A DNA stretch of 64,000 bases. Source: an uncultured Dehalococcoidales bacterium. Its GTDB lineage: Bacteria > Chloroflexota > Dehalococcoidia > E44-bin15. Below, piece by piece: positions 1 to 64,000 of this stretch. The stretch is from contig CAYUWM010000002.1 of NCBI GenBank assembly GCA_964448395.1, positions 4,010 through 68,009 on the forward strand. Reading direction: 5' to 3'. Numbering within the stretch: the stretch's first letter is position 1; each line of letters starts with the position of its first letter. The notes beneath the pieces were generated by a model. That model worked only from the letters and a program-made list of their open reading frames with translations, was not told the DNA's origin and did not search any database. Both the position numbers and the translations under genes were made by a program.

Positions 1-4
1 AGCT

Positions 5-667
5 TTGGTGATAGGTACCATAGTTATCGTCGGCCCCGACACCCTGAGTCAGCTCTCCACCACGGATATGTCGGAGATGATGGCGCTGCTGGAGTCCGCG
101 GGAGTGCTCAATGCCTGGATGGGGCTGCTGCTCGCGGGGATGCTGATAGGGGAGGCGGGCATGCCCCTCGGTGCGTGGCTGTTCGGCGTGCGGAAGTACC
201 GTTGCGGCTGGCAGTCGCTGGGCTTCCGCAAATTCAACGTATGGCGCGGGCTGTCGCTATCGGCAGCAGTGGTGGGGTTAGGCATCCTGATCAGTTACCT
301 CTACGAGCTGCTGCTGGGTGGTGCCGAGATTCAGGCCTCCAACGACATGTACACAGCTCTGACCGACAGCGGTTTCGGTATGGCGACCCTCGCTATAACC
401 GCCGTCATAGTAGCCCCGTTCGCTGAGGAGGTTTTCTTCAGGGGCTTTTTGTTCACCGGGATCAGCAAGCGCTGGGGATACAGCTGGGGCGTGATCGTTA
501 GCGGGGCGCTGTTCGCCGTGGCACACGTAGGCTCTGGAGGACTGGCGCCCATCTTCATCCTCGGCATGCTGCTGGCGTGGCTGTATATCAAGACCGGCTC
601 GCTGTGGCCCTGCATACTGGCCCACTTCGCCTATAATTCCCTTGCCCTGCTGTTTATGGTAATATAA
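5..667 (+). CDS. CPBP-family intramembrane metalloprotease (CAAX protease/Abi-like) membrane protein
   Basis: Hydrophobic multi-TM protein with the EEVFFRGF...FAVAH motifs typical of the CPBP/Abi family. TTG start near the window edge, so the true 5' end may lie upstream. Confidence 0.55.
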
Positions 668-689
668 TAGTGCTCTCGGAGTTAAAGGA

Positions 690-1073
690 ATGAAATGTCG
701 CGGCATTCGGGGAGCGACCACTGTGGACACCAACGCCAGAGAGGATATCCTGGCGGCCACCAGGGAGTTGCTCCAGCAGATGGTGCACGCCAACGGGGTG
801 CAGGAAGAGGATGTGGCCTGCATCCTCTTCACCACGACCTCGGACCTCAACGCTGAGTTCCCCGCAGCAGCAGCCCGCGAGCTGGGGCTATCGCATGCGC
901 CCCTGCTGTGCAGCCATGAGATAGATGTCCCCGGCAGCCTGCCAATGTGCCTGCGAGTCCTGCTCCTTTTCAATACCGAGAAGAGCGCTAAGGAGATCGA
1001 CCACGTATATATCAGGGGAGCCAAAAATTTACGACCGGCGAACAACGATAAGCCATCGGGGACGGAGGAATAG
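690..1073 (+). CDS. aroH: Monofunctional chorismate mutase, AroH class
   Basis: The 127-aa protein begins [12 protein letters not shown]... and aligns along its length with B. subtilis AroH. An AAGGA RBS precedes the ATG. Confidence 0.8.
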
Positions 1074-1076
1074 CCA

Positions 1077-2093
1077 ATGTTCATAGTGATGAGCGCCGGA
1101 CACAGCGAGCAGGAGCTGGGAGACATCATCAGACGGCTCAAGGAGATGGGCTTCACTGGCCATGTATCCCAGGGCGTCGAGCGCACCGTTATCGGGGTGG
1201 TGGGGCAGACGTACCCCGAGCTGAAGGACACGCTGGAGACGTGGCTCGGCGTGGACGAGGTGGTGCCCATCAGCAAGCCCCACAAGCTCGCCAGCCGCGA
1301 GTTCCAGCCCATGGACACCACCATCAAGGTGGGCAGCGTCACCATCGGGGGTGACACCCTCACCGTAATGGCCGGGCCGTGCGCCGTGGAGAGCGAGCAA
1401 CAGCTCATGACGACGGCGCGCGCGGTGAAGGAGGCGGGGGCACACATCCTTCGTGGTGGCGCCTTTAAGCCATCAACCTCGCCGTACACCTTCCGCGGGC
1501 TGGGCGAGGACGGTCTGAAGCTGCTGGCACAGGCGCGCGAGGAGACCGGCATGCCCGTCGTCACCGAGGTGATGACCGTCAGGGATGTAGAGATGGTTTC
1601 CCAGTACGCCGATATACTGCAGATCGGCGCACGCAACATGCAGAACTTCAACCTGCTGGACGAGGTGGGCATGACCAAGAAGCCGGTGATGCTCAAGCGG
1701 GGACTCTCGGCCACTATACAGGAGTGGCTGCTCTCCGCTGAGTACATACTTGCTCAGGGCAACAAGAAGGTGCTGCTGTGCGCCAGGGGCATCCGCACCT
1801 TCGAGACGTATACCAGAAACACCATGGACTTGGATGCCATCCCCATAATCAAGAAGCTGAGCCACCTGCCGGTCATCGCCGACCCCAGCCACGGCACCGG
1901 CAAGTGGGAGCTGGTCACACCCATGTCCATGGCAGCGGTGGCCGCCGGGGCCGACGGATTGATGGTGGAGGTGCATCCCAGCCCGGAGACCGCGCTGAAG
2001 GACGGGCCGCAGTCGCTCAACTTCGGTAATTTCCAGCAACTGATGGCGAATATCAGGCCAATAGCAAAGGCAGTGGGGCGAGAAGTTGTCTGA
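1077..2093 (+). CDS. aroF: 3-deoxy-7-phosphoheptulonate (DAHP) synthase, type I-beta, with an N-terminal ACT/ferredoxin-like regulatory domain
   Basis: Core looks like KDO8P/DAHP synthase I-beta ([37 protein letters not shown] motifs). Directly downstream of aroH. Gene symbol is used loosely. Confidence 0.8.
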
Positions 2094-2177
2094 TGTTACG
2101 AGCCGAGCGATAGCCATAGCCGATATCATGCATACCCTTAGCATCGATAGTTCCGAGACCCACAGGAGGTCGGGTGA

Positions 2178-5100
2178 ATGAGCCCGGAAAAGGAACGGAA
2201 GGACAAGCGCTCCCGCCCCGCCGAAGCAGCCAAGGGCAGCGGTGGAGCCAAGAGCCAGCGCGCCAAAAAAAGGCCTCAACAGCCGCGAGGCAAGCTGCGT
2301 TCCATGCTTGAATATGAGGGCGTAACCCGGTCCAAGGGGGCTAAGAAACACGAGGCGGCCACCGGAGCGAATGACCAGCAGCCGCGGCCCCGCAGCACCG
2401 GCAAATCCAAGCTGCGTGCCATGTTCGAGTACGAAGGGGTCACCCGCCAGGAGGCGCGGACCAAGGAGGCGCTGCGGGAAACAGAACAGAAGCTCCGCGT
2501 AATCCTCGACTCCATCGCCGCGGGCGTCACCATCACCGACCTCGAAGGCAACATCATCGAGATGAACAGCGGGGCGCTGCGCCTGCACGGGTTCAGCAGC
2601 AAGGAACAGGTTATCGGCAGGAACGGCCTTGAACTCATCGCCGAGAAGGACCGCGGCAGGGCCATCAAGAACTGGACGGCCAGGTTCGAAGATGATAGCG
2701 CTAAAGAGGTCTCTGACTACTATACCCTGCTGAAGGCGGATGGCAGCCAGTTCGAGGCGGCGGCCAGCGAATCGCTGCTGCGCGATAAATACGGCGAGCC
2801 CGAGGGGTTCATCACCATCGCCCGCGATATCACCGAGCGCAAGCGCGCGGAGGAGGCGGTGCGTGCGTCGGAGGCCAAGCTGCGCGCCATGTTCGAATCG
2901 ATAGAGGATGCGGTTACCATCGTGGACCTGGAGGGCAATATCCTCGAAGTGAACGACGTCATGTGCCGCATGAGCGGCTATAGCCGGGAGGAACTGATTG
3001 CGAAGAGCGGTTTCGACATTATCGATCCCCAGTACCGGGACACCATGGTGAACGACCTGCTCAAGCAGATAAAAGGGGAAGTCCCAAAAGAGGCGCCGGC
3101 CTATAAATTCTCCACCCCGGACGGCAGGGAATACTACGCCGAGCTCCACGTCAGCGTGATCCGTGACGGCACGGGGAAGGCCACCGGGTTCCTCACCATA
3201 CATAACGATGTCACCGAACGCAGGCAAATGCAGGAGGCACTGCGGGAGAGCGAGGAGCTGGCCCGTGGCATGCTGGAGAGCTCGGCAACGGGCATATATC
3301 TGGTTCAGGAACGTTTATTCCAGTACGTCAGTCCGCTGTTCACCGAGATATCCGGATATTCCAGCAGTGAACTGATAGGAACAAACCCTCTCGAATATGT
3401 ACACCCTGAAGACAGGGAGCCAGTCAGGAAAAAAGCCATAGAGAACCTGAAGGGGCGCAGCAGCCTGCCGCATGAGTTCAGGTTCATAAAGAAGGACGGC
3501 CAGCCGGTATGGGTGCTGGAGAAGGTGGCCTCTATCGAATATGGAGGCAAACGGGCGGCCATCGCCAGCTTCATGGACATCACCGAGCAGAAGCGGTCCG
3601 AGGCGGAGCTGGCGAAATCGGCGGAGAAGCTGCGCATCATCATCGAGTCCATCGGCGACATGCTGTTCGTCACCGACCTGGAGCTCAACTTTGTAAACGT
3701 CAACGATGCGGCGGTTCGGCTGCTGGGGTACAGCAAGGAGGAAGAGCTCATCGGTAAAAGCGCAGTGGAATGCATCGCCGAAAAGGACCGCTCCGGGGTG
3801 GCAGTGGACATGGGCAAGGCGCTGGCCACGCAGAGCGGCGTCGAGACGATAGGATACACCCTCCTTACCTCGGACGGGAAGGAGATCGACGCCGAGTCGA
3901 ATATAGACATTCTGCGCGACTGCTCCGGGATGGTGGTGGGGCTCATCATCACCGCGCGCGATGTTACCGAGCGCAAGCGGATGCAGGAGGCGGTGCGCGC
4001 ATCGGAAGAGAAGCTGCGCATCATGTTCGAATCCATCCACGACGGGATTGTAGTAACCGATCCGCTGGGCAGTATTATAGAAGCGAACGAAGCCACTGCC
4101 TCCATGACCGGATACCCCAGGGAGAAGCTCATCGGCATGAGCGGGCTGGATTTGATATCGCCTGAATATCATCAGATGTCCGCAGAGGTCATGGGCAAAG
4201 TTCTAGAGGGGGAACAAGCAACGGGCAACTTGGAACTCAAGTTCATTACCGCCGATGGCACGGAGATTGACGCTGAGTTCAGCACTTCCGTGATTTACGA
4301 TGGAGACGGGAATGCTACCGGCTTCGTGAGCATCGCCCGGGACATAGGGGAGCGCAAGCGGATGGAGGCCGAACTGGAGAAATCGGCGGAGAAGCTGCGG
4401 CTGGTAATCGAATCCATCGGCGACATGCTGTTCATCACCGACCTGGACCTCAATTTCTCCAACGTGAACGAGGCAGCGGTGCGGCAGCTGGGGTACACCG
4501 CACAGGAGGAGCTTGCGGGCAAGAACGCCATAGAGTCCGTGGTGGAGGAAGACCGCACCCGGGTGGCGATAGAGCTGGGGAAAGCGCTGGCAGAGGAACA
4601 CGGCATCGAGATTATGGAGTATTCCCTGAAGTCAGCGGACGGGCGGAGGTTCGATGTGGAGGCCAATGCCGAGATACTGCGCGACTGCTCGGGGATGGTG
4701 GTGGGACTCATCATCTCCGCCCGCGATGTCACCGAGCGCAAGCAGATGCAGGAGGCTATACGGGACTCCGAGGAGAAGCTGCATGGCATATTCGACACCA
4801 TACCTGACGGCATCACCTTCACCGACATGACAGGCACCATCCTGGAGCTTAATGAGGCAATGGTCAACATGTACGGGCACAGCAACAAGGAGGAGCTTAT
4901 CGGCAGGAACGCCATCGATTTCATCGTCGATGAATACCGCGACACGGTTGTGCTGCTCGGGATGGAAGCGATCAAAGAGGGTCACGATATCAACAGGATA
5001 GAGTATCGGCTTGTCAACGCATCTGGTAAGCAGTTCGACGTCGAGCTGTACGCTGCTCCCCTGCGCGACAGTTCAGGGGAACCGGTGGCATGGGTCAACG

Positions 5101-8100
5101 TGTCGCGGGACATCACCGAGCGCAAGCGGGCGGAGGATGCGGTGCGGGAATCGGAGCAGAGGTTCCGCTTGATATTCGAATCCATCGTGGACGGGCTCAC
5201 CGTCACTGACCTCAACGGCAACATTGTCGATATAAATGAGGCGGCGCTCCAATTACACGGGTACAGCGAGAAGCAGGAGATCATCGGGAAAAACACCATC
5301 GAGTATATGGTTGCCGAGGCGGACCGCAAGCGGACGGTAGAGGAGGCGCTGGAGGCCATCGGGCAGGATCGTCCCCTGTCGCGGGCGGAGTACAGGCTGC
5401 AGAGGGCGGATGGGACCGAGTTCGACGGAGAGTTCAGCACCGCCATACTGCGGGATGCCTCCGGTAAGGCAACCGGACATATCGGTATGACGCGGGACAT
5501 CACCGAGCGCAGGCAGGCGGAGGAAGCGATACGCCAGTCGGAGGAGAAACTGCGCATCATGTTCGAATCCATGCGCGATGCCATCGTCCTCACCGACACC
5601 ACCGGTACCATCGTGGAAGTTAATGACGCCACAGTTAAAATGCACGGCTTCGGCAGCAGGGAAGAGATCATCGGCAGAAACGGTATCGAGCTGGTCGCCG
5701 AGAGCGACCGCAAAAAGGTGGCGGAGGCAGCAATAAATCAATCTAAAGGTGAGACGGCCGAAGGACTTATAGAACACCATCTGCTCCTGCGAGCGGACGG
5801 CACCGAGTTCGAGTCCGAGTCCAGCCGCGCAGTACTGCAAGATACCAATGGGAAGACCACCGGGTTCATCGCCGTGGAGCGGGATATCTCCGAACGCAGG
5901 CAAATGGAGCGGGAACTGCTGGAGTCGGCGCAGAAGATACGCCTGGTATTCGAGTCTCTCGGTGACGGGGTCAGTGTAACCGATATGCAGGGCAACCTCA
6001 TAGAGGTCAACGAGGCGGCAGTGCACCTGCACGGATACCGCCGCAAGGAAGAGCTCATCGGCAGGAACGGGCTCGAGCTGGTTGCCGAGGATGACCGCAA
6101 GAGGTGTATGCAGAACGCGCTGCACGCGGCGGAAACGGGTGAGATCCAGTACAGGATGGAGTACAAAATGCTGCGAAAGGGCGCCCGGGAGTTCGACGCT
6201 GATTACACCCTGGCGCCGCTGAAGGACAGCAGTGGAAACATAACCGGCTTCATCGCCATCGTCCGCGACGTAACCGGGCAAAAGCAGGCGGCACAGGCAT
6301 TGGAAGAGAGCGAGTCCAGGTTCCGGGCTCTTGTCGAGAACATGAGCAGCGCCGTCGCAGTATATGAAGTCAAGAACAAGGGGAAGGACTTCATCTTCAA
6401 AGACTTGAATAGCGCCGGGGAGAGGATATCTGACCTGAAGAAAGAGGACATCTTAGATAAGAACTTAGTAGATGTCTTCCCTAACATCAAGAAGGGCGGG
6501 CTTTATCAGGCGATGCGACGGGTATGGAAGACTGGCAAGCCGGAGCATGTCCCGCCCACACTTTACAGGGACGATCGTATATCGGGATGGCGCGAGAACT
6601 ACATCTACAAGCTGCCCACCGGGGAGGTGGTCGCGGTTTACGACGACGTCACCGAGCGCATTCGGGCGGAGGAGGCGCTGCGGGAATCGGGGGAGAAGCT
6701 ACGCACCATGTTCGATTCCACCAATGACTCGTTCATCATCACCGATCTGGAGACCAATGTTGTAGACGTTAACGAGGCAACCCTGCGCACATTCGGTTAC
6801 AGCAAGGAAGAGCTTATCGGGAAAAAGGGCTTCGACCTGATAGCGCCCGAGGACCTGGAAAAGGCTATGGAACCCATGAGCCAGGCGCTGGAAGCGGGGA
6901 AGCCGATGGACAGGATGGAGCTTTCCATCATATGTGGAGACGGGCGTAAGCTGGAGACCGACTTCAGCATCTCCGCGCTGCACGACAGCGCCGGGAATAC
7001 AACCGGGTTCGTCGCCGCTGCCCGCGACATCACCGAGCGCAAACGGGCAGAGGAGGCACTGCGGGAATCGGAGGAGAAGCTGCGTACCATGTTCGAGTCC
7101 ACCAGCGACGGTATCTTGGTCACCGACCCCACACTCAGCATCATACAGACGAACGAGGCCGCCGCACGGATGCTGGGCTTCGCCAGCAAGGAAGCCATGG
7201 TCGGCCAGAGCGCGCTGCCGTATATGTCAGCCGGGACCCGTGGCCCCGCCGGTGCGGAAGACAACGGTGACGGCAAGGTACAGGTCGAGTTCAGCGTCAG
7301 CCAGTTACGTGACAGTTTTGGGAATACTTCGGGCTTTATCGCCGTCGCCCGTGACGTAACCGAACGCAAGAAGGCTGAGGCGCAGCTGAAGAAGATGCTG
7401 CAGGATCTGGAACGATCCAACGCCGAACTGGAGCAGTTCGCCTACATCGCCTCCCACGACCTGCAGGAACCGCTGCGCATGATCTCCAGCTATACACAGC
7501 TGATAGGTCGCCGTTATAAGGGCAAGCTGGATGCCGACGGCGAGGAGTTCATCGAATACGCCGTGGACGGGGCCACCCGCATGCAGGACAGGATCCAGGC
7601 CCTGTTGACCTACTCACGGGTGGGGACGAGGGGCAAGGAGTTCGAGCCCATCGACTGCGAAGATGTGCTAAATGAGGCGCTCGCCAATCTACAGGTAGCG
7701 ATCAAGAAGAGCGATGCGGTAATTACCCACGACCCCCTGCCGACCGTAACCGCCGACGGCATTCAGATGGTGCAGCTGTTCCAGAACCTGATCGAGAACG
7801 GCATCAAGTTCCACGACCAGAATCAACCGCAGGTCCACATCTCCGCCAAAGAGCAGGATGAAGACTGGCTATTCTCCTTCCGCGACAACGGCATCGGCAT
7901 CGACCCGGAGTATAAGGACCGCATCTTCCTGATATTCAAGCGACTGCATGCCAAGGGGGAGTTTGCCGGCACCGGCGTGGGTCTGGCGCTGTGCAAGAAG
8001 ATCGTGGAACGCCACGGCGGGAAGATATGGGTGGAGTCCGAGGTGGGCAAGGGCGCCACCTTTTGCTTCACTATCCCCACAGAAAGAAAGGAGGAAGATA

Positions 8101-8108
8101 ATGAATGA
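2178..8108 (+). CDS. Giant cytoplasmic multi-PAS sensor histidine kinase (about 14 PAS modules, then HisKA and HATPase_c)
   Basis: 1976 aa. PAS units of about 125 aa are separated by the recurring linker [25 protein letters not shown]. C-terminus carries the [15 protein letters not shown]-box and the N/G1/G2 ATPase motifs. No TM segments. N-terminus is Lys/Arg-rich and low-complexity. Confidence 0.85.
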
Positions 8109-8547
8109 ACAGGAAAGAACCACACCCGTTGAGATCCTGCTGGTTGAGGATAACCCCGGCGATGTCCGCCTGACCCAGGAGGCCCTCAAGGAGAGCAAGG
8201 TCACCAACAACCTCAGCGTGGCCGAGGACGGCGTAGAGGCGCTCGCTTTCCTCAAGCGCGAGGGCAAGTACGCCGATGCGCCACGCCCCGACCTGCTCCT
8301 GTTGGACCTCAACCTGCCCAAGAAGGACGGGAGAGAGCTTCTGGAGGAGATCAAGGCCAATGAGAACCTCAGGCGTATCCCGGTGGTGGTGCTCACCACC
8401 TCCAAGGCAGAGGAGGACATCCTCAGGATGTACAATCAGCACGCCAACTGCTACATCACCAAGCCCATCGACTTCGACCAGTTCATCGAAGTGATAAAGT
8501 CCATCGAAAATTTCTGGCTCACCATCGTGAAACTTCCCACGGATTAG
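7419..8547 (+). repeat. Segmental duplication, copy A (kinase C-terminal core plus receiver gene)
   Basis: Matches 11434-12561. The kinase-core part is about 80% identical at protein level and the receiver part about 95% at nucleotide level. The stop/start overlap is shared. Confidence 0.8.
8101..8547 (+). CDS. Stand-alone receiver (CheY-like) response regulator with no output domain
   Basis: The ATG at 8101 overlaps the kinase stop (ATGAATGA). REC motifs are present ([26 protein letters not shown]). The longer ORF from 7948 is a frame artefact. Confidence 0.8.
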
Positions 8548-8610
8548 AACCGCTCGGCGCCTCAAATCTGCCTTGAGGGGGCTCCAGGGGGGATACTGCC
8601 CCACGGCGTG

Positions 8611-8638
8611 TTGACAAAGACGCCGAATGGTATATTAT
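8611..8638 (+). promoter_or_regulatory. Sigma-70-like promoter, TTGACA-16 nt-TATTAT, upstream of the second kinase
   Basis: Read directly in the 146-nt intergenic region, about 55 nt upstream of the 8694 ATG. A weak hairpin (CCTCAA..TTGAGG) lies just before it. Confidence 0.4.
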
Positions 8639-8693
8639 ATAACCTGCCGAGAGTTGCCTTCAGTTATATAGAGAGCTATGTAAGGTCAATGGA

Positions 8694-11600
8694 ATGAGCA
8701 AGGATAAAGCTCAAAAAGACAAGCATTCCGGAGCTAGCGACGACAGGGCTGCTGTTACCACCAAACAGCGGGCCGATGAAGCATGGCTGAGCCCGGAGGA
8801 GAAGCTGCGCATTATCTTCGACTCCATCACGGATGGTATAACCATCACCGACCTTATGGGCAATATTACTGACGTTAATGAAGCTGCGGTACGAATGGGC
8901 GGCTTCAGCGACCGGGAAGAGCAGATCGGGAGGAACGGCATTGAATTTGTAGCACCCCGAGACCGCGCTAGGGCTATAGAGGAATTTACCAGAGTGCTTA
9001 ATGAGGGAAGCGGCAGCGGCACGGTGGAGTATACCATCGTTGGTGCTGGCGGACATGAAGTTGAGGCCGAGGTCAGCATCACCCTGTTGCGGGACGGTTC
9101 GGGTAAGCCAGTGGGGTACATCAACGTGTCCCGCGATATCACCGACCGCAAGCAGATGGAAGAGGTGCTCATCGCCTCCGAGGAGAAGCTGCATACCATA
9201 TTCGAATCGATGAACGACGCCCTCACCGTCATGGACCTGAACGGAACAATCACCGACGTAAACGAGGCAGCGGTAGAGTTGCATGGTTTCACTTTCAAGA
9301 AGGAGCTCATCGGTCGAAAAGCACTGGACTTCGTTGCCGAGAAGGACCGCGCCAAGGCCCTGGATAATACCAAACAGATATACAAAGAGGGTCGTGGCAA
9401 TGCCATAGAGTATACCCTGCTCACCAACGATGGCAGGGAGATAGAGGCCGAGTTCAGTGCCGCTTTGCTGCATGATAATATCGGGAAGCCTTCCGGGTTC
9501 ATCGCCGTTTCCCGCGATATCACCGAGCGTAAGCGTATGGAGGAGGATCTGCGCAAGACTGCGGAGAAGCTGCGTATCATGTTCGAAACCATCGGTGATA
9601 TGTTCATCGTCACCGATATGGAACTGGATATAGTAAACGCTAATGAGGCCGCGGCCCAGCTGCTGGGGTTCAGCAACAGCGAGGAATTAACCGGCAATAA
9701 TATCACCAAGCTCATATCCAAGGGAGACCGCACGGTAGCCACAAAGACACTCAAGCAGACACTGAAAACCAAAAAGGGAAGCGGCACAGCGAGCATAGAG
9801 TGCAGATTTATCTCAGCCGGCGGCAAAGAGATTGATGCCGCCATTACCACCGACTTGCTGCGCGACTGTGGCGGTAAGCCGATGGGCCTCACTATCACCG
9901 GACGGGACATAACCGAGCGCAAACGGATGATGGAACAATTGCGCGATTCCGAGGAGAAAAAGCGCCTTCTATTTGAATCGATCAAAGATGGGATCATGGT
10001 GGTCGACCTGACGGGCAAGGTGATTGAAGCAAACGAGGTATCCGTAAGATCGCTGGGATACACCAGAGAAGAGCTTATCGGCATCGACAGCCTGTCCTTT
10101 GTAGCTAAAAAAGACCGTGATAGAGGGGTCGAGAATGCTATAAAGCTGATAAGTGCCGGTGTGGCGGATGATTACATCGATTACACCACACTGTCACTCC
10201 TAACCAAGGATGGCAGAGAGGTCGAGGTGGAGCACAGCACCGCCCTGATGCGTGACAGTTCGGGGCATCCAATGGCGATAATCGGCATCTCACATGATAT
10301 CACCGAACGCAAACGGGCGGAGGAAGCCCTGCGTCAATCGGAGGAGAAGCTGCGTCTTACATTTGAAGCCATAGGGGACGCACTTACTGTTACCGACCTG
10401 GAAGGCAATATCATAGAAGTTAATGAACTGGCATACAGCAAAGCCGGGTACGACAGCAAAGAGGAATTCATAGGTAAAAATGGCTTCGATATGGTATCGC
10501 CAGAAGACCGCGACCGGATATCGAAAGACATAGTTAAAGCGATTAAAGAGGGCCGCAACTCGTTAACGATGGAGTGCACGTTTCATCCCATCAAAGGCGA
10601 TGATTACGAGGCTGAACTGACGATGAGCGTGATACGGGATACAGATGGCAACCCTACGGGATTCATCGCCACCTCACGTGACATCACCGAGCGCAAGCGT
10701 GCGGAGGAGGCGGTACGAGCCTCCGAGGAGAAGCTGCTCGGCATATTTGACACCATTCCCGACGGCGTTGCCTTTACCGATATGACGGGCAGCATCTTGG
10801 AGCTGAACGAAGCCATGGTCCGCATGTACGGACACAGCAGTAAGAAAGACCTCATAGGCAGAAATGCCATCGACTTCGTCGCCGAGGAATACCGTGACAC
10901 GGTTACGCTGTTAGGGCTACAGGCGATCAAAGAGGGACGCCATATCAACCGGGTGGAGTACAGGCTTGTCAACGAAGCTGGTGAAGGGTTTGATGTTGAG
11001 CTGTACGCCGCTCCGCTGCGTGACAGCTCAGGGGAACCGATTGCGTGGGTCAACGTTTCACGGGATGTAACGGAGCGCAAGAAGGCCGACCAAGCGATAC
11101 GCCAATCGGAGGAGACGCTACGCCTCATGTTCGAGTCCACCAGCGACGGGATAGTCATCACCAATCCCGCACTTACCATTATCGAAGCGAATGCGGCAGC
11201 GCCCCGCCTGCTGGGATACGGCGGCAAGGAAGAGCTCATCGGCAAGAGCGCCATCCCGTTCATGTCCGCCGAGACAGAAGCGGACAGCGAGTTGCACACC
11301 GAGTTCAGCGTCAGCCAGTTGCGCGACAGTGCCGGAAATACGACCGGGTTTATCGGCATCTGCCGTGACATCACCGAGCGCAAGCGCGCCGAGAGAAAGC
11401 TGAAGGAAACGCTGGAAGAGCTGGGACGCTCAAACCAGGAACTGGAGCAGTTCGCTTATGTTGCCTCCCACGACCTGCAGGAACCGCTGCGGATGGTATC
11501 GAGCTATACCCAGCTGCTGGCGAGGCGATATAAAGGCAAGCTGGAACCCGACGCCGACGAGTTCATCGAGTTCGCCGTGGACGGCTCCAACCGGATGATG

Positions 11601-12122
11601 GCAATGATCCAGGCCCTGTTAACCTATTCGCGGGTGGGAACGCGGGGCAAGGAGTTCGAGCTCACCGACTGCGAGGATGTGCTCAGCAAAGCGCTTTCCA
11701 ACCTGCAGGTGGCGATCGAGGAGAAGGGCGCGGAGGTGACCCACGATCCACTACCGACCATTCTAGGCGACGACACACAGTTGCTTCAGTTGTTCCAGAA
11801 CCTGATCGGCAACGCTGTCAAGTTCTGCGATGAAGAGCATCCCAGCGTTCATGTCTCCGCCAAAGAGCAGGACGAGGACTGGCTCTTCTCCTTCCGCGAC
11901 AACGGTATCGGCATTGACCCGCAGTTCAAAGACCGCATATTCGTGATCTTCCAGCGTCTGCACGGCAAGGGAGAGTACAAGGGCACCGGCATAGGCCTGG
12001 CGGTCTGCAAGAGGATCGTGGAACGCCACGGCGGCAAGATCTGGGTGGAGTCCGAGCCGGGCAAGGGCGCCACCTTTTACTTCACTATCCCCACAGAAAG
12101 AGAGGAGGATGATAATGAATGA
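8694..12122 (+). CDS. Multi-PAS sensor histidine kinase (about 8 PAS modules, then HisKA and HATPase_c), paralog of the 2178-8108 kinase
   Basis: 1142 aa with the same PAS linker grammar. The C-terminal kinase core is about 80% identical to the first kinase. Confidence 0.85.
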
Positions 12123-12561
12123 ACAGAAAAGAAGCACACCCGTTGAGATTCTGCTGGTTGAGGATAACCCCGGTGACGTCCGCCTGACCCAGGAGGCCCT
12201 CAAGGAGAGCAAGGTAACCAACAACCTCAGCGTGGCCGAGGACGGCGTAGAGGCGCTCGCTTTCCTCAAGCGCGAGGGCAAGTACGCCGATGCGCCACGC
12301 CCCGACCTGCTCCTGTTGGACCTCAACCTGCCCAAGAAGGACGGGAGAGAGCTTCTGGAGGAGATCAAGGCCGATGAGAACCTCAGGCGCATCCCGGTGG
12401 TGGTGCTCACCACCTCCAAGGCGGAGGAGGACATCCTCAGGATGTACGACCAGCACGCCAACTGCTATATCACCAAGCCCATCGACTTCGACCAGTTCAT
12501 CGAGGTGGTGAAATCTATCGAGGACTTCTGGCTCACAATCGTGAAACTGCCCACGGAATAA
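11434..12561 (+). repeat. Segmental duplication, copy B (kinase C-terminal core plus receiver gene)
   Basis: See copy A. Confidence 0.8.
12115..12561 (+). CDS. Stand-alone receiver (CheY-like) response regulator, near-identical copy of 8101-8547
   Basis: Same ATGAATGA overlap with the upstream kinase stop. About 95% nucleotide identity to the first receiver. An alternative ATG lies at 12109. Confidence 0.8.
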
Positions 12562-12583
12562 ATCGGGAGAGGAGGGCAAGGTC

Positions 12584-13540
12584 TTGAAAATCCTGTTAGT
12601 GGAAGACAACCCCGGAGATACCAGGCTGATACAGGAGATGCTCAGGGAAGCGGAGAATGTACAGTTCGATCTGGTACATGCGGAGAGCCTCGCTGAAGCG
12701 TTCAAGTGCCTGAGCGAGGACAACTTCGATTTGGTCCTGCTCGATCTCGGCCTGCCCGACAGCCAGGGCATCGACACGTTCAACAGGGTATACGCCAAGG
12801 TGCCCGTTGTGCCCATCGTTATACTTACCGGGCTCTCCGACGAGGCGTTCGCCATAACGGCGATGCGCCACGGTGCGCAGGACTACCTCAGCAAAAATGA
12901 TGTAGAGAGCAACCTGCTGGTACGCGTCATGCGCTTCGCCATCGAGCGAAAGAGGCTGGAGGAGCGGATGCGCTTGACCACCGAGTTGACCAAGAAAATC
13001 GGCTCCAGCCTTGACCTCAGCGATGTGCTGGAGACATTCGCCACAGGGATAAAGCGGCTGGTGGATTTTAACCAGGCGACGATCACGCTGGTGGAAGAAG
13101 GAAACCTGAGATTCCTGGCGATATCCGCCAAAGAGAACACCGAGTTCGTCGAGGATGCTGTGGTACCGCTGACGGGCACGCCGACCGAATGGGTGGTTGC
13201 CCATAAAAAAGCCAATGTGGAGGCCGATTTCGCCAAGGAGATGCTATTCCCGTTCGATGACATCCACTTCCAGGAGGGGATGAAATCGGCGATCCGCCTT
13301 CCGCTGTTCGCCAAGGGCGATGTCTTTGGAACGCTGAACTTCAACAGCAGCCAACCGAATGCTTACGGAGAACGGGAGCAGGAGATACTGGAGGAGTTCA
13401 CCGGCCAGATCGCCACTGCTATCAAGAACGACATGCTGCTCACCGAGGCGAAGCAGCGAATAGAGGCGCTAGAGATCGCCTACAGGCAGCTGGCCGATAA
13501 GGCCAAGGCTGCCGCCCAAAGCAGTCAGGATGGGGAGTAG
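12584..13540 (+). CDS. Response-regulator receiver fused to a GAF domain (REC-GAF, no DNA-binding domain)
   Basis: TTG start. N-terminus is [15 protein letters not shown]...LLDLGLPDSQG (REC). The C-terminal about 170 aa look GAF-like. Confidence 0.6.
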   Translation: MKILLVEDNPGDTRLIQEMLREAENVQFDLVHAESLAEAFKCLSEDNFDLVLLDLGLPDSQGIDTFNRVYAKVPVVPIVILTGLSDEAFAITAMRHGAQDYLSKNDVESNLLVRVMRFAIERKRLEERMRLTTELTKKIGSSLDLSDVLETFATGIKRLVDFNQATITLVEEGNLRFLAISAKENTEFVEDAVVPLTGTPTEWVVAHKKANVEADFAKEMLFPFDDIHFQEGMKSAIRLPLFAKGDVFGTLNFNSSQPNAYGEREQEILEEFTGQIATAIKNDMLLTEAKQRIEALEIAYRQLADKAKAAAQSSQDGE

Positions 13541-13562
13541 GCTCAGCCCTGTGCGCCATGCC

Positions 13563-14501
13563 ATGGCCGGGGGGAAGATGCTCGTTGAGGAAGAGCTGAC
13601 CGCGATAAAGCCGGAGGGTGACACGGCGCTCACCGTCGGCGTATTCGACGGGGTACATCGAGGTCACCAATCCCTGATTGCCAGGCTCAATCAGAAGGCT
13701 GCCGCAGAGGGTCTAGTCAGCACAGTGGTTACCTTCAAGCACCATCCCCGTCTGGTACTGAAGCCGCAGTCGCATATTACCCGCTTGACCAGTCTTCAAG
13801 AACGGATTACACTTTTGGAAAGGGTTGGAGTGAGATACGTCGTACCTCTGTCATTCACCCCTGATCTGTCTCAACTGGGTGCCGGAGAGTTCGTCGCGCT
13901 GCTCAGCCGCCATCTGAGAATGAGGGCGCTGCTGATCGGCCCCGATTTCGCGCTGGGAAAGGGGAAACGGGGCGATGCTGAGGCGCTGGCAGCGCTGGGT
14001 GAGGAGTTGAATTTCACTGTTGAAGTGGCGCCGCCTATGGTGTTGAACGGTGAGGTTGTAAGCAGCACCGCAATCCGTAATGCGCTGGCTAAAGGCGATA
14101 TTGGAAAGGCAAATGCATTTTTAGGACGGCACTTCTCGTTGACGGGTCAGGTATCCAGGGGCGATTCACGGGGTAAGACACTCGGGTTCCCAACCGCCAA
14201 TATCGTCCCGCAGCATGGTCAGGCCCTGCCCGCCGATGGGGTTTACGCCGTCAGGGTTTATGTGGGTGATACCGCCTATAATGCAGTGGCAAATATCGGC
14301 CTGCGTCCCACGTTCGGCAGCGAGGAGCGCCTGCTGGAGACCTATTTGCTCGATTTCAACGGTGACCTGTACGGGCAGGAGATCAGGGTAGAGTTTATCG
14401 ACCGGCTGCGGGACGAGATCAGGTTCCCCGATGCCGAGGAGTTGAAGATCCAGATGGCGAGGGATGTGGAACAGGCAGGGGAACTGCTGGGACAATCATG
14501 A
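13563..14501 (+). CDS. ribF: Bifunctional riboflavin kinase / FMN adenylyltransferase
   Basis: VGVFDGVHRGHQ nucleotidyltransferase motif and a C-terminal riboflavin-kinase domain. Start is uncertain (13530, 13563 or 13578). Confidence 0.85.
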   Translation: MAGGKMLVEEELTAIKPEGDTALTVGVFDGVHRGHQSLIARLNQKAAAEGLVSTVVTFKHHPRLVLKPQSHITRLTSLQERITLLERVGVRYVVPLSFTPDLSQLGAGEFVALLSRHLRMRALLIGPDFALGKGKRGDAEALAALGEELNFTVEVAPPMVLNGEVVSSTAIRNALAKGDIGKANAFLGRHFSLTGQVSRGDSRGKTLGFPTANIVPQHGQALPADGVYAVRVYVGDTAYNAVANIGLRPTFGSEERLLETYLLDFNGDLYGQEIRVEFIDRLRDEIRFPDAEELKIQMARDVEQAGELLGQS

Positions 14502-14527
14502 GAAAGAGGGGTTGAATCAAGGAAGCG

Positions 14528-16588
14528 ATGGTGACGAAACCTGACGTTGTGACCCGTAAGCGCCTCCTCAAGCGGGGGGTGTCCGATATCATAGTGGAAG
14601 AAGAACTGATTAAACTTCTCGATTCGGGAAGGAGGCTGCGCCTCAAGCAGGGCTTCGATCCCAGCTGTCCCGACATCCACCTGGGGCACGTAGTCGGGCT
14701 GAGGAAGCTGCGCCAGTTCCAGGAACTGGGCCACGAGGTCATCCTCATCGTCGGGGACTGGACCGCCCAGATCGGTGATCCCAGCGGTGAATCGAAAACC
14801 CGCCCCATGCTGTCCGCAGCCCAGGTGCACGCCAACGCCGAGACCTACATGAAGCAGTTCTTCAAAGTCGTCGACCGCGATAAAACCAGGGTGGTATGGC
14901 AGAGCGAGTGGTTCGAGAAGTTCGACCTTTCCGATGTTATCGCGCTTGCCAGCAGGTTCACCGTCGCCCAGATGCTGCAGAGGGATGATTTCTCCAAGAG
15001 ATACTCATCGGGTCAACCCATCGCCATAACCGAATTCCTCTACCCCCTGCTGCAGGCCTATGACTCGGTGGTTATCGAGGCCGACGTCGAGTTCGGGGGC
15101 ACTGACCAGATGTTCAACTGCCTGGTGGGGCGGGAACTCCAGGAGTACAAGGGATTGCCACCGCAGCAGGTCCTGCTGGTACCCCTGCTGGTGGGCACCG
15201 ACGGCAGCATCAAGATGTCCAAAAGCCTGGACAACTACATCGCAATCGAGGACCCGCCAAACGACATGTACGGCAAGGTGCTCAGCATACCCGATAGGCT
15301 GATAATGGACTACTTCGAGCTGCTGACCGATGTTTCAGACGAGGAGCTCACTATCTTCCGCGGGGCGCTGGAGAACGATTCGGTAAACCCCATGATACTG
15401 AAGAAGCGTCTTGCCCGCGAGCTGGTCTCTCAATTCCACAGCCACCAGGCAGCCCAGGCGGCGGAGCAACAGTTCGAGAAGGTGGTACAGCAGCGTGAAA
15501 TGCCGGAGGACCTCGAAGAATGGCCTGTCTCTTTTGAGGATCTCAAGCTCAGATCGCTATATGAATCCAGTGAGGCCAAGAATATGGATGACCTGCAGGC
15601 CATAGGTGAATCCATCATGGCCCACATCGGCGACAAAAAGACGGGCGATGAGTATGTCAGCGTGACCATCCCGTTCCTGCTGACCGAGGCCAGGCTGGTT
15701 CTGAGCCGCAGCGAGGCCAAGCGCCTGCTATCGCAGGGAGCGGTGGAGGTGGACGGCGTAAAGATAACGGATGACATGGTCAGGATCAAGGACGGCAGCG
15801 TGATCAAGGTGGGGAAGCGCCGATTCAAGAAGATCGTCAATTCCGATGAGCAGCCAAAGAACAACGCCCATGCCGCACCCAGGGTTGAAGTGAAGCGGGA
15901 GGAAACGCCAAAGAAAATCGAACCAATAGAGAGCGATGCTGCCCCGGCTGCAAAAGGCCAGAAGAGGGATATTGCGAAGTGGCTGGTCGATAACCGGATG
16001 GTCAGGAGCGCCAACGAGGTCAAGCGGCTTATTTCACAGGGCACCGTTCAGATAATACGCGAGAACGGAAGCAGGCAGGTTTTATCCGACAGCGAGGTCG
16101 CCATCCAGCCCGGCGATGTGGTTAAATTCGGCCAGCGCCGTTTCGCCAAAATAGTGGATCCCGAAGGCAGAGAGGCCTCGGATGCCGCTAATGATACTGG
16201 CGTTAAGGAGCATACAGGGGGAGCGCATCAGGAGGTATCCGATTTCCGCATCTCATTTGCCGAGCTGCAGGATGAGGCCATGCTGGCCGCCGCCAGGGAG
16301 TCCCGTGCCGGCGACCTGACGTCGTTGAAAGACCCCATCGCCGGCGAAGCCGATTATCTTGAGCGGAGCCTGTCGCCGCAATCCGTAGCGCTGACCGTCA
16401 ACTTCATCCTGTTCAAAACGGGGCTGGTGCTGACCCCCCGTGAGGTCAAGCGCCTCCTCTCTCAGGGAGCGGTTCAGATAGACGGGGAAGTGCTGATACA
16501 GGATACGGCGATCATTGGGGACAACAGCATTATCACAGTAAGCGGCCGCGGTTCGGTAAGGATCGTCAACTCCGACAGGCGCATATGA
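14528..16588 (+). CDS. tyrS: Tyrosine--tRNA ligase with an extended C-terminus carrying three S4-like repeats
   Basis: HLGH (HIGH) and KMSKS motifs are present. The catalytic part is about 400 aa, followed by three copies of an approximately 55-aa S4-like unit (KRLLSQGAV...V..G.RRF.KIV). Confidence 0.85.
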   Translation: MVTKPDVVTRKRLLKRGVSDIIVEEELIKLLDSGRRLRLKQGFDPSCPDIHLGHVVGLRKLRQFQELGHEVILIVGDWTAQIGDPSGESKTRPMLSAAQVHANAETYMKQFFKVVDRDKTRVVWQSEWFEKFDLSDVIALASRFTVAQMLQRDDFSKRYSSGQPIAITEFLYPLLQAYDSVVIEADVEFGGTDQMFNCLVGRELQEYKGLPPQQVLLVPLLVGTDGSIKMSKSLDNYIAIEDPPNDMYGKVLSIPDRLIMDYFELLTDVSDEELTIFRGALENDSVNPMILKKRLARELVSQFHSHQAAQAAEQQFEKVVQQREMPEDLEEWPVSFEDLKLRSLYESSEAKNMDDLQAIGESIMAHIGDKKTGDEYVSVTIPFLLTEARLVLSRSEAKRLLSQGAVEVDGVKITDDMVRIKDGSVIKVGKRRFKKIVNSDEQPKNNAHAAPRVEVKREETPKKIEPIESDAAPAAKGQKRDIAKWLVDNRMVRSANEVKRLISQGTVQIIRENGSRQVLSDSEVAIQPGDVVKFGQRRFAKIVDPEGREASDAANDTGVKEHTGGAHQEVSDFRISFAELQDEAMLAAARESRAGDLTSLKDPIAGEADYLERSLSPQSVALTVNFILFKTGLVLTPREVKRLLSQGAVQIDGEVLIQDTAIIGDNSIITVSGRGSVRIVNSDRRI

Positions 16589-16703
16589 AGCGGCACAATA
16601 TCGGCACCCTTTCTGTAATTGCCATCTAGGCAAACCCGGGAATGCTGTTTCCTACTTCCTAATGCCATGGATTAACGGTATAATATCAGCGAACTATTGA
16701 ATT

Positions 16704-17813
16704 ATGGAGGAAACCATGGAGAAAAGCGTTCAGCTGCGTATTCCCGGCCCTACGCCTATACCCCAGGAAATACTGAATACCTTATCGCGGCAGATGATCA
16801 ATCACCGCGGCCCCGAGTTCGCGGAGATTATTAAGAGGATAACCGAGCTGCTCAAGGAGATGTTCCAGACCAAAGGGGACATCTTCCTGCTCACCTGCTC
16901 CGGTACCGGGGGCATGGAGGCAGCTATCGTGAACACCCTCTCGCCCGGGGACAGGGTGCTATCGGCATCCAACGGGGCCTTCGGCGACCGGTTTGCCGAT
17001 ATAGCCGAGATGTTCGGCGCCCGGGTGGAGAGGCTCACCTTCGAGTGGGGAACAGCGGTCGACCCCGAGGAGGTGCGTAAATCCCTGTCGAACAACCCCG
17101 ATGTCAAGGCGGTGCTGGTGACCCACAACGAGACCTCCACCGGCGTGACCAGCGATCTGGAAGCGATAAGCAAGGTGGTCAGAGAGCACGAGAAACTGCT
17201 CTTAGTGGACGCCATCAGCGGACTGGGTTCCATCGACCTGCCCACCGACAAGTGGGGCTGCGATGTAGTGATCACCGCCTCGCAGAAGGGTTGGATGGTC
17301 CCGCCCGGTCTGGCAATGGTCAGCGTGAGCCAGCGGGCATGGCAGGCTAACGCCCAGGCCAAGATGCCCAGATTCTACTGGGATTTCGCCAAGGCCAAGA
17401 AGTTCCTGGATAAAGGCCAGACCCCGTGGACCCCTTCCGTCTCTGCCATATACGCCCTGGATGTCGCGCTTGAGATGTTCAAACAGGAGGGGCTGAAAAA
17501 CATCTTCGCCCGCCACAAGCTCCTGGGAGCGAAGTCGCGGCAGGCGATGAAAGAGCTGGGGCTGTCGCTGTTCCCCAGAGACGAGCGCTACGCCTCCAAC
17601 ACCATTACCGCGGTCAGCGTCCCTGACGGGGTTGACGGCAAGAAGCTGCTCAAGATCCTGCGCGAGGAATACAACACCGTACTCTCCGGGGGGCAGCAGA
17701 AGCTGGACGGAAAGATCTTCCGCATCGGTCACCTGGGCTACGTGAGCGAGAGCGACATCAATATAACCGTAGAGGCGATAAAAGCGGCACTTCCCCAGGC
17801 GAGTTCCTCTTGA
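16704..17813 (+). CDS. Class V PLP-dependent aminotransferase (AGXT/SerC-like), probable phosphoserine aminotransferase
   Basis: The overall sequence resembles the class V aminotransferase fold. It sits two genes upstream of serA. The substrate assignment is inference. Confidence 0.65.
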   Translation: MEETMEKSVQLRIPGPTPIPQEILNTLSRQMINHRGPEFAEIIKRITELLKEMFQTKGDIFLLTCSGTGGMEAAIVNTLSPGDRVLSASNGAFGDRFADIAEMFGARVERLTFEWGTAVDPEEVRKSLSNNPDVKAVLVTHNETSTGVTSDLEAISKVVREHEKLLLVDAISGLGSIDLPTDKWGCDVVITASQKGWMVPPGLAMVSVSQRAWQANAQAKMPRFYWDFAKAKKFLDKGQTPWTPSVSAIYALDVALEMFKQEGLKNIFARHKLLGAKSRQAMKELGLSLFPRDERYASNTITAVSVPDGVDGKKLLKILREEYNTVLSGGQQKLDGKIFRIGHLGYVSESDINITVEAIKAALPQASSS

Positions 17814-17836
17814 GGAAATGACCAGGAGGTGGTGAA

Positions 17837-18094
17837 ATGGAAGTAAAGGATATCGGGGTCGGCGCCCGGATGGGGATGCGGGGGCTGAAGTACAGGGGAA
17901 TCATCGAGATCACCGAGGACCCAAAGAGCGGGGATTTCATCCTGATCATAGGCAATGGCCTGCGCGAGAAGTGGTACCGCAAGTGGCTCAAAGTTAACCT
18001 CCCCCGGGGAATGTGGCAGGTAACGTGCAAAAAGGAGGAGGTTCCTGAGGCGTTAAATAAATTCCTCGCCGAGAACATCCTCAATCAAGAATAA
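17837..18094 (+). CDS. Small hypothetical protein (85 aa)
   Basis: A strong RBS (AGGAGGTGGTGAAATG) precedes it. No recognisable domain. Confidence 0.4.
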   Translation: MEVKDIGVGARMGMRGLKYRGIIEITEDPKSGDFILIIGNGLREKWYRKWLKVNLPRGMWQVTCKKEEVPEALNKFLAENILNQE

Positions 18095-18114
18095 GATATG
18101 ATCGAAGGTGGTTT

Positions 18115-21736
<3,622 letters not shown>

Positions 21737-21760
21737 CGATAGCGGAAAGGAGACCGTAGA

Positions 21761-22204
21761 TTGTCCAAGGTATTAATCGTTTTTCATTCGCTGACCGGTA
21801 ACACGGAGGAGATGGCCCGGGCGGTGGCCGAAGGGGCACGCTCGGTGCCGGGCACCGAGGTTATCGTCAAAAAGGCCTTCGATGCCAGCGCCGATGACCT
21901 GCTGAACGCCGATGTGGCGGTATTCGGCACATCCACAAACTTCGGCTACATATCCGGCGGCCTCAAGGACTTCTTCGACCGCAGCCTCATGATCTGCCAG
22001 GAGAAGTGCGCCGACAAGCCCTACTGCACCTTCACCAGCAGCGGTATGGGGAAGCGCAAGGCGCTGGACGTCCTCGACAGCATATGCGGCATGGGCTTCA
22101 AGATGAAGAAGGCGGACGAAGGTATCATGGCCCAGGGCAAGGCAACCCCCGAGACACTCGGCGAGCTGCGGGAGATGGGCAAGCGCATCGCCACCGCCGG
22201 TTAG
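21761..22204 (+). CDS. Flavodoxin-like FMN-binding protein
   Basis: N-terminus is LIVFHSLTGNTEEMA. The 147-aa length fits a flavodoxin. TTG start. Confidence 0.6.
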   Translation: MSKVLIVFHSLTGNTEEMARAVAEGARSVPGTEVIVKKAFDASADDLLNADVAVFGTSTNFGYISGGLKDFFDRSLMICQEKCADKPYCTFTSSGMGKRKALDVLDSICGMGFKMKKADEGIMAQGKATPETLGELREMGKRIATAG

Positions 22205-22234
22205 GTGAGGCTATCGATATCAAGAGTTGAAACG

Positions 22235-22801
22235 ATGAAACTGATCGTCGGGCTGGGCAACCCGGGGAAGGCCTATGCCGGCAACCGCCATAACGTGGGG
22301 TTCCGCTGCATCGACCGCCTCGCCGCAGAGCACCGCATCCCGGTCAGGGAGCGCAGGCTGAGGCTGAAGCCGATAAAGGCGGTGTTCGGCCGGGGCGAGG
22401 TCGCCGTCACGCCGGTGGTGCTGGCCAAGCCGCTAACGTTCATGAACCTCAGCGGCACAGCGGTGGCGCAGCTGGTGCGCCGCCTCGGCGTATCGCCCGA
22501 TGACGTTATCGTGATTCACGATGACATGGACCTGCCATTGGGCAAGCTCCGCATCCGCCGCGGCGGCTCCGCCGGGGGACACAAGGGCGTAACGTCGGTC
22601 ATCGACTCGCTGGGCAGCGACGGGTTCATCCGCATCCGCATCGGCATCGGCCGACCCGACGGCGACGAGATTGCCCACGTGCTGGGCGACTTCACTGCGG
22701 AGGAGAAAAGCATGGTTACTGAAACCGTCGAGCGGGCCGCCGGGGCCGTAAGCTGCATCCTCGGCGACGGCATCGAGGCGGCGATGAACCGTTACAACTA
22801 G
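22235..22801 (+). CDS. pth: Peptidyl-tRNA hydrolase
   Basis: N-terminus is MKLIVGLGNPGKAYAGNRHNVGF. Confidence 0.9.
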   Translation: MKLIVGLGNPGKAYAGNRHNVGFRCIDRLAAEHRIPVRERRLRLKPIKAVFGRGEVAVTPVVLAKPLTFMNLSGTAVAQLVRRLGVSPDDVIVIHDDMDLPLGKLRIRRGGSAGGHKGVTSVIDSLGSDGFIRIRIGIGRPDGDEIAHVLGDFTAEEKSMVTETVERAAGAVSCILGDGIEAAMNRYN

Positions 22802-22861
22802 CGCCCGCTCTCGCCGCGGTTGCCCCGAAGCGCTCCGAAGGTGTATAATTATCTTCCCTTG

Positions 22862-24655
<1,794 letters not shown>

Positions 24656-24656
<1 letters not shown>

Positions 24657-25810
24657 TGAAAGTCTTTGAAAAAAGATGGGTAGAAGAAATAAGGCAACGT
24701 TATGGCTCCATATCAAAATATACACGCCCTTTTATAGCTTTTCTAGCACTCGAACCAAGAGCTGCAGGAGAAAGAAAAAGGATTGAAGAATGGTTTCAAA
24801 CAATTCCAGACGAGATGAAACCTGACTTTCTGAGCAGGCTGAGAAGTAAAGATGAGAAACAACATTTCAGCGCCTATTATGAATTGCTGTTACGTAGCTT
24901 TTTTCAAAGTAGAGGATTAGATGTTACACTAAATCCCAGTTTAGAAGAGGGAAAACCTGATTTGTTGATAAATGGAATTGAATTAACAAGTCCCTTAATA
25001 GTTGAAGTTGCCACGATTTTTGATGATCCTGATTTCGAAAAGGAATCTCGAAGGCTCAATTTAATCTTAGAGAAGTTAGAGGACATAAAGCACTATTTCT
25101 TCATAATAATATCCGTTACTTCAAGCATCCCGGAACACGTAGATTACAGAAAGCTCGTAAAATTTATAAGAAAATGGCTTGATAGTTATGATCCTCGTAC
25201 AACAACGTCAGAGAAAGATACTACTTATCGAGAAGAGGGATTAGATTTGAAGTTAACCTTGATCCCAAAGCGAACCTTGAGAAGAACATCAATTATTGGA
25301 GGATATATGCCTCCCATCAGACACGTCTCTACAGTTCAACTAAGACGTGCAATAGAGAAGAAGATTCAAAAATACAAGAGTATCAAGAAAGATAAATTAC
25401 CATTCATTGTTGCCACTTGCTTGCACAAAGATACCTTTGTGGGAGAAGAAGAAGCCATTCAGGTCCTGTTTGGACAAGAGATTTATACTATCGATTTGAG
25501 AAGTGGAAAAACTGCAGCAACTACTAGGGATTTAAGTGGTTTGCTTACACATAAGCCAGGATTGGGTGATTTGGCTCAAAACACAAGGTTAAGTGCATTG
25601 CTTCTAGTTACCAGCAAATGGGTAATACAAGAAAAGAACAAAAGTGAACACAGAGCGCATCACTTACATTTAATACGTAATCCAAATGCGGCTGTGCCAT
25701 TGTGTTTTGACCCTTTCGGTGGCTATCCTCAACTAGTCAAAGTTTCAGAAACCTCTGACAAATATGAGTTGAAATGGCTTGATAAAGAGACGGGGAAAAC
25801 CTTCGTCTGA
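24656..25810 (+). CDS. AT-rich hypothetical protein (about 384 aa), likely horizontally acquired
   Basis: The ATG overlaps the eno stop (TGATG). GC drops to roughly 35-40%, against 60% or more in the flanks. No recognisable domain, apart from a weak PD...EVA nuclease-like motif. Confidence 0.6.
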
Positions 25811-25830
25811 TTGTCTAGCAAAGCATAGAT

Positions 25831-26862
25831 ATGAAAAACATCGGCATAACCACCACGGTCCCCACGGAAGTCCTGCTGGCCGCGGGATACCGGCCCGTTG
25901 ACCTGAACAATGTGTTTATCTCCGACCCCGAACCCCGGCACTTCGTGGACATAGCCGAGCAGGACGGCTTCCCGGTGAACTGCTGCGCCTGGATCAAGGG
26001 CATGTACGGCGTGGCCATAGAACAGTGCATCGATACGGTCATGTGCGTCACCACCGGCGACTGCTCCAACACCGAGATGCTGATGGAGGTGCTGCGCCTC
26101 AAGGGGGTCAACGCCGTACCCTTCGCCTACCCGCAGAAGCCCGACGCCACCCAGATGCGGTACTGCCTGGAGTCGCTGGCCGAGGCGCTGGGCACCACGC
26201 TGGAAGCGGCGGAGCGCGAGCGAGAGAGGCTGGAACGGGCGCGGGGGATGGCGCGGGAGCTGGATGAACTGACGTGGCAGGACGGCGTGGTCAGCGGCTT
26301 TGAGAACCACTACTGGCTGGTGTCCGCCTCCGACTTCAACGGCGACGTCGTCAGCTACGAGAAAGGGCTGGAGAAACTGCTGGAGGAGTGCCGCAGCAGG
26401 AAGCCGTACCCCAACGATACCCTGCGCCTGGCCTTCATCGGCGTGCCCCCTATCTTCGGCAGTGACCTCTACGACTTCGTAGAGCGCAACGGGGCGCGCA
26501 TCGTCTTCAACGAGACGCAGCGCCAGTTCGCCATGCCGCATCGATGCGAGGACCTGGCCCAGCAGTATTCGAAGTACACCTATCCGTACTCTTTATCCGC
26601 TAAACTGGATGATATCTTGCCCCAACTGCAACAGCGGCGGGCGGACGGCGTGATACACTACGTTCAGACCTTCTGCCACCGCGGCATCGGCAACATCGTC
26701 TTCCGCCACCGCATCGAGACGCCCATATTGACGCTGGAGGGCAACAACGACTACACTTTGTCCCAGCAGGCCAAAACCAGGATAGAGACTTTTCTGGAGG
26801 TGCTGGACGGCCGGCGTCCGAGTGTCCAAGCACTTCCACATGACCCGGTACCGAGGCGATAA
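25831..26862 (+). CDS. 2-hydroxyacyl-CoA dehydratase D-component family protein (HgdB/BcrB-like)
   Basis: Cys-rich with family-like spacing (CCAW, TTGDC, FCHRG). No partner subunit or activase lies nearby. Confidence 0.45.
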   Translation: MKNIGITTTVPTEVLLAAGYRPVDLNNVFISDPEPRHFVDIAEQDGFPVNCCAWIKGMYGVAIEQCIDTVMCVTTGDCSNTEMLMEVLRLKGVNAVPFAYPQKPDATQMRYCLESLAEALGTTLEAAERERERLERARGMARELDELTWQDGVVSGFENHYWLVSASDFNGDVVSYEKGLEKLLEECRSRKPYPNDTLRLAFIGVPPIFGSDLYDFVERNGARIVFNETQRQFAMPHRCEDLAQQYSKYTYPYSLSAKLDDILPQLQQRRADGVIHYVQTFCHRGIGNIVFRHRIETPILTLEGNNDYTLSQQAKTRIETFLEVLDGRRPSVQALPHDPVPRR

Positions 26863-26877
26863 GAAAGGAGTTTTTAT

Positions 26878-27891
26878 ATGGCAACAAAGGTCGGCATAAA
26901 CGGGTTCGGCAGGATCGGCAGGCAGATACTCAAGGCGGTCATCGAGAACTACAAAGGCAAGCTGGAGGTGGTGGCCCTCAACGACCTCACCGACACCAAG
27001 ACCAACGCCCACCTCTTCCGCTACGACTCCAACTACGGCGGGTATCAGGGTAAGGTGGAGGCTACCGAGGACTCCATCGTCATCGACGGCAATAAGGTGA
27101 AGGTGATCTCCGAGCGCGATCCGGGCAAGATACCGTGGAGCGACTACGGCATAGAGCTGGTGGTGGAGTCCACCGGCCTGTTCACCAAGGCCGAGAAGGC
27201 GTCGGCCCACATGCAGGGCGGTGCCAAGAAGGTGATCATCACCGCCCCGGCCAAGGGGGAGGACCTGACCGTGGTGCTGGGGGTCAACGAGAAAACCTAC
27301 GACCCCAAGAAGCACCACATCATATCCAACGCCTCCTGCACCACCAACTGCATCGCACCGGTGGCCAAGGTGCTGAACGACAACTTCGGCATTGAGAAAG
27401 GGCTTATGTCCACCATCCACGCCTACACCAACGACCAGCGCATCCTCGACCAGGTGCACAGCGACCTGCGTCGGGCGCGCTCGGCGGCCATGAGCATCAT
27501 CCCCACCACCACCGGCGCCGCCAAGGCGGTCACCGTGGTCATCCCCGAACTGGCGGGCAAGATCCACGGCATGGCCTACCGCGTCCCCACCCCCACCGTC
27601 TCGGTGGTGGACTTCGTCGCCGACCTGGGCAAAGGGGCCACTGCGGACGATGTTAACGCCGCCCTAAAGAAGGCGTCCAAAGGGCAGCTCAAGGGCATCC
27701 TCGGCTACTGCGAAGAGGAGCTGGTGAGCATAGACTTCAAGGGCAACCCGCTGAGTTCGATCGTGGACGCGCCCTCGACCATGGTCATCGGCGGGAATAT
27801 GGTGAAGGTGCTCGCGTGGTACGACAACGAGTGGGCCTACGCCTGCCGCGTCGCCGACCTGCTCAGCTTCATCGCCGGGAAAGGGCTGTGA
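26878..27891 (+). CDS. gap: Glyceraldehyde-3-phosphate dehydrogenase
   Basis: N-terminus is INGFGRIGR. Active site is SNASCTTNC. Confidence 0.95.
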
Positions 27892-27912
27892 CCATTACGA
27901 TCGAAACCGGAT

Positions 27913-27941
27913 TTGGCAAAGGAGTCGATTTGCGCTATAAT
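27913..27941 (+). promoter_or_regulatory. Sigma-70-like promoter, TTGGCA-17 nt-TATAAT
   Basis: Read directly, about 50 nt upstream of the 27992 GTG start. Confidence 0.45.
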
Positions 27942-27991
27942 GCACAACGTATGACCCTCAACATGTTTTACAGTATTAGAGGAGGAACCCC

Positions 27992-29554
27992 GTGCGCGTC
28001 CTCCTCATGAGCACACCCTACCCGCTGGAAGAGAACCCCATCCCTCCCCTGTCCCTGGCCTACCTCGCCGCCGTGCTGCGGGAGGAGGGCTTCGAGGTGG
28101 AGATACTGGATCATCTGGTGTCCATGTATTCGCCATCGAAGCTGAGGCGCAAGCTCAGTGAATTCCAACCGCAGATGGTGGGCGCTACCTGCGTGACGTT
28201 GAACTACCCCATCGCCTCACGCATCATGAAGGTTTGCAAGGAGTTCGACCCCCAAATAGTAACCATGCTCGGCGGACCCCACGCCACCTTCGCCATCGAG
28301 GAGACCCTGCTCAAGGCCCACTGGGTCGACCTGCTGGTGATCGGCGAAGGCGAGCGTACGGTGACAGAGCTGGCGAGGACAATCGATAGCGGCGGCGACT
28401 TTCGCCGGGTGCCCGGCATCGCCTTCCGCGACGGCGACCGGGCGGTGAGGACCGAGCCCCGCCCCCTGATCGAAAACCTGGATGAGCTCCCCTTGCCCGC
28501 GCGCGAACTGTTGCCGCTGTCCAAATACCACGCCCTGAACACCCCCTGCACGGTTATCACCAGCAGGGGTTGTCCCTTCAAGTGCATCTTCTGCTCCGGG
28601 CCACGCGTCTTCGGCAGGCGTGTCCGCTTCCGCGACCCCAAGCTGGTGGTGGATGAGATCGAGCAGATCAACAGGGATTTTGGTTACAGAAGGATAAACA
28701 TCGTCGATGATACCTTCACCCTCAATCACCGCCACGCGCGGGCGGTGTGCGAAGGCTTAATCGAGCGCAATCTGGATATCGAGTGGAACGTCTTCGCCCG
28801 CGCCGATACGGTGGACGCAGAGCTGCTGAAGCTGATGAGAAAGGCCGGCTGCTCCTGGCTGCTCTACGGCGCGGAGTCGGGAAACCCGGACATCCTCAAG
28901 ACCATCAAGAAGGGAACCACCCCCGATATCATAAGAGAGGGTACCAGGCTTGCCGTCGAATCGGGCATAAACGTCTTCAACTCATTCATCTTCGGCCTGC
29001 CCGGCGAGACCCCTGAGACCGCCCGCCAGTCCGTTGATTTCGCACGAGAGCTCGACGAAAAATACGGGGCCAAATACGGTTTCCATATACTGTCCCCCCT
29101 GCCGGGAACCGAGCTGTATGACCATCCGGAAGAGTACGGGCTCCGCATCCTCTCCCGCGACTGGTCGAAGTACGATGCCAACCGGCCCATAACCGAGACC
29201 GCCGAGATGAGCCCGGAAAAGGTGCTGGAGATGGCCGCCGAATACGATCAGGCGATATCCTACGCCCTGGACGATATAGAGCGCCGGGCGGCAGAGGGCG
29301 ACCCCGAATGCAAAGAATTGATGCGGAACAAGCTGAGCACGGAGTTCGTGTGGCAGCTCCTGAAAGAAGATATCGTGGAGCGGCTGGGACGCATGAAGAA
29401 TGGCACCGACCCGGTAAGGCAGCTTGCACAGAAGGTATCCCGCAAGATGGACATCCCGCTGCAGTTTGCCGAGCAGGAGACGGGAAGACTGGTACAGGCG
29501 GGCCTGCTCCAGCATCGGCCGGCAGAAGGAGGCCTCATTTGGCAGTGGAGCTAA
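27992..29554 (+). CDS. B12-binding-domain radical SAM protein
   Basis: N-terminal cobalamin-binding domain, then the radical-SAM CxxxCxxC motif (SRGCPFKCIFCSG). GTG start. Confidence 0.8.
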   Translation: MRVLLMSTPYPLEENPIPPLSLAYLAAVLREEGFEVEILDHLVSMYSPSKLRRKLSEFQPQMVGATCVTLNYPIASRIMKVCKEFDPQIVTMLGGPHATFAIEETLLKAHWVDLLVIGEGERTVTELARTIDSGGDFRRVPGIAFRDGDRAVRTEPRPLIENLDELPLPARELLPLSKYHALNTPCTVITSRGCPFKCIFCSGPRVFGRRVRFRDPKLVVDEIEQINRDFGYRRINIVDDTFTLNHRHARAVCEGLIERNLDIEWNVFARADTVDAELLKLMRKAGCSWLLYGAESGNPDILKTIKKGTTPDIIREGTRLAVESGINVFNSFIFGLPGETPETARQSVDFARELDEKYGAKYGFHILSPLPGTELYDHPEEYGLRILSRDWSKYDANRPITETAEMSPEKVLEMAAEYDQAISYALDDIERRAAEGDPECKELMRNKLSTEFVWQLLKEDIVERLGRMKNGTDPVRQLAQKVSRKMDIPLQFAEQETGRLVQAGLLQHRPAEGGLIWQWS

Positions 29555-30564
29555 AAGACATCGAAACCGCGCTCGGCGGGGTGCTCCTGCCACAGCCCAA
29601 GCGCAGCATCGTCCAGCTAAACATGGTTCGAGATATCCAGATATCTGACGGAACCGTGAAGCTGAACCTGTCCCTGACCCCGCTGGCCGAGGCGGACAAG
29701 GAAAACCTCCAGCAGAGGGCGCGGGCCGCCGTCGAGGGTGTAAAAGGGGTGAAAAAGGTAGAAATCGATGTTGAGGACCTGCCGCCCCACGAGATGAACG
29801 AATTCGGCCGCGTGGTTGCGGTGATGAGCGGCAAGGGCGGCGTGGGCAAATCGCTGGTCACCGGCCTGCTCGCCGTAGCCCTCAGCCGGCAGGGACAGCA
29901 GGTAGGCATCCTGGATGCCGATATCACCGGCCCCAGCATACCCAAAATGTTCGGCCTCAACACCCGCCCGCTGGGCAGCGAGGGCGGAATCCTGCCAGTG
30001 GAGACCAAATCCGGCATCGAAGTGATGTCCCTCAACCTGCTGCTCACACACGAGGACGATGCCGTCATCTGGAGAGGGCCCTTGCTGGCTAAGGCGATCA
30101 CCCAGTTCTGGGAAGAGGTGCTGTGGGGCAAGCTCGACTGCCTGCTGGTTGACCTGCCACCCGGAACCGCAGATATACCGCTTACCGTGCTGCAATCGCT
30201 ACCCCTATCCGGCGTAGTTATCATATCGACGCCGCAGGACCTCGCCAGCATGGTGGTGCGCAAGGCGGTGAAGATGACCCACAAGCTGGATGTTCCCATC
30301 TTGGGGGTGGTGGAGAACATGAGCTACCTGGTATTACCCGACACGGGCAAGAAGCTCGAGCTTTTCGGCAAGAGCCAGGGCAAGGAGTTGTCCAAGTCGG
30401 CGGAGTCGCCACTGCTGGGGCTGATCCCCGTCGATCCTGAGCTGGCCAAGCTGTGCGACAGCGGCGATCTGGAGCGCTACAGCTCCGAGGCGTTCGACGG
30501 TCTGGCCAAGGCCTTCACCAAGGCGCTGAAGAAAGCTTCGCCCCCCCGCCGCCGCATGGAATAA
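29545..30564 (+). CDS. Mrp/NBP35 (ApbC) Fe-S cluster carrier ATPase with an N-terminal DUF59/MIP18 domain
   Basis: Walker A (SGKGGVGKS) and CxxC motifs. GTG start overlaps the radical SAM gene by 10 nt, with a GGAGG RBS. The longer ORF from 29308 is a frame artefact. Confidence 0.75.
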   Translation: MELKDIETALGGVLLPQPKRSIVQLNMVRDIQISDGTVKLNLSLTPLAEADKENLQQRARAAVEGVKGVKKVEIDVEDLPPHEMNEFGRVVAVMSGKGGVGKSLVTGLLAVALSRQGQQVGILDADITGPSIPKMFGLNTRPLGSEGGILPVETKSGIEVMSLNLLLTHEDDAVIWRGPLLAKAITQFWEEVLWGKLDCLLVDLPPGTADIPLTVLQSLPLSGVVIISTPQDLASMVVRKAVKMTHKLDVPILGVVENMSYLVLPDTGKKLELFGKSQGKELSKSAESPLLGLIPVDPELAKLCDSGDLERYSSEAFDGLAKAFTKALKKASPPRRRME

Positions 30565-30589
30565 AAGCCGCCCCCGGAAGGAGCCTGAA

Positions 30590-31423
30590 ATGCCCTTACG
30601 CATCACCACACTCAGCGAGAATACCGCCGGCATCCCCGGTGCTATCGCCGAATGGGGGCTGAGCGTGCTGGTAGATACCGGAGAGGCCAAGGTACTGTTC
30701 GATACCGGGGCCAGCAGCTCGGTGCCCCATAACGTCCGCCTTCTCGGTGTTGACCTATCCCAAATCGACAAGATAGCGTTGAGCCACGGCCACTACGACC
30801 ACACCGGCGGGCTCATGGGGGTGCTGCGCCAGGCGGGCAAGCCGATGGAGATTATCGCCCACCCCGACGTCTGGGCCAATAAGTATGCCAAGGCAGGCGA
30901 CTTCGAGCGCTATATCGGCATCCCGTTCAAGCGCGAGGAGCTGGAATCGATAGGCGCATCCTTCACCCTCAGCGAGGGGCCGGTGTGGATCACCGACGAT
31001 ATCGTCACCACCGGCGAGGTGCCGATGGTCACCGGATACGAGGAGATCGAGCCGATGATGCGGGTCAAGGAGGGCAACGAGTTCCTTCCCGACCCCTTCC
31101 GCGACGACCAGGCGCTGGTGGTTAAAACCGAGGTGGGTCTGGTGGTCGTACTCGGCTGCGCCCACAGGGGCGCTATCAACACCATAAAGCATGCGCAGAA
31201 AATAACCGGCGTCGAGCGGGTTCACACTGTCATCGGCGGCACCCATCTGGTGCAAGCCAGCGAGGAGAGGATAACGCTCACCGCGGCCGCACTTCAGGAG
31301 ATGGGGGTGCAGCGGGTGGGGGTATCGCACTGCACCGGTCTGAATTCATCCGTGCTCCTCGCCCAGCAGCTCGGCGAGACCTTCTTCTTCAACAACACCG
31401 GCACCAGCATAACCGTGCCTTAA
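30590..31423 (+). CDS. MBL-fold metallo-hydrolase
   Basis: HxHxDH motif (SHGHYDHTGG). Confidence 0.7.
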   Translation: MPLRITTLSENTAGIPGAIAEWGLSVLVDTGEAKVLFDTGASSSVPHNVRLLGVDLSQIDKIALSHGHYDHTGGLMGVLRQAGKPMEIIAHPDVWANKYAKAGDFERYIGIPFKREELESIGASFTLSEGPVWITDDIVTTGEVPMVTGYEEIEPMMRVKEGNEFLPDPFRDDQALVVKTEVGLVVVLGCAHRGAINTIKHAQKITGVERVHTVIGGTHLVQASEERITLTAAALQEMGVQRVGVSHCTGLNSSVLLAQQLGETFFFNNTGTSITVP

Positions 31424-31528
31424 CCTGTTAAATCGTTGGCTTACGCAACAACTCGAATATTCCCGAATCACAGCGTCTATTATGCATATCAACACTGGTG
31501 AATAGATGTCCTATAAAGTGAACCCGAA

Positions 31529-32530
31529 ATGAAGGCCCAGATCCTGAAGCAGATATCGCCGGTTGAGAACCATCCGCTGGAGCTGGTGGAACTGCCGACC
31601 CCCGTGCCGGGACCCAGAGAGATACTGGTGAAGGTCTCGGCTTGCGGGGTGTGCCACACCGAGCTGGACGAGATCGAGGGGAGGCTCCAGCCGAACCTGC
31701 CGGTCATCCCCGGGCACGAGATCGTGGGCCGGGTGGAGGGCATGGGGGAAGAAGCGACCAGATACAGCATCGGCGACAGGGTCGGTATCGCGTGGATATA
31801 CTCCGCCTGTGGCCAGTGCCGCTTCTGCCAGTCGGGGCGGGAGAACCTGTGCTACGACTTCAAGGGCACCGGCTGCCAGGCCGACGGCGGCTACGCCGAG
31901 TACACCGTCGTCTCGGAGGACTACGCCTACCCCATCCCCGACGTGTTTACCGATTCGCAGGCAGCACCCCTGCTGTGCGCCGGCGCCATCGGGTACCGCG
32001 ACCTGATCCTTTCGGGAATCCGGTCGGGACAGAGCCTGGGACTGTTCGGCTTCGGGGCATCGGCCCACATCGTGATTCAGGCGGCCATCCACTGGGACTG
32101 CCAGGTATTCGTGTTCACCAGGAGCGCGGAGCACCGCGAGCTGGCCCTGAAACTGGGAGCAGCGTGGGCCGGGCGCGCAGACGACGAACCGCCGCAGAAA
32201 CTCGACTGCGCCATCGACTTCACCCCGATGGGGGAGACGGTTCCCAACGCGTTGAGGACGCTGGAGAAGGGGGGACGGCTGGTGATGGCGGTGATCCGCA
32301 AGAGGACGCCCATTCCACCTATGGACTACGCGCAGTTGCTGTGGGACGAGAAGGAACTCAAGAGCGTGGCCAACATCACCCGCAGGGACGTCGAGGAGTT
32401 CCTGCCACTGGCCGCCGAGATACCGGTGATCCCCGAGGTGCAGGAGTTCAGGCTGGGGCAGGCGAACGAAGCCCTGAATCTGCTCAAGCTGGGCAAGATA
32501 CAGGGGGCCGCGGTGCTGCGTATGGATTGA
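31529..32530 (+). CDS. Zinc-dependent alcohol dehydrogenase family oxidoreductase
   Basis: GVCHTELDEIEG and structural-zinc CxxCxxC motifs. NAD-binding GFGASAH. Confidence 0.75.
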   Translation: MKAQILKQISPVENHPLELVELPTPVPGPREILVKVSACGVCHTELDEIEGRLQPNLPVIPGHEIVGRVEGMGEEATRYSIGDRVGIAWIYSACGQCRFCQSGRENLCYDFKGTGCQADGGYAEYTVVSEDYAYPIPDVFTDSQAAPLLCAGAIGYRDLILSGIRSGQSLGLFGFGASAHIVIQAAIHWDCQVFVFTRSAEHRELALKLGAAWAGRADDEPPQKLDCAIDFTPMGETVPNALRTLEKGGRLVMAVIRKRTPIPPMDYAQLLWDEKELKSVANITRRDVEEFLPLAAEIPVIPEVQEFRLGQANEALNLLKLGKIQGAAVLRMD

Positions 32531-32537
32531 GGCATAC

Positions 32538-33260
32538 TCAAAGCCCGTAAGCCCGACTAACAATTTCAATAGGGTGAGTTACCGCTAACCCTGTGCCCTG
32601 TCGAATCTGCATGTTGCACCCGGGGCACTCTGTAGCAACCAAATCAGCTGCTGACTCCGCGATTCCCTCAAACAGTGCCCGCCCTATTTCCATCGATTTG
32701 GTGTAATTTATCCGCTTGCTGCCGAAAGTGCCACCCATACCACAGCACCCCCTCTCGATTCGATCCACTGAGAGACTCGGTATCAACCGCATCAATTCGA
32801 GACGACGGTCAATTAGCTCCTCCCCCAGAGCCTTGAGATGGCAGGGGGCATGGTACACCACAGAGAGGTCAACCGGTTGAAAGTCGGTATTCAAAGCGTT
32901 GCTGGCCTTAAGTATCGCCAGGTATTCCATGATGTCATACGTCCGCAGGGAGACTTCCTCTGCTTCCTTACCTTCTAAATACCTCGGGTAATCATGCTTT
33001 ATCGCCAGGGCGCAGCTGGTGCAGGCGGTCACGATGTCGCAACCGGCCCCCGCCAGTGAGCGCACGTTGAACTCGGCATGTTTCAGAAAATCGTGGAGGT
33101 TGCCAACGGCCAGCTGGGGAATGCCGCAGCACTTCTCGCCGAGCAATACCGGCTCAAAACCGAGATTCCTCAAGACTTGGATCGTGCTCTTGCCGACATC
33201 GGGGTCAATGTAGTTCGCCGTACAGCCGACGAAGTATACAATCTTCTTATGCTTCTTCAT
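32538..33260 (-). CDS. CCG-domain Fe-S oxidoreductase (LutA/GlcF/HdrD-like)
   Basis: Two cysteine-rich CCG motifs (CCG...C, CxxC). Start is probably the MKKHKK ATG. Confidence 0.65.
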   Translation of the reverse strand: MKKHKKIVYFVGCTANYIDPDVGKSTIQVLRNLGFEPVLLGEKCCGIPQLAVGNLHDFLKHAEFNVRSLAGAGCDIVTACTSCALAIKHDYPRYLEGKEAEEVSLRTYDIMEYLAILKASNALNTDFQPVDLSVVYHAPCHLKALGEELIDRRLELMRLIPSLSVDRIERGCCGMGGTFGSKRINYTKSMEIGRALFEGIAESAADLVATECPGCNMQIRQGTGLAVTHPIEIVSRAYGL

Positions 33261-34569
33261 GTCCCTTATACGTTTTCTCTGCACTAGACCTAAACCATTT
33301 GGATAGAGTCGCACGTTGAAACCGCGGTAGCTGTCTTTCCCTGCTGATGCCCAGCGTCTTCTCCTCCAGCCAGCGCATCAGCCGGTTATGCGTTGCCACA
33401 TTGGCGAGCATGGGCACGGAGCTGCCCCACCTAGCCATCGTCTCGAAATTGGAAAGGAAGCTGTCGGCGATGGGGAGCCGGGTGCCGGCGCTGGCCTCGA
33501 TCCTGGCGTCGAGTATCATTTCGGGCAGATCGATATCTAGGGGGCAATCAGCCCGACAGCTCTTACACTGAAGGCAGAGGTCAAGGGACGGGTTCTTACC
33601 GGTGACGAAGAAGTAGATGTATTCCTTGGGGCTCCACGGGGCGCCGTCCTCGAAGAAAGGGAAGGCGGGACAGCTTTTTATGCATGCGCGACAGTCGATG
33701 CAAGTAATAAGCTCCGCATAGTAGCTGTTCAACAGCCGGCTCCTGCCATTATCGAATACAATGAGGTGGATTTTCCTTGCGGCTCGCTCGGTTGGGCCCT
33801 CGAATGGCAGGCTGTCGATGCTGGCTTCATGTCCGGCTCCGCCACGCAGGGACAGGGGCAGGGCCTCCCAGCCGAAGATCGCCATGCACATCGTCTGGAA
33901 GACGGCGGCATCCATGTCCTCGACGATCTTGTCCAGGCTGGCGACGAGAATGAGCTTGTCGGCCTGAGTGAAGACCTCGCTGATATTGTGCATGTGCTGG
34001 AGCAACACCACTGCCCCGTCCTTTGCCGATATGGCATTCACCCCCAGGAGCCCGGTGAAGCTCTTGCTGCCCTGCTTCCGCAAGCTCACCTCGCGGAGAG
34101 ATACGAGGTCTGTTGATCGGTCGAAGGAGCCGAGAACAGGGTCAGATTCCATCGCGGGAAGCTGCCACGGCTTATCGAACCTGTTCTCGAATGGCTGGAA
34201 TTGGTCATTGTATGTCTCGATGACATCGAGGCCGGATGCAATCATGGCCGGCATCAGTTCCCTGGTAACCACAGCCGATCTACTTATGGCTATCGGGGTG
34301 CCGTCGCTGATCGCTTTGATGGTCTGCACGGCCTGCGCGGCATCATCGGCAAGGGAGAATTCTACATCGGGGTGTGTGATCAGGCTGGCGCTCAGCTCTT
34401 CGCGGAGCGCGTCCAGGTGAGCCAGCGAGTGCTCACGAATCTCCTTAAGACGACTCTTAATATCCTCAACGCTGGGGTGGGGTGTCACGTGCTTGGGCTC
34501 CAGCAATGTTTTGGAGAAACGTCGTCTTTTACCGGTTGAATCGGGCTCCATTAACAGGATGGGCAGCAT
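33247..34569 (-). CDS. LutB-like Fe-S protein (LUD/DUF162 domain plus two 4Fe-4S ferredoxin motifs)
   Basis: Two CxxCxxCxxxCP clusters (CIDCRACIKSCP and CLQCKSCRADCP) next to a LUD-like region. Confidence 0.6.
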   Translation of the reverse strand: MLPILLMEPDSTGKRRRFSKTLLEPKHVTPHPSVEDIKSRLKEIREHSLAHLDALREELSASLITHPDVEFSLADDAAQAVQTIKAISDGTPIAISRSAVVTRELMPAMIASGLDVIETYNDQFQPFENRFDKPWQLPAMESDPVLGSFDRSTDLVSLREVSLRKQGSKSFTGLLGVNAISAKDGAVVLLQHMHNISEVFTQADKLILVASLDKIVEDMDAAVFQTMCMAIFGWEALPLSLRGGAGHEASIDSLPFEGPTERAARKIHLIVFDNGRSRLLNSYYAELITCIDCRACIKSCPAFPFFEDGAPWSPKEYIYFFVTGKNPSLDLCLQCKSCRADCPLDIDLPEMILDARIEASAGTRLPIADSFLSNFETMARWGSSVPMLANVATHNRLMRWLEEKTLGISRERQLPRFQRATLSKWFRSSAEKTYKGHEEA

Positions 34570-34607
34570 TCCTCACCCCAAAGGCTATATCTCAAGCTCA
34601 GGCTCTT

Positions 34608-36614
34608 CTACTTCTTTCGTTTTCTCGGTTTAGGGTTATTCGCTGGAGCGGCCGCCGCTTCTTTCTCCGCCTTATCCAGCGTATCGGCGACGTCCTTCAT
34701 CCCCAGCCGCTCCAGCTCCTGCCTAGTGGGCTGGCGGGTCCAGGGGTCAATGCCCATCAGCTCGAAGTACCGGTTCGTTACCTCGGGCACCTTCCCAATG
34801 TCAATTGTGGCGCCCTTAAAACGCCCGTCCGGCCGGGGCTGGAGTATCTTGAAGGGTATCTCCTCCTTCTCGCCGAAGGCACGCTCACACAGTTTGATAT
34901 ACGCAAACTCCAGCAGCCGCCTCCTCCTGTGGGCATCGACGAGCGTCCCGGTGGTGCACTTGGTGCCGGTGGCAGCGGTGATGGCCTTAGCTACCTCCTC
35001 GGGACCCCACCACATCATGCCATGCGCGACCCTGTCGGACAGCCAGTCGCAGTGCCCGCTGATATCGCACACCGAAATGGCGGTCTCGTTGACCACCGAG
35101 TAGTCGGCGTAGTGCGCCCAGTTATCCTCCTTCCATGAGTCCCGGTCGCCGGTGGTTTTCTCCGCAAAGTCGGAGGTGAAGTCAAAGACGTATTTCTGGG
35201 TCTCTTCATCGGATAGACCCAACTCGCGGTACAGAGGATAGATGGCGTATACATCGGCCGCCGGGGGGTGTATCCACACGTCCGAGGCCCCGGGTATCAT
35301 CCAGATGCCAGCGGTTGTTCCTATGGGTGCGAAGCCCGGATGTACATTCTGGTTCCTGAACTGAATCGCGTAGTTGATGGAACCCCTTCCTAATCTCTGG
35401 GCGGCGGGCACGATGCCGTCGGCCAGCATCTCGCCGAAGCCCTCTCTTTTAGCGGTCTTCTCGACGACAGCCCTGCAGGCCTCCTCGCTGCCCCATTCCA
35501 TGGGAATTCCATCAGTATCGGCGGCGGTGATGATTCCCCTCTCATACAGGTCCATCAGCCATGTAGTGATGCCGGTGGCGCACAGGGTCTCCATCCCGTA
35601 GCGCTGGCACAGCTGGTTGACCCTCCAGAAAACCTTGAGGTCCTTGTTCTTCACCGCGTACCGGAATCCAGTGTACCACATGCAGGTACCGCCGCCACCC
35701 AAGCCGTCCACATCGTAATTATCGTGGCACTGAACCGGGCAGAAGGCGCACCCGATACGCCCCACCATGTATTTATCGATGAAGTCGGTTATGTGCTCTT
35801 CTTTCTTCCGCGGGGGGACCACGAAGGAGTCGAAGTTGCCCCAGCACATCATATCCTGCTCCATGTAGAGGTCATAGTGAACGGATACCCCCTCCCGGTT
35901 CAATACCTTGACGGTATGGCGGCCCAGCCCCTCGGTGTAATATTCGTAGAACTGCTTCCACAGATCCATGAAAGCCTGGGGATCAGCTATCTTAAGCCCC
36001 TTGGTCCCGCGCACGGCCACCGCCTTCAGGTTCTTCGACCCCATGACGGCGCCGTGGCCTACCCTGGAGGCGGTATGCTCGATGTCATGCAGCACCATGG
36101 CGAATGCAACCTGGTTCTCCCCAGCGGGGCCGATACAGGCGATCTGGACGTCGGGGTCCTTGAGCTCCTGCTTGATCATCGTCTGCGTATCGGCCACGTC
36201 CTTGCCCCACAGGTGCCTGGCATCCCTGATCTCCACCTCGTCGTTGTTGATGAACAGGTACACCGGCTCCTCGGCCTTCCCGGTGATGACGATGTGGTCA
36301 TACCCGGCGAACTTCATCTCGGAGGGGAACTGGCCTCCCATTCCGGCATTGCCTATGGTCTTGTTGGTGTACAGCGGCGACTTGGCTATTACCACGCACT
36401 TGTTTCCCAGCAGTGTCCCGGTCAGGGGGCCGGTGCTAAAGATGAGCATGTTCTGCGGGTCGGTCCCGGTGACATCGGGGGGGACTCCGTCCCACAGTAT
36501 CCTGGTGCCGATGCTGAGGCCACCGATGTAATCCCGCACGTAGCTTGAAGTGGGCTCTCTTTCAACCTTTCGGTCGGTTAAATCCACCCTGAGTATCGTT
36601 CCTGCGTTGGACAT
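34608..36614 (-). CDS. Aldehyde:ferredoxin oxidoreductase (tungsten-type AOR family)
   Basis: N-terminal AOR_N domain (ILRVDLT...GGLS...PLTGT...GYDHIVI), 668 aa. C-terminal Lys-rich tail. Confidence 0.85.
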   Translation of the reverse strand: MSNAGTILRVDLTDRKVEREPTSSYVRDYIGGLSIGTRILWDGVPPDVTGTDPQNMLIFSTGPLTGTLLGNKCVVIAKSPLYTNKTIGNAGMGGQFPSEMKFAGYDHIVITGKAEEPVYLFINNDEVEIRDARHLWGKDVADTQTMIKQELKDPDVQIACIGPAGENQVAFAMVLHDIEHTASRVGHGAVMGSKNLKAVAVRGTKGLKIADPQAFMDLWKQFYEYYTEGLGRHTVKVLNREGVSVHYDLYMEQDMMCWGNFDSFVVPPRKKEEHITDFIDKYMVGRIGCAFCPVQCHDNYDVDGLGGGGTCMWYTGFRYAVKNKDLKVFWRVNQLCQRYGMETLCATGITTWLMDLYERGIITAADTDGIPMEWGSEEACRAVVEKTAKREGFGEMLADGIVPAAQRLGRGSINYAIQFRNQNVHPGFAPIGTTAGIWMIPGASDVWIHPPAADVYAIYPLYRELGLSDEETQKYVFDFTSDFAEKTTGDRDSWKEDNWAHYADYSVVNETAISVCDISGHCDWLSDRVAHGMMWWGPEEVAKAITAATGTKCTTGTLVDAHRRRRLLEFAYIKLCERAFGEKEEIPFKILQPRPDGRFKGATIDIGKVPEVTNRYFELMGIDPWTRQPTRQELERLGMKDVADTLDKAEKEAAAAPANNPKPRKRKK

Positions 36615-36615
36615 C

Positions 36616-37104
36616 TTACGCTACCTCCCTCTTGGCCATATCGAGGTACTTCCCCACCTTAGCGCGGGCCAGTGATATCCCCACCTTTTCACTTTGAAGA
36701 TACTTCAAAGCCTCGGTGTAGCAGTACTTGACGCACTGGGGCTCGTCGAGGCCGGCGCACAGGTCGCATTTCATGGCTACACCGCTCTCTGTATCTACTA
36801 CTATTGCGCCCACCGGGCAGGCTATCTCGCACAACCTGCAGCCGATACATTTCTGTTCGTCGACGATCTTTACGCCGGCGTCGTTTTCGCTTATAGCACC
36901 CGTGGGGCATACCGCCTTGCAGAAGGCCTCCTCGCACTGCAGGCAGGATACGCGGACGCTGTAACGGATCTGGTTCTCCACCGTAATCACCACCTTCCCC
37001 CTTGCCTTCACCGGGTTGAACTCCCCCTCTTTAACGAAGCTGCAAATAGCTTCACAGACCCTGCAACCGGTACACTTCGTCGGGTCCCACACGATCCTTT
37101 TCAT
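36616..37104 (-). CDS. Multi-cluster 4Fe-4S ferredoxin (AOR-associated electron-transfer subunit)
   Basis: Four CxxCxxCxxxCP-type motifs in 162 aa. Immediately upstream of AOR on the same strand. Confidence 0.8.
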   Translation of the reverse strand: MKRIVWDPTKCTGCRVCEAICSFVKEGEFNPVKARGKVVITVENQIRYSVRVSCLQCEEAFCKAVCPTGAISENDAGVKIVDEQKCIGCRLCEIACPVGAIVVDTESGVAMKCDLCAGLDEPQCVKYCYTEALKYLQSEKVGISLARAKVGKYLDMAKREVA

Positions 37105-37266
37105 GATTCTAATCTCCCTTTGAAAATAATCTTCCTCCTTGAAGTGAATTTATAATGCACCCATAAGCCTCACTAGTCAATTTCCTCTATCCTACTTAAA
37201 CCTCACTTTTCCTCTCAATTCTAGTAGAACAACGAGGGTTCCTACCTACACGGCCGCCCATGTTTG

Positions 37267-37295
37267 TTGACATTTTACTCGTGTTGAGCTATATA
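37267..37295 (+). promoter_or_regulatory. Sigma-70-like promoter, TTGACA-17 nt-TATATA
   Basis: Lies in an AT-rich divergent intergenic region, about 55 nt upstream of the 37352 ATG. Confidence 0.45.
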
Positions 37296-37351
37296 GAATG
37301 ATATAACCTTACAAAAGTTATCTAATCCTACACACTGTCGATAGAAAACTG

Positions 37352-37894
37352 ATGGACGAAAAGAAAGCTGGCATGCTAACGGTCAAGGAGGTGGCTGATC
37401 TGCTCCACGTACATATCAACACCGTGAGGAGGTGGTGCGATCAGGGTCTACTGAAAACGCAGCGCGTTGGGCCACGGGGGGATAGAAGGTTCCGGCCTGA
37501 GGATATCGATAGATTCCTCGCTTCGGGTGGGAAGGTTCGCCATCAGGATACGGTTCTCATCATTGAAGATAATCCTGAAATCCTAGAATTCTTGAAAGAT
37601 ATAGCCGAGAAACAGGGTTATGCGGTCAGTGCCTGTGCCACCAGTGACGAGGCCCTGCACGAAATCGAAAAGAAACATTTCGGCCTCATCCTCTTTGATT
37701 TAGCCCTACCCAAGCAAAGCGGTCTGGAAGTACTTAGGGCTGCAAGAACCAGGGAACAGAAAGTGGCGGTTGCTGTCATCGCCGGGTATCTCGGTGACTT
37801 TGCCGATCTGGGCCCTCTGTTCTTTGTACGGGATCCCTTCGACACCGACAGCATCGTCGAGGTTCTCAATGAGACACTGGGTACAGGGCAATAA
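37352..37894 (+). CDS. Regulator with an N-terminal MerR/excisionase-type HTH and a C-terminal receiver-like domain
   Basis: HTH region is LTVKEVADLLHVHINTVRRW. REC-like region is VLIIEDNPEILEFL...ILFDLALP. Confidence 0.6.
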   Translation: MDEKKAGMLTVKEVADLLHVHINTVRRWCDQGLLKTQRVGPRGDRRFRPEDIDRFLASGGKVRHQDTVLIIEDNPEILEFLKDIAEKQGYAVSACATSDEALHEIEKKHFGLILFDLALPKQSGLEVLRAARTREQKVAVAVIAGYLGDFADLGPLFFVRDPFDTDSIVEVLNETLGTGQ

Positions 37895-37984
37895 TCCTTC
37901 GGCCTATTTGCCTTTATCGACTTGCCGTAGTATAATTCTGCCCGTTGCACTGATGTAGTATAATAAGGACTCAGGGGGTGAGTA

Positions 37985-38266
37985 ATGACCCTTGCGGAAC
38001 TACGCGATCTATTCATTATCATATTTGCAGTAGCAGGCATCGGGGCTGCCGTCTTCGTCTCCCTGATGACCTTCGCGCTCTACCGCAAGCTGCGCGACAT
38101 CCTCGACTCGGGAAGGGCTATCACCGGCGATATCCACAACATAACATCTTCGGTATCCCAGGACCTGGTGAAGCCGCTGGCCAGCATCTCCGGCATAGTG
38201 CAGGGGGTTGCCAAGGTATTGGAATTCCTGTTCGAGAGGAAAAAGGAGGATAAAGATGGCAGATAA
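37985..38266 (+). CDS. Small membrane protein (hypothetical)
   Basis: One TM helix near the N-terminus. Confidence 0.4.
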   Translation: MTLAELRDLFIIIFAVAGIGAAVFVSLMTFALYRKLRDILDSGRAITGDIHNITSSVSQDLVKPLASISGIVQGVAKVLEFLFERKKEDKDGR

Positions 38267-38522
38267 GGGCTCCGGCCTCCTGACCGGGGTGATCATCGGA
38301 GCGGTGGTCGGCGCCGCGGTCACCTTCTGGCTGGTGGAACGCTCCAACCGCCCGGGACGTCGCGGAATCGGGGGGCGCGGTGGCATCATCGGGTTCCTCA
38401 AAGACGAGGTGTTCGGCGGGGTGCGGGACTACATCCAGCAGGCCATCGACCAGGGAAGGGAGACCGCCGAGAGCACCCGTTCCGATATCGAGGAGAGGTT
38501 CAGGGAGGAACAGGAAGAGTAA
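38256..38522 (+). CDS. YtxH-like small membrane/stress protein
   Basis: Contains GLLTGVIIGAVVGAAV and a charged C-terminal tail. Overlaps the preceding small ORF. Confidence 0.45.
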   Translation: MADKGSGLLTGVIIGAVVGAAVTFWLVERSNRPGRRGIGGRGGIIGFLKDEVFGGVRDYIQQAIDQGRETAESTRSDIEERFREEQEE

Positions 38523-38573
38523 TAAAGAATCGTTCCGGTGAAAAAAGACGCAGGGGGGCGAAGGCCTCCCTGT

Positions 38574-39398
38574 TTATTTATACCTGGGGTAAGAGCCGAA
38601 TATCTTGAACAGCGAAGCCTTTTGTCGCACGCCTTCAAGTGCTTCGCTCACCGGCGCATCCTCTCGGTGCCCTTCAAAGTCAATGAGAAAGAAATACCTC
38701 CCCAGGCTCTCCTTGGAGGGACGGGACTCCACCTTGGCCAGATTGATGTTACGCTGGGAGAACTCCTGCAGCACCTCCACCAGCGCGCCCGGACGGTCGT
38801 CGTCGAATGAGAAACAGACGGAGGTCTTATCGGCACCGGTGGGGGGATGGTCTTCAGCGGCAAGTACCACGAAGCGGGTGACGTTGGAGGAACGATCCTG
38901 AATCTCCTTGGCCAGTACATCCGCGCCATAGAGCTCCGCGGCGCGCCCGGTGCCGATGGCCGCCGCCGGGGTGGAGGCCTCCATCATGTCCTGCACCGCG
39001 GCAGCATTCGACAGTGCGGCTACCACCTCCGCCTTTGGCAGTATTCGCTCCACGAATCGGCGGCACTGCCCCAACGACTGGGGATGGGAGTAGAGAATCT
39101 TAACATCGCTGATCTCGGTCCCCGGTTTGACCAGCAGGTGATGCTTAACCGGCAGGACCAGCTCCTTGCATATGAGCAAAGTTGAATCGTGAATCAGCAG
39201 GTCGAGGGTGTCGGTAACTGAACCTTCCAGGCTGTTCTCGATGGGGACCACCCCCTCCTCCGCCATGCCCGACGATACAGCCGACGCCACACCAGGTATG
39301 GTGGGTACTGAAATAAGCTGAGCCCCTTTGTCGTACAGGAGTGCCGCTTCCTCGGTGAAGGTGCCTGGAGGCCCCAGGTAAGCGATTTTCTTGCCCAT
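38574..39398 (-). CDS. pheA: Prephenate dehydratase with a C-terminal ACT domain
   Basis: N-terminus is IAYLGPPGTFTEEAA. ESRP motif in the ACT region. Confidence 0.85.
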   Translation of the reverse strand: MGKKIAYLGPPGTFTEEAALLYDKGAQLISVPTIPGVASAVSSGMAEEGVVPIENSLEGSVTDTLDLLIHDSTLLICKELVLPVKHHLLVKPGTEISDVKILYSHPQSLGQCRRFVERILPKAEVVAALSNAAAVQDMMEASTPAAAIGTGRAAELYGADVLAKEIQDRSSNVTRFVVLAAEDHPPTGADKTSVCFSFDDDRPGALVEVLQEFSQRNINLAKVESRPSKESLGRYFFLIDFEGHREDAPVSEALEGVRQKASLFKIFGSYPRYK

Positions 39399-39400
39399 AC

Positions 39401-40057
39401 CTACCCTGTAAACGCGACTCTCAGCGCCTGTTCCACCTCCGGCTGGGTCATCGCTATTATCTGAGCCGCAGGCTTGATAACGGTCTCGCTGGTAGGCACG
39501 CGAGCTGAACCCTTGCCGATGATCATGACGACCATACTATTGGGAGGAAGGTTGATCTCACTTAGCTTCTTGCCCACCGCCGGTGAACCTTCGGGGACCT
39601 TGACCTCCACCAGCTCCAGGTTGCCCTCCTTCAGGGTCAGCAGGTGGACCAGCGGGTTGATTGGCAGCTCCTCCTCGATGTGCTCCAGTATCAAGTTGGT
39701 GCTACTTATGGTGACATCGATGCCCAGTTTCTTGAACAACACCTCATTCCTGGGGTTACTGATCCGCGCGATGGTGCGGGGCACATTGAACTTGTGCTTC
39801 GCCACCTGGCAGGCAACCAGGTTATCCTCGTCCTCATCGGTCACTGCTATGAGCAGGTCCGCCCGTTCCGTGCCCACATCCTCCAGCGTGCGCGCCTCGC
39901 ACCCATCGCCGCGCATCACCACACTGCCCAGGTCCTCACAGATGGCCCCGCACTTGTCCGGGTCCTTCTCCAAGATCAACAGCTCATGCCCCTCGCTCAG
40001 CAGGGCTACGGAGAGGTAATAGCCCACCTTTCCACCACCTACTACTACTATGTACAT
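39401..40057 (-). CDS. TrkA/KtrA-type K+ transport regulatory protein (TrkA-N plus TrkA-C)
   Basis: N-terminus is MYIVVVGGGKVG. Confidence 0.75.
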   Translation of the reverse strand: MYIVVVGGGKVGYYLSVALLSEGHELLILEKDPDKCGAICEDLGSVVMRGDGCEARTLEDVGTERADLLIAVTDEDEDNLVACQVAKHKFNVPRTIARISNPRNEVLFKKLGIDVTISSTNLILEHIEEELPINPLVHLLTLKEGNLELVEVKVPEGSPAVGKKLSEINLPPNSMVVMIIGKGSARVPTSETVIKPAAQIIAMTQPEVEQALRVAFTG

Positions 40058-40469
40058 CTAATCCTTGCCCTCCCCCGCAATTACATCCACCAGCATCTGC
40101 GCCGATACCTTGGTGGGGCTGATAGTATCGAGGCCTAAATTATGATACATCTCCTCGCGCAGCGGGTCGTAGATGCGGCTAACCACCTTGGGCACATTGA
40201 ACACGTGCTTGGCTATCTGAGCCGCCATCACGTTACGGTTGTCACCCTGAGTCACCGAAACGAAGGCGTCCGCGCTCTCGATCCCGGCCTTCCTCAGTGA
40301 ATCTTCGTCCGTTCCATCCCCCACCAGGGCGTTACCCTGGAAGGATGCAGGCAGCCAGCGGAAGCTGTAAGGATCGGTGTCGAGGACGGTGACCTTATGC
40401 CCCGCTTCCTCCAGCAGTGTCGCCAGCAACCCGCCCACCCTGCCGCACCCCATGATCACTACATTCACG
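40058..40469 (-). CDS. TrkA-N domain protein (NAD-binding)
   Basis: Contains VIMGCGRVGG. GTG start with a GGAGGAG RBS. The longer ORF to 40558 is rejected. Confidence 0.65.
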
Positions 40470-40902
40470 TCTCCTCCTGCTCCATCGGCCCCCGCCACAG
40501 CAACACCCGACACGGGGCATTGCGCAGCACATAAGGCACCACGCTTCCCATATCCCACTCGCCGAAGTGTTTCTTGTAATTTATTCCCATGACTATCATA
40601 TCCACACCCCGCTCCACCGCCTCATCCACTATCGCCGGCCCCACCTCTCGTGCCTGCAGTAGCTCCGTCTCCGCATCACAATCCATCACGTCGGCGATCT
40701 TCTCAGCGCTGGCCAGAATCTTCTCTCCCGCCTTGGTCTCCGTCTCGATCTCCGCATCCAGCGGAAGGGTGCGGCTCACCTGGATCACGTGAACGATATA
40801 AATCTTGCCTTTGCTCCTCCGGGCGATTACGCAAGCAGACTTGACGATATCCTCATCCACCGCCTGCCCGGCTATCGGGACCAAAAACTTAGTGTACTTC
40901 AT
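40465..40902 (-). CDS. Universal stress protein (UspA family)
   Basis: ATP-binding Usp motif (GINYKKHFGEWDMGSV). Confidence 0.75.
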   Translation of the reverse strand: MKYTKFLVPIAGQAVDEDIVKSACVIARRSKGKIYIVHVIQVSRTLPLDAEIETETKAGEKILASAEKIADVMDCDAETELLQAREVGPAIVDEAVERGVDMIVMGINYKKHFGEWDMGSVVPYVLRNAPCRVLLWRGPMEQEET

Positions 40903-40998
40903 ATATTAAATTCTCTACACCCATTATCCAAATGGCATATTATAATCCCTTCCCCCGAATACTGCAATACCGTTTGCAGGCTAATATCGAAATTGATA

Positions 40999-41574
40999 TT
41001 ACCCCGTTTCCTTAATCTCTTTTCGTCTCTTGATCTCTATATCGATCAGTCCGTCGGCGGTCTCCTTGAGAACCTCCAGCTCCTCAACTGACAGCTTGTC
41101 GAGCTGTTCTATGTTATACTCGATAGTCGATATAATCTGCTTTGTAGGGCGTTGCAGCGGCCGCATAAAATAGACGGTCACGCCAGCGACTATTGCGCCA
41201 AAGAAAATGGCGCTTCCCATAACCATCCATAAGGCACATACTACTTTCCCTGCCGTAGTCACAGGCATAACAGCTATGCCGGCTGTCGAAAAACCTGCCA
41301 CCGCACAATACAAAGCATTGCCGTAGGATGTGATCGTTGTCCCGCTGGCGTCACGGTCTGCAAAATAGATACCAGCGGAGAAGATCAACCACATGATGAT
41401 AAGCAGGCCAATCATATGCAAGAAAGGTGTCTGGGTAATGATCCCCCTGAATGACCTAAGGATTTCCGGGGTCTTTGGAACACCGCGCAGCCTCCTCCGT
41501 CGCTCCCTGCTTCTCCTGATCACCTTATCGCCGGGACGCGTCTTAGATACCGTTTCGAACTTTTCCTCTGCCAT
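40999..41574 (-). CDS. Two-TM ion channel family protein (Ion_trans_2-like)
   Basis: Two TM helices flank a pore-loop-like segment (YCAVAGFSTAGIAV). This is not a canonical TVGYG selectivity filter. Confidence 0.5.
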   Translation of the reverse strand: MAEEKFETVSKTRPGDKVIRRSRERRRRLRGVPKTPEILRSFRGIITQTPFLHMIGLLIIMWLIFSAGIYFADRDASGTTITSYGNALYCAVAGFSTAGIAVMPVTTAGKVVCALWMVMGSAIFFGAIVAGVTVYFMRPLQRPTKQIISTIEYNIEQLDKLSVEELEVLKETADGLIDIEIKRRKEIKETG

Positions 41575-41726
41575 CCTCGATACCTCCTTGGCCTTGGTCT
41601 TTTGCTAATCGATTTGCGGAATTCTACTCTTGCCGCCGCCGTTTGTCAATGGTTTAATTCAATTATTTGCTAAATACCATGAGTAAGAGTAGAATATTGG
41701 CGTGAATCCCTGGAGGAGAGGCGAAC

Positions 41727-42608
41727 ATGGATAAAGGGACCTGGACGGTCAAGACCGGCCTTGCCCAGATGCTGAAGGGCGGGGTGATCATGGACGTGGT
41801 TACCCCGGAGCAGGCCAAGATAGCCGAGGATGCCGGCGCCTGCGCGGTGATGGCCCTGGAGCGGGTTCCTGCCGATATTCGCTCCGCCGGAGGGGTCGCC
41901 CGCATGGCAGACCCCGGCGTGATCCTCGCCATCATGGAGGCGGTATCCATCCCGGTGATGGCCAAGTGTCGCATCGGCCACTTCGTGGAAGCACAGACCC
42001 TCGAGGCCCTGGGGGTAGACTTCATCGACGAGTCCGAGGTGCTGACCCCCGCCGACGAGAACCACCACATCTGGAAGCAAGATTTCAAGGTGCCTTTCGT
42101 CTGCGGCTGCCGCAATCTGGGTGAGGCGCTGCGGCGCATCGCCGAGGGGGCGGCCATGATCCGCACCAAGGGTGAGGCCGGCACCGGCAACATAGTGGAG
42201 GCGGTGAGGCACATGCGCACGGTGATGGACGCAATCCGCAAGCTCTCCAACATGGCCAGCGACGAGCTGGCGGCCGAGGCCAGGGACCTGGGCGCCCCCC
42301 TGGAACTGGTGGCCCAGGTACATGCAACGGGGCGGTTGCCGGTGGTCAACTTCGCCGCCGGCGGTATCGCCACCCCGGCCGACGCGGCGCTCATGATGCA
42401 GCTGGGGGCGGAGGGCGTGTTCGTCGGTTCCGGCATCTTCAAGTCCAGCGACCCGGAGGTAAGGGCGAAAGCCATCGTTAAAGCCACCACGCACTATAGC
42501 GACCCGTCTATCATCGCCGAGGTCTCCAAAGGGCTGGGCGAGGCCATGCCCGGCCTAGATATAAAGGAGATAGCGGAGGAGAATCTGCTGGCCAACAGGG
42601 GCTGGTAA
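41727..42608 (+). CDS. pdxS: Pyridoxal 5'-phosphate synthase, synthase subunit
   Basis: N-terminus is [14 protein letters not shown]...AEDAGA. Confidence 0.95.
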
Positions 42609-42645
42609 CAGTGAAGGGGTGTTCCAGTTGCCCACAGGTAGTCGG

Positions 42646-43233
42646 ATGAAAATCGGGGTGCTCGCCTGTCAGGGTGCCTTCGCCGAACACATTAGACTCC
42701 TGCGCCAAATCGATGTAGCGGCCTTTCCGATTCGTCTGCCCCACGAATTCGATGGGCTGGACGGCCTCATCATCCCCGGCGGGGAGAGCACCGCCATAAT
42801 CAGACTGATTCGGGAATACGACCTGATATCACCGCTTAGCAGGCTCTTGGACCACGGATTTCCGGTAATGGGCACCTGCGCCGGCATGATACTGCTGGCG
42901 AAGAAGGTATACAACAGCGATGGTATGACCCCGCTCGGAGCTATGGATATAGACGTGAAGCGCAACGCCTTCGGGCGGCAGGTGGACAGCTTCGAGAGCG
43001 ATGTCTCGATACCGGCTGTCGGCGAGCCCCCTTTTCACGGCGTGTTCATCCGGGCACCCATTATCGAGCGGGTAGGGAACGGCGTCGAAACGATAGCGCG
43101 GCTTCCCGATGGCGCCGTGGTGGCGGCGAGACAAAGAAATATACTGGTCACCGCCTTCCATCCCGAGCTGACCGATGACCCCAGACTGCATTCCTACTTC
43201 CTGAAAATAGTCGATAGTGGCATAAAGCGATGA
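42646..43233 (+). CDS. pdxT: Pyridoxal 5'-phosphate synthase, glutaminase subunit
   Basis: N-terminus is MKIGVLACQGAF. Catalytic GTCAG. Confidence 0.9.
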   Translation: MKIGVLACQGAFAEHIRLLRQIDVAAFPIRLPHEFDGLDGLIIPGGESTAIIRLIREYDLISPLSRLLDHGFPVMGTCAGMILLAKKVYNSDGMTPLGAMDIDVKRNAFGRQVDSFESDVSIPAVGEPPFHGVFIRAPIIERVGNGVETIARLPDGAVVAARQRNILVTAFHPELTDDPRLHSYFLKIVDSGIKR

Positions 43234-44153
43234 TTCGATCACTTAATCGGGCTGACCTGCTCTCGTTCCTGATTTTCGCGCGGCATGCTCCGCCCAATCA
43301 GGCGATTACACGGAACAGTTTGGGCAGAAGGAGCCTCTTCTCGCCAGAGGCAATTCTGGAACACTGGTTCCCCTTAAATGGGAGGCGGCATACCTGGGTA
43401 TTGGAGGGTGATGGTCGCATCGATGGGGCTGTATCGTTGAAGGGTGGAACATCGCCGACAGTATGGAAGATAGACTGTCTCCAGGTGAGTGACGAGGAGC
43501 AGTGCGTCTCTTTACTGGAAACGGCCAGCACCGGTGCATCGGAGCGGGGGGTAAGAAAGCTGTTCCTGATTCTCGACAGCAGCGACCCCTTGGTGAATGG
43601 AGCCAGACGCGCCGGCTTTGCCAGCTACAACAAGGATTATCTCTATCGCTACTGTGGCAAACGGGTATACCATGCTGGCGCCGCGCCGGGTCTTTATCAC
43701 CTGCGCACTAGAACCACCGCTGACGATTTTGGACTATTCCAGCTGTATAACGCAGCCGCCCCCACGCCGGTGCGCACCGCCGAGGGCATGACCCTGGAGG
43801 AATGGCGTGAGAGCCGCGAGTACGGCTCCTGGCTGGAGCAGCGCCAGGATTTCATTTTGGAGAAACAGGACCGTCTGGTTGCCTGGCTGCATACAAATGC
43901 CTCCAGGGGGGGCGGCTGTTTCGAGATCATCACCCATAATTTGGAGGTTGAAGGGCTGGAGTGGCTGGTGCGTTATGCCCTGAGATACCTCGATGGCAAA
44001 TCCCCGATACTGTGTATAGTGCCCGCTTTCCAGAGCCAGATGAGCGGCATACTGGAGGACTCGGGCTTTGAGCAGGTGGCAGAATATATCGCCTCGGTGA
44101 AGGAGATCGCCATAAAGGTCAAGCAACCGCAATTCGTACCGATGAGAGCGTGA
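43230..44153 (+). CDS. Hypothetical protein, possibly GNAT-like acetyltransferase fold
   Basis: Only a weak motif-A-like segment (ERGVRKLFLIL). The assignment is tentative. Confidence 0.3.
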   Translation: MIRSLNRADLLSFLIFARHAPPNQAITRNSLGRRSLFSPEAILEHWFPLNGRRHTWVLEGDGRIDGAVSLKGGTSPTVWKIDCLQVSDEEQCVSLLETASTGASERGVRKLFLILDSSDPLVNGARRAGFASYNKDYLYRYCGKRVYHAGAAPGLYHLRTRTTADDFGLFQLYNAAAPTPVRTAEGMTLEEWRESREYGSWLEQRQDFILEKQDRLVAWLHTNASRGGGCFEIITHNLEVEGLEWLVRYALRYLDGKSPILCIVPAFQSQMSGILEDSGFEQVAEYIASVKEIAIKVKQPQFVPMRA

Positions 44154-44161
44154 GTTAAACG

Positions 44162-45667
44162 ATGTTCAAGAGAATAACCGATGACCTGGACGCCCTGCTG
44201 GACCGGCTGCCTCCGCACATCGCAAAACCGATACGTGAGCGGGAGGACCGTAGCGAGCTGCTGGAGGTGGTGATGGACCTGGGTCGCCTCCCCGAGGCCC
44301 GTTACGCCGACCACGAGGTAACCCTCAGCGACAAGGAGGTTACCGCGGAGGATATCGAGTATATGGTGTCCCGTATCGCGGACTTCGGCGACGACAACCG
44401 CGCGGGCATAGCGCGCACCCTTCACCGCATATCGGCGATCAGGAACCGCAAAGGGGATATCGTAGGCCTCACCTGCCGCGTGGGCCGGGCGGTCTATGGC
44501 ACCATCGGTCTCATCACCGATCTGGTGGAATCGGGGAAGAGCATACTGCTGATGGGGGGGCCGGGGGTGGGCAAGACCACCATGCTCCGCGAGGTGGCGA
44601 GGGTGCTCGCCGATGACCTGAAGAAGCGGGTGGTGATAGTGGATACATCCAACGAGATCGCCGGTGACGGCGATATCGCCCACCCCGGCATCGGCCGCGC
44701 CCGCCGCATGCAGGTGACCACCCCCAAGCTCCAGCACGCGGTCATGATAGAGGCGGTGGAGAACCACATGCCCGAGGTGATCGTCATCGACGAGATCGGC
44801 ACCGAGCTCGAAGCGCTGGCGGCGCGCACCATCGCCGAGCGCGGGGTGCAGCTCATCGCCACCTCCCACGGGAACACGCTGGAGAACCTGATAATGAACC
44901 CCACACTGGCCGACCTCATCGGCGGCATCCAGACGGTAACCCTGGGCGACGATGAGGCCAAGCGGCGGGGCACACGGAAGTCCATCCTAGAGCGTAAGGC
45001 GCCCCCCAGCTTCGACATCGTGGTCGAGATCCAGGACTGGTATCACGTAGCGGTACACTCCGACGTCGGTGAGGTGGTAGATGCCATGCTGCGCGGGCGT
45101 CCCGTTGCGCCGGAGCTGCGGTGGATGGACGAGAGTGATGGTGTGCAGAGGAAACAGGCGACAGCGATAAAGAAACCCAAGCTGCAGAAACCAGGCGGCA
45201 CCGCTTTCAGCATATATCCCTTCGGCATAAACCGCAGCAAGCTGGAACAGGCGGTGAGCAACCTGGGGGTCCCGGCGAAGCTGACCAGCAACGTGCAGGA
45301 AGCCAACGTGCTGATGACCTCCAAGAGCTACTACCGCAGGAAGCCCCAGAGCATCCGCGACGCCGAAGCCGCCGGCGTCCCCATCTACGTGATCAAGAGC
45401 AACAAGTCCTCGCAGATGGAGCGTTCGCTGGCCAGCATTTCCGACTCGAGGGAGCCGGAGGACCCGTTCAGCTTCGCCATACAGGAGGCGGAGGAGGCCA
45501 TATCCCAGATATCCGAGGGCAAACCCGCGGTGGAGCTCAGCCCGCAGAACTCCTACCTGCGGATGTTGCAACACCAGCTCGCCCAGCGTTATAATTTGAA
45601 GTCGCAGAGCATCGGCCGCGAGCCGAGGCGGCGCGTCCAGATATTTCACTCCGAGGCCGACGGTTAA
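44162..45667 (+). CDS. Ycf45-like P-loop ATPase with a C-terminal R3H nucleic-acid-binding domain
   Basis: Walker A (GGPGVGKTT) and Walker B (VIVIDEIG). R3H-like C-terminus. Confidence 0.65.
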
Positions 45668-45681
45668 GAAAGAGGTAATCC

Positions 45682-46635
45682 TTGTCCATATTCATCACCT
45701 TTGAAGGCGGGGAGGGGAGTGGCAAGTCCACCCAGGCGGAGGCGCTGGCGCAGCGCCTGCGGTCGGTGGGCGTCCCCGTGCTGCTGACCCACGAGCCGGG
45801 GGGCACCCCCATGGGCGAGCAGATCAAGGAATGGCTCAAGGATAAAAAGAACAAGGCCGAGGTCAATCTCAACCCGCAGACCGAGCTGCTGCTGTTCAAC
45901 GCCGCCCGCGCGCAGCTGGTGTCCAAGGTGATAAAACCGGCACTGGAGAAAGACACAGTGGTCATCTGCGACCGCTTCTACCACTCCACCATTGCCTATC
46001 AGGGGCACGGCCGCGGCCTCGACCTCGACCTCGTCAAATCGGTTATCGAGCTCGCCACCGGCGGGCTCAAGCCCAACCTCACTATCTTGATGGATATCGA
46101 TGTCCAGAAAGGACTGGCGCGCAAGGAGCTGCTGGACCGCTTCGAGCGGGAGGAGCTCGAATTCCACCAGCGGGTGAGGCAGAGCTACCTGGGAATGGCG
46201 CACAAGGACCCGCAGCGCTGGCTGGTGGTCAACGCATCGCTGGATAAGCAAGAAGTGGAGCAGCTCATCTGGGACTGGGTGGAGCAGCTCCTGCCCGCGA
46301 TGCGCCGGATGGGTAAAAAAGAGGGCGAGGTCGGCAAAGAGATCGCGATACCGGACAAGAAGGATGAAACACAGATTACTGTAGCGCAAGAAAAGGGTGT
46401 AGTGCATGGGGCTCGCCCTGCAGCGACGCAGGTCGTCAAGATAGAGGCGTTATCACCGCCAATGGAGGTCGCCTCCATGACAGGGCCGATAGTGGAAGTG
46501 GATGGAGACGAACCTGGCACACCCGCAGCGCAGGGTGAAAGGGTCGAGGAAGAGGCGAAACCTCCCAAGAAGAAGTCCGCAGCAAAACCGAAGAAGGGCA
46601 CCAAGAAGAGGGTTGCCAAAAAGCAGGGGAAGTAG
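45682..46635 (+). CDS. tmk: Thymidylate kinase with a C-terminal extension of about 110 aa that is Lys-rich
   Basis: N-terminus is FITFEGGEGSGKSTQ. The Tmk core is about 205 aa. The tail ends KKKSAAKPKKGTKKRVAKKQGK. Confidence 0.85.
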   Translation: MSIFITFEGGEGSGKSTQAEALAQRLRSVGVPVLLTHEPGGTPMGEQIKEWLKDKKNKAEVNLNPQTELLLFNAARAQLVSKVIKPALEKDTVVICDRFYHSTIAYQGHGRGLDLDLVKSVIELATGGLKPNLTILMDIDVQKGLARKELLDRFEREELEFHQRVRQSYLGMAHKDPQRWLVVNASLDKQEVEQLIWDWVEQLLPAMRRMGKKEGEVGKEIAIPDKKDETQITVAQEKGVVHGARPAATQVVKIEALSPPMEVASMTGPIVEVDGDEPGTPAAQGERVEEEAKPPKKKSAAKPKKGTKKRVAKKQGK

Positions 46636-46677
46636 TAAAATGTAGCACAGTTACAAACCGGTTGAACCTTTAATTCC

Positions 46678-46772
46678 AGTCCGGAGAGGCTGGCAAGGAG
46701 ATACGGAATGAAATTTACAGACCACAATCGAAAATTCCCTTGTCAGCATATCGTTGATAAGGGGATTTTTTA
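46678..46772 (+). promoter_or_regulatory. PyrR-binding leader RNA (attenuator)
   Basis: AGUCCGGAGAGGCUGG at 46678-46693 matches the PyrR binding-loop consensus ARUCCNGNGAGGYU. A roughly 10-bp hairpin at 46736-46764 plus U-run at 46766-46771 follows, ending 2 nt before the pyrR ATG. Confidence 0.6.
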
Positions 46773-47324
46773 ATGCCCGACAGGATAATCCTCAACGAGG
46801 CGGACATCCGCCGTGCCGTCACCCGCATCGCCCACGAGATCGTGGAGCGCAACCGCGGTTGTGAAGGCCTCACCCTCATCGGTATACACACCCGCGGCGT
46901 GCCGCTGGCCAACCGCATCGCCTCCAGCATCAACGAGCTCGAGAAGGCCAACATCCCCGTGGGCAAAATCGACATCACCCTGCACCGCGACGACATAAAC
47001 TCCGAGGAGAAGATGCCCGCGCTGCGCCCCATCGACATACCACCCGACCTCGAAGAGAAGCGCGTGGTGCTGGTGGACGACGTGCTGTATACCGGTCGAA
47101 CCATCCGCGCCGCCATGGACGCCCTCATCGAATTCGGCCGTCCCCAGGCGATCCAGCTGGTGGCGCTCGTCGACCGCGGGCACCGCGAGCTGCCCATCCG
47201 CGCCGACTACGTGGGCAAGAACCTGCCCACCGCCACCCACGAGGAGGTGCTGGTGCATCTGCAGGAGGTCGACGGTATTGATGAGGTGGCGATCGTAAAA
47301 AACGGACAGGGGGGAGAGCCATGA
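46773..47324 (+). CDS. pyrR: Pyrimidine operon regulator / uracil phosphoribosyltransferase
   Basis: PRTase motif (VVLVDDVLYTGRT). Typical 183-aa length. Confidence 0.9.
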   Translation: MPDRIILNEADIRRAVTRIAHEIVERNRGCEGLTLIGIHTRGVPLANRIASSINELEKANIPVGKIDITLHRDDINSEEKMPALRPIDIPPDLEEKRVVLVDDVLYTGRTIRAAMDALIEFGRPQAIQLVALVDRGHRELPIRADYVGKNLPTATHEEVLVHLQEVDGIDEVAIVKNGQGGEP

Positions 47325-48733
47325 TAAGCCTAGCAAACAGGAGCCTGGTGACCATAGACGATTTCTCCAACGCGGAGATCGAGGCCGTGTTCTCGCTGGC
47401 CGACGAGATGTCGGACGCCGTAACCCGGCAGTCGGACCTGTGCCGGGGCAAGATACTGGCCAGTTTGTTCTTCGAGCCCAGCACCAGGACGCGGATGTCC
47501 TTCGAAGCCGCCATGCACCGGCTGGGGGGGGACGTGATATCGGTGATGGAGATGGGCTCCACCTCGCTGTCCAAGGGGGAGAGCATCGCCGATATGGCAC
47601 GGATCGTGGGCAGCTACGCCGACATCATCGTCATCAGGCACCCGTGGGAAGGGGCAGCGAAGGTGGTGGCCGACTATGCCGGCGTCCCGGTGATCAATGC
47701 CGGCGACGGAGGGCACGAGCACCCCACTCAGACACTGTGCGACCTGTACACCCTCAAGAAGGAGAGGAACACCCTGGAAGGGCTCAAAATAGCGCTGTGG
47801 GGCGACCTCAAATACGGGCGGACTACACATTCTCTGGCCTACGCGCTGGCCCGTTTCGGGGCCACCATCCACTTCCGCCCCGGCGCCGGCCTCGGCCTGC
47901 CGCAGCACGTTATCCGGAAGCTTACCAAGGAGTACGGCGGCATACTGGAGAGCTACGGCGAATCCGGGGGGACTAAAAGCGACAAGACCTTCCCCCTCGA
48001 CGCTATCTATGTGACGCCGAGCAACCCCCACCAGCTCACCAATATCCCCGGCATCAACATCCAGATCGAGATGGAGAAGGGCGTCGATGCCCTGTACGTG
48101 ACCCGCCTCCAGCGGGAGAGGCTGGATGCGGATGCCGGAAAGGACCAGGTATACCCGGTGGTGGACAAGAAGCTGCTCAAGAAGGAGCAGTTCAAGGAGA
48201 CCATCGTGATGCACCCGCTGCCCCGCGTGGACGAGCTGGCCTACGAGATAGACGCTGACCCGCGCAGCATGTACTTCAAGCAGGCGGCTCACGGCGTGCC
48301 GATCAGGATGGCGCTGATGGCGCTGCTGCTGGGGGCAAAAGAGGCCGATATACGGGAGACGGTGCACAACTACGCCCGCAAGAAGGGTTACCCGGTTTAC
48401 AAATGTAACAGCGGGGTGAAATGCGAGAATAAGAAGTGCGTCACCGCCCAGCCCACCGAGACCAGGTATATCAAGCCCGAGTTCATCATAGTGGAGACCA
48501 AGCCGCTGACCCTGCGCTGCCTCTACTGCGAGCACGAGGCGGTCCCGCCGTACTTCGCCAGCCTGAAGTGGCACGAGGGGAAACTGGAGAACAAGCAGTA
48601 CTACCCGTCGCACAGCTACATGGCGGAGCGGATAAGGCCGGAGAACCTGATCATCTTCGGCTCGGAGCGTGACGCCGAGTCCCAGGGTTTCTACCCCAGC
48701 CTCCATCCCCACATATCGGAGAAGAAGGTATAG
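47321..48733 (+). CDS. pyrB: Aspartate carbamoyltransferase catalytic chain fused to a PyrI-like zinc domain
   Basis: STRTR and HPLP motifs give an ATCase core of about 330 aa. This is followed by KCENKKCVTAQPTE...RCLYCEHE (PyrI Zn-domain pattern) and a further tail of about 60 aa. Confidence 0.8.
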   Translation: MISLANRSLVTIDDFSNAEIEAVFSLADEMSDAVTRQSDLCRGKILASLFFEPSTRTRMSFEAAMHRLGGDVISVMEMGSTSLSKGESIADMARIVGSYADIIVIRHPWEGAAKVVADYAGVPVINAGDGGHEHPTQTLCDLYTLKKERNTLEGLKIALWGDLKYGRTTHSLAYALARFGATIHFRPGAGLGLPQHVIRKLTKEYGGILESYGESGGTKSDKTFPLDAIYVTPSNPHQLTNIPGINIQIEMEKGVDALYVTRLQRERLDADAGKDQVYPVVDKKLLKKEQFKETIVMHPLPRVDELAYEIDADPRSMYFKQAAHGVPIRMALMALLLGAKEADIRETVHNYARKKGYPVYKCNSGVKCENKKCVTAQPTETRYIKPEFIIVETKPLTLRCLYCEHEAVPPYFASLKWHEGKLENKQYYPSHSYMAERIRPENLIIFGSERDAESQGFYPSLHPHISEKKV

Positions 48734-48737
48734 CGAT

Positions 48738-50063
48738 ATGCCTAAAGCGCTGCTGATCGCCGGCGGACGGGTCGTAGACCCTGACCAGGACCTGGATATG
48801 GTGTGCGATGTTCTCGTCGCCGATGGCAAGATCGCGTGGGTGGGACCGCGCAAGGGCATGCCCTCGCTGCCGTGCGACGTGCTACACGCCGGGGGGATGG
48901 TGGTCTGCCCCGGGTTCATCGATCTGCACTGCCACCTACGCGAGCCGGGCTTCGAGGACAAGGAGACGATAGCCAGCGGCACCCGTGCCGCGGCCGCCGG
49001 CGGCTTCACCACCGTCTGCGCCATGGCCAACCTCGACCCGCCCACCGATACGGCAGCGGCGGCCGATTTTATCAGGAGGAAGGCGGCAATGGAGGGCGCG
49101 ATTCGCGTGCTGCCGGTGGGGTGTATCACCGCGGGGCGCAAGGGGGAGCTGCTGGTGAACGTAGAGGAGCTGGCGGAGGCCGGCGTGGTGGCCCTCAGCG
49201 ACGATGGCGACGCGGTGAAAGATGCCCGGCTGATGCGCTCCGCTCTGGAGTCCAGCCACCTGTTCGACCTGTTCATCATCGAGCACTGCGAGGATTCATT
49301 GCTGAGCGACGGCGGGGTGATGAACAAGGGCGAGATTGCGGAACGCCTGGGGCTGAAAGGCATACCCGCCGATGCCGAGGAGAGCATGGTGTCCCGCGAC
49401 ATATCGCTGTCGCAGCTGACCGGCGGACACCTGCACATCACCCACGTCAGCACCGACGGCTCGGTGACGCAACTGAGGCACGCCCACGAGATGGGTTACG
49501 CCGTTACCGCCGACGTCACCCCCCACCACCTGACGCTTACCGAGGAGCGGGTTGTCGGCAAAGACGGCAGGGCCGATACCAGAGCCAAGGTGAACCCCCC
49601 GCTGCGGAGCGAGCAGGACGTGGCGGCGCTGGTGGCAGGGCTGCGGGACGGGTATATACAGGCCATCGCCACCGACCACGCCCCCCACACCGCGGCCGAC
49701 AAGGACTGCGATTTCGACAGGGCCGCCTTCGGCATCAGCGGGCTGGAGACCGCGCTGGGCAGCGTCATGTCGCTGGTGCACAGCGGCGACCTGGAGTTGT
49801 CAACGCTGATAGCCAGGCTCACCTCAGGTCCGGCGCGCGTGCTGTGCCGCGACGACATCGGGACGCTGGAGCCGGGCGCCGAGGGAGATTTATGCATATT
49901 CGACCCGAACGCGGAGTGGGTGGTGGACCCCGAGAAGTTCGAATCCAGGGGTAAAAATACCCCGCTAGCCGGAGAGAAGCTGAAGGGCAAAGTGATGGCC
50001 ACCGTTTACGGCGGCAACATCGTGTACAGGGACGACTCGATAAAGCTGGAGACTGAGGGCTAG
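48738..50063 (+). CDS. pyrC: Dihydroorotase
   Basis: Metal-binding DLHCHLREPG motif. About 440 aa. The ATG at 48738 is the likely start. Confidence 0.85.
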   Translation: MPKALLIAGGRVVDPDQDLDMVCDVLVADGKIAWVGPRKGMPSLPCDVLHAGGMVVCPGFIDLHCHLREPGFEDKETIASGTRAAAAGGFTTVCAMANLDPPTDTAAAADFIRRKAAMEGAIRVLPVGCITAGRKGELLVNVEELAEAGVVALSDDGDAVKDARLMRSALESSHLFDLFIIEHCEDSLLSDGGVMNKGEIAERLGLKGIPADAEESMVSRDISLSQLTGGHLHITHVSTDGSVTQLRHAHEMGYAVTADVTPHHLTLTEERVVGKDGRADTRAKVNPPLRSEQDVAALVAGLRDGYIQAIATDHAPHTAADKDCDFDRAAFGISGLETALGSVMSLVHSGDLELSTLIARLTSGPARVLCRDDIGTLEPGAEGDLCIFDPNAEWVVDPEKFESRGKNTPLAGEKLKGKVMATVYGGNIVYRDDSIKLETEG

Positions 50064-50210
50064 AAATTCAAGGGTAGTAAATCGATGCGAGACTAGACGA
50101 TGCACCATGCTGCGCAACCGCTGGGAATCAAGGATTTGCCCCGCATGCGGGGATTCCGGGGAGCAGTAGCGCCTTGCAGCAGCACATGGAGATGGTGAGA
50201 GGATATTGAG

Positions 50211-50978
50211 ATGGATATAGAAAAAACTTTAAAGCTAATTGAAGGGAAAATACAAGAAATACCTGCTCTAAGATGGCCCTGCTTTGATTACAAAAAGAAT
50301 GACGAAGAAGTACATTTGTGGATTAACGACACTCTCTATATAGTTGAGGACGGATTCGGGAGGGATTCTCCAGAATACAAGCGTGTAGCCAATTCATCAA
50401 GGCGTACTAGAGTCATTGACACTTCCAAACAACGTGAAATTAATATGCAGTGCTTAGATTCATGCGAATCTGCACTACAATCAATACTGCGCAATTATGA
50501 AGGAGAAGATTTTACCTCGGTCACTTCTACACCGACTGAGGGGACATTAACTCCTAAGGTATTCATTGCACACGGTAAGGATTCACTAGCACTAACAAAG
50601 CTATGTCGCTTTTTAACACAAATAAGTATTGATCCCCTAGTCGTAGAAGACAAGCCTAGCGAAGGTAGAGCTGTTGACGATAAAGTTGATTTTTATTTAA
50701 ACCAATCTGATTGTGCAATTATATTAGCAACAGGAGATGACCAAATAGACGGCAAGATTCACCCCAGACAAAATGTAATTCACGAAATAGGCTCAGCTCA
50801 AAGAATTTTCCCCCGTAAAATTATCTATCTATTGGAAGGTGGTACTGAATTCCCTTCAAACATTAGTCCTAAAGTCTGGCAGAGTTTCAATCAAGAATGT
50901 ATGGAAGAAGCATTCATTACAATTGCTAGAGAATTAATAGCATTCGGTCTTTTAAAGTCGGTGAAACCTGAACAATGA
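50211..50978 (+). CDS. AT-rich protein with a C-terminal TIR-like domain (COG4271-type) and an N-terminal domain of about 115 aa with no recognisable match
   Basis: The C-terminus (KVFIAHGKD...RQNVIHEIGSAQRIFPRKIIYLLEGGTEFPSNIS) matches the COG4271 consensus (KVFIVHGHD...RARQNVIFELGYF...GVELPSD). GC is roughly 37%, against more than 60% in the flanks. Confidence 0.65.
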   Translation: MDIEKTLKLIEGKIQEIPALRWPCFDYKKNDEEVHLWINDTLYIVEDGFGRDSPEYKRVANSSRRTRVIDTSKQREINMQCLDSCESALQSILRNYEGEDFTSVTSTPTEGTLTPKVFIAHGKDSLALTKLCRFLTQISIDPLVVEDKPSEGRAVDDKVDFYLNQSDCAIILATGDDQIDGKIHPRQNVIHEIGSAQRIFPRKIIYLLEGGTEFPSNISPKVWQSFNQECMEEAFITIARELIAFGLLKSVKPEQ

Positions 50979-51078
50979 CAAGGTGTATAAAGAGTAGCTT
51001 GTTAAGGCAGAACACCACCGTAACCGGGCGGGCTGCGGCGCGGTGTGAATATAAATAAATTATAAAGGAGGATACTGC

Positions 51079-54302
<3,224 letters not shown>

Positions 54303-54306
<4 letters not shown>

Positions 54307-55055
54307 AGCGTATCCTCGCCCCGGTCATATCCAACGACGAGGTCATGCGCGGCGTCTACCTTATGTGGGCCCAGGCCCCCGCCGTAGCGTCCGCTGCCAG
54401 GCCGGGGCAGTTCGTCATGGTCAAGGCCAGCGATAACTGCGACCCGCTGCTGCGGCGCCCGCTGAGCATCCACCGCGTGAGGAAGGACGGGACGATCGCC
54501 CTGCTCATCGAGGTCATCGGACGGGGGACGGAGTGGCTCGTCCAGCGGCAGGCGGGGGAACAGCTCGACCTGCTGGGGCCGCTGGGAAACGGCTTCGATA
54601 TCCGTGCCAGAAACCTGTTGCTGGTTGCCGGCGGCTGCGGCATCGCGCCCCTGGTATTCCTCGCAGAGAAGGCCCTGGCCAAAAAGCGTCACATGATTAT
54701 GCTGGTGGGGGCCAGGAGTGCCGACCGGGTCTATCCCCGCGAGCTGCTGCCGGCAGATATCGCCACCGTCACCATCACCGAGGACGGCTCGATGGGGGAG
54801 CGGGGCATGTCCACCGACCTGATGGCCGAATATACCAATTCCCATGAGCAGATATTCGCCTGCGGCCCGGCCGATATGTATCGGGCTATGGCGGGGCTCG
54901 ACTGGTTGAAAGACAAATCGGTACAGGTATCGCTGGAGGCCAGGATGGGTTGCGGCTTCGGCTGCTGCTTCGGCTGCACCATCGAGACCAGACGGGGATC
55001 GAAGCGGGTGTGCAAGGACGGGCCCGTCTTCCAGCTCGGCGATCTATTGCTGTAA
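54303..55055 (+). CDS. pyrK: Dihydroorotate dehydrogenase electron-transfer subunit
   Basis: FAD/NAD-binding fold plus the C-terminal CxxGxCxxC...C 2Fe-2S motif (CGFGCCFGC). TTG start overlaps carB. Confidence 0.8.
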
Positions 55056-55077
55056 TCACCGTCGAAAGGGGTACGAT

Positions 55078-55494
55078 ATGATAGTAACCAGGAAAATCGG
55101 GGTTCGCCCCAGGGGTGAATGCGACCTAATCGACATTACCGAGGAAGTGAGGCGGGAGGTCACCGGCTCGGGGGTCAATTCGGGCACGGTGACCGTGTTC
55201 ATCAGCGGCTCGACGGCAGGGGTCACCACCATCGAGTACGAATCGGGGGTGTTGAGCGACCTCCAGGCGATGTGGGAACGCCTGGTACCGCGGAACATGT
55301 CCTACCAGCACGACCGCCGGTGGGGGGACGGCAACGGCTACGCCCACGTGAGGGCATCGCTTCTCGGCCCCTCCCTGGTGGTGCCCTTCACCGACCGCAA
55401 CCTGCATCTGGGCACCTGGCAGCAGATCATAGTCGCCGACTTCGACAATCGTCCCCGCACCAGAGAGGTGGTACTGCAGATTGTGGGCGATTAG
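55078..55494 (+). CDS. YjbQ/UPF0047 family protein
   Basis: Family-like sequence over 138 aa. Confidence 0.6.
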   Translation: MIVTRKIGVRPRGECDLIDITEEVRREVTGSGVNSGTVTVFISGSTAGVTTIEYESGVLSDLQAMWERLVPRNMSYQHDRRWGDGNGYAHVRASLLGPSLVVPFTDRNLHLGTWQQIIVADFDNRPRTREVVLQIVGD

Positions 55495-55608
55495 GTTGAC
55501 AACAGGGGCTACATATAGTATAAACAACACAGTTGAAATCCATCTGTTACCATATCTGGACAGCGGATGGTAAGGGGTTTATAATGTCCCCTGTACAAGG
55601 GAAATGTC

Positions 55609-56079
55609 ATGGCCGATGAACAAACAGCATCGCTGAAGAAGGCGCTAGCCAAGTTCGAGCTCTTCATGTGGCTCACCGACGACGAACTGGAAAAGGTCGC
55701 CGCGCTGAGCCGTGAGGAGAGCTTCGCCGCGGGGATTAGCATTATCGCTGAAGGCGCAACCGCCCACGACCTGTACATGGTGGAGGAAGGGCAGGTGAGG
55801 GTGGAGATGAGCCTTTCCGTCTACCCCGGCCTGGTGCAGGACTCCCTGGTGGAGATTATACCCAAGGGGGAGCCGTTCGGCTGGTCCGCGGTTATCGGCT
55901 CCCGCGTGTACACCATGACGGCACGGGCCATGGAGCAGGTCAAGGTTATCGCTATAGACGGGGAGAAGCTGCTTGCCCTGTTCAACAAGAATCCCGACAT
56001 CGGGTTCAAGGTAATGGAGGGGCTGGTATCAGTGGTTTCCCAGAGGGTGAGGAGCGTCAAGAAGACACTTCTTGTATAA
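55609..56079 (+). CDS. Stand-alone cNMP-binding-domain protein, paralog type A
   Basis: Single CAP-effector-like beta-barrel with no HTH. The phosphate-binding cassette is degenerate (FGWSAV...TARA instead of FGE.AL...R[ST]A). Confidence 0.65.
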   Translation: MADEQTASLKKALAKFELFMWLTDDELEKVAALSREESFAAGISIIAEGATAHDLYMVEEGQVRVEMSLSVYPGLVQDSLVEIIPKGEPFGWSAVIGSRVYTMTARAMEQVKVIAIDGEKLLALFNKNPDIGFKVMEGLVSVVSQRVRSVKKTLLV

Positions 56080-56142
56080 TTCGATCGGGTGCTATTTTGC
56101 AGGAAGGCATAACGCTGGTGACGGGGGAGAAGAGGGAGAACA

Positions 56143-56607
56143 GTGGCTACTATTAAAGAGACGCTCGCCAACTCGGAGCTGTTCAAGGGGCTCACCGATG
56201 AAGAGCTGGATCGGGTAGCATCAGTATCCCGCGTGGAGATCTACGAGGGGGGCGCCATTTTATTCACCGAGGGCAGCACTGCAGAGGACCTCTACATTAT
56301 CGAGCTGGGTAAGGTGGCCATGGATATGAGCCTCTCCGGCACCCCGGGCATGGGCAAGCAGGCCAGCGTGGAGACCATGACCAAGGGGCAGGGATGTGGA
56401 TGGTCCGCGCTTTCAGGCACTCCGGTTTATACCCTTACGGCACGGGCCATCGAGCCGGTACGGGTAATCGCTATAGACGGAGGCCGCCTCTACAATCTGC
56501 TCAAAGAGGACCCCTATCTGGGCTATCGGATAATGTCGCGGATGGCGACGGCGATTTCCGCCAGGCTCAGGAACATCAGGATGACGATGCGGCTGTTCAA
56601 TCGCTAG
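56143..56607 (+). CDS. Stand-alone cNMP-binding-domain protein, paralog type B
   Basis: GTG start. Ends RLRNIRMTMRLFNR. Confidence 0.65.
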   Translation: MATIKETLANSELFKGLTDEELDRVASVSRVEIYEGGAILFTEGSTAEDLYIIELGKVAMDMSLSGTPGMGKQASVETMTKGQGCGWSALSGTPVYTLTARAIEPVRVIAIDGGRLYNLLKEDPYLGYRIMSRMATAISARLRNIRMTMRLFNR

Positions 56608-56806
56608 AGCCACACTACATGGAATTATCCTTTGCTGTATAGATGACAATATTACTCTCCACAATCTCATTAACAGCGGAACATCATTGCAGCGGAAACC
56701 CGGCAATTAATCGTCTTTCAGCCGCCTGTACCGAATATATGATGAAGTGTCACTGGGAAGAAATGCTTACCTGCACTCCACGCCACAGCGAAAGGGCTAA
56801 AGCCTG

Positions 56807-57262
56807 ATGGCCTCTATAAAAACGGCTCTGGCGAACTCCGCCCTGTTCAACAAGCTAACCGATGAGGAACTGGATAAGATAGCCTCGCTGAGCCGTCAGG
56901 AGGTATACCCCGAAGGCACCCTGCTTTTCTCAGAAGGGACGATGGCTACCGACCTTTACATCGTCGGTGCGGGTCAAGTGGCGGTGGAGATGAAACTCGC
57001 AGTCTACGCCGGCCTGGTGCAGAAGGCCACGGTGGAGATCATCCTCGAGGGGGATACCTTCGGCTGGTCGGCAGTCCTCGGCTCCCTGATATACTCCCTG
57101 TCGGCCAGGGCCCTGGAGCCGGTCAGGGTTATCACCATAGACGGAGACCGCCTGCACTCTATGCTGGATGAAAACCCGGATATGGGCTATCGGGTAATGA
57201 CTGGTCTGGTAGAGGTCGTCTCTTCAAGGTTGGGAAGTATCAAGAAGACCCTCTTGGTCTGA
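56807..57262 (+). CDS. Stand-alone cNMP-binding-domain protein, paralog type A
   Basis: Ends KKTLLV, as does the first paralog. Confidence 0.65.
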   Translation: MASIKTALANSALFNKLTDEELDKIASLSRQEVYPEGTLLFSEGTMATDLYIVGAGQVAVEMKLAVYAGLVQKATVEIILEGDTFGWSAVLGSLIYSLSARALEPVRVITIDGDRLHSMLDENPDMGYRVMTGLVEVVSSRLGSIKKTLLV

Positions 57263-57330
57263 GCGTCCTGCTGAACCAGCACTGGACGATATGCCACGGA
57301 CCGTTATATAATTAACCTTCGGGGAATCAG

Positions 57331-57792
57331 TTGACCACCGTTAAAGAGGCTCTAGCACAATCCGATATATTCAAGGGTCTGCCTGACGAATGGCTGATAG
57401 AGATAGGCGAGCTGGTAGAGCCGAAAGAATACCAGGCCAAAGAATATCTTTTCCTCGAGGGAGATGAGCCCACCAACATGTACATCGTGCAGGTGGGCAA
57501 GGTGGCTATGGACCTCAGCATGTCCCCCATCCCCGGGGTCGGGAACCAGACCACAGTGGACACCCTGACCAGGGGGCAGACGTGCGGCTGGTCGTCGGTG
57601 GTGGGAAGTCCCTATTCCATGACCGCAAGATGTATCGATCCAGTGGGCGTTTTGGCTATCAACGGTCCCTTACTGCGCTCACTGTTGGACAGCAAACCGG
57701 AGATGGGATATAAGGTGATGGAGAGCATGGCATGGGTGGTCATCTCCAGGCTGAGGAACATCAGGATGGCGACCCGCATGCTCAACCGCTAG
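57331..57792 (+). CDS. Stand-alone cNMP-binding-domain protein, paralog type B
   Basis: TTG start. Ends RLRNIRMATRMLNR. Confidence 0.65.
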   Translation: MTTVKEALAQSDIFKGLPDEWLIEIGELVEPKEYQAKEYLFLEGDEPTNMYIVQVGKVAMDLSMSPIPGVGNQTTVDTLTRGQTCGWSSVVGSPYSMTARCIDPVGVLAINGPLLRSLLDSKPEMGYKVMESMAWVVISRLRNIRMATRMLNR

Positions 57793-57836
57793 TATCACAA
57801 CTTAATTAATTTACTATTCTGAAACGAGGGAGGAAT

Positions 57837-58772
57837 ATGAAAACAGAGACCATTATCAAAGCAGGAAGCAATCTGGAGAGGGTACTGGCAAGCGGGAGCT
57901 TCGCCGCCACCGGTGAACTGGGACCACCCCAGAGCGCCGACCCGGAGGTTATCCGCGAGAAAGCGAAGCTGCTCGTGGGCAACGTGGATGCGGTCAATAT
58001 CACTGACGGGCAGACGGCGATTGTCCGCATGTCGAGCTTCGGCGCAGCATTGATAGCCATGGAGCAGGGCCTCGAGCCCACGGTGCAGATGACCTGCCGC
58101 GACCGCAACCGTATCGCCATCCAGATGGATATACTGGGGATAGCCGCCAACGGGGTGAAAAACTTCCTCTGCCTTACCGGTGATCACCAGTCCTTCGGCA
58201 ACCACCCCCAGGCTAAGGGGGTATTCGACCTCGACAGCATCCAGCTTATCAAGATGGTCAAGGACATGCGCGACGATAAGAAATTCCAGTGCGGCGAGGA
58301 AATGAAGGCCGAGCCCCGTCTCTTCATCGGGGCCGCCGCCAACCCGTTTGCCGACCCCCTCGACTTCCGCGCCACGCGGCTGGCGAAGAAGGTGGCGGCG
58401 GGTGCCGACTTCATCCAGACGCAAATCGTCTTCAACGTGGAGCGGTTCGCCAAATGGATGGAGGCGGTGCGCGAGCGCGATCTGCACAAGCAGACCTATA
58501 TCCTCGCCGGCGTGGCGCCGATCAAATCCGCCGGCGTCGCCCGCTACATGAAGAAGAACGTCCCGGGGATGGATGTCCCCGACGAGATCGTGGAGCGCAT
58601 GGCCTCAGCCCCCAAGGAACAGGCCAAGCAGACCGGCATCGACCTGTGCGTGGATATCATCAAGCAGGTGCGCGAGATAGAGGGCGTTGCCGGCGTCCAC
58701 ATCATGGCCATCGAGTGGGAGGAGGCGGTTCACGAGATCTGCGAGAAGGCCAGCCTGCTGCCACGGCCGTAG
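57837..58772 (+). CDS. metF: Methylenetetrahydrofolate reductase
   Basis: MTHFR fold over 311 aa. RBS is GAGGGAGG. Confidence 0.75.
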   Translation: MKTETIIKAGSNLERVLASGSFAATGELGPPQSADPEVIREKAKLLVGNVDAVNITDGQTAIVRMSSFGAALIAMEQGLEPTVQMTCRDRNRIAIQMDILGIAANGVKNFLCLTGDHQSFGNHPQAKGVFDLDSIQLIKMVKDMRDDKKFQCGEEMKAEPRLFIGAAANPFADPLDFRATRLAKKVAAGADFIQTQIVFNVERFAKWMEAVRERDLHKQTYILAGVAPIKSAGVARYMKKNVPGMDVPDEIVERMASAPKEQAKQTGIDLCVDIIKQVREIEGVAGVHIMAIEWEEAVHEICEKASLLPRP

Positions 58773-58796
58773 CCTTCAATAGGGTAAATCGATAGC

Positions 58797-58829
58797 AAAA
58801 GGGGCAGTTTTGTTAGCTGCCCCTTTTTA
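58797..58829. terminator. Bidirectional rho-independent terminator between metF (+) and mop (-)
   Basis: AAAA, GGGGCAG, a 9-nt loop, CTGCCCC, TTTTT. Confidence 0.7.
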
Positions 58830-58838
58830 TTCAACCTT

Positions 58839-59048
58839 CTAGTCCACTAAGAGCATCACCTGCGATGCCTTGATGGCGGCGTAGACCTCCTTGCCTTCCT
58901 TCAACCCCAGCTTATCGGCGGATTCTTTAGTGACCATCGATACTATCTCGGCCCCGCCATCGATCTGGATCACCACTTCAGTATTGACCGCCCCGGTCTT
59001 CACCCGCTTCACCTTGCCCTTGAACAGATTCCGAGCGCTTGTTTTCAT
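58839..59048 (-). CDS. mop: Molybdopterin/molybdate-binding Mop (TOBE) protein
   Basis: 69-aa single TOBE domain. Confidence 0.75.
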   Translation of the reverse strand: MKTSARNLFKGKVKRVKTGAVNTEVVIQIDGGAEIVSMVTKESADKLGLKEGKEVYAAIKASQVMLLVD

Positions 59049-59166
59049 TTCATCGACCTCCTAATACCTTCTATCTCAGGAAATCCTATGATACTACTTT
59101 ACCGACGTTTGTCAATAGGCTGTTTTGGGCAGTGGGGGCATGATGAATGCCCCCACTGCATGCCTA

Positions 59167-60210
59167 TCACTCTATATACGGCTTGAGCTGTTCGGGTATC
59201 TTGCTGGCATCGCTGGGCTGAGCCGGCACCAGTGGCGGCTGTCCCTGGCTGCTCAGTATCGCCTGGCCTTCCGAGCTGAGCATGAGCTCCACGAAATCCA
59301 GCGCCTCGGCGGGGTGAGGTGCGTTGGAAGGTATGGTAACCCCGTATATTGTGGGCTCCCCCACCAGGGTGGAAACGGTTCCCTCCTCGCTGCCGGTAAC
59401 ATCGACGGTTGCCTTGCTGTAGAAGTCCGCCAACGCCTGGTTGGACATATCGAGCTCGTCGGGGAGCGTTATATAGTCATAACCATGCTGTATCGCTACC
59501 GACACATACTCGAAGGCATAGTCCAGGTCACCGGAGTCCAATAGATACATAAGCTCTACCGATTTCGGCTTCACAATCTCGCCCCAGCCACCACCCATCC
59601 GGCCGCGATCCATATCATCGCCGCCATCGGGTATAGGTATCAAGGCGTCGTACAGGCCGGAGGCGTTATCGTCGGGGGTCAGCCCGAAGTCTGCGGCCTC
59701 CTCATAGTAGTACTTCTGAGCCAGCTGGCAGACCATCAGCGTCCGGTAGCCGCAGGGGTCGGCATCGGGATCGGAGTGGCCGTAGGTCACATCCTCATTA
59801 AGCAGTATGTCGTACCAGGTGCGCTCGCCGCTTACTATCTCGTCGGCGAAGGGGGCGCCGTCGCGGTAAGCTATCACTATCGAGTTCGTCGCAAAATTGA
59901 TGTACCAGTCAGCGTAATCGGGGAACATCAGATCCTCGATGGCCTTATAGTCCGCGGAGCCGATCACGTCCGCCGCTTTACCCAGCTCGGTTACCTTCCT
60001 GATAGTGGTGCGGCTGCCCGCCCCTTCCAGCACTACGGTCACGTGCTCATTCTGCGCCTCGAAACTGTCAGCCATCTCCTCGTAGGGCACGGCCAGGCTC
60101 CCCGCGTGCAGAACGGTTAGCTCTACAGCCTCCGGTTCAGAGGTGCAGGCAGTCGCCGCCAGCGCCAGCACCATCACCAGTGCGACCAGTGGTAGAAACA
60201 CCCTTTTCAT
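59167..60210 (-). CDS. Tungstate/molybdate ABC transporter substrate-binding lipoprotein (WtpA/ModA-like)
   Basis: Signal peptide with an LAATAC lipobox. Start placed at the MKRVFL ATG. Confidence 0.7.
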   Translation of the reverse strand: MKRVFLPLVALVMVLALAATACTSEPEAVELTVLHAGSLAVPYEEMADSFEAQNEHVTVVLEGAGSRTTIRKVTELGKAADVIGSADYKAIEDLMFPDYADWYINFATNSIVIAYRDGAPFADEIVSGERTWYDILLNEDVTYGHSDPDADPCGYRTLMVCQLAQKYYYEEAADFGLTPDDNASGLYDALIPIPDGGDDMDRGRMGGGWGEIVKPKSVELMYLLDSGDLDYAFEYVSVAIQHGYDYITLPDELDMSNQALADFYSKATVDVTGSEEGTVSTLVGEPTIYGVTIPSNAPHPAEALDFVELMLSSEGQAILSSQGQPPLVPAQPSDASKIPEQLKPYIE

Positions 60211-60223
60211 GCAACACTCCTTT

Positions 60224-61270
60224 CTAAAATATGTGAACCGCCGACGCTTTGAATACCACATGGACCTCGTTCCCCTCAACAAGGCCCAGCTCTTCAAACG
60301 ATCGGCGGGTAACCAGACACACGAAGTCAATCGGGGTGCTGACGGTTACATTCATAGTCGCCCCCCGGTCCTCGACCTTGGTAATGGGTCCAACCAGAGA
60401 GTTGCGCGCGCTGGATACCAGCGACTCCCGGGATAGCAATATGTCCTCCGGCCGCAGTGAAGCGTGCAGCAACCCCCGCAGCTCGGTTATGACCTCCACC
60501 TCCACCCCTCCGATGTCCATTACCGTCCCCCGCCTGCTGTCATCCCGTACCTCTCCGGAATATATATTGCGCGTCATGGCGAAGCGGGCAACGAACTCCG
60601 AGTTCGGCTGGCGGAATATCTCCTCCGGGGTGCCTACCTGCACGATCCTGCCTTCACCCAGCACTGCGATGCGGTCGCCCAGGGCTACCGCCTCCTCGAA
60701 GTCATGGGTCACATGTATGAACGTACGCCCCAGCCGGCGCTGTATATCCCGCAGCTCCCGTTGCACCCTATCCCGCTGCTCCGGATCCAGGGCGCTCAGC
60801 GGCTCGTCCAGCAGCACCACCTGCGGGCTGGTGCTGAGGGCACGGGCCAGAGACACCTTCTGCGCCTCCCCCCCGCTGAGGGTGCCGGGCTTGCGCTGCA
60901 ACAGGTGCTCGATATCCAGCAATCCCACCAGCCATTCCAATGCCTGAGCCGTCTCTTTCTTGGTATGCCTGCGCCGCTTCAGCCCGAAAAGGATATTGTC
61001 CCTGACCGACAGGTGGGGGAACAGGGCATAATCCTGGTAAACGAATCCGATTCCGCGCTTCTCCGGCTCCAGCTTGGTTACCTCGGTTCCTCCCAGCCAT
61101 ATCTCTCCGCTCTTGACCGGGTGCAGGCCGGCGATGGCTTCCAGCAGCACGGTCTTCCCGGCACCGGTGGGACCCAGGATGATGAAGTATTCGCCCTTCT
61201 CTACGCTCAGGTTGGCACCCTCGAGGATGAAATCCCCAAGGTCCACGGTCAGCCCTTTAATCTCAATCAC
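60224..61270 (-). CDS. ABC transporter ATP-binding protein with a C-terminal TOBE domain (ModC/WtpC-like)
   Basis: Walker A (GPTGAGKT), ABC signature (LSGGEAQ), Walker B (LLDEP). C-terminal TOBE. Confidence 0.8.
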   Translation of the reverse strand: MIEIKGLTVDLGDFILEGANLSVEKGEYFIILGPTGAGKTVLLEAIAGLHPVKSGEIWLGGTEVTKLEPEKRGIGFVYQDYALFPHLSVRDNILFGLKRRRHTKKETAQALEWLVGLLDIEHLLQRKPGTLSGGEAQKVSLARALSTSPQVVLLDEPLSALDPEQRDRVQRELRDIQRRLGRTFIHVTHDFEEAVALGDRIAVLGEGRIVQVGTPEEIFRQPNSEFVARFAMTRNIYSGEVRDDSRRGTVMDIGGVEVEVITELRGLLHASLRPEDILLSRESLVSSARNSLVGPITKVEDRGATMNVTVSTPIDFVCLVTRRSFEELGLVEGNEVHVVFKASAVHIF

Positions 61271-62103
61271 GCCCGCTTACCCCGGTAGTAAATGATGCGC
61301 AGGAACACGAAAATCACCAGGCAGGTGATCATGAGCAGTGTGACCAGCGGCAACACGTAGTCAATGCCGTACATCTCCAGCCCCCGGTAGACCAAGACGG
61401 AGGCTATCGGTGGGGATGAAGTGAGTACCAGCACCGCCCCGAACTCGCTTATACTGCGCGCCCACATCATGATGGAGCCGCCGAATATGCTGCGCCGGGC
61501 AAGCGGCAACGAAATCCGGAAAAAGGTCTGCCACGGCGAGGCCCCCAGTGTGCGTGCCACCTTCTCCAGCCTCACGTCAACCTCTTCAAAACCCTGCTTG
61601 GCCGAATTGATCAGGAACGGCACGCTGACGAACACCATGGCGATGATAATCCCCGGTATCTCCTGCACGAAACTTATGCCGAAGGCATCGAATATCTTTC
61701 CGCCGAAGTGCATCTTGCCGAAGACGAACAGCAGGGCGATGCCCGCGGCTATGTGCGGCACGACGATGGGCACCTCGATGAGGCTCTCTATTACCCGCTT
61801 CCCCGGGAACTGGTGCCGCGCCAGAAAATACGCCAGCGGAACCCCGAATATCAGGCCGACGGCGGTGGCGATAAGGGCGGTGTAAACACTGAGCCATATC
61901 GAGTTGCGGACATCGCTGTCAAGGAGCTGCGACCACAGCTCGCCCGCACCGGATGAGAACAGAATCTTGGCCAACGGTATGAAGATAAAAAGCAGGATAA
62001 CCATCCCCAGCAGGAAAAAGGTCAGCGTCAGCCTGCGCTGTATGGTCCATCTGACCGCGTCGCGCAGACTGTATCTCTTCTTTGATAGCCCACCTGAAAC
62101 CAT
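61267..62103 (-). CDS. ABC transporter permease (ModB/WtpB-like)
   Basis: Multi-TM protein with an EAA-like loop. Confidence 0.75.
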   Translation of the reverse strand: MVSGGLSKKRYSLRDAVRWTIQRRLTLTFFLLGMVILLFIFIPLAKILFSSGAGELWSQLLDSDVRNSIWLSVYTALIATAVGLIFGVPLAYFLARHQFPGKRVIESLIEVPIVVPHIAAGIALLFVFGKMHFGGKIFDAFGISFVQEIPGIIIAMVFVSVPFLINSAKQGFEEVDVRLEKVARTLGASPWQTFFRISLPLARRSIFGGSIMMWARSISEFGAVLVLTSSPPIASVLVYRGLEMYGIDYVLPLVTLLMITCLVIFVFLRIIYYRGKRA

Positions 62104-62350
62104 AACCCACCTCCGGTTACACCATATAACGACTGAACAAAAAGAAAAGCCCGGTAGAGTGGTTCAAGCCACCCTACTGGGCTAAATACATAAAAAAACC
62201 TCCACAAGGAGGCATGCAGATAATATCTACTAACAGCAAAGCCCTCCTTTCCACAACGGGGGGCGCAGGCGTTTCCCCCTGCACCGTATCGGCTGCCCGC
62301 CATGCCCCACGGTTTAGGCGCGGCAACTCGGAAAGCTAGTATTCAGTTTT
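62104..62350 (-). ncRNA. Long structured 5' leader of the tungstate/molybdate transporter operon; candidate Moco/Wco-type riboswitch
   Basis: Leader of about 240 nt. Contains CCGAG...GUGGAAAGGAGGG, several GC-rich stems, and a CCUCC-ACAA-GGAGG hairpin plus U7 about 90 nt before the start codon. Confidence 0.35.
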
Positions 62351-62361
62351 GAACCGGCACG

Positions 62362-62391
62362 ATTATAACACGGATTTCAACACCGGGTCAA
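62362..62391 (-). promoter_or_regulatory. Sigma-70-like promoter, TTGACC-18 nt-TATAAT, for the transporter operon
   Basis: Read on the reverse complement. Confidence 0.45.
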
Positions 62392-62571
62392 TCCCCATGC
62401 ACTGTTGACAAATCGGTGTCCTCAGTGTCCTGTTCGGCATTCTGGTGATAGTACAGCCGAGGATCGTGGCCTATCTGGTGGGCTTCTACTTTATCGCTGT
62501 AGGTGTGCTGTGGATAATTCAAGCTATTAGATAACCAAAGCTTTATAGCATTCGGTGATATACAGCACAGC

Positions 62572-63891
62572 TTAAGCAACCTCGGCGGGGATGCCCAGCA
62601 TGTGCTCCCTCGCCTCGGCGGCGACGAACAGCGAGCCGGTGATGCAGACCAGGTCTTTCACCCCTGCTATCGACAGGGCGCGCTCGACCGCATCCCCGAC
62701 GTTTTCCGACGCTGTGCCCTCGACACCCTGCTTCTTCAGTTCATCGAGCAGCGGTTCCACCGCCAGCGCCCGCGGGTGGCGGGAGCGGGTGGCGATGACG
62801 GCGCTCGCTAGCGGCGCCATCTCGGCCAGCATTCCGGCCACATCCTTGTCCGACGAGGCACCGATCACCAGTATCAAGCGCTCGTGGTCGAAATATTCTG
62901 TTATCGCTTCCTTCAGCCGCCGTGCCGAGTCGGCGTTGTGGGCGCCATCCACCATCACAACCGGCTCCCGCCTCAGCACTTCGAGACGCCCCGGCCAGCT
63001 CACCCGTGCCAGCCCCCTAGCGATAGAGCTCGATTCGACCCCCAGAGCCTCCAGCGCGGCCACCGCCGTTGCCGCGTTCTCCAGCTGGTGCGCTCCGAGC
63101 AGGGGTATCGTAAGCTTATAGCTGCCCTTGGTTCCCTCTACCTCAAACGATTGCCCCGACAAATCAGATGTCAGCTTCCTCCATGTTACATCCCGGCCGA
63201 CGATCACCAGCGTGGTCTCGTTTCGGCGGCAGGCGTCCTCAATCACCGCGGCCGCCTCGGGACGCTGCGGCGCGCTTATCACCTGAGCCCCCCGCTTGAT
63301 GATGCCCGCTTTCTCCCCGGCTATCTTTGCCAGCGTATCGCCCAGCACCTCGGCATGGTCCCGGCTTATGGAGGTAATCACGCACAGCTCAGGCGATACC
63401 ACATTGGTGGCATCCAGCCGCCCCCCCAGGCCCGCCTCCAGAACCTGGGAATCGACCCCCTGCTCACCGAAAAACGAGAAGGCGACGGCGGTCAGTATCT
63501 CGAAGGTGGTGAGCTCACCGTACTCGTGGCGCCGGTTCACCTCCTCGACCGCGGGCCTGGCCTTGTCCGTCAGGTCAGCGAACATCCCCTCCTCAATCAT
63601 CTCGCCATCGACTGTCATCCGCTCCCGGAAGGTGTGCAGGTGAGGGGAGGTGTACAGCCCGGTGCGATATCTGGCAACCGACAGGGCGGAGGCGATCATC
63701 GCCGCTGTGCTGCCCTTCCCCTTGGTGCCCGCTATGTGGATGGTCCTTGGCGCGAGGTGAGGATTGCCCAGCAGTGACAGCAGTTCCACCATGCGCCTCA
63801 GGTCGAAGTTGGCCGCAGAATAGGCTGAGCCGGGCAGCTTCTCGAAATCGGTGAAGCTCAACAGATAACGCAACGATTCCGGATAGTCCAC
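62572..63891 (-). CDS. folC: Folylpolyglutamate synthase / dihydrofolate synthase
   Basis: Mur-ligase P-loop (HIAGTKGKGST). GTG start. Confidence 0.85.
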   Translation of the reverse strand: MDYPESLRYLLSFTDFEKLPGSAYSAANFDLRRMVELLSLLGNPHLAPRTIHIAGTKGKGSTAAMIASALSVARYRTGLYTSPHLHTFRERMTVDGEMIEEGMFADLTDKARPAVEEVNRRHEYGELTTFEILTAVAFSFFGEQGVDSQVLEAGLGGRLDATNVVSPELCVITSISRDHAEVLGDTLAKIAGEKAGIIKRGAQVISAPQRPEAAAVIEDACRRNETTLVIVGRDVTWRKLTSDLSGQSFEVEGTKGSYKLTIPLLGAHQLENAATAVAALEALGVESSSIARGLARVSWPGRLEVLRREPVVMVDGAHNADSARRLKEAITEYFDHERLILVIGASSDKDVAGMLAEMAPLASAVIATRSRHPRALAVEPLLDELKKQGVEGTASENVGDAVERALSIAGVKDLVCITGSLFVAAEAREHMLGIPAEVA

Positions 63892-63938
63892 GGGGGGTAT
63901 TATATCATGAGGGCGCGATGATATAATATTACTTACCC

Positions 63939-64000
63939 ATGTTTACCCATCTGCACGTCCACACCGAATACAGCCTCCTCGACGGGCTGTGCCGCATCGA
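63939..64000 (+). CDS. dnaE: DNA polymerase III alpha subunit, 5' fragment (continues beyond the window)
   Basis: MFTHLHVHTEYSLLDGLCRI is the PHP-domain N-terminus characteristic of DnaE. Confidence 0.7.
   Translation, partial: MFTHLHVHTEYSLLDGLCRI

Follow-up and report, generated by a model that had tools for sequence, protein, structure and literature searches.

The locus considered here raises the question of how a single gene of foreign composition came to lie at the stop codon of enolase in an uncultured Dehalococcoidales bacterium, and what this gene, hereafter gene X, encodes. It is found in the window, by which we mean the whole 64-kb stretch of DNA that was analysed, between the enolase gene (eno) and an HGD-D family gene (Table 1). 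The initial annotation had described an AT-rich single ORF of about 384 aa with an abrupt change of base composition at the eno stop (TGATG), and both the coordinates and the description are right. Translation of gene X on the + strand starts at GTG 24653 or ATG 24656 and ends at 25810, giving 384-385 aa, and the eno stop TGA (24654-24656) has one A in common with the ATG (gTGATGa). The GC content falls from 0.63-0.69 to 0.35-0.41 precisely at the eno stop and is back up within about 20 nt of the stop of gene X.

Gene X has a GC content of 0.377 and a GC3 of 0.33 (0.326), whereas the GC3 of the five flanking genes is 0.80-0.91. In the sliding GC analysis, which had been suggested with the initial annotation, gene X was an outlier of -4.9 sd among the 1155-nt segments of the window (mean 0.588, sd 0.043). 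The GC of gene X was also below that of the host in all 28 distinct loci (0.406 ± 0.023 vs 0.375-0.616). Family members of a distant clade have GC3 values of 0.93-0.98, which indicates that the protein does not force AT-richness, and an intrinsic cause at the amino-acid level was ruled out on this ground. The low GC (0.38 vs 0.62 of the host) may rather be the mark of a shared, AT-richer accessory gene pool than of an old resident. The window copy stops two codons earlier than the family consensus, and the spacer behind it (25811-25830) contains a remnant (TGATTGTCTAG) of the ancestral ...FDC (stop) end of gene X.

The order LDc-eno-[slot]-HGD-D-gap was conserved across 27 reference loci, and the LDc-eno-HGD-D-gap block looks like one operon. 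The best promoter-like site is located at 22820-22849, at the start of the LDc gene, and the next one at 27913. No terminator-like sites were found between 22700 and 28100, which is consistent with the earlier claim that gene X is co-transcribed with eno, and no Rfam family matched in the region of 22-29 kb. Gene X would be expressed by transcription that continues from the operon promoter, with its translation coupled to that of eno. A TATAAT hexamer in the final codons of eno was considered as a promoter of gene X and rejected, since it codes for a conserved Tyr-Asn of enolase and genomes with nothing between eno and HGD-D have it too. Promoter-like sites within gene X were rejected as the chance yield of AT-rich sequence.

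Table 1. Position of gene X, its conserved residues and the surrounding genes in the window
Feature	Position	Strand	Evidence
LDcluster4/lysine-decarboxylase-like gene (LDc), first of the block LDc-eno-[slot]-HGD-D-gap	22820..23386	+	ORF; Pfam labels of orthologues; synteny
Enolase (eno), left core flank of the slot	23373..24656	+	ORF; Enolase_N/Enolase_C on orthologues
Last ~300 nt of eno, GC-rich; left part of the high-identity tract with L001	24360..24656	+	Sliding identity
TGATG joint, overlap of eno stop and gene X ATG	24654..24658	+	Sequence; junction comparison of 18 loci
Gene X, AT-rich ORF (384 aa), slot cargo; divergent PD-T7-5-like, putative PD-(D/E)xK-type nuclease	24656..25810	+	
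Putative nuclease core, residues 67-154	24854..25117	+	Secondary structure of model; conservation
E76 codon	24881-24883	+	Conserved core residue
D102 codon	24959-24961	+	Conserved core residue
E117 codon	25004-25006	+	Conserved core residue
K236 codon, near-invariant lysine in helix 226-237	25361..25363	+	At least 90% conserved in alignments A2, A4 and A5
N342-P343 of the C-terminal 'HNPxAxxPL' motif	25679..25684	+	Conservation; PD-T7-5/PD-T7-1 model matches in relatives
20-nt spacer between gene X and HGD-D, travels with gene X	25811..25830	+	Junction alignment
HGD-D family gene (2-hydroxyglutaryl-CoA dehydratase D-component-like), right core flank	25831..26862	+	ORF; PF06050 on orthologues
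gap (glyceraldehyde-3-phosphate dehydrogenase), last gene of the terminator-free block	26878..27891	+	ORF; Gp_dh_N/Gp_dh_C on orthologues

A recurrent cargo slot at the eno/HGD-D joint

The state of the joint was surveyed in 27 reference loci anchored on HGD-D and in about 20 metagenomic loci. This synteny check from eno to HGD-D, also suggested earlier, confirmed that the flanks are conserved in the 27 reference loci and in about 20 metagenomic ones, but the reading of a single, one-off insertion did not survive it. The eno/HGD-D joint is a recurrent variable cargo slot of Dehalococcoidales, and gene X is one of several alternative cargos. In six reference genomes the slot is empty and the operon intact, and the stop codon of eno overlaps the start codon of HGD-D (AAATGA) at the same position at which it overlaps gene X in the window; the empty joint of the L016 type reads ...TATAACCTGGGAAAATGAAAACCATCGGCATAACC... 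The slot holds HicB/HicA in L015 and L021, an MBL-fold hydrolase in L024, L028 and L030, and a trypsin-like peptidase together with an enoyl-CoA hydratase in L019. The remaining loci carry other genes, with at least eight different states in all, and the slot measures 0-3.4 kb and mostly contains one gene.

The gene X family uses this slot in three divergent clades, keeping its own composition in each, and some of its copies there follow an MBL or methylase gene and are not directly at the joint. The first ~25 nt of HGD-D are near-invariant across lineages. In L015, 23 nt of the HGD-D 5′ end are duplicated around the HicAB genes, a hint that there is also a site-directed route.

Transfer hotspots that are free of mobile genetic elements (MGE), and 'core defence hotspots', are known to lie between conserved core genes (Oliveira et al. 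2017, PMC5635113; Johnson et al. 2023, PMC10250203), and in the published model it is double recombination in the core genes on either side that diversifies the MGE-free hotspots (PMC5635113). The eno/HGD-D slot agrees with them in its fixed core flanks, in its variable content, which includes toxin-antitoxin and defence-type genes, in having no integrase or transposase, and in the evidence of homologous recombination in the flanking core gene eno that is given below. It differs from them in its tiny size, in lying within an operon, where the stop and start codons of two translationally coupled genes overlap, and not between transcription units, and in the duplication that accompanies the HicAB cargo of L015. 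The slot is a very small, integrase-free hotspot, a one-gene slot at a stop/start overlap in a glycolytic operon, which alternates between empty, HicAB, MBL hydrolase or gene X and in which a recombination tract has been caught in the act.

Exchange of gene X together with the end of eno

The eno gene of the window is 93-94% identical to that of contig L001, which carries gene X, and to that of L015. When the window was compared with L001, the dS of gene X was 0.047 and that of the five flanking genes 0.236-0.467, a difference of 5-10-fold. The dN/dS of gene X in this comparison was 0.48, a value that derives from few substitutions. A tract of 0.95-0.99 identity spans from ~24360 to ~25860 and ends just past the 20-nt spacer. 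Inside eno, sliding identity was 0.96-0.99 at the 3′ end versus 0.86-0.94 upstream. The 297 nt of the 3′ end differ at 7 positions and the remaining 984 nt at 96 (Fisher p = 8e-6), and the dS is 0.073 versus 0.329. No such depression was observed when the same segment was compared with L015 (dS 0.170 vs 0.198). The rise of identity inside eno places the probable left crossover of a homologous-recombination event near 24360. Gene X and the last ~300 nt of eno were exchanged between the lineages of the window and L001 long after these had split.

In all four core genes tested, the window was nearer to the HicAB-bearing L015, its closest relative by such genes, than to L001, and according to the enolase tree gene X is patchy within the clade of the window. 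In two Dehalococcoidales clades it is present throughout and diverges in step with eno (r = 0.84), as would also be expected of an ordinary accessory gene or even of a useful housekeeping gene. Within clades, gene X is 63-82% identical and eno 87-92%.

Neither direct nor inverted repeats were found to flank gene X, and in the 64-kb window we found no tRNA gene and, by tblastn with Xer-like and rve queries taken from related loci, no integrase or transposase. In this respect the initial annotation, which had noted a foreign single gene without such enzymes, was borne out. Gene X brings neither a recombinase or transposase of its own nor terminal repeats, by which an integrative mobile element is recognised. 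Since there is no integrase or repeat, gene X was probably carried by homologous recombination in its flanks; the exchange would take place where eno ends and HGD-D begins, with recombination functions supplied by the host.

Fold and conserved residues of protein X

The product of gene X, protein X, had no family match in Pfam, NCBIfam or PADLOC, even at E <= 10, and hmmscan against PADLOC-DB v2.0.0 gave 0 families at E <= 10. Among the PHROGs, the only match was a weak one to phrog_8571 (E = 5e-4), a phrog of unknown function. Ten distant members of the family gave nothing but sub-threshold noise against Pfam and NCBIfam, including TnsA-like N at E = 0.046. The earlier statement that the protein has no recognisable domain therefore holds for direct scans of the libraries, but not for searches through intermediates, which lead to a PD-T7-5-like family as described below.

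An AlphaFold2 model of protein X (pLDDT 86.4, pTM 0.82) has a helix at 67-85, strands at 89-92, 103-106 and 114-120, a helix at 125-142 and a strand at 148-154, which is the alpha-beta-beta-beta-alpha-beta order of the PD-(D/E)xK core. Outside the core, the model consists of an N-terminal helical region and a beta-rich C-terminal half of ~200 residues. A model of the domain only was weaker (pLDDT 70.7) and lost the fourth strand. Foldseek with the full model found nothing in PDB and BFVD at E <= 0.001. The best fold matches of the domain model were Hjc, VRR-NUC and I-Ssp6803I, with Hjc or VRR-NUC at eight of the top ten places, and EcoRV and PspGI were also among the best; none was individually significant. 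Sequence profile searches of PDB gave Bax1 and SfsA as best matches, on the PD...E strands of the core, and none of these was significant either. For structure and sequence together, the best E values against solved nucleases were 0.05-0.4. Protein X resembles Hjc, VRR-NUC, Bax1 and SfsA in the order of the core, in which the first helix carries a conserved Glu, Pro-Asp lies at the second strand and the third strand carries Glu, but it is three times larger, its matches to them are non-significant, and the position of the (D/E)xK lysine is occupied by alanine (E117-V-A119).

The PD...EVA nuclease motif, which had been proposed tentatively, turned out to be real: P101-D102 and E117 do not vary among 36 relatives, and in 140 superfamily members they are at least 90% conserved. 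E76, D102 and E117 are nearly invariant in sets of 68-140 superfamily members. The same level of conservation (at least 90% in 129-140 members) was found for E76, D102, E117 and K236. K236 aligns with a lysine of a Pseudomonas homologue and might be the substitute for the absent (D/E)xK lysine. No support was obtained for a catalytic role of the Rx6H motif; R61, R63 and H70 are invariant only in the close subfamily and not across the superfamily. All 31 family-invariant residues are present in the window copy, as follows from the construction of alignment A1, and the mean column identity of 57% over 36 sequences indicates clear long-term constraint on the family. The best reading of the model and of the conservation is that protein X carries a PD-(D/E)xK-type core with E76, D102 and E117 plus K236. 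Such a centre, perhaps including K236, would cleave nucleic acid, with phage DNA as the most likely substrate, and the beta-rich C-terminal half would serve recognition or regulation.

Relation to the PD-T7-5 defence family

PD-T7-5 was obtained by functional anti-phage selection from the E. coli pangenome; the system consists of one CDS, about 390 aa long (ORF of 1174 nt) and labelled 'Nuclease' (Vassallo et al. 2022, PMC9519451). The HHpred table of its authors gives a weak Hjc/PDDEXK/DUF790 signature, at residues 58-108 only (PMC9519451 supplement), and its mechanism is listed as 'N/A' (PMC10952713). Because this mechanism is unpublished, even firm homology to PD-T7-5 yields a phenotype and not a mechanism.

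We collected 129 relatives of protein X by phmmer, all at E <= 4e-14. The PADLOC model of PD-T7-5 (PDLC04110) was matched by 69 of them (best E = 1e-13) and that of PD-T7-1 (PDLC04073) by 33, and no other family was matched. Nine of ten graded relatives, which reach up to 45% identity to protein X, match PD-T7-5 collinearly, both at the core in the N-terminal half and at the HNP motif near the C-terminus, and in the C-terminal matches residues ~325-363 of the relatives correspond to positions 277-311 of the PD-T7-5 model. When the subfamily alignment A1 was compared with the 388-aa Pseudomonas homologue by hhalign, the probability was 98.7% (E = 4e-16, 313 columns). A search for homologues through this Pseudomonas branch gave no E. 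coli sequence among the best 120 entries, all of which are named 'hypothetical protein'. Gene X resembles PD-T7-5, and the more distant PD-T7-1, in that all are solitary genes of ~385-390 aa; with PD-T7-5 it further has in common a weak PD-(D/E)xK-like signature (Hjc, PDDEXK, DUF790/Bax1) at residues ~60-120 with no other domain, and the role of accessory cargo among defence or mobile genes. Unlike PD-T7-5, it is located inside a core metabolic operon and not in a prophage or island, and protein X itself does not reach the PD-T7-5 model at E <= 10. Protein X is thus best read as a deeply diverged member of the PD-T7-5 superfamily, through a link that is transitive and passes by intermediates and profiles.

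The family comprises 35 close clusters and 1590 representatives at 50% identity, and the members examined have neither a name nor a Pfam domain. The subfamily of protein X was found only on Dehalococcoidia-type contigs and mostly at the eno locus, while relatives at 38-46% identity occupy many unrelated sites that do not adjoin eno. Neighbours at these other loci include AbiTii, BrnT, HicAB, type IIG-like restriction-modification enzymes, a CBASS operon and Tn7-like cargo. Several family members lie among housekeeping genes without defence neighbours, and the composition of some homologues in such contexts is fully host-like. In ~20 distinct contexts no conserved partner gene was found and the immediate neighbours differed each time, so the family has no conserved adjacent partner such as defines a type II toxin-antitoxin system. 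No relatives were detected in viral contigs with the A1 profile, or in INPHARED phages by tblastn with one relative.

Gene X is, on the best reading of these comparisons, a previously unannotated, distant relative of PD-T7-5. The E. coli PD-T7-5 family would be extended by it to a large superfamily (1,590 clusters at 50% identity) that reaches into Chloroflexota. The Dehalococcoidia branch is wholly missed by the current Pfam, NCBIfam and PADLOC models, and for this reason the defence inventories of these mostly uncultured, environmentally important bacteria are probably undercounted. E76, D102, E117, K236 and N342-P343 are the residues to be targeted by mutagenesis in order to work out how PD-T7-5-type proteins act.

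Origin and function of gene X

We consider, with a probability of about 0.55, that gene X is a laterally acquired, stand-alone nuclease-type gene, a diverged member of the PD-T7-5 superfamily, that sits in the eno/HGD-D cargo slot. As for its function, gene X is best interpreted as hotspot cargo that would encode a defence nuclease, divergent but of the PD-T7-5 type. The best-known single-protein PD-(D/E)xK defence nuclease is Shedu (SduA, DUF4263), which has the logic proposed here for protein X, namely one protein of ~400 aa with a PD-(D/E)xK domain and variable sensing regions, encoded by a solitary gene. However, the DUF4263 and PADLOC Shedu models are unmatched by protein X and by its 129 relatives, and the nuclease core of protein X is N-terminal.

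Because hotspots collect accessory genes, a nuclease with a role other than defence, such as DNA repair or recombination, the exclusion of plasmids or mobile DNA, or a stand-alone toxin, would also be carried in the slot. The nuclease-like core is the sole functional clue in the sequence, the MBL hydrolase, enoyl-CoA hydratase and peptidase genes show that the slot takes up other functions, and this reading also agrees with the 'N/A' given for the PD-T7-5 mechanism and with the homologues in housekeeping contexts that have host-like composition. It is nevertheless doubtful, since the sole PADLOC families of the relatives are two functionally selected anti-phage systems, the relatives recurrently adjoin Abi, toxin-antitoxin, restriction-modification and CBASS genes, and the fast evolution relative to eno together with patchy turnover is typical of defence genes. 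Less probable still is a selfish, free-standing gene of the homing type, which would cut the empty eno/HGD-D joint and be copied in by recombinational repair. Free-standing homing endonuclease genes, such as the phage seg/mob genes and that of the PD-(D/E)xK enzyme I-Ssp6803I, resemble gene X in the precise insertion of a single ORF, patchiness, foreign composition and a low-divergence tract into the flank. Here, the joint that received the insertion is highly conserved, neither integrase nor repeats accompany the gene, occupied and empty sites are both present among relatives, and the tract of ~300 nt into eno resembles a co-conversion tract. The same few nucleotides were entered in three divergent clades with a near-constant GC (0.41 ± 0.02 in hosts of 0.38-0.62), and I-Ssp6803I is among the local fold matches of the PD-(D/E)xK core (2.1 Å, 49 columns, not significant). 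In a weaker form of this reading, selection would act on the AT-richness as such, for instance because it throttles the expression of a dangerous nuclease in a glycolytic operon. On the other hand, close relatives (38-46% identity) are at many unrelated sites and not at one target site, some slot copies are off the joint, behind an MBL or methylase gene, and unrelated cargos that cannot home (HicAB, MBL and others) use the same slot. The link of the superfamily to an experimentally selected defence gene and the long co-divergence of gene X with its host in two clades also argue against homing.

According to the initial annotation, related genomes with the gene at this locus and the same composition would make it an ancestral low-GC gene, and relatives with gene X at this place and at low GC do exist in number. 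A vertically inherited operon gene tied to enolase, for example as a degradosome-like RNase partner with selected AT-richness, would also fit the translational coupling to eno, the GC of 0.41 ± 0.02 whatever the host, and the correlated identities of gene X and eno (r = 0.84) in three congruent clades. For the lineage of the window, however, this was largely refuted: gene X is patchy in the clade, the flanks exceed it 5-10-fold in dS, and the core genes are closer to L015, which holds HicAB in the slot, so gene X is not ancestral here. The empty slot in six intact operons, the unrelated cargo in others and the relatives at 38-46% identity that are not beside eno speak against it as well, and a GC3 of 0.33 beside 0.90 would be unexpected after long residence, given that the distant clade is fully ameliorated. 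We therefore regard ancestral descent as very improbable. Just as remote is an artefact, in which the low-divergence tract or the presence of gene X stems from chimeric metagenome assembly or binning, or in which gene X is a decaying remnant. All comparison sequences are metagenome-assembled, many gene X-bearing contigs are short, and the window copy is two codons short of the consensus with a dN/dS of 0.48. But the junction of eno and gene X recurs in the independent assemblies of L001, L048 and the window, L048 is 100% identical over eno and 573 nt of gene X, the 384-aa ORF is intact with precise, in-frame junctions, and the long-term constraint on the family (57% mean column identity over 36 sequences) is not that of a remnant. 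Of these readings, we favour the laterally acquired PD-T7-5-like nuclease gene.

A second AT-rich island in the window

A GC content of 0.42 or less was found in only 5 of 629 segments of 1155 nt in the window, and these derive from gene X and from one other island at 50.2-51.0 kb. This second AT-rich island also consists of a single gene, which encodes a TIR-type candidate defence protein and is located between pyrimidine-biosynthesis genes. The two islands suggest a pattern in the source genome, in which solitary AT-rich defence genes have slipped in among core genes.

Gene X and its base composition

The initial annotation described gene X, the AT-rich ORF between the enolase gene (eno) and a 2-hydroxyglutaryl-CoA dehydratase D-component-like gene (HGD-D), as an insertion in which base composition changes abruptly at the eno stop. 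The ORF and the abruptness were both confirmed. One base is common to the eno stop codon and the X ATG (gTGATGa), and in a 300-nt sliding profile GC falls from 0.63-0.69 to 0.35-0.41 exactly at this joint, recovering about 20 nt past the X stop, just ahead of the HGD-D start. X has a GC of 0.377 and a GC3 of 0.326, compared with a GC3 of 0.80-0.905 in the five flanking genes, and is an outlier of -4.9 sd among all 1155-nt windows of the 64 kb (mean 0.588, sd 0.043).

In the Dehalococcoidia subfamily, sampled at 28 distinct loci, GC of X was 0.406 ± 0.023, with host flanks at 0.375-0.616; it was below host GC in 28/28 loci and correlated weakly with it (r = 0.31, not significant). The protein does not impose AT-richness, because distant homologues (L086 to L089; 21-22% identity, 68% GC lineage) have a host-like composition, with a GC3 of 0.93-0.98. 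The near-constant composition of the subfamily, despite a coarse phylogeny that follows the host, may reflect selection for AT-rich codons or frequent exchange of genes within an accessory pool that is richer in AT. The site of the distant homologues is conserved in two different species: an EcsC-family gene lies on one side, a NADase_transloc-domain gene on the other, and a Tol/ExbBD cluster is adjacent. The L090 homologue (GC 0.45, GC3 0.36, on a 0.65 GC contig) adjoins groES/groEL and is another AT-rich solitary copy amid housekeeping genes.

Coordinates of features in the window, in the X protein and at comparison loci (L-numbers)
Feature	Sequence	Position	Detail
Gene X	window	24656-25810 (+)	384 aa; in-frame GTG at 24653
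End of X and X/HGD-D spacer, the spacer with remnant of ancestral X end, TGATTGTCTAG	window	25800-25830
HGD-D start	window	25831
Best promoter-like sites (consensus scan)	window	22820 and 27913
Alpha-beta unit (model)	X protein	H67-85, E89-92, E103-106, E114-120, H125-142, E148-154
Second AT-rich island	window	50211-50978 (+)	255 aa; GC ~0.38-0.41
Dihydroorotase-like gene	window	48669-50063
carB	window	51079-54306
Milder GC dip	window	37000-38000	GC 0.48
HTH_17 (MerR/excisionase-type) + response-regulator receiver gene	window	37352-37894	180 aa
Direct repeat	L015	5356-5378 and 5847-5869	23 nt
N-run	L015	5902-6000
HicB remnant	L017	5601-5759
Phage_integrase/Phage_int_SAM_1 gene	L002; L004	7079-7993; 7150-8064	304 aa
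Type IIG-like gene beside X	L050; L078	140-3754; 1244-5347	1204 or 1367 aa
HicAB pair beside X	L067	1634-2067 (-)
Distant homologue	L086, L087, L089	8001-9137
Distant homologue	L088	1176-2312
Homologue beside groES/groEL	L090	5285-6235	316 aa
Family fragment	L092	4875-5291	138 aa
Pseudomonas aeruginosa homologue	L094	10001-11167	full-length

A variable slot between eno and HGD-D

A survey of 27 loci from species-representative genomes was anchored on the downstream HGD-D protein, and its close loci were all Dehalococcoidales or Dehalococcoidia MAGs. Synteny from eno through HGD-D held as far as gene order is concerned: an LDcluster4-like gene, eno, the slot, HGD-D and the glyceraldehyde-3-phosphate dehydrogenase gene (gap), after which a radical-SAM gene often comes. 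The content of the slot, however, varies, so that the view of a single-gene insertion after eno stands for X itself but not for its uniqueness. In five genomes (L016, L020, L025, L026, L027) the slot is empty, and the eno stop and the start of HGD-D overlap (...AAATGA...), which indicates translational coupling of the two genes; in L029 it is empty with a short spacer. Elsewhere it holds a HicB/HicA toxin-antitoxin pair (L015, L021), a trypsin-like peptidase with an enoyl-CoA hydratase (L019), an MBL-fold hydrolase (L024, L028, L030), two unannotated ORFs with a HicB remnant (L017), 260 bp without an ORF (L022), other genes of 1.6 kb (L032) and 3.4 kb (L031) or, in the window and many metagenomic contigs, X. 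Non-X cargos likewise have a GC under the host value. X lies exactly at the coupling joint and now holds the stop/start overlap with eno; eno-MBL-X-gap and methylase-X-gap arrangements also occur.

The HicB/HicA cassette of L015, the closest reference relative of the window, is flanked by a direct repeat (22/23 identical) of the HGD-D 5′ end, a sign that this cargo may have been inserted by a site-directed route; the N-run there, with duplicated sequence on either side, looks like a masking or scaffolding artefact. The L017 remnant is 85% identical to the L015 HicB.

As initially annotated, no transposase or integrase accompanies X: the Xer-like recombinase and the rve transposase of related loci have no homologue in the 64-kb window, which also lacks a second X copy and tRNA genes, and no direct or inverted repeats flank X. 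In one X-bearing clade (L002, L004) an integrase-domain gene, XerC/D-like by size and domains and probably a housekeeping Xer recombinase, is found two genes upstream of eno, with nothing corresponding to it in the window.

No terminator-like site was found in 22700-28100, and the best promoter-like sites lie near the two ends of this region, a pattern most simply read as X belonging to the eno operon transcript. X ends in F-V-stop in the window versus F-D-C-stop in relatives, and the 20-nt X/HGD-D spacer retains a remnant of the ancestral end. Because the window HGD-D has lost the overlap seen in empty-slot genomes and shows no obvious Shine-Dalgarno sequence, its translation may now depend on X.

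Exchange of X between lineages

Over 11 loci X identity tracked enolase identity (Pearson 0.84) in three congruent clades, within which X diverged faster than eno (63-82% versus 87-92% identity). The enolase tree shows X uniformly present in two clades and patchy in that of the window, where it occurs in the window, L048 and L001, HicAB occurs in L015 and sister lineages are empty. X seems resident at the coarse scale and, judged from sequence divergence, is clearly younger than its surroundings at the fine scale.

Between the window and L001, dS was 0.047 for X; the five flanking genes gave 0.467, 0.262, 0.315, 0.236 and 0.438. In a sliding comparison, identity was 95-99% between about 24360, a point inside eno where the DNA is still GC-rich, and about 25860; on either side of this tract it was 83-94%. 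Of the eno differences, seven fell in the last 297 nt and 96 in the remaining 984 nt (Fisher p = 8e-6), with dS of 0.073 and 0.329, respectively. Constraint does not account for this, since in comparison with L015 the segment shows no unusual conservation (dS 0.170 versus 0.198). In 4/4 core genes tested the window was nearer to HicAB-bearing L015 than to X-bearing L001. Together with the low-dS tract, this shows that X and the end of eno were transferred between the window and L001 lineages after their separation, with putative crossovers inside eno and at the HGD-D start. At the nucleotide level, eno over its last ~20 nt and HGD-D over its first ~25 nt hardly vary across lineages, and these stretches would give short homology even for distant relatives.

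Protein family and relationship to PD-T7-5

Direct Pfam, NCBIfam and PADLOC scans of X gave no match, in agreement with the earlier view that it has no recognisable domain, and none of the 35 clusters of its close family (38-95% identity) carries a name or Pfam domain. An exhaustive phmmer search retrieved 1,590 representatives at E ≤ 0.001, mostly of 350-390 aa, a few with N-terminal extensions. The AlphaFold2 model built on the family alignment was confident (pLDDT 86.4, pTM 0.82) and comprises an N-terminal helical region, an alpha-beta-beta-beta-alpha-beta unit and a beta-rich C-terminal half. E76 in the first helix, P101-D102 at the second strand and E117 in the third are family-invariant; together with K236, G273, G295 and P343 they are at least 90% conserved in 129-140 superfamily members, down to ~20% identity. 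The predicted layout is that of a PD-(D/E)xK nuclease, but with alanine at the lysine position (E117-V-A119). K236 is a candidate substitute for the absent lysine, and we only infer a catalytic mechanism.

The best PDB profile matches were Bax1 endonuclease (E = 0.05) and SfsA (E = 2.2), both on the PD...E strands. Compact superpositions of the full model were limited to EcoRV and PspGI; with the domain-only model (pLDDT 70.7), 8 of the 10 best matches were Hjc resolvases or VRR-NUC, and I-Ssp6803I and DdmD ranked lower. No solved-structure match was individually significant, but all point in the same direction. VRR-NUC, DUF4268 and 'PD-(D/E)XK' proteins had the highest probabilities in a viral library.

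PADLOC was run on 129 superfamily representatives, all phmmer matches of X at E ≤ 4e-14. PD-T7-5, a single-gene E. coli anti-phage protein, was matched by 69 of them (best E = 1e-13), PD-T7-1, another such protein, by 33, and no other family by any. In a graded series PD-T7-5 was the top or only family for 9/10 relatives, including those 45%, 39% and 38% identical to X. Its matches were always collinear, the nuclease core (residues ~40-150) pairing with model positions 25-124 and the HNP motif near the C terminus (~325-363) with 277-311. The X-subfamily profile aligned with a 388-aa Pseudomonas aeruginosa homologue, obtained by tblastn with a PD-T7-5-matching relative, over 313 columns (98.7% probability, E = 4e-16) with every conserved motif in register.

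PD-T7-5 was obtained from E. coli by functional anti-phage selection and labelled 'Nuclease'; it is a single CDS (RRM82777.1; ORF 1174 nt, about 390 aa), for which the HHpred table of its authors lists only weak matches to Hjc, FokI-C, BsuBI/PstI, Vsr, PDDEXK_5, RmuC and DUF790, confined to residues 58-108 (PMC9519451 supplement). A later survey placed PD-T7-5 and PD-T7-1 among PD-(D/E)xK nucleases, with mechanism 'N/A' (PMC10952713). X has the same weak nuclease signature in the same place. From this likeness, the PADLOC matches of relatives and the profile alignment, X is very probably a deeply diverged member of the PD-T7-5 superfamily; since it fails the PD-T7-5 family model itself, we rank it as a variant of that kind, not a member.

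Genomic contexts of X relatives

No partner gene of X was conserved across the loci compared. Outside the eno locus, neighbours of its relatives include AbiTii with a UPF0102/NERD-like gene and transposases, a BrnT toxin, AAA_25, HTH_17 and HTH_3 genes, and plain housekeeping genes. At two independent loci (L050, L078) X adjoins an Eco57I/MmeI-type restriction-modification protein (Eco57I/N6_Mtase/TaqI_C); the order methylase-X-gap identifies L050 as the eno/gap neighbourhood again, and L078 also has an RNase_H_2 + PDDEXK_1 protein. The HicAB pair of L067 is 61-65% identical to the L015 cargo and, with the L017 remnant, indicates that alternative slot cargos co-occur elsewhere too. The Pseudomonas aeruginosa homologue (L094-L097), which occurs on hundreds of contigs, belongs to a group of unannotated genes between TniQ, beside glmS, and core genes, with an Endonuclease_1 gene nearby; this group is the cargo region of a Tn7-like element. 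On Acinetobacter baumannii plasmid pBJAB0715 (L092), a family fragment, present on 11 Acinetobacter plasmids, follows directly after a CBASS operon (cyclase, AAA ATPase, DUF6602). Such company of defence and mobile genes is suggestive but does not amount to statistical proof.

Interpretation

We propose that X is a stand-alone PD-T7-5-like nuclease gene in lateral circulation, probably serving anti-phage defence, that it is the cargo of a one-gene hotspot without an integrase within the eno operon, and that related genomes swap it through homologous recombination at the flanks. For hotspot and lateral transfer we estimate a probability of about 0.9; a defence function is favoured by a small margin. 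An accessory nuclease with a non-defence role would share the predicted fold; the defence-gene neighbours of X relatives speak against it, and we regard it as unlikely. The exact placement at the coupling joint would suit a homing-type selfish endonuclease aimed at the eno/HGD-D joint; relatives also reside at other sites, and this reading is quite improbable. Coarse-scale congruence with enolase would fit an ancestral operon gene tied to it, and the patchy distribution and low dS would not, which leaves this reading hardly tenable. An assembly artefact or decaying gene is just as hard to credit beside an intact ORF and an eno-X junction that recurs in independent assemblies (L001, L048 and the window).

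Examples are already known both of hotspots between core genes and of single-protein PD-(D/E)xK defence nucleases. What is new is a large Chloroflexota branch of the PD-T7-5 superfamily, invisible to current models, the placement of such a gene in the stop/start overlap of a glycolytic operon, and a recombination tract revealing how X moves.

Other AT-rich sites

A second single-gene AT-rich island, between the dihydroorotase-like gene and carB, is the same phenomenon with a different gene. Pfam identifies a CAP12/Pycsar-type TIR domain in its protein (E = 1.2e-18), and PADLOC gives a full-length match of the protein to the candidate defence system PDC-S35 (E = 1e-27). The third, milder dip consists of an AT-rich intergenic stretch and the HTH gene.

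Follow-up and report, generated by a model that had tools for sequence, protein, structure and literature searches.

Cap12 of CBASS (TIR-STING, SfSTING; PDB 7un8) and PycTIR of Pycsar are the founding members of the TIR-like family PF10137. Defence hotspots and islands flanked by core genes have been described in Enterobacteria, Pseudomonas and Vibrio, and most accounts of defence hotspots place them between operons or beside tRNA genes and mobile elements. In SfSTING the pocket and catalytic residues are F6, R78, N80 and E84, and the D110 loop completes the active site of the neighbouring molecule (PMC9402430). The PDCs are 145 candidates that were listed without assays and were defined by their embedding in BREX, DISARM, type I RM or Hma systems (Payne et al., bioRxiv 10.1101/2024.01.29.577857). 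The term PDC-S35, a PADLOC family, was not mentioned in the literature searched, and our literature search found no prior description of a pyr-operon hotspot in Dehalococcoidia. Here we describe a TIR gene of this family in the pyr operon of a member of the Dehalococcoidales, an order of the Dehalococcoidia. The carA relic beside this gene, the cargo-swapping hotspot in which it lies, the link of its family to the pyr operon and the wide distribution of its N-terminal module are new.

Results

In the 64-kb window (the whole stretch of DNA analysed), the genes pyrR, pyrB/I, pyrC, the TIR gene, carB and pyrK follow each other on the + strand (Table 1). The gene order pyrR-pyrB-pyrC ... carB-pyrK reported in the first-pass annotation was confirmed, and the operon begins with a PyrR-binding leader. 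The sole + strand promoter-like site upstream of the operon is TTGCCA-17-TAAAAT. The orthologues of pyrR-pyrB/I-pyrC in the related locus L063 carry Pribosyltran, OTCace_N/OTCace/PyrI_C and Amidohydro_1/DHOase domains, respectively. No intact carA was detected by tblastn in the window.

The GC content of the TIR gene is 0.382 and its GC3 is 0.293, whereas the GC3 of its neighbours pyrR, pyrBI, pyrC, carB and pyrK is 0.83-0.89 (0.85-0.86 in the pyrR, pyrB/pyrI and pyrC block). The GC content falls to 0.38-0.42 over ~50190-51010, compared to 0.62-0.69 in pyrC and carB, and when the window was scanned in 700-nt windows, only one other stretch (~24.5-25.9 kb) was equally AT-rich. The foreign segment starts at ~50156-50200 and ends at ~51012, and short assemblies from the source population break at 50182/3. 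The TIR gene is compositionally foreign, and so is its codon usage. The first-pass annotation had placed a 255-aa ORF in an AT-rich interval spanning 50064-51078. The ORF was recovered as described, and the AT-rich interval stands for ~50190-51010 but not for the first ~125 nt (50064-50190), which are a decayed carA remnant. Its statement that no integrase or transposase adjoins the gene also agrees with our data, since no such ORF was present within 44-58 kb.

Read in frame, the carA relic ends in ATAGNQGFAPHAGIPGSSSALQQHMEMVRGY followed by a stop codon. The homologous relic in the loci L003 and L060 aligns with the carA segment KDLASGKVRITAQNHGFA (z=3.6-7.4 in comparison to shuffles), and the relic tail resembles the true carA ends (FLEMVREGQ followed by stop) of L063 and L076. 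Because the sequence left of the TIR gene is a decayed carA, the slot represents the ancestral carA-carB junction from which carA has been deleted. The earlier view of a one-off insertion splitting pyrC from carB had to be given up, as the site is a recurrent cargo slot. At the right edge, the carB leader is single-copy in the window and is kept in L003, L060 and L061 regardless of the cargo; its hairpin is no stabler than shuffles (z=-0.2). REP-like or attC-like flanks were rejected, as both flanking hairpins occur once in the window and shuffles fold with comparable energies (z = 0.19, -0.23 and -0.37).

The promoter/terminator scan revealed no promoter or terminator of its own flanking the TIR gene. 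One promoter-like match lies inside the ORF (50696-50725), and the number of such matches is within chance expectation. A permissive Rfam scan of 49900-51300 for a second PyrR site or another RNA element gave noise only (E >= 0.75). The Shine-Dalgarno-like sequence GAGAGGA of the TIR gene is supplied by the carA tail relic. The TIR gene is a promoterless cargo at the ancestral carA-carB junction of a PyrR-attenuated pyr operon, presumably transcribed by read-through from the operon and translated from the Shine-Dalgarno-like sequence of the relic.

Table 1. Features of the pyr operon and of the cargo slot, with their positions in the window.
Feature	Position	Strand	Remarks
Likely operon promoter, TTGCCA-17-TAAAAT	46613..46641	+	10/12 consensus positions; consensus match only
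PyrR-binding attenuator leader, Rfam RF00515	46663..46773	+	54.3 bits vs gathering score 54; full-length model match
Native pyrR	46773-47324	+	within native block 46773..50063
Native fused pyrB/pyrI	47321-48733	+	
Native pyrC	48669/48738-50063	+	
Decayed carA relic, ~45 codons	50064..50209	+	left side of TIR gene
carA tail ATGGAGATGGTGAGAGGATATTGA, MEMVRGY then stop	50186-50209	+	end of carA relic
TIR cargo gene	50211..50978	+	255-aa N-helical + TIR protein, PADLOC PDC-S35 family
N-terminal four-helix-bundle domain, aa 1-100	50211..50510	+	AF2 pLDDT 90.5
TIR-like domain, aa 116-244	50556..50942	+	putative catalytic Glu192 codon 50784-50786
Cargo-specific 3' untranslated tail	50979..51012	+	absent from other cargo alleles (four-way alignment)
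Native carB leader CACCACCG..CCGGGCGGGCTGCGGCGCGGTGT..ATATAAATAAAT..AAGGAGGA	51013..51078	+	right edge of slot
Native carB	51079-54306	+	GC3 0.89; continues operon
Native pyrK	54303-55055	+	GC3 0.84; continues operon

The same slot holds an AT-rich AlbA_2/PDC-S50 gene in L003 and L061 and an AT-rich 379-aa gene with a PD-T7-5-like C-terminus in L060. L003 and L060 carry this different cargo behind 3.39 kb of upstream sequence that is 99.26% identical. Since near-identical backbones with the same flanks hold different AT-rich defence-like genes, the site is a cargo-swapping hotspot. Between these two loci the identity is about 100%, then 83-93% across the relic and then 53%, and this stepwise fall is the pattern expected of a recombination tract. 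Homologous recombination in the conserved pyr genes on either side appears to be the route by which the cargo alleles are exchanged. In other Dehalococcoidia the pyrC-carA and carA-carB junctions are occupied by VapBC and HicAB toxin-antitoxin pairs, a NucS-like PDC-S11 gene, RNase-H/exonuclease genes and genes of no assigned function, and in many relatives pyrC, carA and carB are tightly arranged and the TIR gene is absent. The junction is a recurrent cargo-swapping hotspot across Dehalococcoidia, and the carA-carB slot appears to be a site, not described before, at which immune genes are swapped.

Among the family members with readable context, 8/12 adjoin carA, carB, pyrC or pyrK, and a carA tail copy is present in some of them. 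The pyr-operon homologues in relatives have a GC content of 0.37-0.43 in every case, i.e., the gene was not seen at this site with native composition. In L063 and L076 the start of the family gene and the carA stop overlap. An IS200-like Y1 transposase directly follows the homologous gene in L063 and L071-73, and IS200-like left-end hairpins together with Y1_Tnp after the TIR stop were found in two loci, at a different place in the operon in each. The contexts compared indicate that the gene family is tied to the pyr-operon slot in many lineages. Vertical co-inheritance of gene and operon was rejected as the sole explanation because L074, L076 and L079 have carB genes of 89-90% identity whereas their TIR alleles share only 50-61% identity. 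A phage origin was also rejected, as IMG/VR and GenBank phages carry distant TIR-only relatives (28-37% identity), none of them with the N-domain. Plasmids encode many distant PF10137 'nucleotide-binding proteins' (24-31% identity).

The TIR protein (aa 1-247) matches positions 1-255 of the 264 in the PADLOC model PDLC05005 of PDC-S35 (E=1e-27), and it has no NCBIfam match. Its C-terminal half is a CAP12/Pycsar-clade TIR-like domain: aa 116-227 align with positions 1-118 of 119 in PF10137 (E=1.2e-18) with a score of 67.7 bits against the curated cutoff of 24.7 bits, and the domain has the TIR/flavodoxin-like fold. A profile match to Cap12/SfSTING was also obtained (E=7e-6), and Cap12 is the top structural and profile match of the domain. 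The motif PRQNVIHEIG aligns with PRDNVVFEFG of SfSTING, and the SfSTING residues F6, R78, N80 and E84 align with F118, R186, N188 and E192, which are invariant among 31 homologues. The counterpart of D110 is the nearly invariant N217, an Asn instead of an Asp. Homologues of 38-48% identity share 34 invariant columns, among them all predicted catalytic and pocket residues. The protein is probably an NAD-destroying effector, and an oligomerisation-gated NADase mechanism resembling that of Cap12/PycTIR is likely.

The N-terminal module consists of predicted helices 3-21, 27-49, 54-62 and 71-97 (AF2). It has no Pfam match and no significant fold match in the PDB, where generic four-helix bundles were the only matches. 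However, it covers positions 1-~100 of PDLC05005 and was found in 607 representative clusters, fused to Hypoth_Ymh tails (PADLOC Aga_HEPN, PD-Lambda-3_B) and also to PLD-like tails (PDC-S05, E about 1e-31). The N-domain occurs alone in one 93-aa protein, and there are many further short matches, possibly contig-end fragments. At least the TIR and Ymh versions of these proteins occupy the slot downstream of carA. We infer that the module is a widespread swappable sensor or regulatory domain. The first-pass annotation was right about the TIR-like C-terminal half, but the N-terminal domain, for which it had seen no recognisable match, belongs to this module. Its caution about a link to the cNMP-binding quartet (four genes, 5 kb away) was justified: orthologues of cnmp1 and cnmp2 (80% identity) lie at the same place in L004, which has no TIR gene. 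The quartet is therefore native and unrelated, and a functional link was rejected.

Discussion

The defence role suggested in the first-pass annotation is retained as the best reading because the protein gives a full-length PDC-S35 match in the PADLOC check, HEPN-like and PLD-like effectors have the same N-domain, and other defence-like genes occur in the slot. The TIR gene is best read as a candidate promoterless single-gene abortive-infection effector. As a whole, we consider it rather probable that the locus carries a stand-alone immune-type effector of the PDC-S35 family as promoterless cargo in a pyr-operon swap slot. According to the proposed mechanism, the four-helix sensor or regulatory N-module would be joined to the TIR domain by a disordered linker, and the protein would remain inactive until a trigger, possibly a phage product, acts via the N-module. 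The TIR domains would then pack together, and the FPSNI loop of a neighbour, which aligns with the SfSTING D110 loop, would complete the pocket around Glu192. Hydrolysis of NAD+ would halt the metabolism of the infected cell, resulting in abortive infection.

The pyr-operon contexts in 8/12 members and the translational coupling to carA could reflect a functional link to pyrimidine metabolism, in which case the operon would be more than a landing site. It is possible, albeit unlikely, that the position itself is part of the mechanism, with the pyr operon serving as an infection sensor or the N-module guarding carbamoyl-phosphate synthetase or pyrimidine synthesis. In the first case, phage replication would lower pyrimidine nucleotides and the operon would switch on the N-module effectors (TIR, HEPN-like, PLD-like), and infection would be sensed for a single-gene abortive-infection effector by the metabolite-sensing PyrR leader. 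In the second case, the four-helix N-module would guard the synthetase or the pathway directly. If true, a whole bacterial class would have a defence module bound to a single metabolic operon.

The gene might instead bring no anti-phage benefit and persist only because the intergenic site tolerates it, either as a selfish or addictive toxin or as a passenger in decay. The VapBC and HicAB pairs at the same junctions, the IS200-like Y1 transposase abutting the gene in L063 and L071 and the existence of a standalone 93-aa N-domain protein are consistent with this explanation. However, the ORF is intact, the 34 invariant columns include the catalytic and pocket residues, no antitoxin-like partner lies next to the TIR gene in the window, and alleles of 50-61% identity at one locus with carB 89-90% identical are typical of diversifying immune loci. 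We doubt this explanation.

The effector reading was also weighed against a pyrimidine-nucleotide N-glycosidase (MilB/DNPH1/nucleoside-deoxyribosyltransferase type) with a functional tie to the pyr operon. Such a protein could be a metabolic or regulatory enzyme, or it could serve defence by depleting (modified) pyrimidine nucleotides rather than NAD+. A tie of this kind would account for the repeated embedding beside carA, carB, pyrC or pyrK and for the gene starts overlapping the carA stop, and one phage match is annotated as CMP/hydroxymethyl hydrolase. However, the sequence profiles give PF10137 and no nucleoside-deoxyribosyltransferase family at E<=1, and the top structural and profile match is Cap12. 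An N-module in common with HEPN-like and PLD-like effectors would make no sense for a pyrimidine enzyme. Moreover, the codon usage is foreign, unrelated genes replace the TIR gene in near-identical backbones, and many relatives do without it in a tight pyrC-carA-carB arrangement. This makes the enzyme a distinctly unlikely candidate.

Least credible, and in our view very improbable, is a cassette moved by a dedicated site-specific system, integron-like (attC/IntI) or an IS200/IS605 passenger, instead of by homologous recombination: the sharp cargo boundaries from the carA stop to the carB leader, the single orientation of all cargo and the IS200-like hairpins with Y1_Tnp in two loci would fit it, but the window contains no attC-like site, integrase ORF or adjacent Y1 (HUH) transposase, the flanking hairpins occur only once and are no more stable than shuffles, the cargo 3' tails (34-54 nt) are unconserved and below attC size, and the stepwise L003/L060 identity drop suits a recombination tract.

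These results place a hotspot within an essential biosynthetic operon of the slow-growing and largely uncultured Dehalococcoidia, at the point where the genes for the two subunits of a single enzyme meet. Single promoterless AT-rich immune-type genes are exchanged there among strains otherwise 99% identical at the locus. New single-gene defence candidates from a poorly studied phylum could be mined at this defined locus, which also lends context-based, indirect support to the PADLOC candidate PDC-S35. The natural series of one N-module with TIR, HEPN-like and PLD-like effectors may help to establish what the module senses, and the coupling of abortive-infection effector expression to a nucleotide-sensing attenuator is a testable idea.

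Comparison with known systems

The locus is not a Thoeris system, having no adjacent ThsA-type gene and a PF10137 domain, not the ThsB family PF08937. CBASS and Pycsar combine a CD-NTase or PycC cyclase with a ligand sensor on the effector; here the neighbours are pyrC and carB. The TIR protein shares with Cap12 and PycTIR the TIR subfamily, the catalytic Glu, the R/N/F pocket residues and a conserved loop at the SfSTING D110 position. It differs from them in having no STING, SAVED or cNMP-binding sensor and no cyclase gene nearby, and in its unrelated N-terminal four-helix bundle as the putative sensor with the TIR domain at the C-terminus. MilB, DNPH1 and nucleoside 2-deoxyribosyltransferases have the same flavodoxin-like fold with a catalytic Glu on the equivalent helix, but the protein falls outside their profiles, and a conflict system is suggested by its extra N-module and by its relatives with variable effectors. 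As in polymorphic-toxin style loci, a constant N-module precedes exchangeable C-termini, here TIR, HEPN-like (Ymh) or PLD-like, but secretion or delivery domains and an adjacent immunity gene are absent, and the TIR protein is predicted to be intracellular.

The domain architecture is that of PDC-S35, with a full-length HMM match and a helical N-module followed by the PF10137 TIR domain; however, PDCs are embedded in defence systems, whereas this TIR gene lies in a biosynthetic operon. With the core-gene-flanked hotspots the locus shares conserved flanks, variable AT-rich defence-like cargo and strain-level swapping. In contrast to them, the slot is enclosed in one co-directional biosynthetic operon, where it separates the genes for the two subunits of a single enzyme. 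It usually contains just one promoterless gene, whose translation is coupled to that of carA, and the hosts are Dehalococcoidia.

Placement and composition of the TIR gene

ORF calling placed the TIR gene, coding for 255 aa, between pyrC and carB, in the same direction as all pyr genes (order pyrR, pyrB/pyrI, pyrC, TIR gene, carB, pyrK). The first-pass annotation had described an AT-rich gene inside the pyrimidine operon, and composition bears this out: GC was 0.38-0.42 across approximately 50190-51010 but 0.62-0.69 in the flanks, and GC3 was 0.293 in the TIR gene compared with 0.83-0.89 in pyrR, pyrB/I, pyrC, carB and pyrK. No promoter or terminator flanking the gene was found and, as also noted earlier, no transposase or integrase ORF was seen near it in the window. 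The gene is a promoterless constituent of a PyrR-led operon. On the evidence of its pyrC relatives, the host is a Dehalococcoidales MAG.

Features of the window (positions in nucleotides)
Feature	Position	Strand	Remarks
AT-rich gene	24653-25810	+	385-aa protein
Promoter-like site	46613-46641		upstream of pyr genes
PyrR-binding leader	46663-46773		RF00515; upstream of pyr genes
pyrR	46773-47324	+	
pyrB/pyrI	47321-48733	+	fused
pyrC	ends 50063	+	
Left flank	50064-50209		carA relic
TIR gene	50211-50978	+	
carB	51079-54306	+	
pyrK	54303-55055	+	
cNMP-binding quartet	55609-57792	+	four tandem paralogues, 151-156 aa, 3' of YjbQ
Molybdenum cofactor riboswitch	62228-62345	-	RF01055; 58 bits vs gathering score 36

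TIR domain and N-terminal module

The C-terminal half, previously recognised as TIR-like, gave the single Pfam match, to PF10137 (CAP12/Pycsar effector TIR; aa 116-227, E=1.2e-18). The PADLOC check gave a full-length match (aa 1-247, E=1e-27) to PDC-S35 (PDLC05005), one of 145 PADLOC candidates (bioRxiv 10.1101/2024.01.29.577857), and an NCBIfam search of the protein gave no match. In the AF2 model, with 31 homologues as input (pLDDT 85.6), a disordered linker (99-111) connects the helical N-domain (aa 3-97) to an α/β domain of flavodoxin-like fold (116-244). In a PDB search with the family profile, Cap12 was matched (E=7e-6), PRQNVIHEIG of the window protein being aligned to PRDNVVFEFG. F118, R186, N188 and E192, which did not vary in the homologue alignment, correspond respectively to F6, R78, N80 and E84 of SfSTING (the CBASS Cap12), whose roles have been described (PMC9402430). 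D110, which completes the active site of the adjoining subunit in the SfSTING filament (PMC9402430), has N217 of the FPSNI loop, a nearly invariant residue, as its counterpart. By alignment, the protein belongs to the TIR family, with the predicted catalytic and pocket residues intact.

The N-terminal domain had been reported as having no recognisable match. This held for Pfam and, when the domain was modelled alone as a four-helix bundle (pLDDT 90.5), for significant fold matches in the PDB, but not for profile comparisons: a search with the N-domain retrieved 607 representative clusters at E≤1e-3 (184 at E≤1e-10), and the domain forms the N-part of the PDC-S35 model. Among the best 151 of the 607 clusters, 27 had one or two N-domain copies followed by a PF10137-type TIR as in the window, 67 had a different C-terminal region and 57 were short; one of the short proteins is a standalone protein of 93 aa within a 120-kb contig, and the others could be contig-end fragments. 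When 20 of the proteins with other tails were scanned, PF09509 (Hypoth_Ymh) was detected in nine, three of which were run against PADLOC and matched Aga_HEPN and PD-Lambda-3_B, and a PLD-like tail (PADLOC PDC-S05, E ~1e-31) in two. The N-regions of other-tail proteins align to the first ~100 positions of PDC-S35. The N-domain is modular and common to other effectors. Conflict systems typically pair a single constant module with varying toxic effector domains, and such an arrangement argues against a housekeeping enzyme. A defence function of the TIR gene is probable; that it is instead a selfish toxin or passenger seems unlikely.

The slot is the ancestral carA|carB junction

The gene had been interpreted as an insertion splitting pyrC from carB. 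It does lie between these two genes, but the site is the old carA|carB junction, carA having been deleted in the window lineage. In two loci from other assemblies or metagenomes, L003 (the closest relative) and L060, the left flank reads ..RDIDDGLQYIMAENRGFAPLAGI..KMVWG* and aligns with carA (..KDLASGKVRITAQNHGFA..; z=3.6-7.4 over shuffles). The left flank of the gene in the window, homologous to it in DNA, reads ..ATAGNQGFAPHAGIPGSSSALQQHMEMVRGY* and closes with the carA tail ..EMVR.., leaving a relic of ~45 codons. This relic, the absence of an intact carA anywhere in the 64-kb window and the order pyrC, carA, carB in other Dehalococcoidia identify the slot. The window carB is only ~43-45% identical to other Dehalococcoidia carB and 85% identical to that of L072, whose lineage likewise has pyrC directly followed by carB.

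Cargo is swapped at the slot

L003, with pyrC 88% identical (protein) and conserved flanks in common with the window, carries other cargo, an AT-rich gene on the same strand coding for 289 aa with an SLFN AlbA_2 domain (E=1e-14; PADLOC PDC-S50). When metagenomes were scanned with the right-flank motif, the AlbA_2/PDC-S50 allele turned up again in L061, and L060 proved to have a third one (379 aa, without Pfam match, C-terminus weakly PD-T7-5-like). Over 3.39 kb (pyrR, pyrB, pyrC and relic) L003 and L060 share 99.26% identity, yet their cargo differs; the swapping is recent. Over the ~120 nt that precede the cargo, their identity steps from ~100% to 83-93%, and beyond that to 53%, which looks like a recombination tract beginning near the pyrC end. 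Two short contigs of the source population, L001 and L002 (JGI 3300031277, SRR8556602), start within 1 nt of each other, at 50182/50183. Such a start at the left cargo edge is consistent with a branch of the assembly graph there and points to population heterogeneity at the junction; the two may not be independent, as they possibly come from the same sample.

In other Dehalococcoidia the pyrC|carA and carA|carB junctions contain an AT-rich 284-aa gene without assigned function (L004), an AlbA_2 gene with an RNase_H_2 gene (L047), VapBC-like pairs (L012, L013, L016, L049, L050, L006, L041), a NucS_C/PDC-S11 gene (E=9e-32; L007, L017, L050), a PolB-exonuclease/RNase-H-like gene (L011) or a SEC-C/HEPN-like gene (L063); those of L009, L014, L015 and L048 are tight and without cargo. 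The pyr junctions are a cargo hotspot across Dehalococcoidia with strain-level swapping.

Elsewhere in the window GC again falls sharply, to 0.36-0.39, in a second island: the gene for the 385-aa protein, whose start codon overlaps the enolase stop codon. Pfam and PADLOC searches of this protein gave no match. It is homologous to the L060 cargo (24% identity, E=5e-8), so one cargo pool seems to fill other intra-operon sites too.

Link between the gene family and the operon

The nearest full-length homologues of the TIR protein are only 38-48% identical. Genomic context was readable for 12 distinct family members, 8 of which adjoin carA, carB, pyrC or pyrK. The AT-rich composition noted earlier extends to relatives, no measured copy having native composition in the operon: all measured operon-embedded copies had a GC of 0.37-0.43 vs 0.51-0.64 in their hosts.

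Genomic context of family members (P, homologous proteins; L, loci)
Member	Locus	Context
Window gene	window	carA relic, gene, carB
P0002	L063	carA, gene, IS200-like element, carB
P0041	L076/L077	carA, gene, carB; start overlaps carA stop, carB 6 nt past stop
P0010	L079/L080	carA, 51-aa ORF, gene, carB
P0052	L074	HicAB, gene, carB
P0013	L071-73	carB, gene, IS200-like element, pyrK
P0044	L081	pyrC, carA-tail relic, 75-aa membrane ORF, gene, pyrK
P0118 (two N-modules + Ymh)	L084	immediately 3' of a carA 3' end
P0021	L066	between hom and thrC
P0019	L069	within defence-island-like region
P0078	L078	surroundings unclear
P0109 (N-domain only)	L083	between MFS transporter gene and panC

A duplicated carA tail of ~8 codons (CTGGAGATGGTGAGGGA.., LEMVREGK*), with an overlapping ATG, travels with the TIR gene. 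It is kept in L071 and L074 although no carA lies upstream, and in L079 it is present while the genuine carA end is 250 nt further upstream. This implies an ancestral order of carA followed by a translationally coupled TIR gene, the module having moved since. In L074, L076 and L079 carB is 89-90% identical, whereas the TIR alleles are only 50-61% identical and, judged from these alignments, do not reflect simple vertical descent. Several GC-rich REP-like palindromes (e.g. CCCCTTCCCTTGTAAGGGAAGGGGG, CTCCCCCTCTCCTTTGAAGGAGAGGGGGAC) occupy the ~250 nt in L079/L080 that separate the genuine carA end from the duplicated tail and TIR module.

The striking link of the family to the pyr operon, together with a fold resembling MilB and deoxyribosyltransferases, could suggest that the protein is an operon-linked N-glycosidase of pyrimidine nucleotides; its PF10137 membership, its sporadic presence and the joining of the N-module to varied effectors make this quite improbable. 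In L063 (6745-7424) and L071 (2098-2803) an IS200/IS605-type element, which has a Y1_Tnp gene and hairpins (ATTGGAGCGGGTGCTCCAAT ... GCTGGAGCACCTGCTCCAGC) at its left end, adjoins the homologous TIR gene at the stop codon, and its occurrence at two operon positions (carA|carB, carB|pyrK) suggests that gene and element are co-mobile. A cassette delivered by a site-specific mechanism, which this element at two other loci would favour, is nevertheless very doubtful, as the window locus has no recombination sites or enzymes.

Outside the operon, the homologue in L066-L068 (2442-3764) lies between the homoserine dehydrogenase and threonine synthase genes and is followed by a 191-aa HEAT/TPR-like gene without assigned function; carB, pyrK and YjbQ are 3 kb off on the opposite strand. 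In L083 the standalone 93-aa N-domain homologue adjoins a panC, RusA, panB, panD cluster (5390-7968, minus strand), in which the RusA-family gene, between panC and panB, may be another accessory gene inside a biosynthetic operon.

Proposed mechanism and comparison with known systems

Read-through from the pyr promoter would transcribe the gene, and a Shine-Dalgarno-like sequence in the carA-tail relic would start its translation. The protein would stay inactive until the N-module answers a trigger; TIR-TIR packing, likened to SfSTING filaments (PMC9402430), could then complete the active site, leading to NAD+ hydrolysis and arrest of the infected cell. Homologous recombination within the conserved pyr sequence on either side would account for cargo turnover.

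The speculative link to the cNMP-binding quartet, whose members are 33-57% identical among themselves, must be abandoned: in L004, a locus without the TIR gene, orthologues of its first two genes occupy the same place and are 80% identical, so the quartet is native and unrelated to the TIR gene. Assignment to CBASS, Pycsar or Thoeris was rejected, since the locus has no cyclase, ligand-binding sensor domain or partner effector.

A literature search found no earlier description of such a pyr-operon hotspot in Dehalococcoidia. What is added here is an intra-operon carA|carB hotspot of putative defence genes in this class, a gene family bound to it and a swappable N-module. Defence hotspots flanked by core genes are known from other bacteria, and the carA|carB hotspot resembles them in behaviour. 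Unlike them, however, it lies within one biosynthetic operon and holds mostly single, translationally coupled genes.

Follow-up and report, generated by a model that had tools for sequence, protein, structure and literature searches.

The window analysed here, a stretch of 64,000 nucleotides from an uncultured Dehalococcoidales bacterium, contains four tandem genes for stand-alone proteins of the cyclic nucleotide-binding (CNB) fold, in which, as alignments show, the two key nucleotide contacts of the canonical phosphate-binding cassette (PBC) have been replaced. The four genes are two diverged copies of one A-B gene pair, and we regard their products as real, functional CNB-fold proteins with near certainty. 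Our best overall reading, held at about even confidence, is that the A and B proteins are heterodimeric sensors of a ligand other than a cyclic nucleotide (cNMP) that signal via a partner protein.

The locus and its four CNB-fold proteins

According to the open reading frame list of the window, the four genes lie on the forward strand in the order A-B-A-B and are followed by metF. Each has its own start codon and Shine-Dalgarno sequence (GGGAG 5' of B1), and a strong GGGAGG Shine-Dalgarno sequence stands ahead of metF. The features of the locus are as follows:

55557..55585, + strand: sigma-70-like promoter candidate of the first pair (TGGACA-17-TATAAT, 11 of 12 consensus positions)
55609..56079, + strand: A1, type A stand-alone CNB-like protein (156 aa, ATG start; PF00027 E-value 4.2e-13; tail KKTLLV)
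56143..56607, + strand: B1, type B stand-alone CNB-like protein (154 aa, GTG start; PF00027 E-value 1.4e-11; tail RLRNIRMTMRLFNR)
56608..56806, + strand: inter-pair spacer of 199 bp, with no Rfam match, repeat or terminator-like site
56807..57262, + strand: A2, diverged second type A copy (151 aa, ATG start; PF00027 E-value 1.6e-13)
57283..57312, + strand: promoter-like element within the A2-B2 spacer (TGGACG-18-TATAAT, 10 of 12 consensus positions)
57331..57792, + strand: B2, diverged second type B copy (153 aa, TTG start; PF00027 E-value 5.1e-13)
57837..58772, + strand: metF, methylenetetrahydrofolate reductase (311 aa; PF02219 E-value 3.7e-42), 44 bp after B2

PF00027 was the only Pfam domain found in any of the four proteins, with scores of 44.6-50.8 bits (gathering score, 27.5) and matches extending from model positions 2-4 to 88-89 of 89 (E-values from 1.4e-11 to 1.6e-13). 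Pfam detected no HTH domain, and with 151-156 residues the proteins stop where helix 129-155 finishes. In the AF2 model of A1 (pLDDT 83.1, pTM 0.77), a barrel is followed by helices 118-127 and 129-155; the lowest-confidence part of the model is the PBC-like segment 95-100, with pLDDT below 50. Each protein has a CRP/PKA-type fold made up of N-terminal helices, an eight-stranded beta-barrel, a short B-helix and a ~27-residue amphipathic C-helix, and stops where CRP/FNR regulators enter their DNA-binding domain and related histidine kinases enter the DHp helix. The description of four lone CNB barrels without HTH, kinase or channel given by the sequence-only reading, a note made before this analysis, is borne out by the Pfam result and by the AF2 model, which ends at the C-helix. 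The C-helices of A and B are both net basic, with no obvious charge complementarity between them.

A Foldseek search with the A1 model returned 637 PDB matches at E <= 0.001, the top 50 of which were all CNB domains. The first rank was taken by 3MDP (TM 0.79 by target, 31% identity), followed by the sensor domains of DNR, PKG and CRP. Among the NCBIfam models, FtrB (PRK09392) scored best with 50.2 bits against a cut-off of 211, and CRP reached 22.3 bits against 266.

The promoter candidate of the first pair lies ~24 nt 5' of the A1 start codon, and the element T(G/A/T)GACA-17-TATAAT is present just 5' of the first A gene in the related lineages L001, L004, L017, L019, L006/L009 and L011. Since an equivalent element is kept upstream in relatives, the A-B pair is likely transcribed independently of yjbQ. 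The promoter-like element between A2 and B2 is kept in L001, and the motif CGGTACT(A/G)GAC that flanks it is seen again between A and B in L017 and L019. The inter-pair spacer is loosely kept in L001 and by eye is not alignable with that of L004. No Rfam riboswitch or structured RNA matched at E <= 1 across 55400-57900, no DNA-level repeats were found, and the intergenic DNA 3' of each gene shows no coding-type conservation. The absence of a terminator before metF had been remarked upon earlier, and we likewise found no terminator-like site on the + strand from 54900 to 59200.

The remodelled cassette and the G-W-S-A family

In canonical PBCs the Glu holds the ribose 2'-OH and the Arg holds the cyclic phosphate. 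HMMER alignments to PKA RII-beta and PKG gave the residue register for our proteins: FGE lies over FGW, with Trp92 of A1 in place of the Glu, and the R-[AT]-A triplet lies over Y101-T102-M103, with Tyr101 in place of the Arg (PKA RII-beta 'FGELALVTNKPRAASAHA' and PKG 'FGEKALQGEDVRTANVIA' opposite A1 'FGWSAVIGSRVYTMTARA'). Trp and Tyr occupy the same two columns in A2, B1 and B2, and of the canonical cassette only the Gly and the Thr/Ser that follows the Arg position remain; for CRP, the cassette has been given as Gly72/Glu73/Arg83 (PMC12937710). Conservation reaches at least 80% for G91, S93, A94, G97, Y101 and A105 in the A and the B type alike (117 sequences), and the replacement motif G-W-S-A-(V/L)...Y-(T/S)-x-(T/S)-A-R is common to A, B and many relatives. 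A degenerate cassette had been proposed from the sequence, to be checked by alignment to PF00027 and mapping of the PBC residues. The alignments to PKA RII-beta and PKG confirm that the canonical Glu and Arg are not intact, the former being replaced by Trp92 and the latter by Tyr, whereas the earlier placement of the Arg site at 'TARA' has to be corrected, as that motif lies four residues downstream. We take the alignments to establish a remodelled pocket, and on the same grounds these proteins are probably not canonical cAMP/cGMP receptors.

The four proteins belong to a larger group of stand-alone CNB-like proteins of the 3MDP/Gmet_1532 type, which we call 'G-W-S-A' as a working name, there being no curated family. 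An exhaustive profile search matched 3555 clusters at E <= 1e-10. Among the best 148 of these, which were retrieved, 97 are no longer than 190 aa; in almost all of these short relatives the Glu position is taken by Trp, and the canonical Glu/Arg pair is seen in none. A count by column in 192 domains from the best representatives gave W 145, S 138, A 120, Y 78, T 107 and A 148, with L (23) and F (15) also found in the Tyr column. All four window proteins fit the pattern G-W-S-A...[YLF]-T-x-[ST]-A and the single-domain size of ~140-190 aa, and lengths are conserved across dozens of homologues. Of the longer relatives, 20 were scanned. CNB-HisKA(-HATPase_c) kinases account for 11 of these, with HisKA following immediately on the C-helix from about residue 150; one relative carries an OmpR-type output, and a Crp-type HTH is present in none of the 20. 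The family is composed mostly of stand-alone proteins of 150-170 aa or N-terminal input domains of histidine kinases. Literature searches on the subfamily, on 3MDP/Gmet_1532, on stand-alone CNB proteins, on CNB-histidine kinases and on Dehalococcoidia with CNB or MTHFR returned nothing specific.

A-B pairing, duplication and gene neighbourhood

Pairwise identity is 56% between A1 and A2, 48% between B1 and B2 and 33-50% between A and B proteins. In the tree, A1 and A2 fall into one clade (bootstrap 84) and B1 and B2 into the other (bootstrap 73), and type B has a C-terminal extension relative to type A. The alternation of the tails KKTLLV and RLRNIRMxxRxxNR, noticed before, is seen in the four proteins, and the suggested duplication of an A-B unit agrees with the two clades and with the single pair found in six related lineages. 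A1 is orthologous by the tree to the A gene of single-pair relatives. A2 sits on its own sub-branch of the A clade with P0045 and L004_3, and B2 on a B-clade sub-branch with P0064 and L004_4 (bootstrap 88). The dN/dS ratios are 0.045 for A1, 0.038 for B1, 0.094 for A2 and 0.089 for B2, at unsaturated dS values of 0.4-0.6; the A2 ratio is roughly double the A1 value. Strong purifying selection acts on all four genes. Together with the orthologues of equal length in other assemblies, these ratios put the four genes well outside what chance would produce. The locus holds two diverged copies of one A-B gene pair, of which A1-B1 is the ancestral, slowly evolving pair, found in all relatives, and A2-B2 is an older, faster-evolving duplicate that was lost from several lineages.

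These data also bear on the suggestion that the reading frames are fragments of one or more decayed or frameshifted Crp/Fnr genes, a case that the sequence-only reading had itself raised for a single Crp-like gene. The JGI label 'CRP/FNR family transcriptional regulator' on some homologues would fit it. However, the CNB domain is complete in every reading frame (model positions 2-89 of 89), each frame has a start codon and a Shine-Dalgarno sequence of its own, orthologues of all four genes with the same lengths occur in other assemblies, and 39 close homologues match B1 in length. Conserved lengths in dozens of homologues, dN/dS of 0.04-0.09, the lack of DNA-level repeats and the lack of an HTH both in the four proteins and in the 20 longer relatives scanned refute the idea, to which we assign a negligible probability.

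The gene neighbourhood was compared in 10 lineages, every one a Dehalococcoidales MAG. A and B adjoin in the same order, 24-77 bp apart, in 10/10 of them. Residues that tell A from B cluster at 77 (Q/K) in the beta4-beta5 flap, at 90 (F/C), 99 (R/P) and 103 (M/L) in the PBC loop, at 122 and 125 in the B-helix, and at 133, 137 (E/S), 138 (G/R), 139 and 140 in the first half of the C-helix. In CRP-family dimers, the ligand lid and the dimer interface are built from the beta4-beta5 flap, PBC loop, B-helix and C-helix. Proteins in which 2-5 such CNB-like domains are naturally fused also occur (P0087, P0088, P0094); in the AF2 model of the natural two-domain relative P0094 the domains are confident and pTM is only 0.56. 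A reference-genome scan with a type A-only alignment matched only four species, all Dehalococcoidales/Chloroflexota MAGs. The more distant homologues in L021, L023 and L024 are solitary genes with no common neighbour, and a CNB-like fold can thus work without a paralogous partner.

In the sampled relatives the pair always stands between yjbQ and a convergent Mo/W ABC transporter, with spacers of 114-570 bp to yjbQ and two transporter types at the same site in different relatives. Given these spacers and the pair's own conserved promoter, we treated a coupling to yjbQ or the pyr operon as synteny. The transporter, on the opposite strand and with its own Moco riboswitch, was not counted as evidence either. 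With every locus drawn from a single order, shared synteny has little weight, and no neighbour beyond this lineage-wide synteny points to a partner. The basic unit is a single A-B pair with its own predicted sigma-70-like promoter.

The metF gene, whose product resembles the MTHFR half of PRK08645 (E-value 5.7e-69), is probably co-transcribed with A2-B2 in this genome. Its co-occurrence with the genes in relatives had been put forward as a check, and the outcome was divided: five of the 10 lineages have one pair without metF, one has one pair with metF, and four have two pairs with metF. The gene follows the pair(s) only in L001-3, L013, L004/5/14 and L019/20, and it adjoins the pair(s) in only 5 of the 10 lineages, so the link is not conserved. 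This bears on a possible role of the pairs as dedicated regulatory subunits in one-carbon metabolism, in which A2-B2 would bind MetF directly as a MetV-like accessory or allosteric regulator carrying a folate, SAM or methionine signal. The gap of 44 bp between B2 and metF without a terminator-like site, the presence of metF after the pair(s) in 5/10 lineages, including one with a single pair, and a distant solitary homologue that adjoins fdhD, a formate transporter and formate dehydrogenase are in its favour. Nevertheless, five lineages keep the pair with no metF within 6-8 kb, which weakens functional coupling to metF; in L004 a spacer of 213 bp with a promoter-like sequence parts B2 from metF; and synteny within a single order counts for little. 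We consider such a role improbable.

Possible function and relation to known systems

Under our preferred reading, the A and B proteins would not bind cAMP/cGMP in the canonical way and would instead respond to a different small molecule or to a cofactor bound beneath the PBC-like lid. The C-helices may join A and B into a heterodimer with two non-equivalent pockets, and the exposed basic helix ends could relay the signal by protein-protein contact to a partner that is not fused as a domain. A sensor role is suggested by the relatives that are kinase input domains with HisKA directly after the C-helix, and we think it probable that the proteins are ligand-responsive sensors rather than inert scaffolds. 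The A/B heterodimer is proposed by analogy with C-helix dimers of the CRP type and because of the constant adjacency, the co-duplication and the class-specific interface residues, and on this pattern in the sequences we find it about evenly balanced. Any specific partner or ligand named at present would have little chance of being right.

A and B might alternatively each form a homodimer or act as a monomer, with a ligand of its own, in which case the adjacency would reflect only tandem duplication and co-regulation. In favour of this explanation, CRP/FNR sensor domains and proteins of the 3MDP type usually form homo-oligomers; the solitary state of distant family members and the promoter-like elements inside A2-B2 and some other A-B spacers, which would permit separate expression of B, point the same way. 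The fixed order and the spacing of 24-77 bp in all sampled lineages, the duplication as a unit and the location of the systematic A/B differences in interface and lid elements argue the other way, and we judge separate action of A and B possible but rather unlikely. Less probable still are ligand-free domains, in which Trp92 and Tyr101 would fill the pocket themselves in a KCNH-like manner and the proteins would be buffers or constitutive modules for dimerisation or scaffolding. Bulky aromatics do stand in place of both polar cNMP contacts, and there is a precedent in several FNR/CRP-family regulators that take their active form with a filled cavity and without ligand (PMC12937710). However, the motif is kept in many histidine kinase input domains, where a domain blind to signals would be hard to explain; the PBC-like loop, for all its strong conservation, is flexible by prediction; and the proteins, ending at the C-helix, lack an intrinsic-ligand strand of the KCNH type.

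The proteins could also still be cyclic-nucleotide receptors, for cAMP/cGMP in a non-canonical mode or for a different cyclic (di)nucleotide, cCMP or cUMP for instance, and perhaps make up a split Pycsar-like effector with a TIR gene of the window. The Pfam family is named cNMP_binding, T102 is retained and its equivalent Thr contacts the phosphate in PKG, and PADLOC gave weak matches of A1 to the CNB part of TIR effectors/PycTIR (E-value about 1e-5; the weak, partial PADLOC matches as a whole range from 1e-5 to 4e-3), with the TIR-domain gene (PF10137) located at 50211-50978, 4.6 kb upstream. Against this, every characterised cNMP-binding CNB domain relies, to our knowledge, on both the Glu and the Arg, residues that none of the four proteins and hardly any of their stand-alone relatives still has. 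No cyclase domain was found among the scanned open reading frames of the window, and the TIR gene is separated from the pair by carB, pyrK and yjbQ, matches the single-gene candidate system PDC-S35 rather than Pycsar, and is missing from most relatives that keep the A-B pair. We rejected the Pycsar/TIR defence link on the weak PADLOC matches and the lack of co-occurrence, and cyclic-nucleotide reception as a whole strikes us as quite improbable.

The database labels 'CRP-like cAMP-binding protein' and 'CRP/FNR family transcriptional regulator' mislead, because the DNA-binding domain is absent and the cAMP-contacting residues are gone. The window offers a clean and conserved representative of a large family (thousands of clusters, one structural-genomics structure), behind which we know of no experimental work, and the conserved A-B pairing is a tractable handle for de-orphaning the sensor module. 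A bolder proposal, in our view a long shot, is that the G-W-S-A...Y-T module is an orphan receptor class for a non-nucleotide metabolite or cofactor that forms an obligate, stand-alone A/B heterodimer in Dehalococcoidales, where A2-B2 would control MetF directly by binding. If that receptor class is real, the identity of its ligand would annotate thousands of stand-alone proteins and histidine-kinase inputs at once; if A2-B2 does control MetF, one-carbon and methionine flux would come under that control. We see here a solid orphan-receptor lead; degenerate stand-alone CNB domains will not surprise a specialist in bacterial signalling, and no long-standing question is touched.

Several characterised systems share single features with the window proteins. 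The CNBHD of KCNH/EAG channels and the CNBH domain of CNNM have the CNB fold but no longer contain the PBC arginine, and bind neither cAMP nor cGMP. They are a precedent for a degenerate cassette but are eukaryotic and fused to channels or transporters, and the KCNH pocket is filled by a strand following the C-helix that is absent in the window proteins. No specific sequence relationship to KCNH/CNNM was found, apart from a faint PF25562 match in the tandem protein P0087. With Pycsar the window proteins have a CNB-type domain in common but no fused TIR/TM effector and no adjacent cyclase. The CRP/FNR factors (CRP, DNR, FtrB/FNR, CprK, NtcA) have the same fold, down to the long C-helix that serves as dimer interface. 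DNR, CRP and CprK are among the Foldseek matches, and the FtrB and CRP NCBIfam models match the N-terminal part. FNR, DNR, CooA, CprK and NtcA sense ligands other than cNMP. In contrast to the window proteins, however, CRP/FNR factors possess a DNA-binding domain, and the NCBIfam scores were 16-50 bits against cut-offs of 211-300.

The PKA/PKG CNB domains, whose significant matches (E-values from 6e-07 to 1e-4) define the residue register, give in their tandem CNB-A/CNB-B arrangement a precedent for two non-equivalent CNB domains acting together, but they have the canonical Glu and Arg, bind cAMP/cGMP, lie on one polypeptide and have a kinase partner. The CNB-HisKA-HATPase_c kinases P0092, P0101, P0118 and P0152 carry the same 'G-W-S-A...T-x-S-A' motif (profile E-values from 1e-29 to 1e-44). 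In these kinases the C-helix runs into the DHp helix, and the module therefore serves as a cytoplasmic signal input; their kinase output is fused, whereas the window proteins lack such an output and none of the adjacent genes encodes a kinase. The best PDB sequence match to A1 is 3MDP (Gmet_1532 of Geobacter metallireducens; phmmer E-value 1.7e-13, residues 13-146 to 8-140), a structural-genomics entry described as a 'putative cyclic nucleotide-binding protein' and the sole solved structure of the G-W-S-A subfamily. Our literature search found no published function or ligand for it, and we know of no A/B paired paralogue. At 31% identity to A1, 3MDP differs in having Val, not Trp, at the Glu position; it is likewise a stand-alone protein of ~140 aa with the CNB fold and a C-helix, and its PBC is replaced in the same manner ('FGVSSLIKPYHYTSSARA' against 'FGWSAVIGSRVYTMTARA' in A1), with Tyr at the Arg position.

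Four single-domain genes and their phosphate-binding cassette

The four cNMP-binding-domain genes that the sequence-only reading had described in the order A-B-A-B were reproduced in the ORF list with exactly the same coordinates:

55609-56079, + strand, A1, 156 aa, ATG start
56143-56607, + strand, B1, 154 aa, GTG start
56807-57262, + strand, A2, 151 aa, ATG start
57331-57792, + strand, B2, 153 aa, TTG start

PF00027 (cNMP_binding) is matched over essentially the whole model by all four proteins (E 1.4e-11 to 1.6e-13; 44.6-50.8 bits vs a gathering score of 27.5), and no second Pfam domain was found in any of them, in agreement with their earlier description as lone cyclic-nucleotide-binding (CNB) domains; the reported alternation of two C-terminal tails was also confirmed. 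NCBIfam yielded only sub-threshold matches, to the sensor halves of FtrB and CRP and to the CNB insert of family 2B encapsulins. Comparison with 95%-identical orthologues gave dN/dS values of 0.045 for A1, 0.038 for B1, 0.094 for A2, and 0.089 for B2 (dS 0.4-0.6). All four are therefore functional genes, and the constraint on pair 2 (A2-B2) is about two-fold weaker than that on pair 1 (A1-B1).

The residue register was set by HMMER alignments to solved cNMP receptors, in which the segments FGELALVTNKPRAASAHA of PKA RII-beta and FGEKALQGEDVRTANVIA of PKG I are aligned with FGWSAVIGSRVYTMTARA of A1. This register puts Trp92 of A1 in place of the ribose 2'-OH-binding Glu and Tyr101 in place of the cyclic-phosphate-binding Arg; the next residue, Thr102, is kept. 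A2, B1, and B2 share this register, with W and Y in the same columns. For the CRP cassette, PMC12937710 gives the corresponding positions as Gly72/Glu73 and Arg83. The change from FGE to FGW/CGW had been read correctly. The proposed change from R[ST]A to TARA is mis-registered by four residues, but a degenerate phosphate-binding cassette (PBC) is still the right conclusion. From what is known of the family, canonical cAMP/cGMP binding has presumably been lost. The AF2 model of A1, obtained with an input alignment of 26 sequences (pLDDT 83.1, pTM 0.77), predicts N-terminal helices, a beta-barrel, a B-helix (118-127), and a long C-helix (129-155) reaching the C-terminus, with the lowest confidence at the PBC-like segment 95-100.

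Locus architecture, duplication, and expression signals

Word-indexed searches retrieved only ~50 close homologues per type, 149-170 aa long throughout, and those with a name belong to Chloroflexota or Dehalococcoidia MAGs; scanning species-representative genomes turned up four loci, every one in Dehalococcoidales/Chloroflexota MAGs. In all neighbourhoods listed below, the pair or pairs lie between yjbQ (same strand, after carB-pyrK) and a convergent molybdate/tungstate ABC transporter.

Architectures of the window and of related gene neighbourhoods (L numbers)
Two pairs and metF: window, L001-3, L013, L004/5/14
One pair and metF: L019/20
One pair, without metF within 6-8 kb: L006-8, L009/10, L011/12/16, L017/18, L025

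In a neighbour-joining tree (200 bootstraps), the A1/A2 clade has bootstrap 84 and the B1/B2 clade 73; A1 and B1 cluster with genes from single-pair genomes, and A2 and B2 fall into separate, longer-branched subclades (80 and 88). Based on this grouping, we concluded that the two-gene unit is the ancestral module and, as had been proposed, was duplicated as a unit. Pairwise identities are 56% for A1-A2, 48% for B1-B2, and 33-50% between A and B types, and no DNA-level repeats were found between the copies, indicating an old duplication; either the second copy is old and has been lost repeatedly, or it evolves fast. The more remote stand-alone homologues (30-44% identity) are solitary genes, so the A-B pairing is specific to this Dehalococcoidales clade. 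Their neighbours are unrelated: fdhD with formate dehydrogenase, a GAF protein, or a PyrK-like protein beside a kinase/response-regulator pair. P0084 (L021 6001-6459) adjoins fdhD, a formate/nitrite transporter, and a molybdopterin formate dehydrogenase with HdrA/MvhD-like genes, and P0271 (L024 286-774), preceded at 28 bp by the gene of a PyrK-like Fe-S flavoprotein, is convergent with genes for a PilS-type histidine kinase and response regulator.

The following signals and downstream gene were located:

55557-55585, + strand, sigma-70-like promoter, TGGACA-17-TATAAT, 11/12 consensus, ~24 nt upstream of the A1 start
57283-57312, + strand, promoter-like site in the A2-B2 spacer, TGGACG-18-TATAAT
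57837-58772, metF, 44 bp after B2, GGGAGG Shine-Dalgarno, PF02219 (E 3.7e-42)

All related loci inspected have an equivalent promoter element directly before their first A gene, despite a yjbQ-A spacer of 114-570 bp, which argues that the pair is transcribed as its own unit and not as the tail of the pyr/yjbQ genes. The A2-B2 site is kept in L001 (7654-7722), and its adjoining motif CGGTACT(A/G)GAC recurs in the A-B spacers of two single-pair loci, L017 (4517-4593) and L019 (1401-1455). This is a hint that an L017/L019-like pair gave rise to pair 2 or recombined with it, and that separate expression of B genes may also occur. No Rfam family matched the pair region even at E<=1. Together, the data show that the four genes are intact and under selection, encode stand-alone CNB-fold proteins of two types with a replaced cassette, have their own promoter, and were co-duplicated.

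Proposed links to metF and to the TIR gene, and neighbouring genes

A search of the + strand from 54900 to 59200 yielded no terminator-like site, bearing out the earlier remark that none precedes metF, and a B2-metF or A2-B2-metF transcript is probably made in the window. The metF neighbourhood is real in the window but is not conserved; since the adjacency occurs in only half of the lineages, a dedicated MetF role for the pair is very unlikely. A Pycsar-like reading was rejected: PADLOC matched A1 only weakly and partially, with the CNB part of TIR effectors (E about 1e-5), and the nearby TIR gene, which most relatives lack, fits a different system, PDC-S35. The earlier observation is real and its interpretation essentially right, except for one mis-registered motif and the non-conserved metF neighbourhood.

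The TIR gene (50211-50978, +, 255 aa; PF10137, CAP12/Pycsar-type TIR) matches the PADLOC single-gene candidate defence system PDC-S35 over its full length (E 1e-27). It lies inside the pyrimidine operon, in the pyrC-carB interval, the place of carA in L025, L011, and L006; carA was undetectable by tblastn anywhere in the 64-kb window, and in L009/L010 this position is taken by a TIR gene of 52% identity. The window also contains a PyrR-binding RNA element (46663-46773, +; score 54.3 vs the Rfam gathering score of 54) upstream of pyrR (46773-47324), and a PyrB-PyrI fusion (47321-48733, +, 470 aa; OTCace_N, OTCace, PyrI_C).

Converging on metF, the Mo/W transporter operon (58839-62345, -) is headed by a Moco (molybdenum/tungsten cofactor) riboswitch (62228-62345, -; 58 bits vs a gathering score of 36) and encodes a permease (61267-62103), an ATPase with a TOBE domain (60224-61270), a binding protein (59167-60330), and a 69-aa TOBE/molbindin (58839-59048); relatives have a ModA-type or SBP_bac_1/11-type transporter at this site. 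At 34608-37104 (-), an aldehyde:ferredoxin oxidoreductase of the tungsten-enzyme family (668 aa), which fits the nearby Mo/W uptake operon, adjoins a 4Fe-4S ferredoxin, beside LUD/CCG-domain, lactate-utilisation-like genes (32538-34569). Elsewhere, two giant cytoplasmic histidine kinases (2178-8108, +, 1976 aa, ~12 PAS domains; 8694-12122, +, 1142 aa, ~7 PAS domains) are followed by a single-domain response regulator (12109-12561) and a receiver-GAF protein (12584-13540), and the tyrosyl-tRNA synthetase ORF (14528-16588, +) encodes 686 aa, ~260 aa above the usual, the extension having only a weak TyrRS_C match.

The wider family and comparison with known sensors

When 1.84 billion cluster representatives were searched with a profile built from 26 A and B sequences, 24,962 matched at E<=1e-3 and 3,555 at E<=1e-10. 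Among the best 148 retrieved, 97 are <=190 aa long; nearly all of these short proteins carry Trp in place of the Glu and Tyr, Leu, or Phe in place of the Arg, and the canonical Glu/Arg pair is absent from all 97. The few canonical 'E...R' domains among the 148 occur in long multi-domain proteins. A Pfam scan of 20 longer relatives identified 11 CNB-HisKA(-HATPase_c) histidine kinases, with HisKA starting at about residue 150, right after the C-helix, as well as one OmpR-type output and one five-fold tandem repeat of the domain; a Crp-type HTH was found in none of the 20. The kinase architectures point to a widely used cytoplasmic signal-input module whose C-helix feeds a dimeric helical output, and the window proteins are its output-less version. 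The relatives P0087 (840 aa), P0088 (532 aa), and P0091 (493 aa) have 2-5 tandem CNB domains of the G-W type and share a conserved C-terminal region of ~100 aa, 'GDLR.KDLRAF.GEERVVW..GE.QLTTEAVLIGMG.D.P.VIPL...', that matches no Pfam family. The natural two-domain relative P0094 was modelled with pLDDT 86 but a pTM of only 0.56.

Comparison of 52 A-type and 65 B-type sequences showed that the positions common to both types include G91, S93, A94, G97, Y101, and A105 of the pocket motif. The positions at which each type has its own conserved residue (A/B) lie in the beta4-beta5 flap (77 Q/K), the PBC-like loop (90 F/C, 99 R/P, 103 M/L), the B-helix (122 L/Y, 125 F/L), and the C-helix (133 F/Y, 137 E/S, 138 G/R, 139 L/M, 140 V/A), and only the B type carries a three-residue F-x-R extension. 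These elements make up the ligand lid and dimer interface of CRP-family structures. The pattern is expected for, but is not proof of, a heterodimer with two non-equivalent sites. By analogy with the family, the proteins would dimerise via the C-helix and, given the kinase fusions, act as sensors, while genome context suggests that A and B may form heterodimers and produce their output by binding an unfused partner protein. The finding corrects misleading annotations of such proteins as CRP/cAMP-binding regulators and gives tractable access to the de-orphaning of a large family of sensors.

The top Foldseek match of the A1 model in the PDB is 3MDP (TM 0.79 by target, 31% identity), followed by the DNR, PKG, CRP, and MloK1 sensor domains. 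Literature searches on 3MDP/Gmet_1532 and on this CNB subfamily found nothing. 3MDP, which ranks first by sequence as well (E 1.7e-13), is Gmet_1532 of Geobacter metallireducens, a stand-alone protein of 142 aa titled 'putative cyclic nucleotide-binding protein', and its cassette is replaced in the same manner (FGVSSLIKPYHYTSSARA). The window proteins are a paired, duplicated form of this known, uncharacterised class of stand-alone, cassette-degenerate CNB-like sensors.
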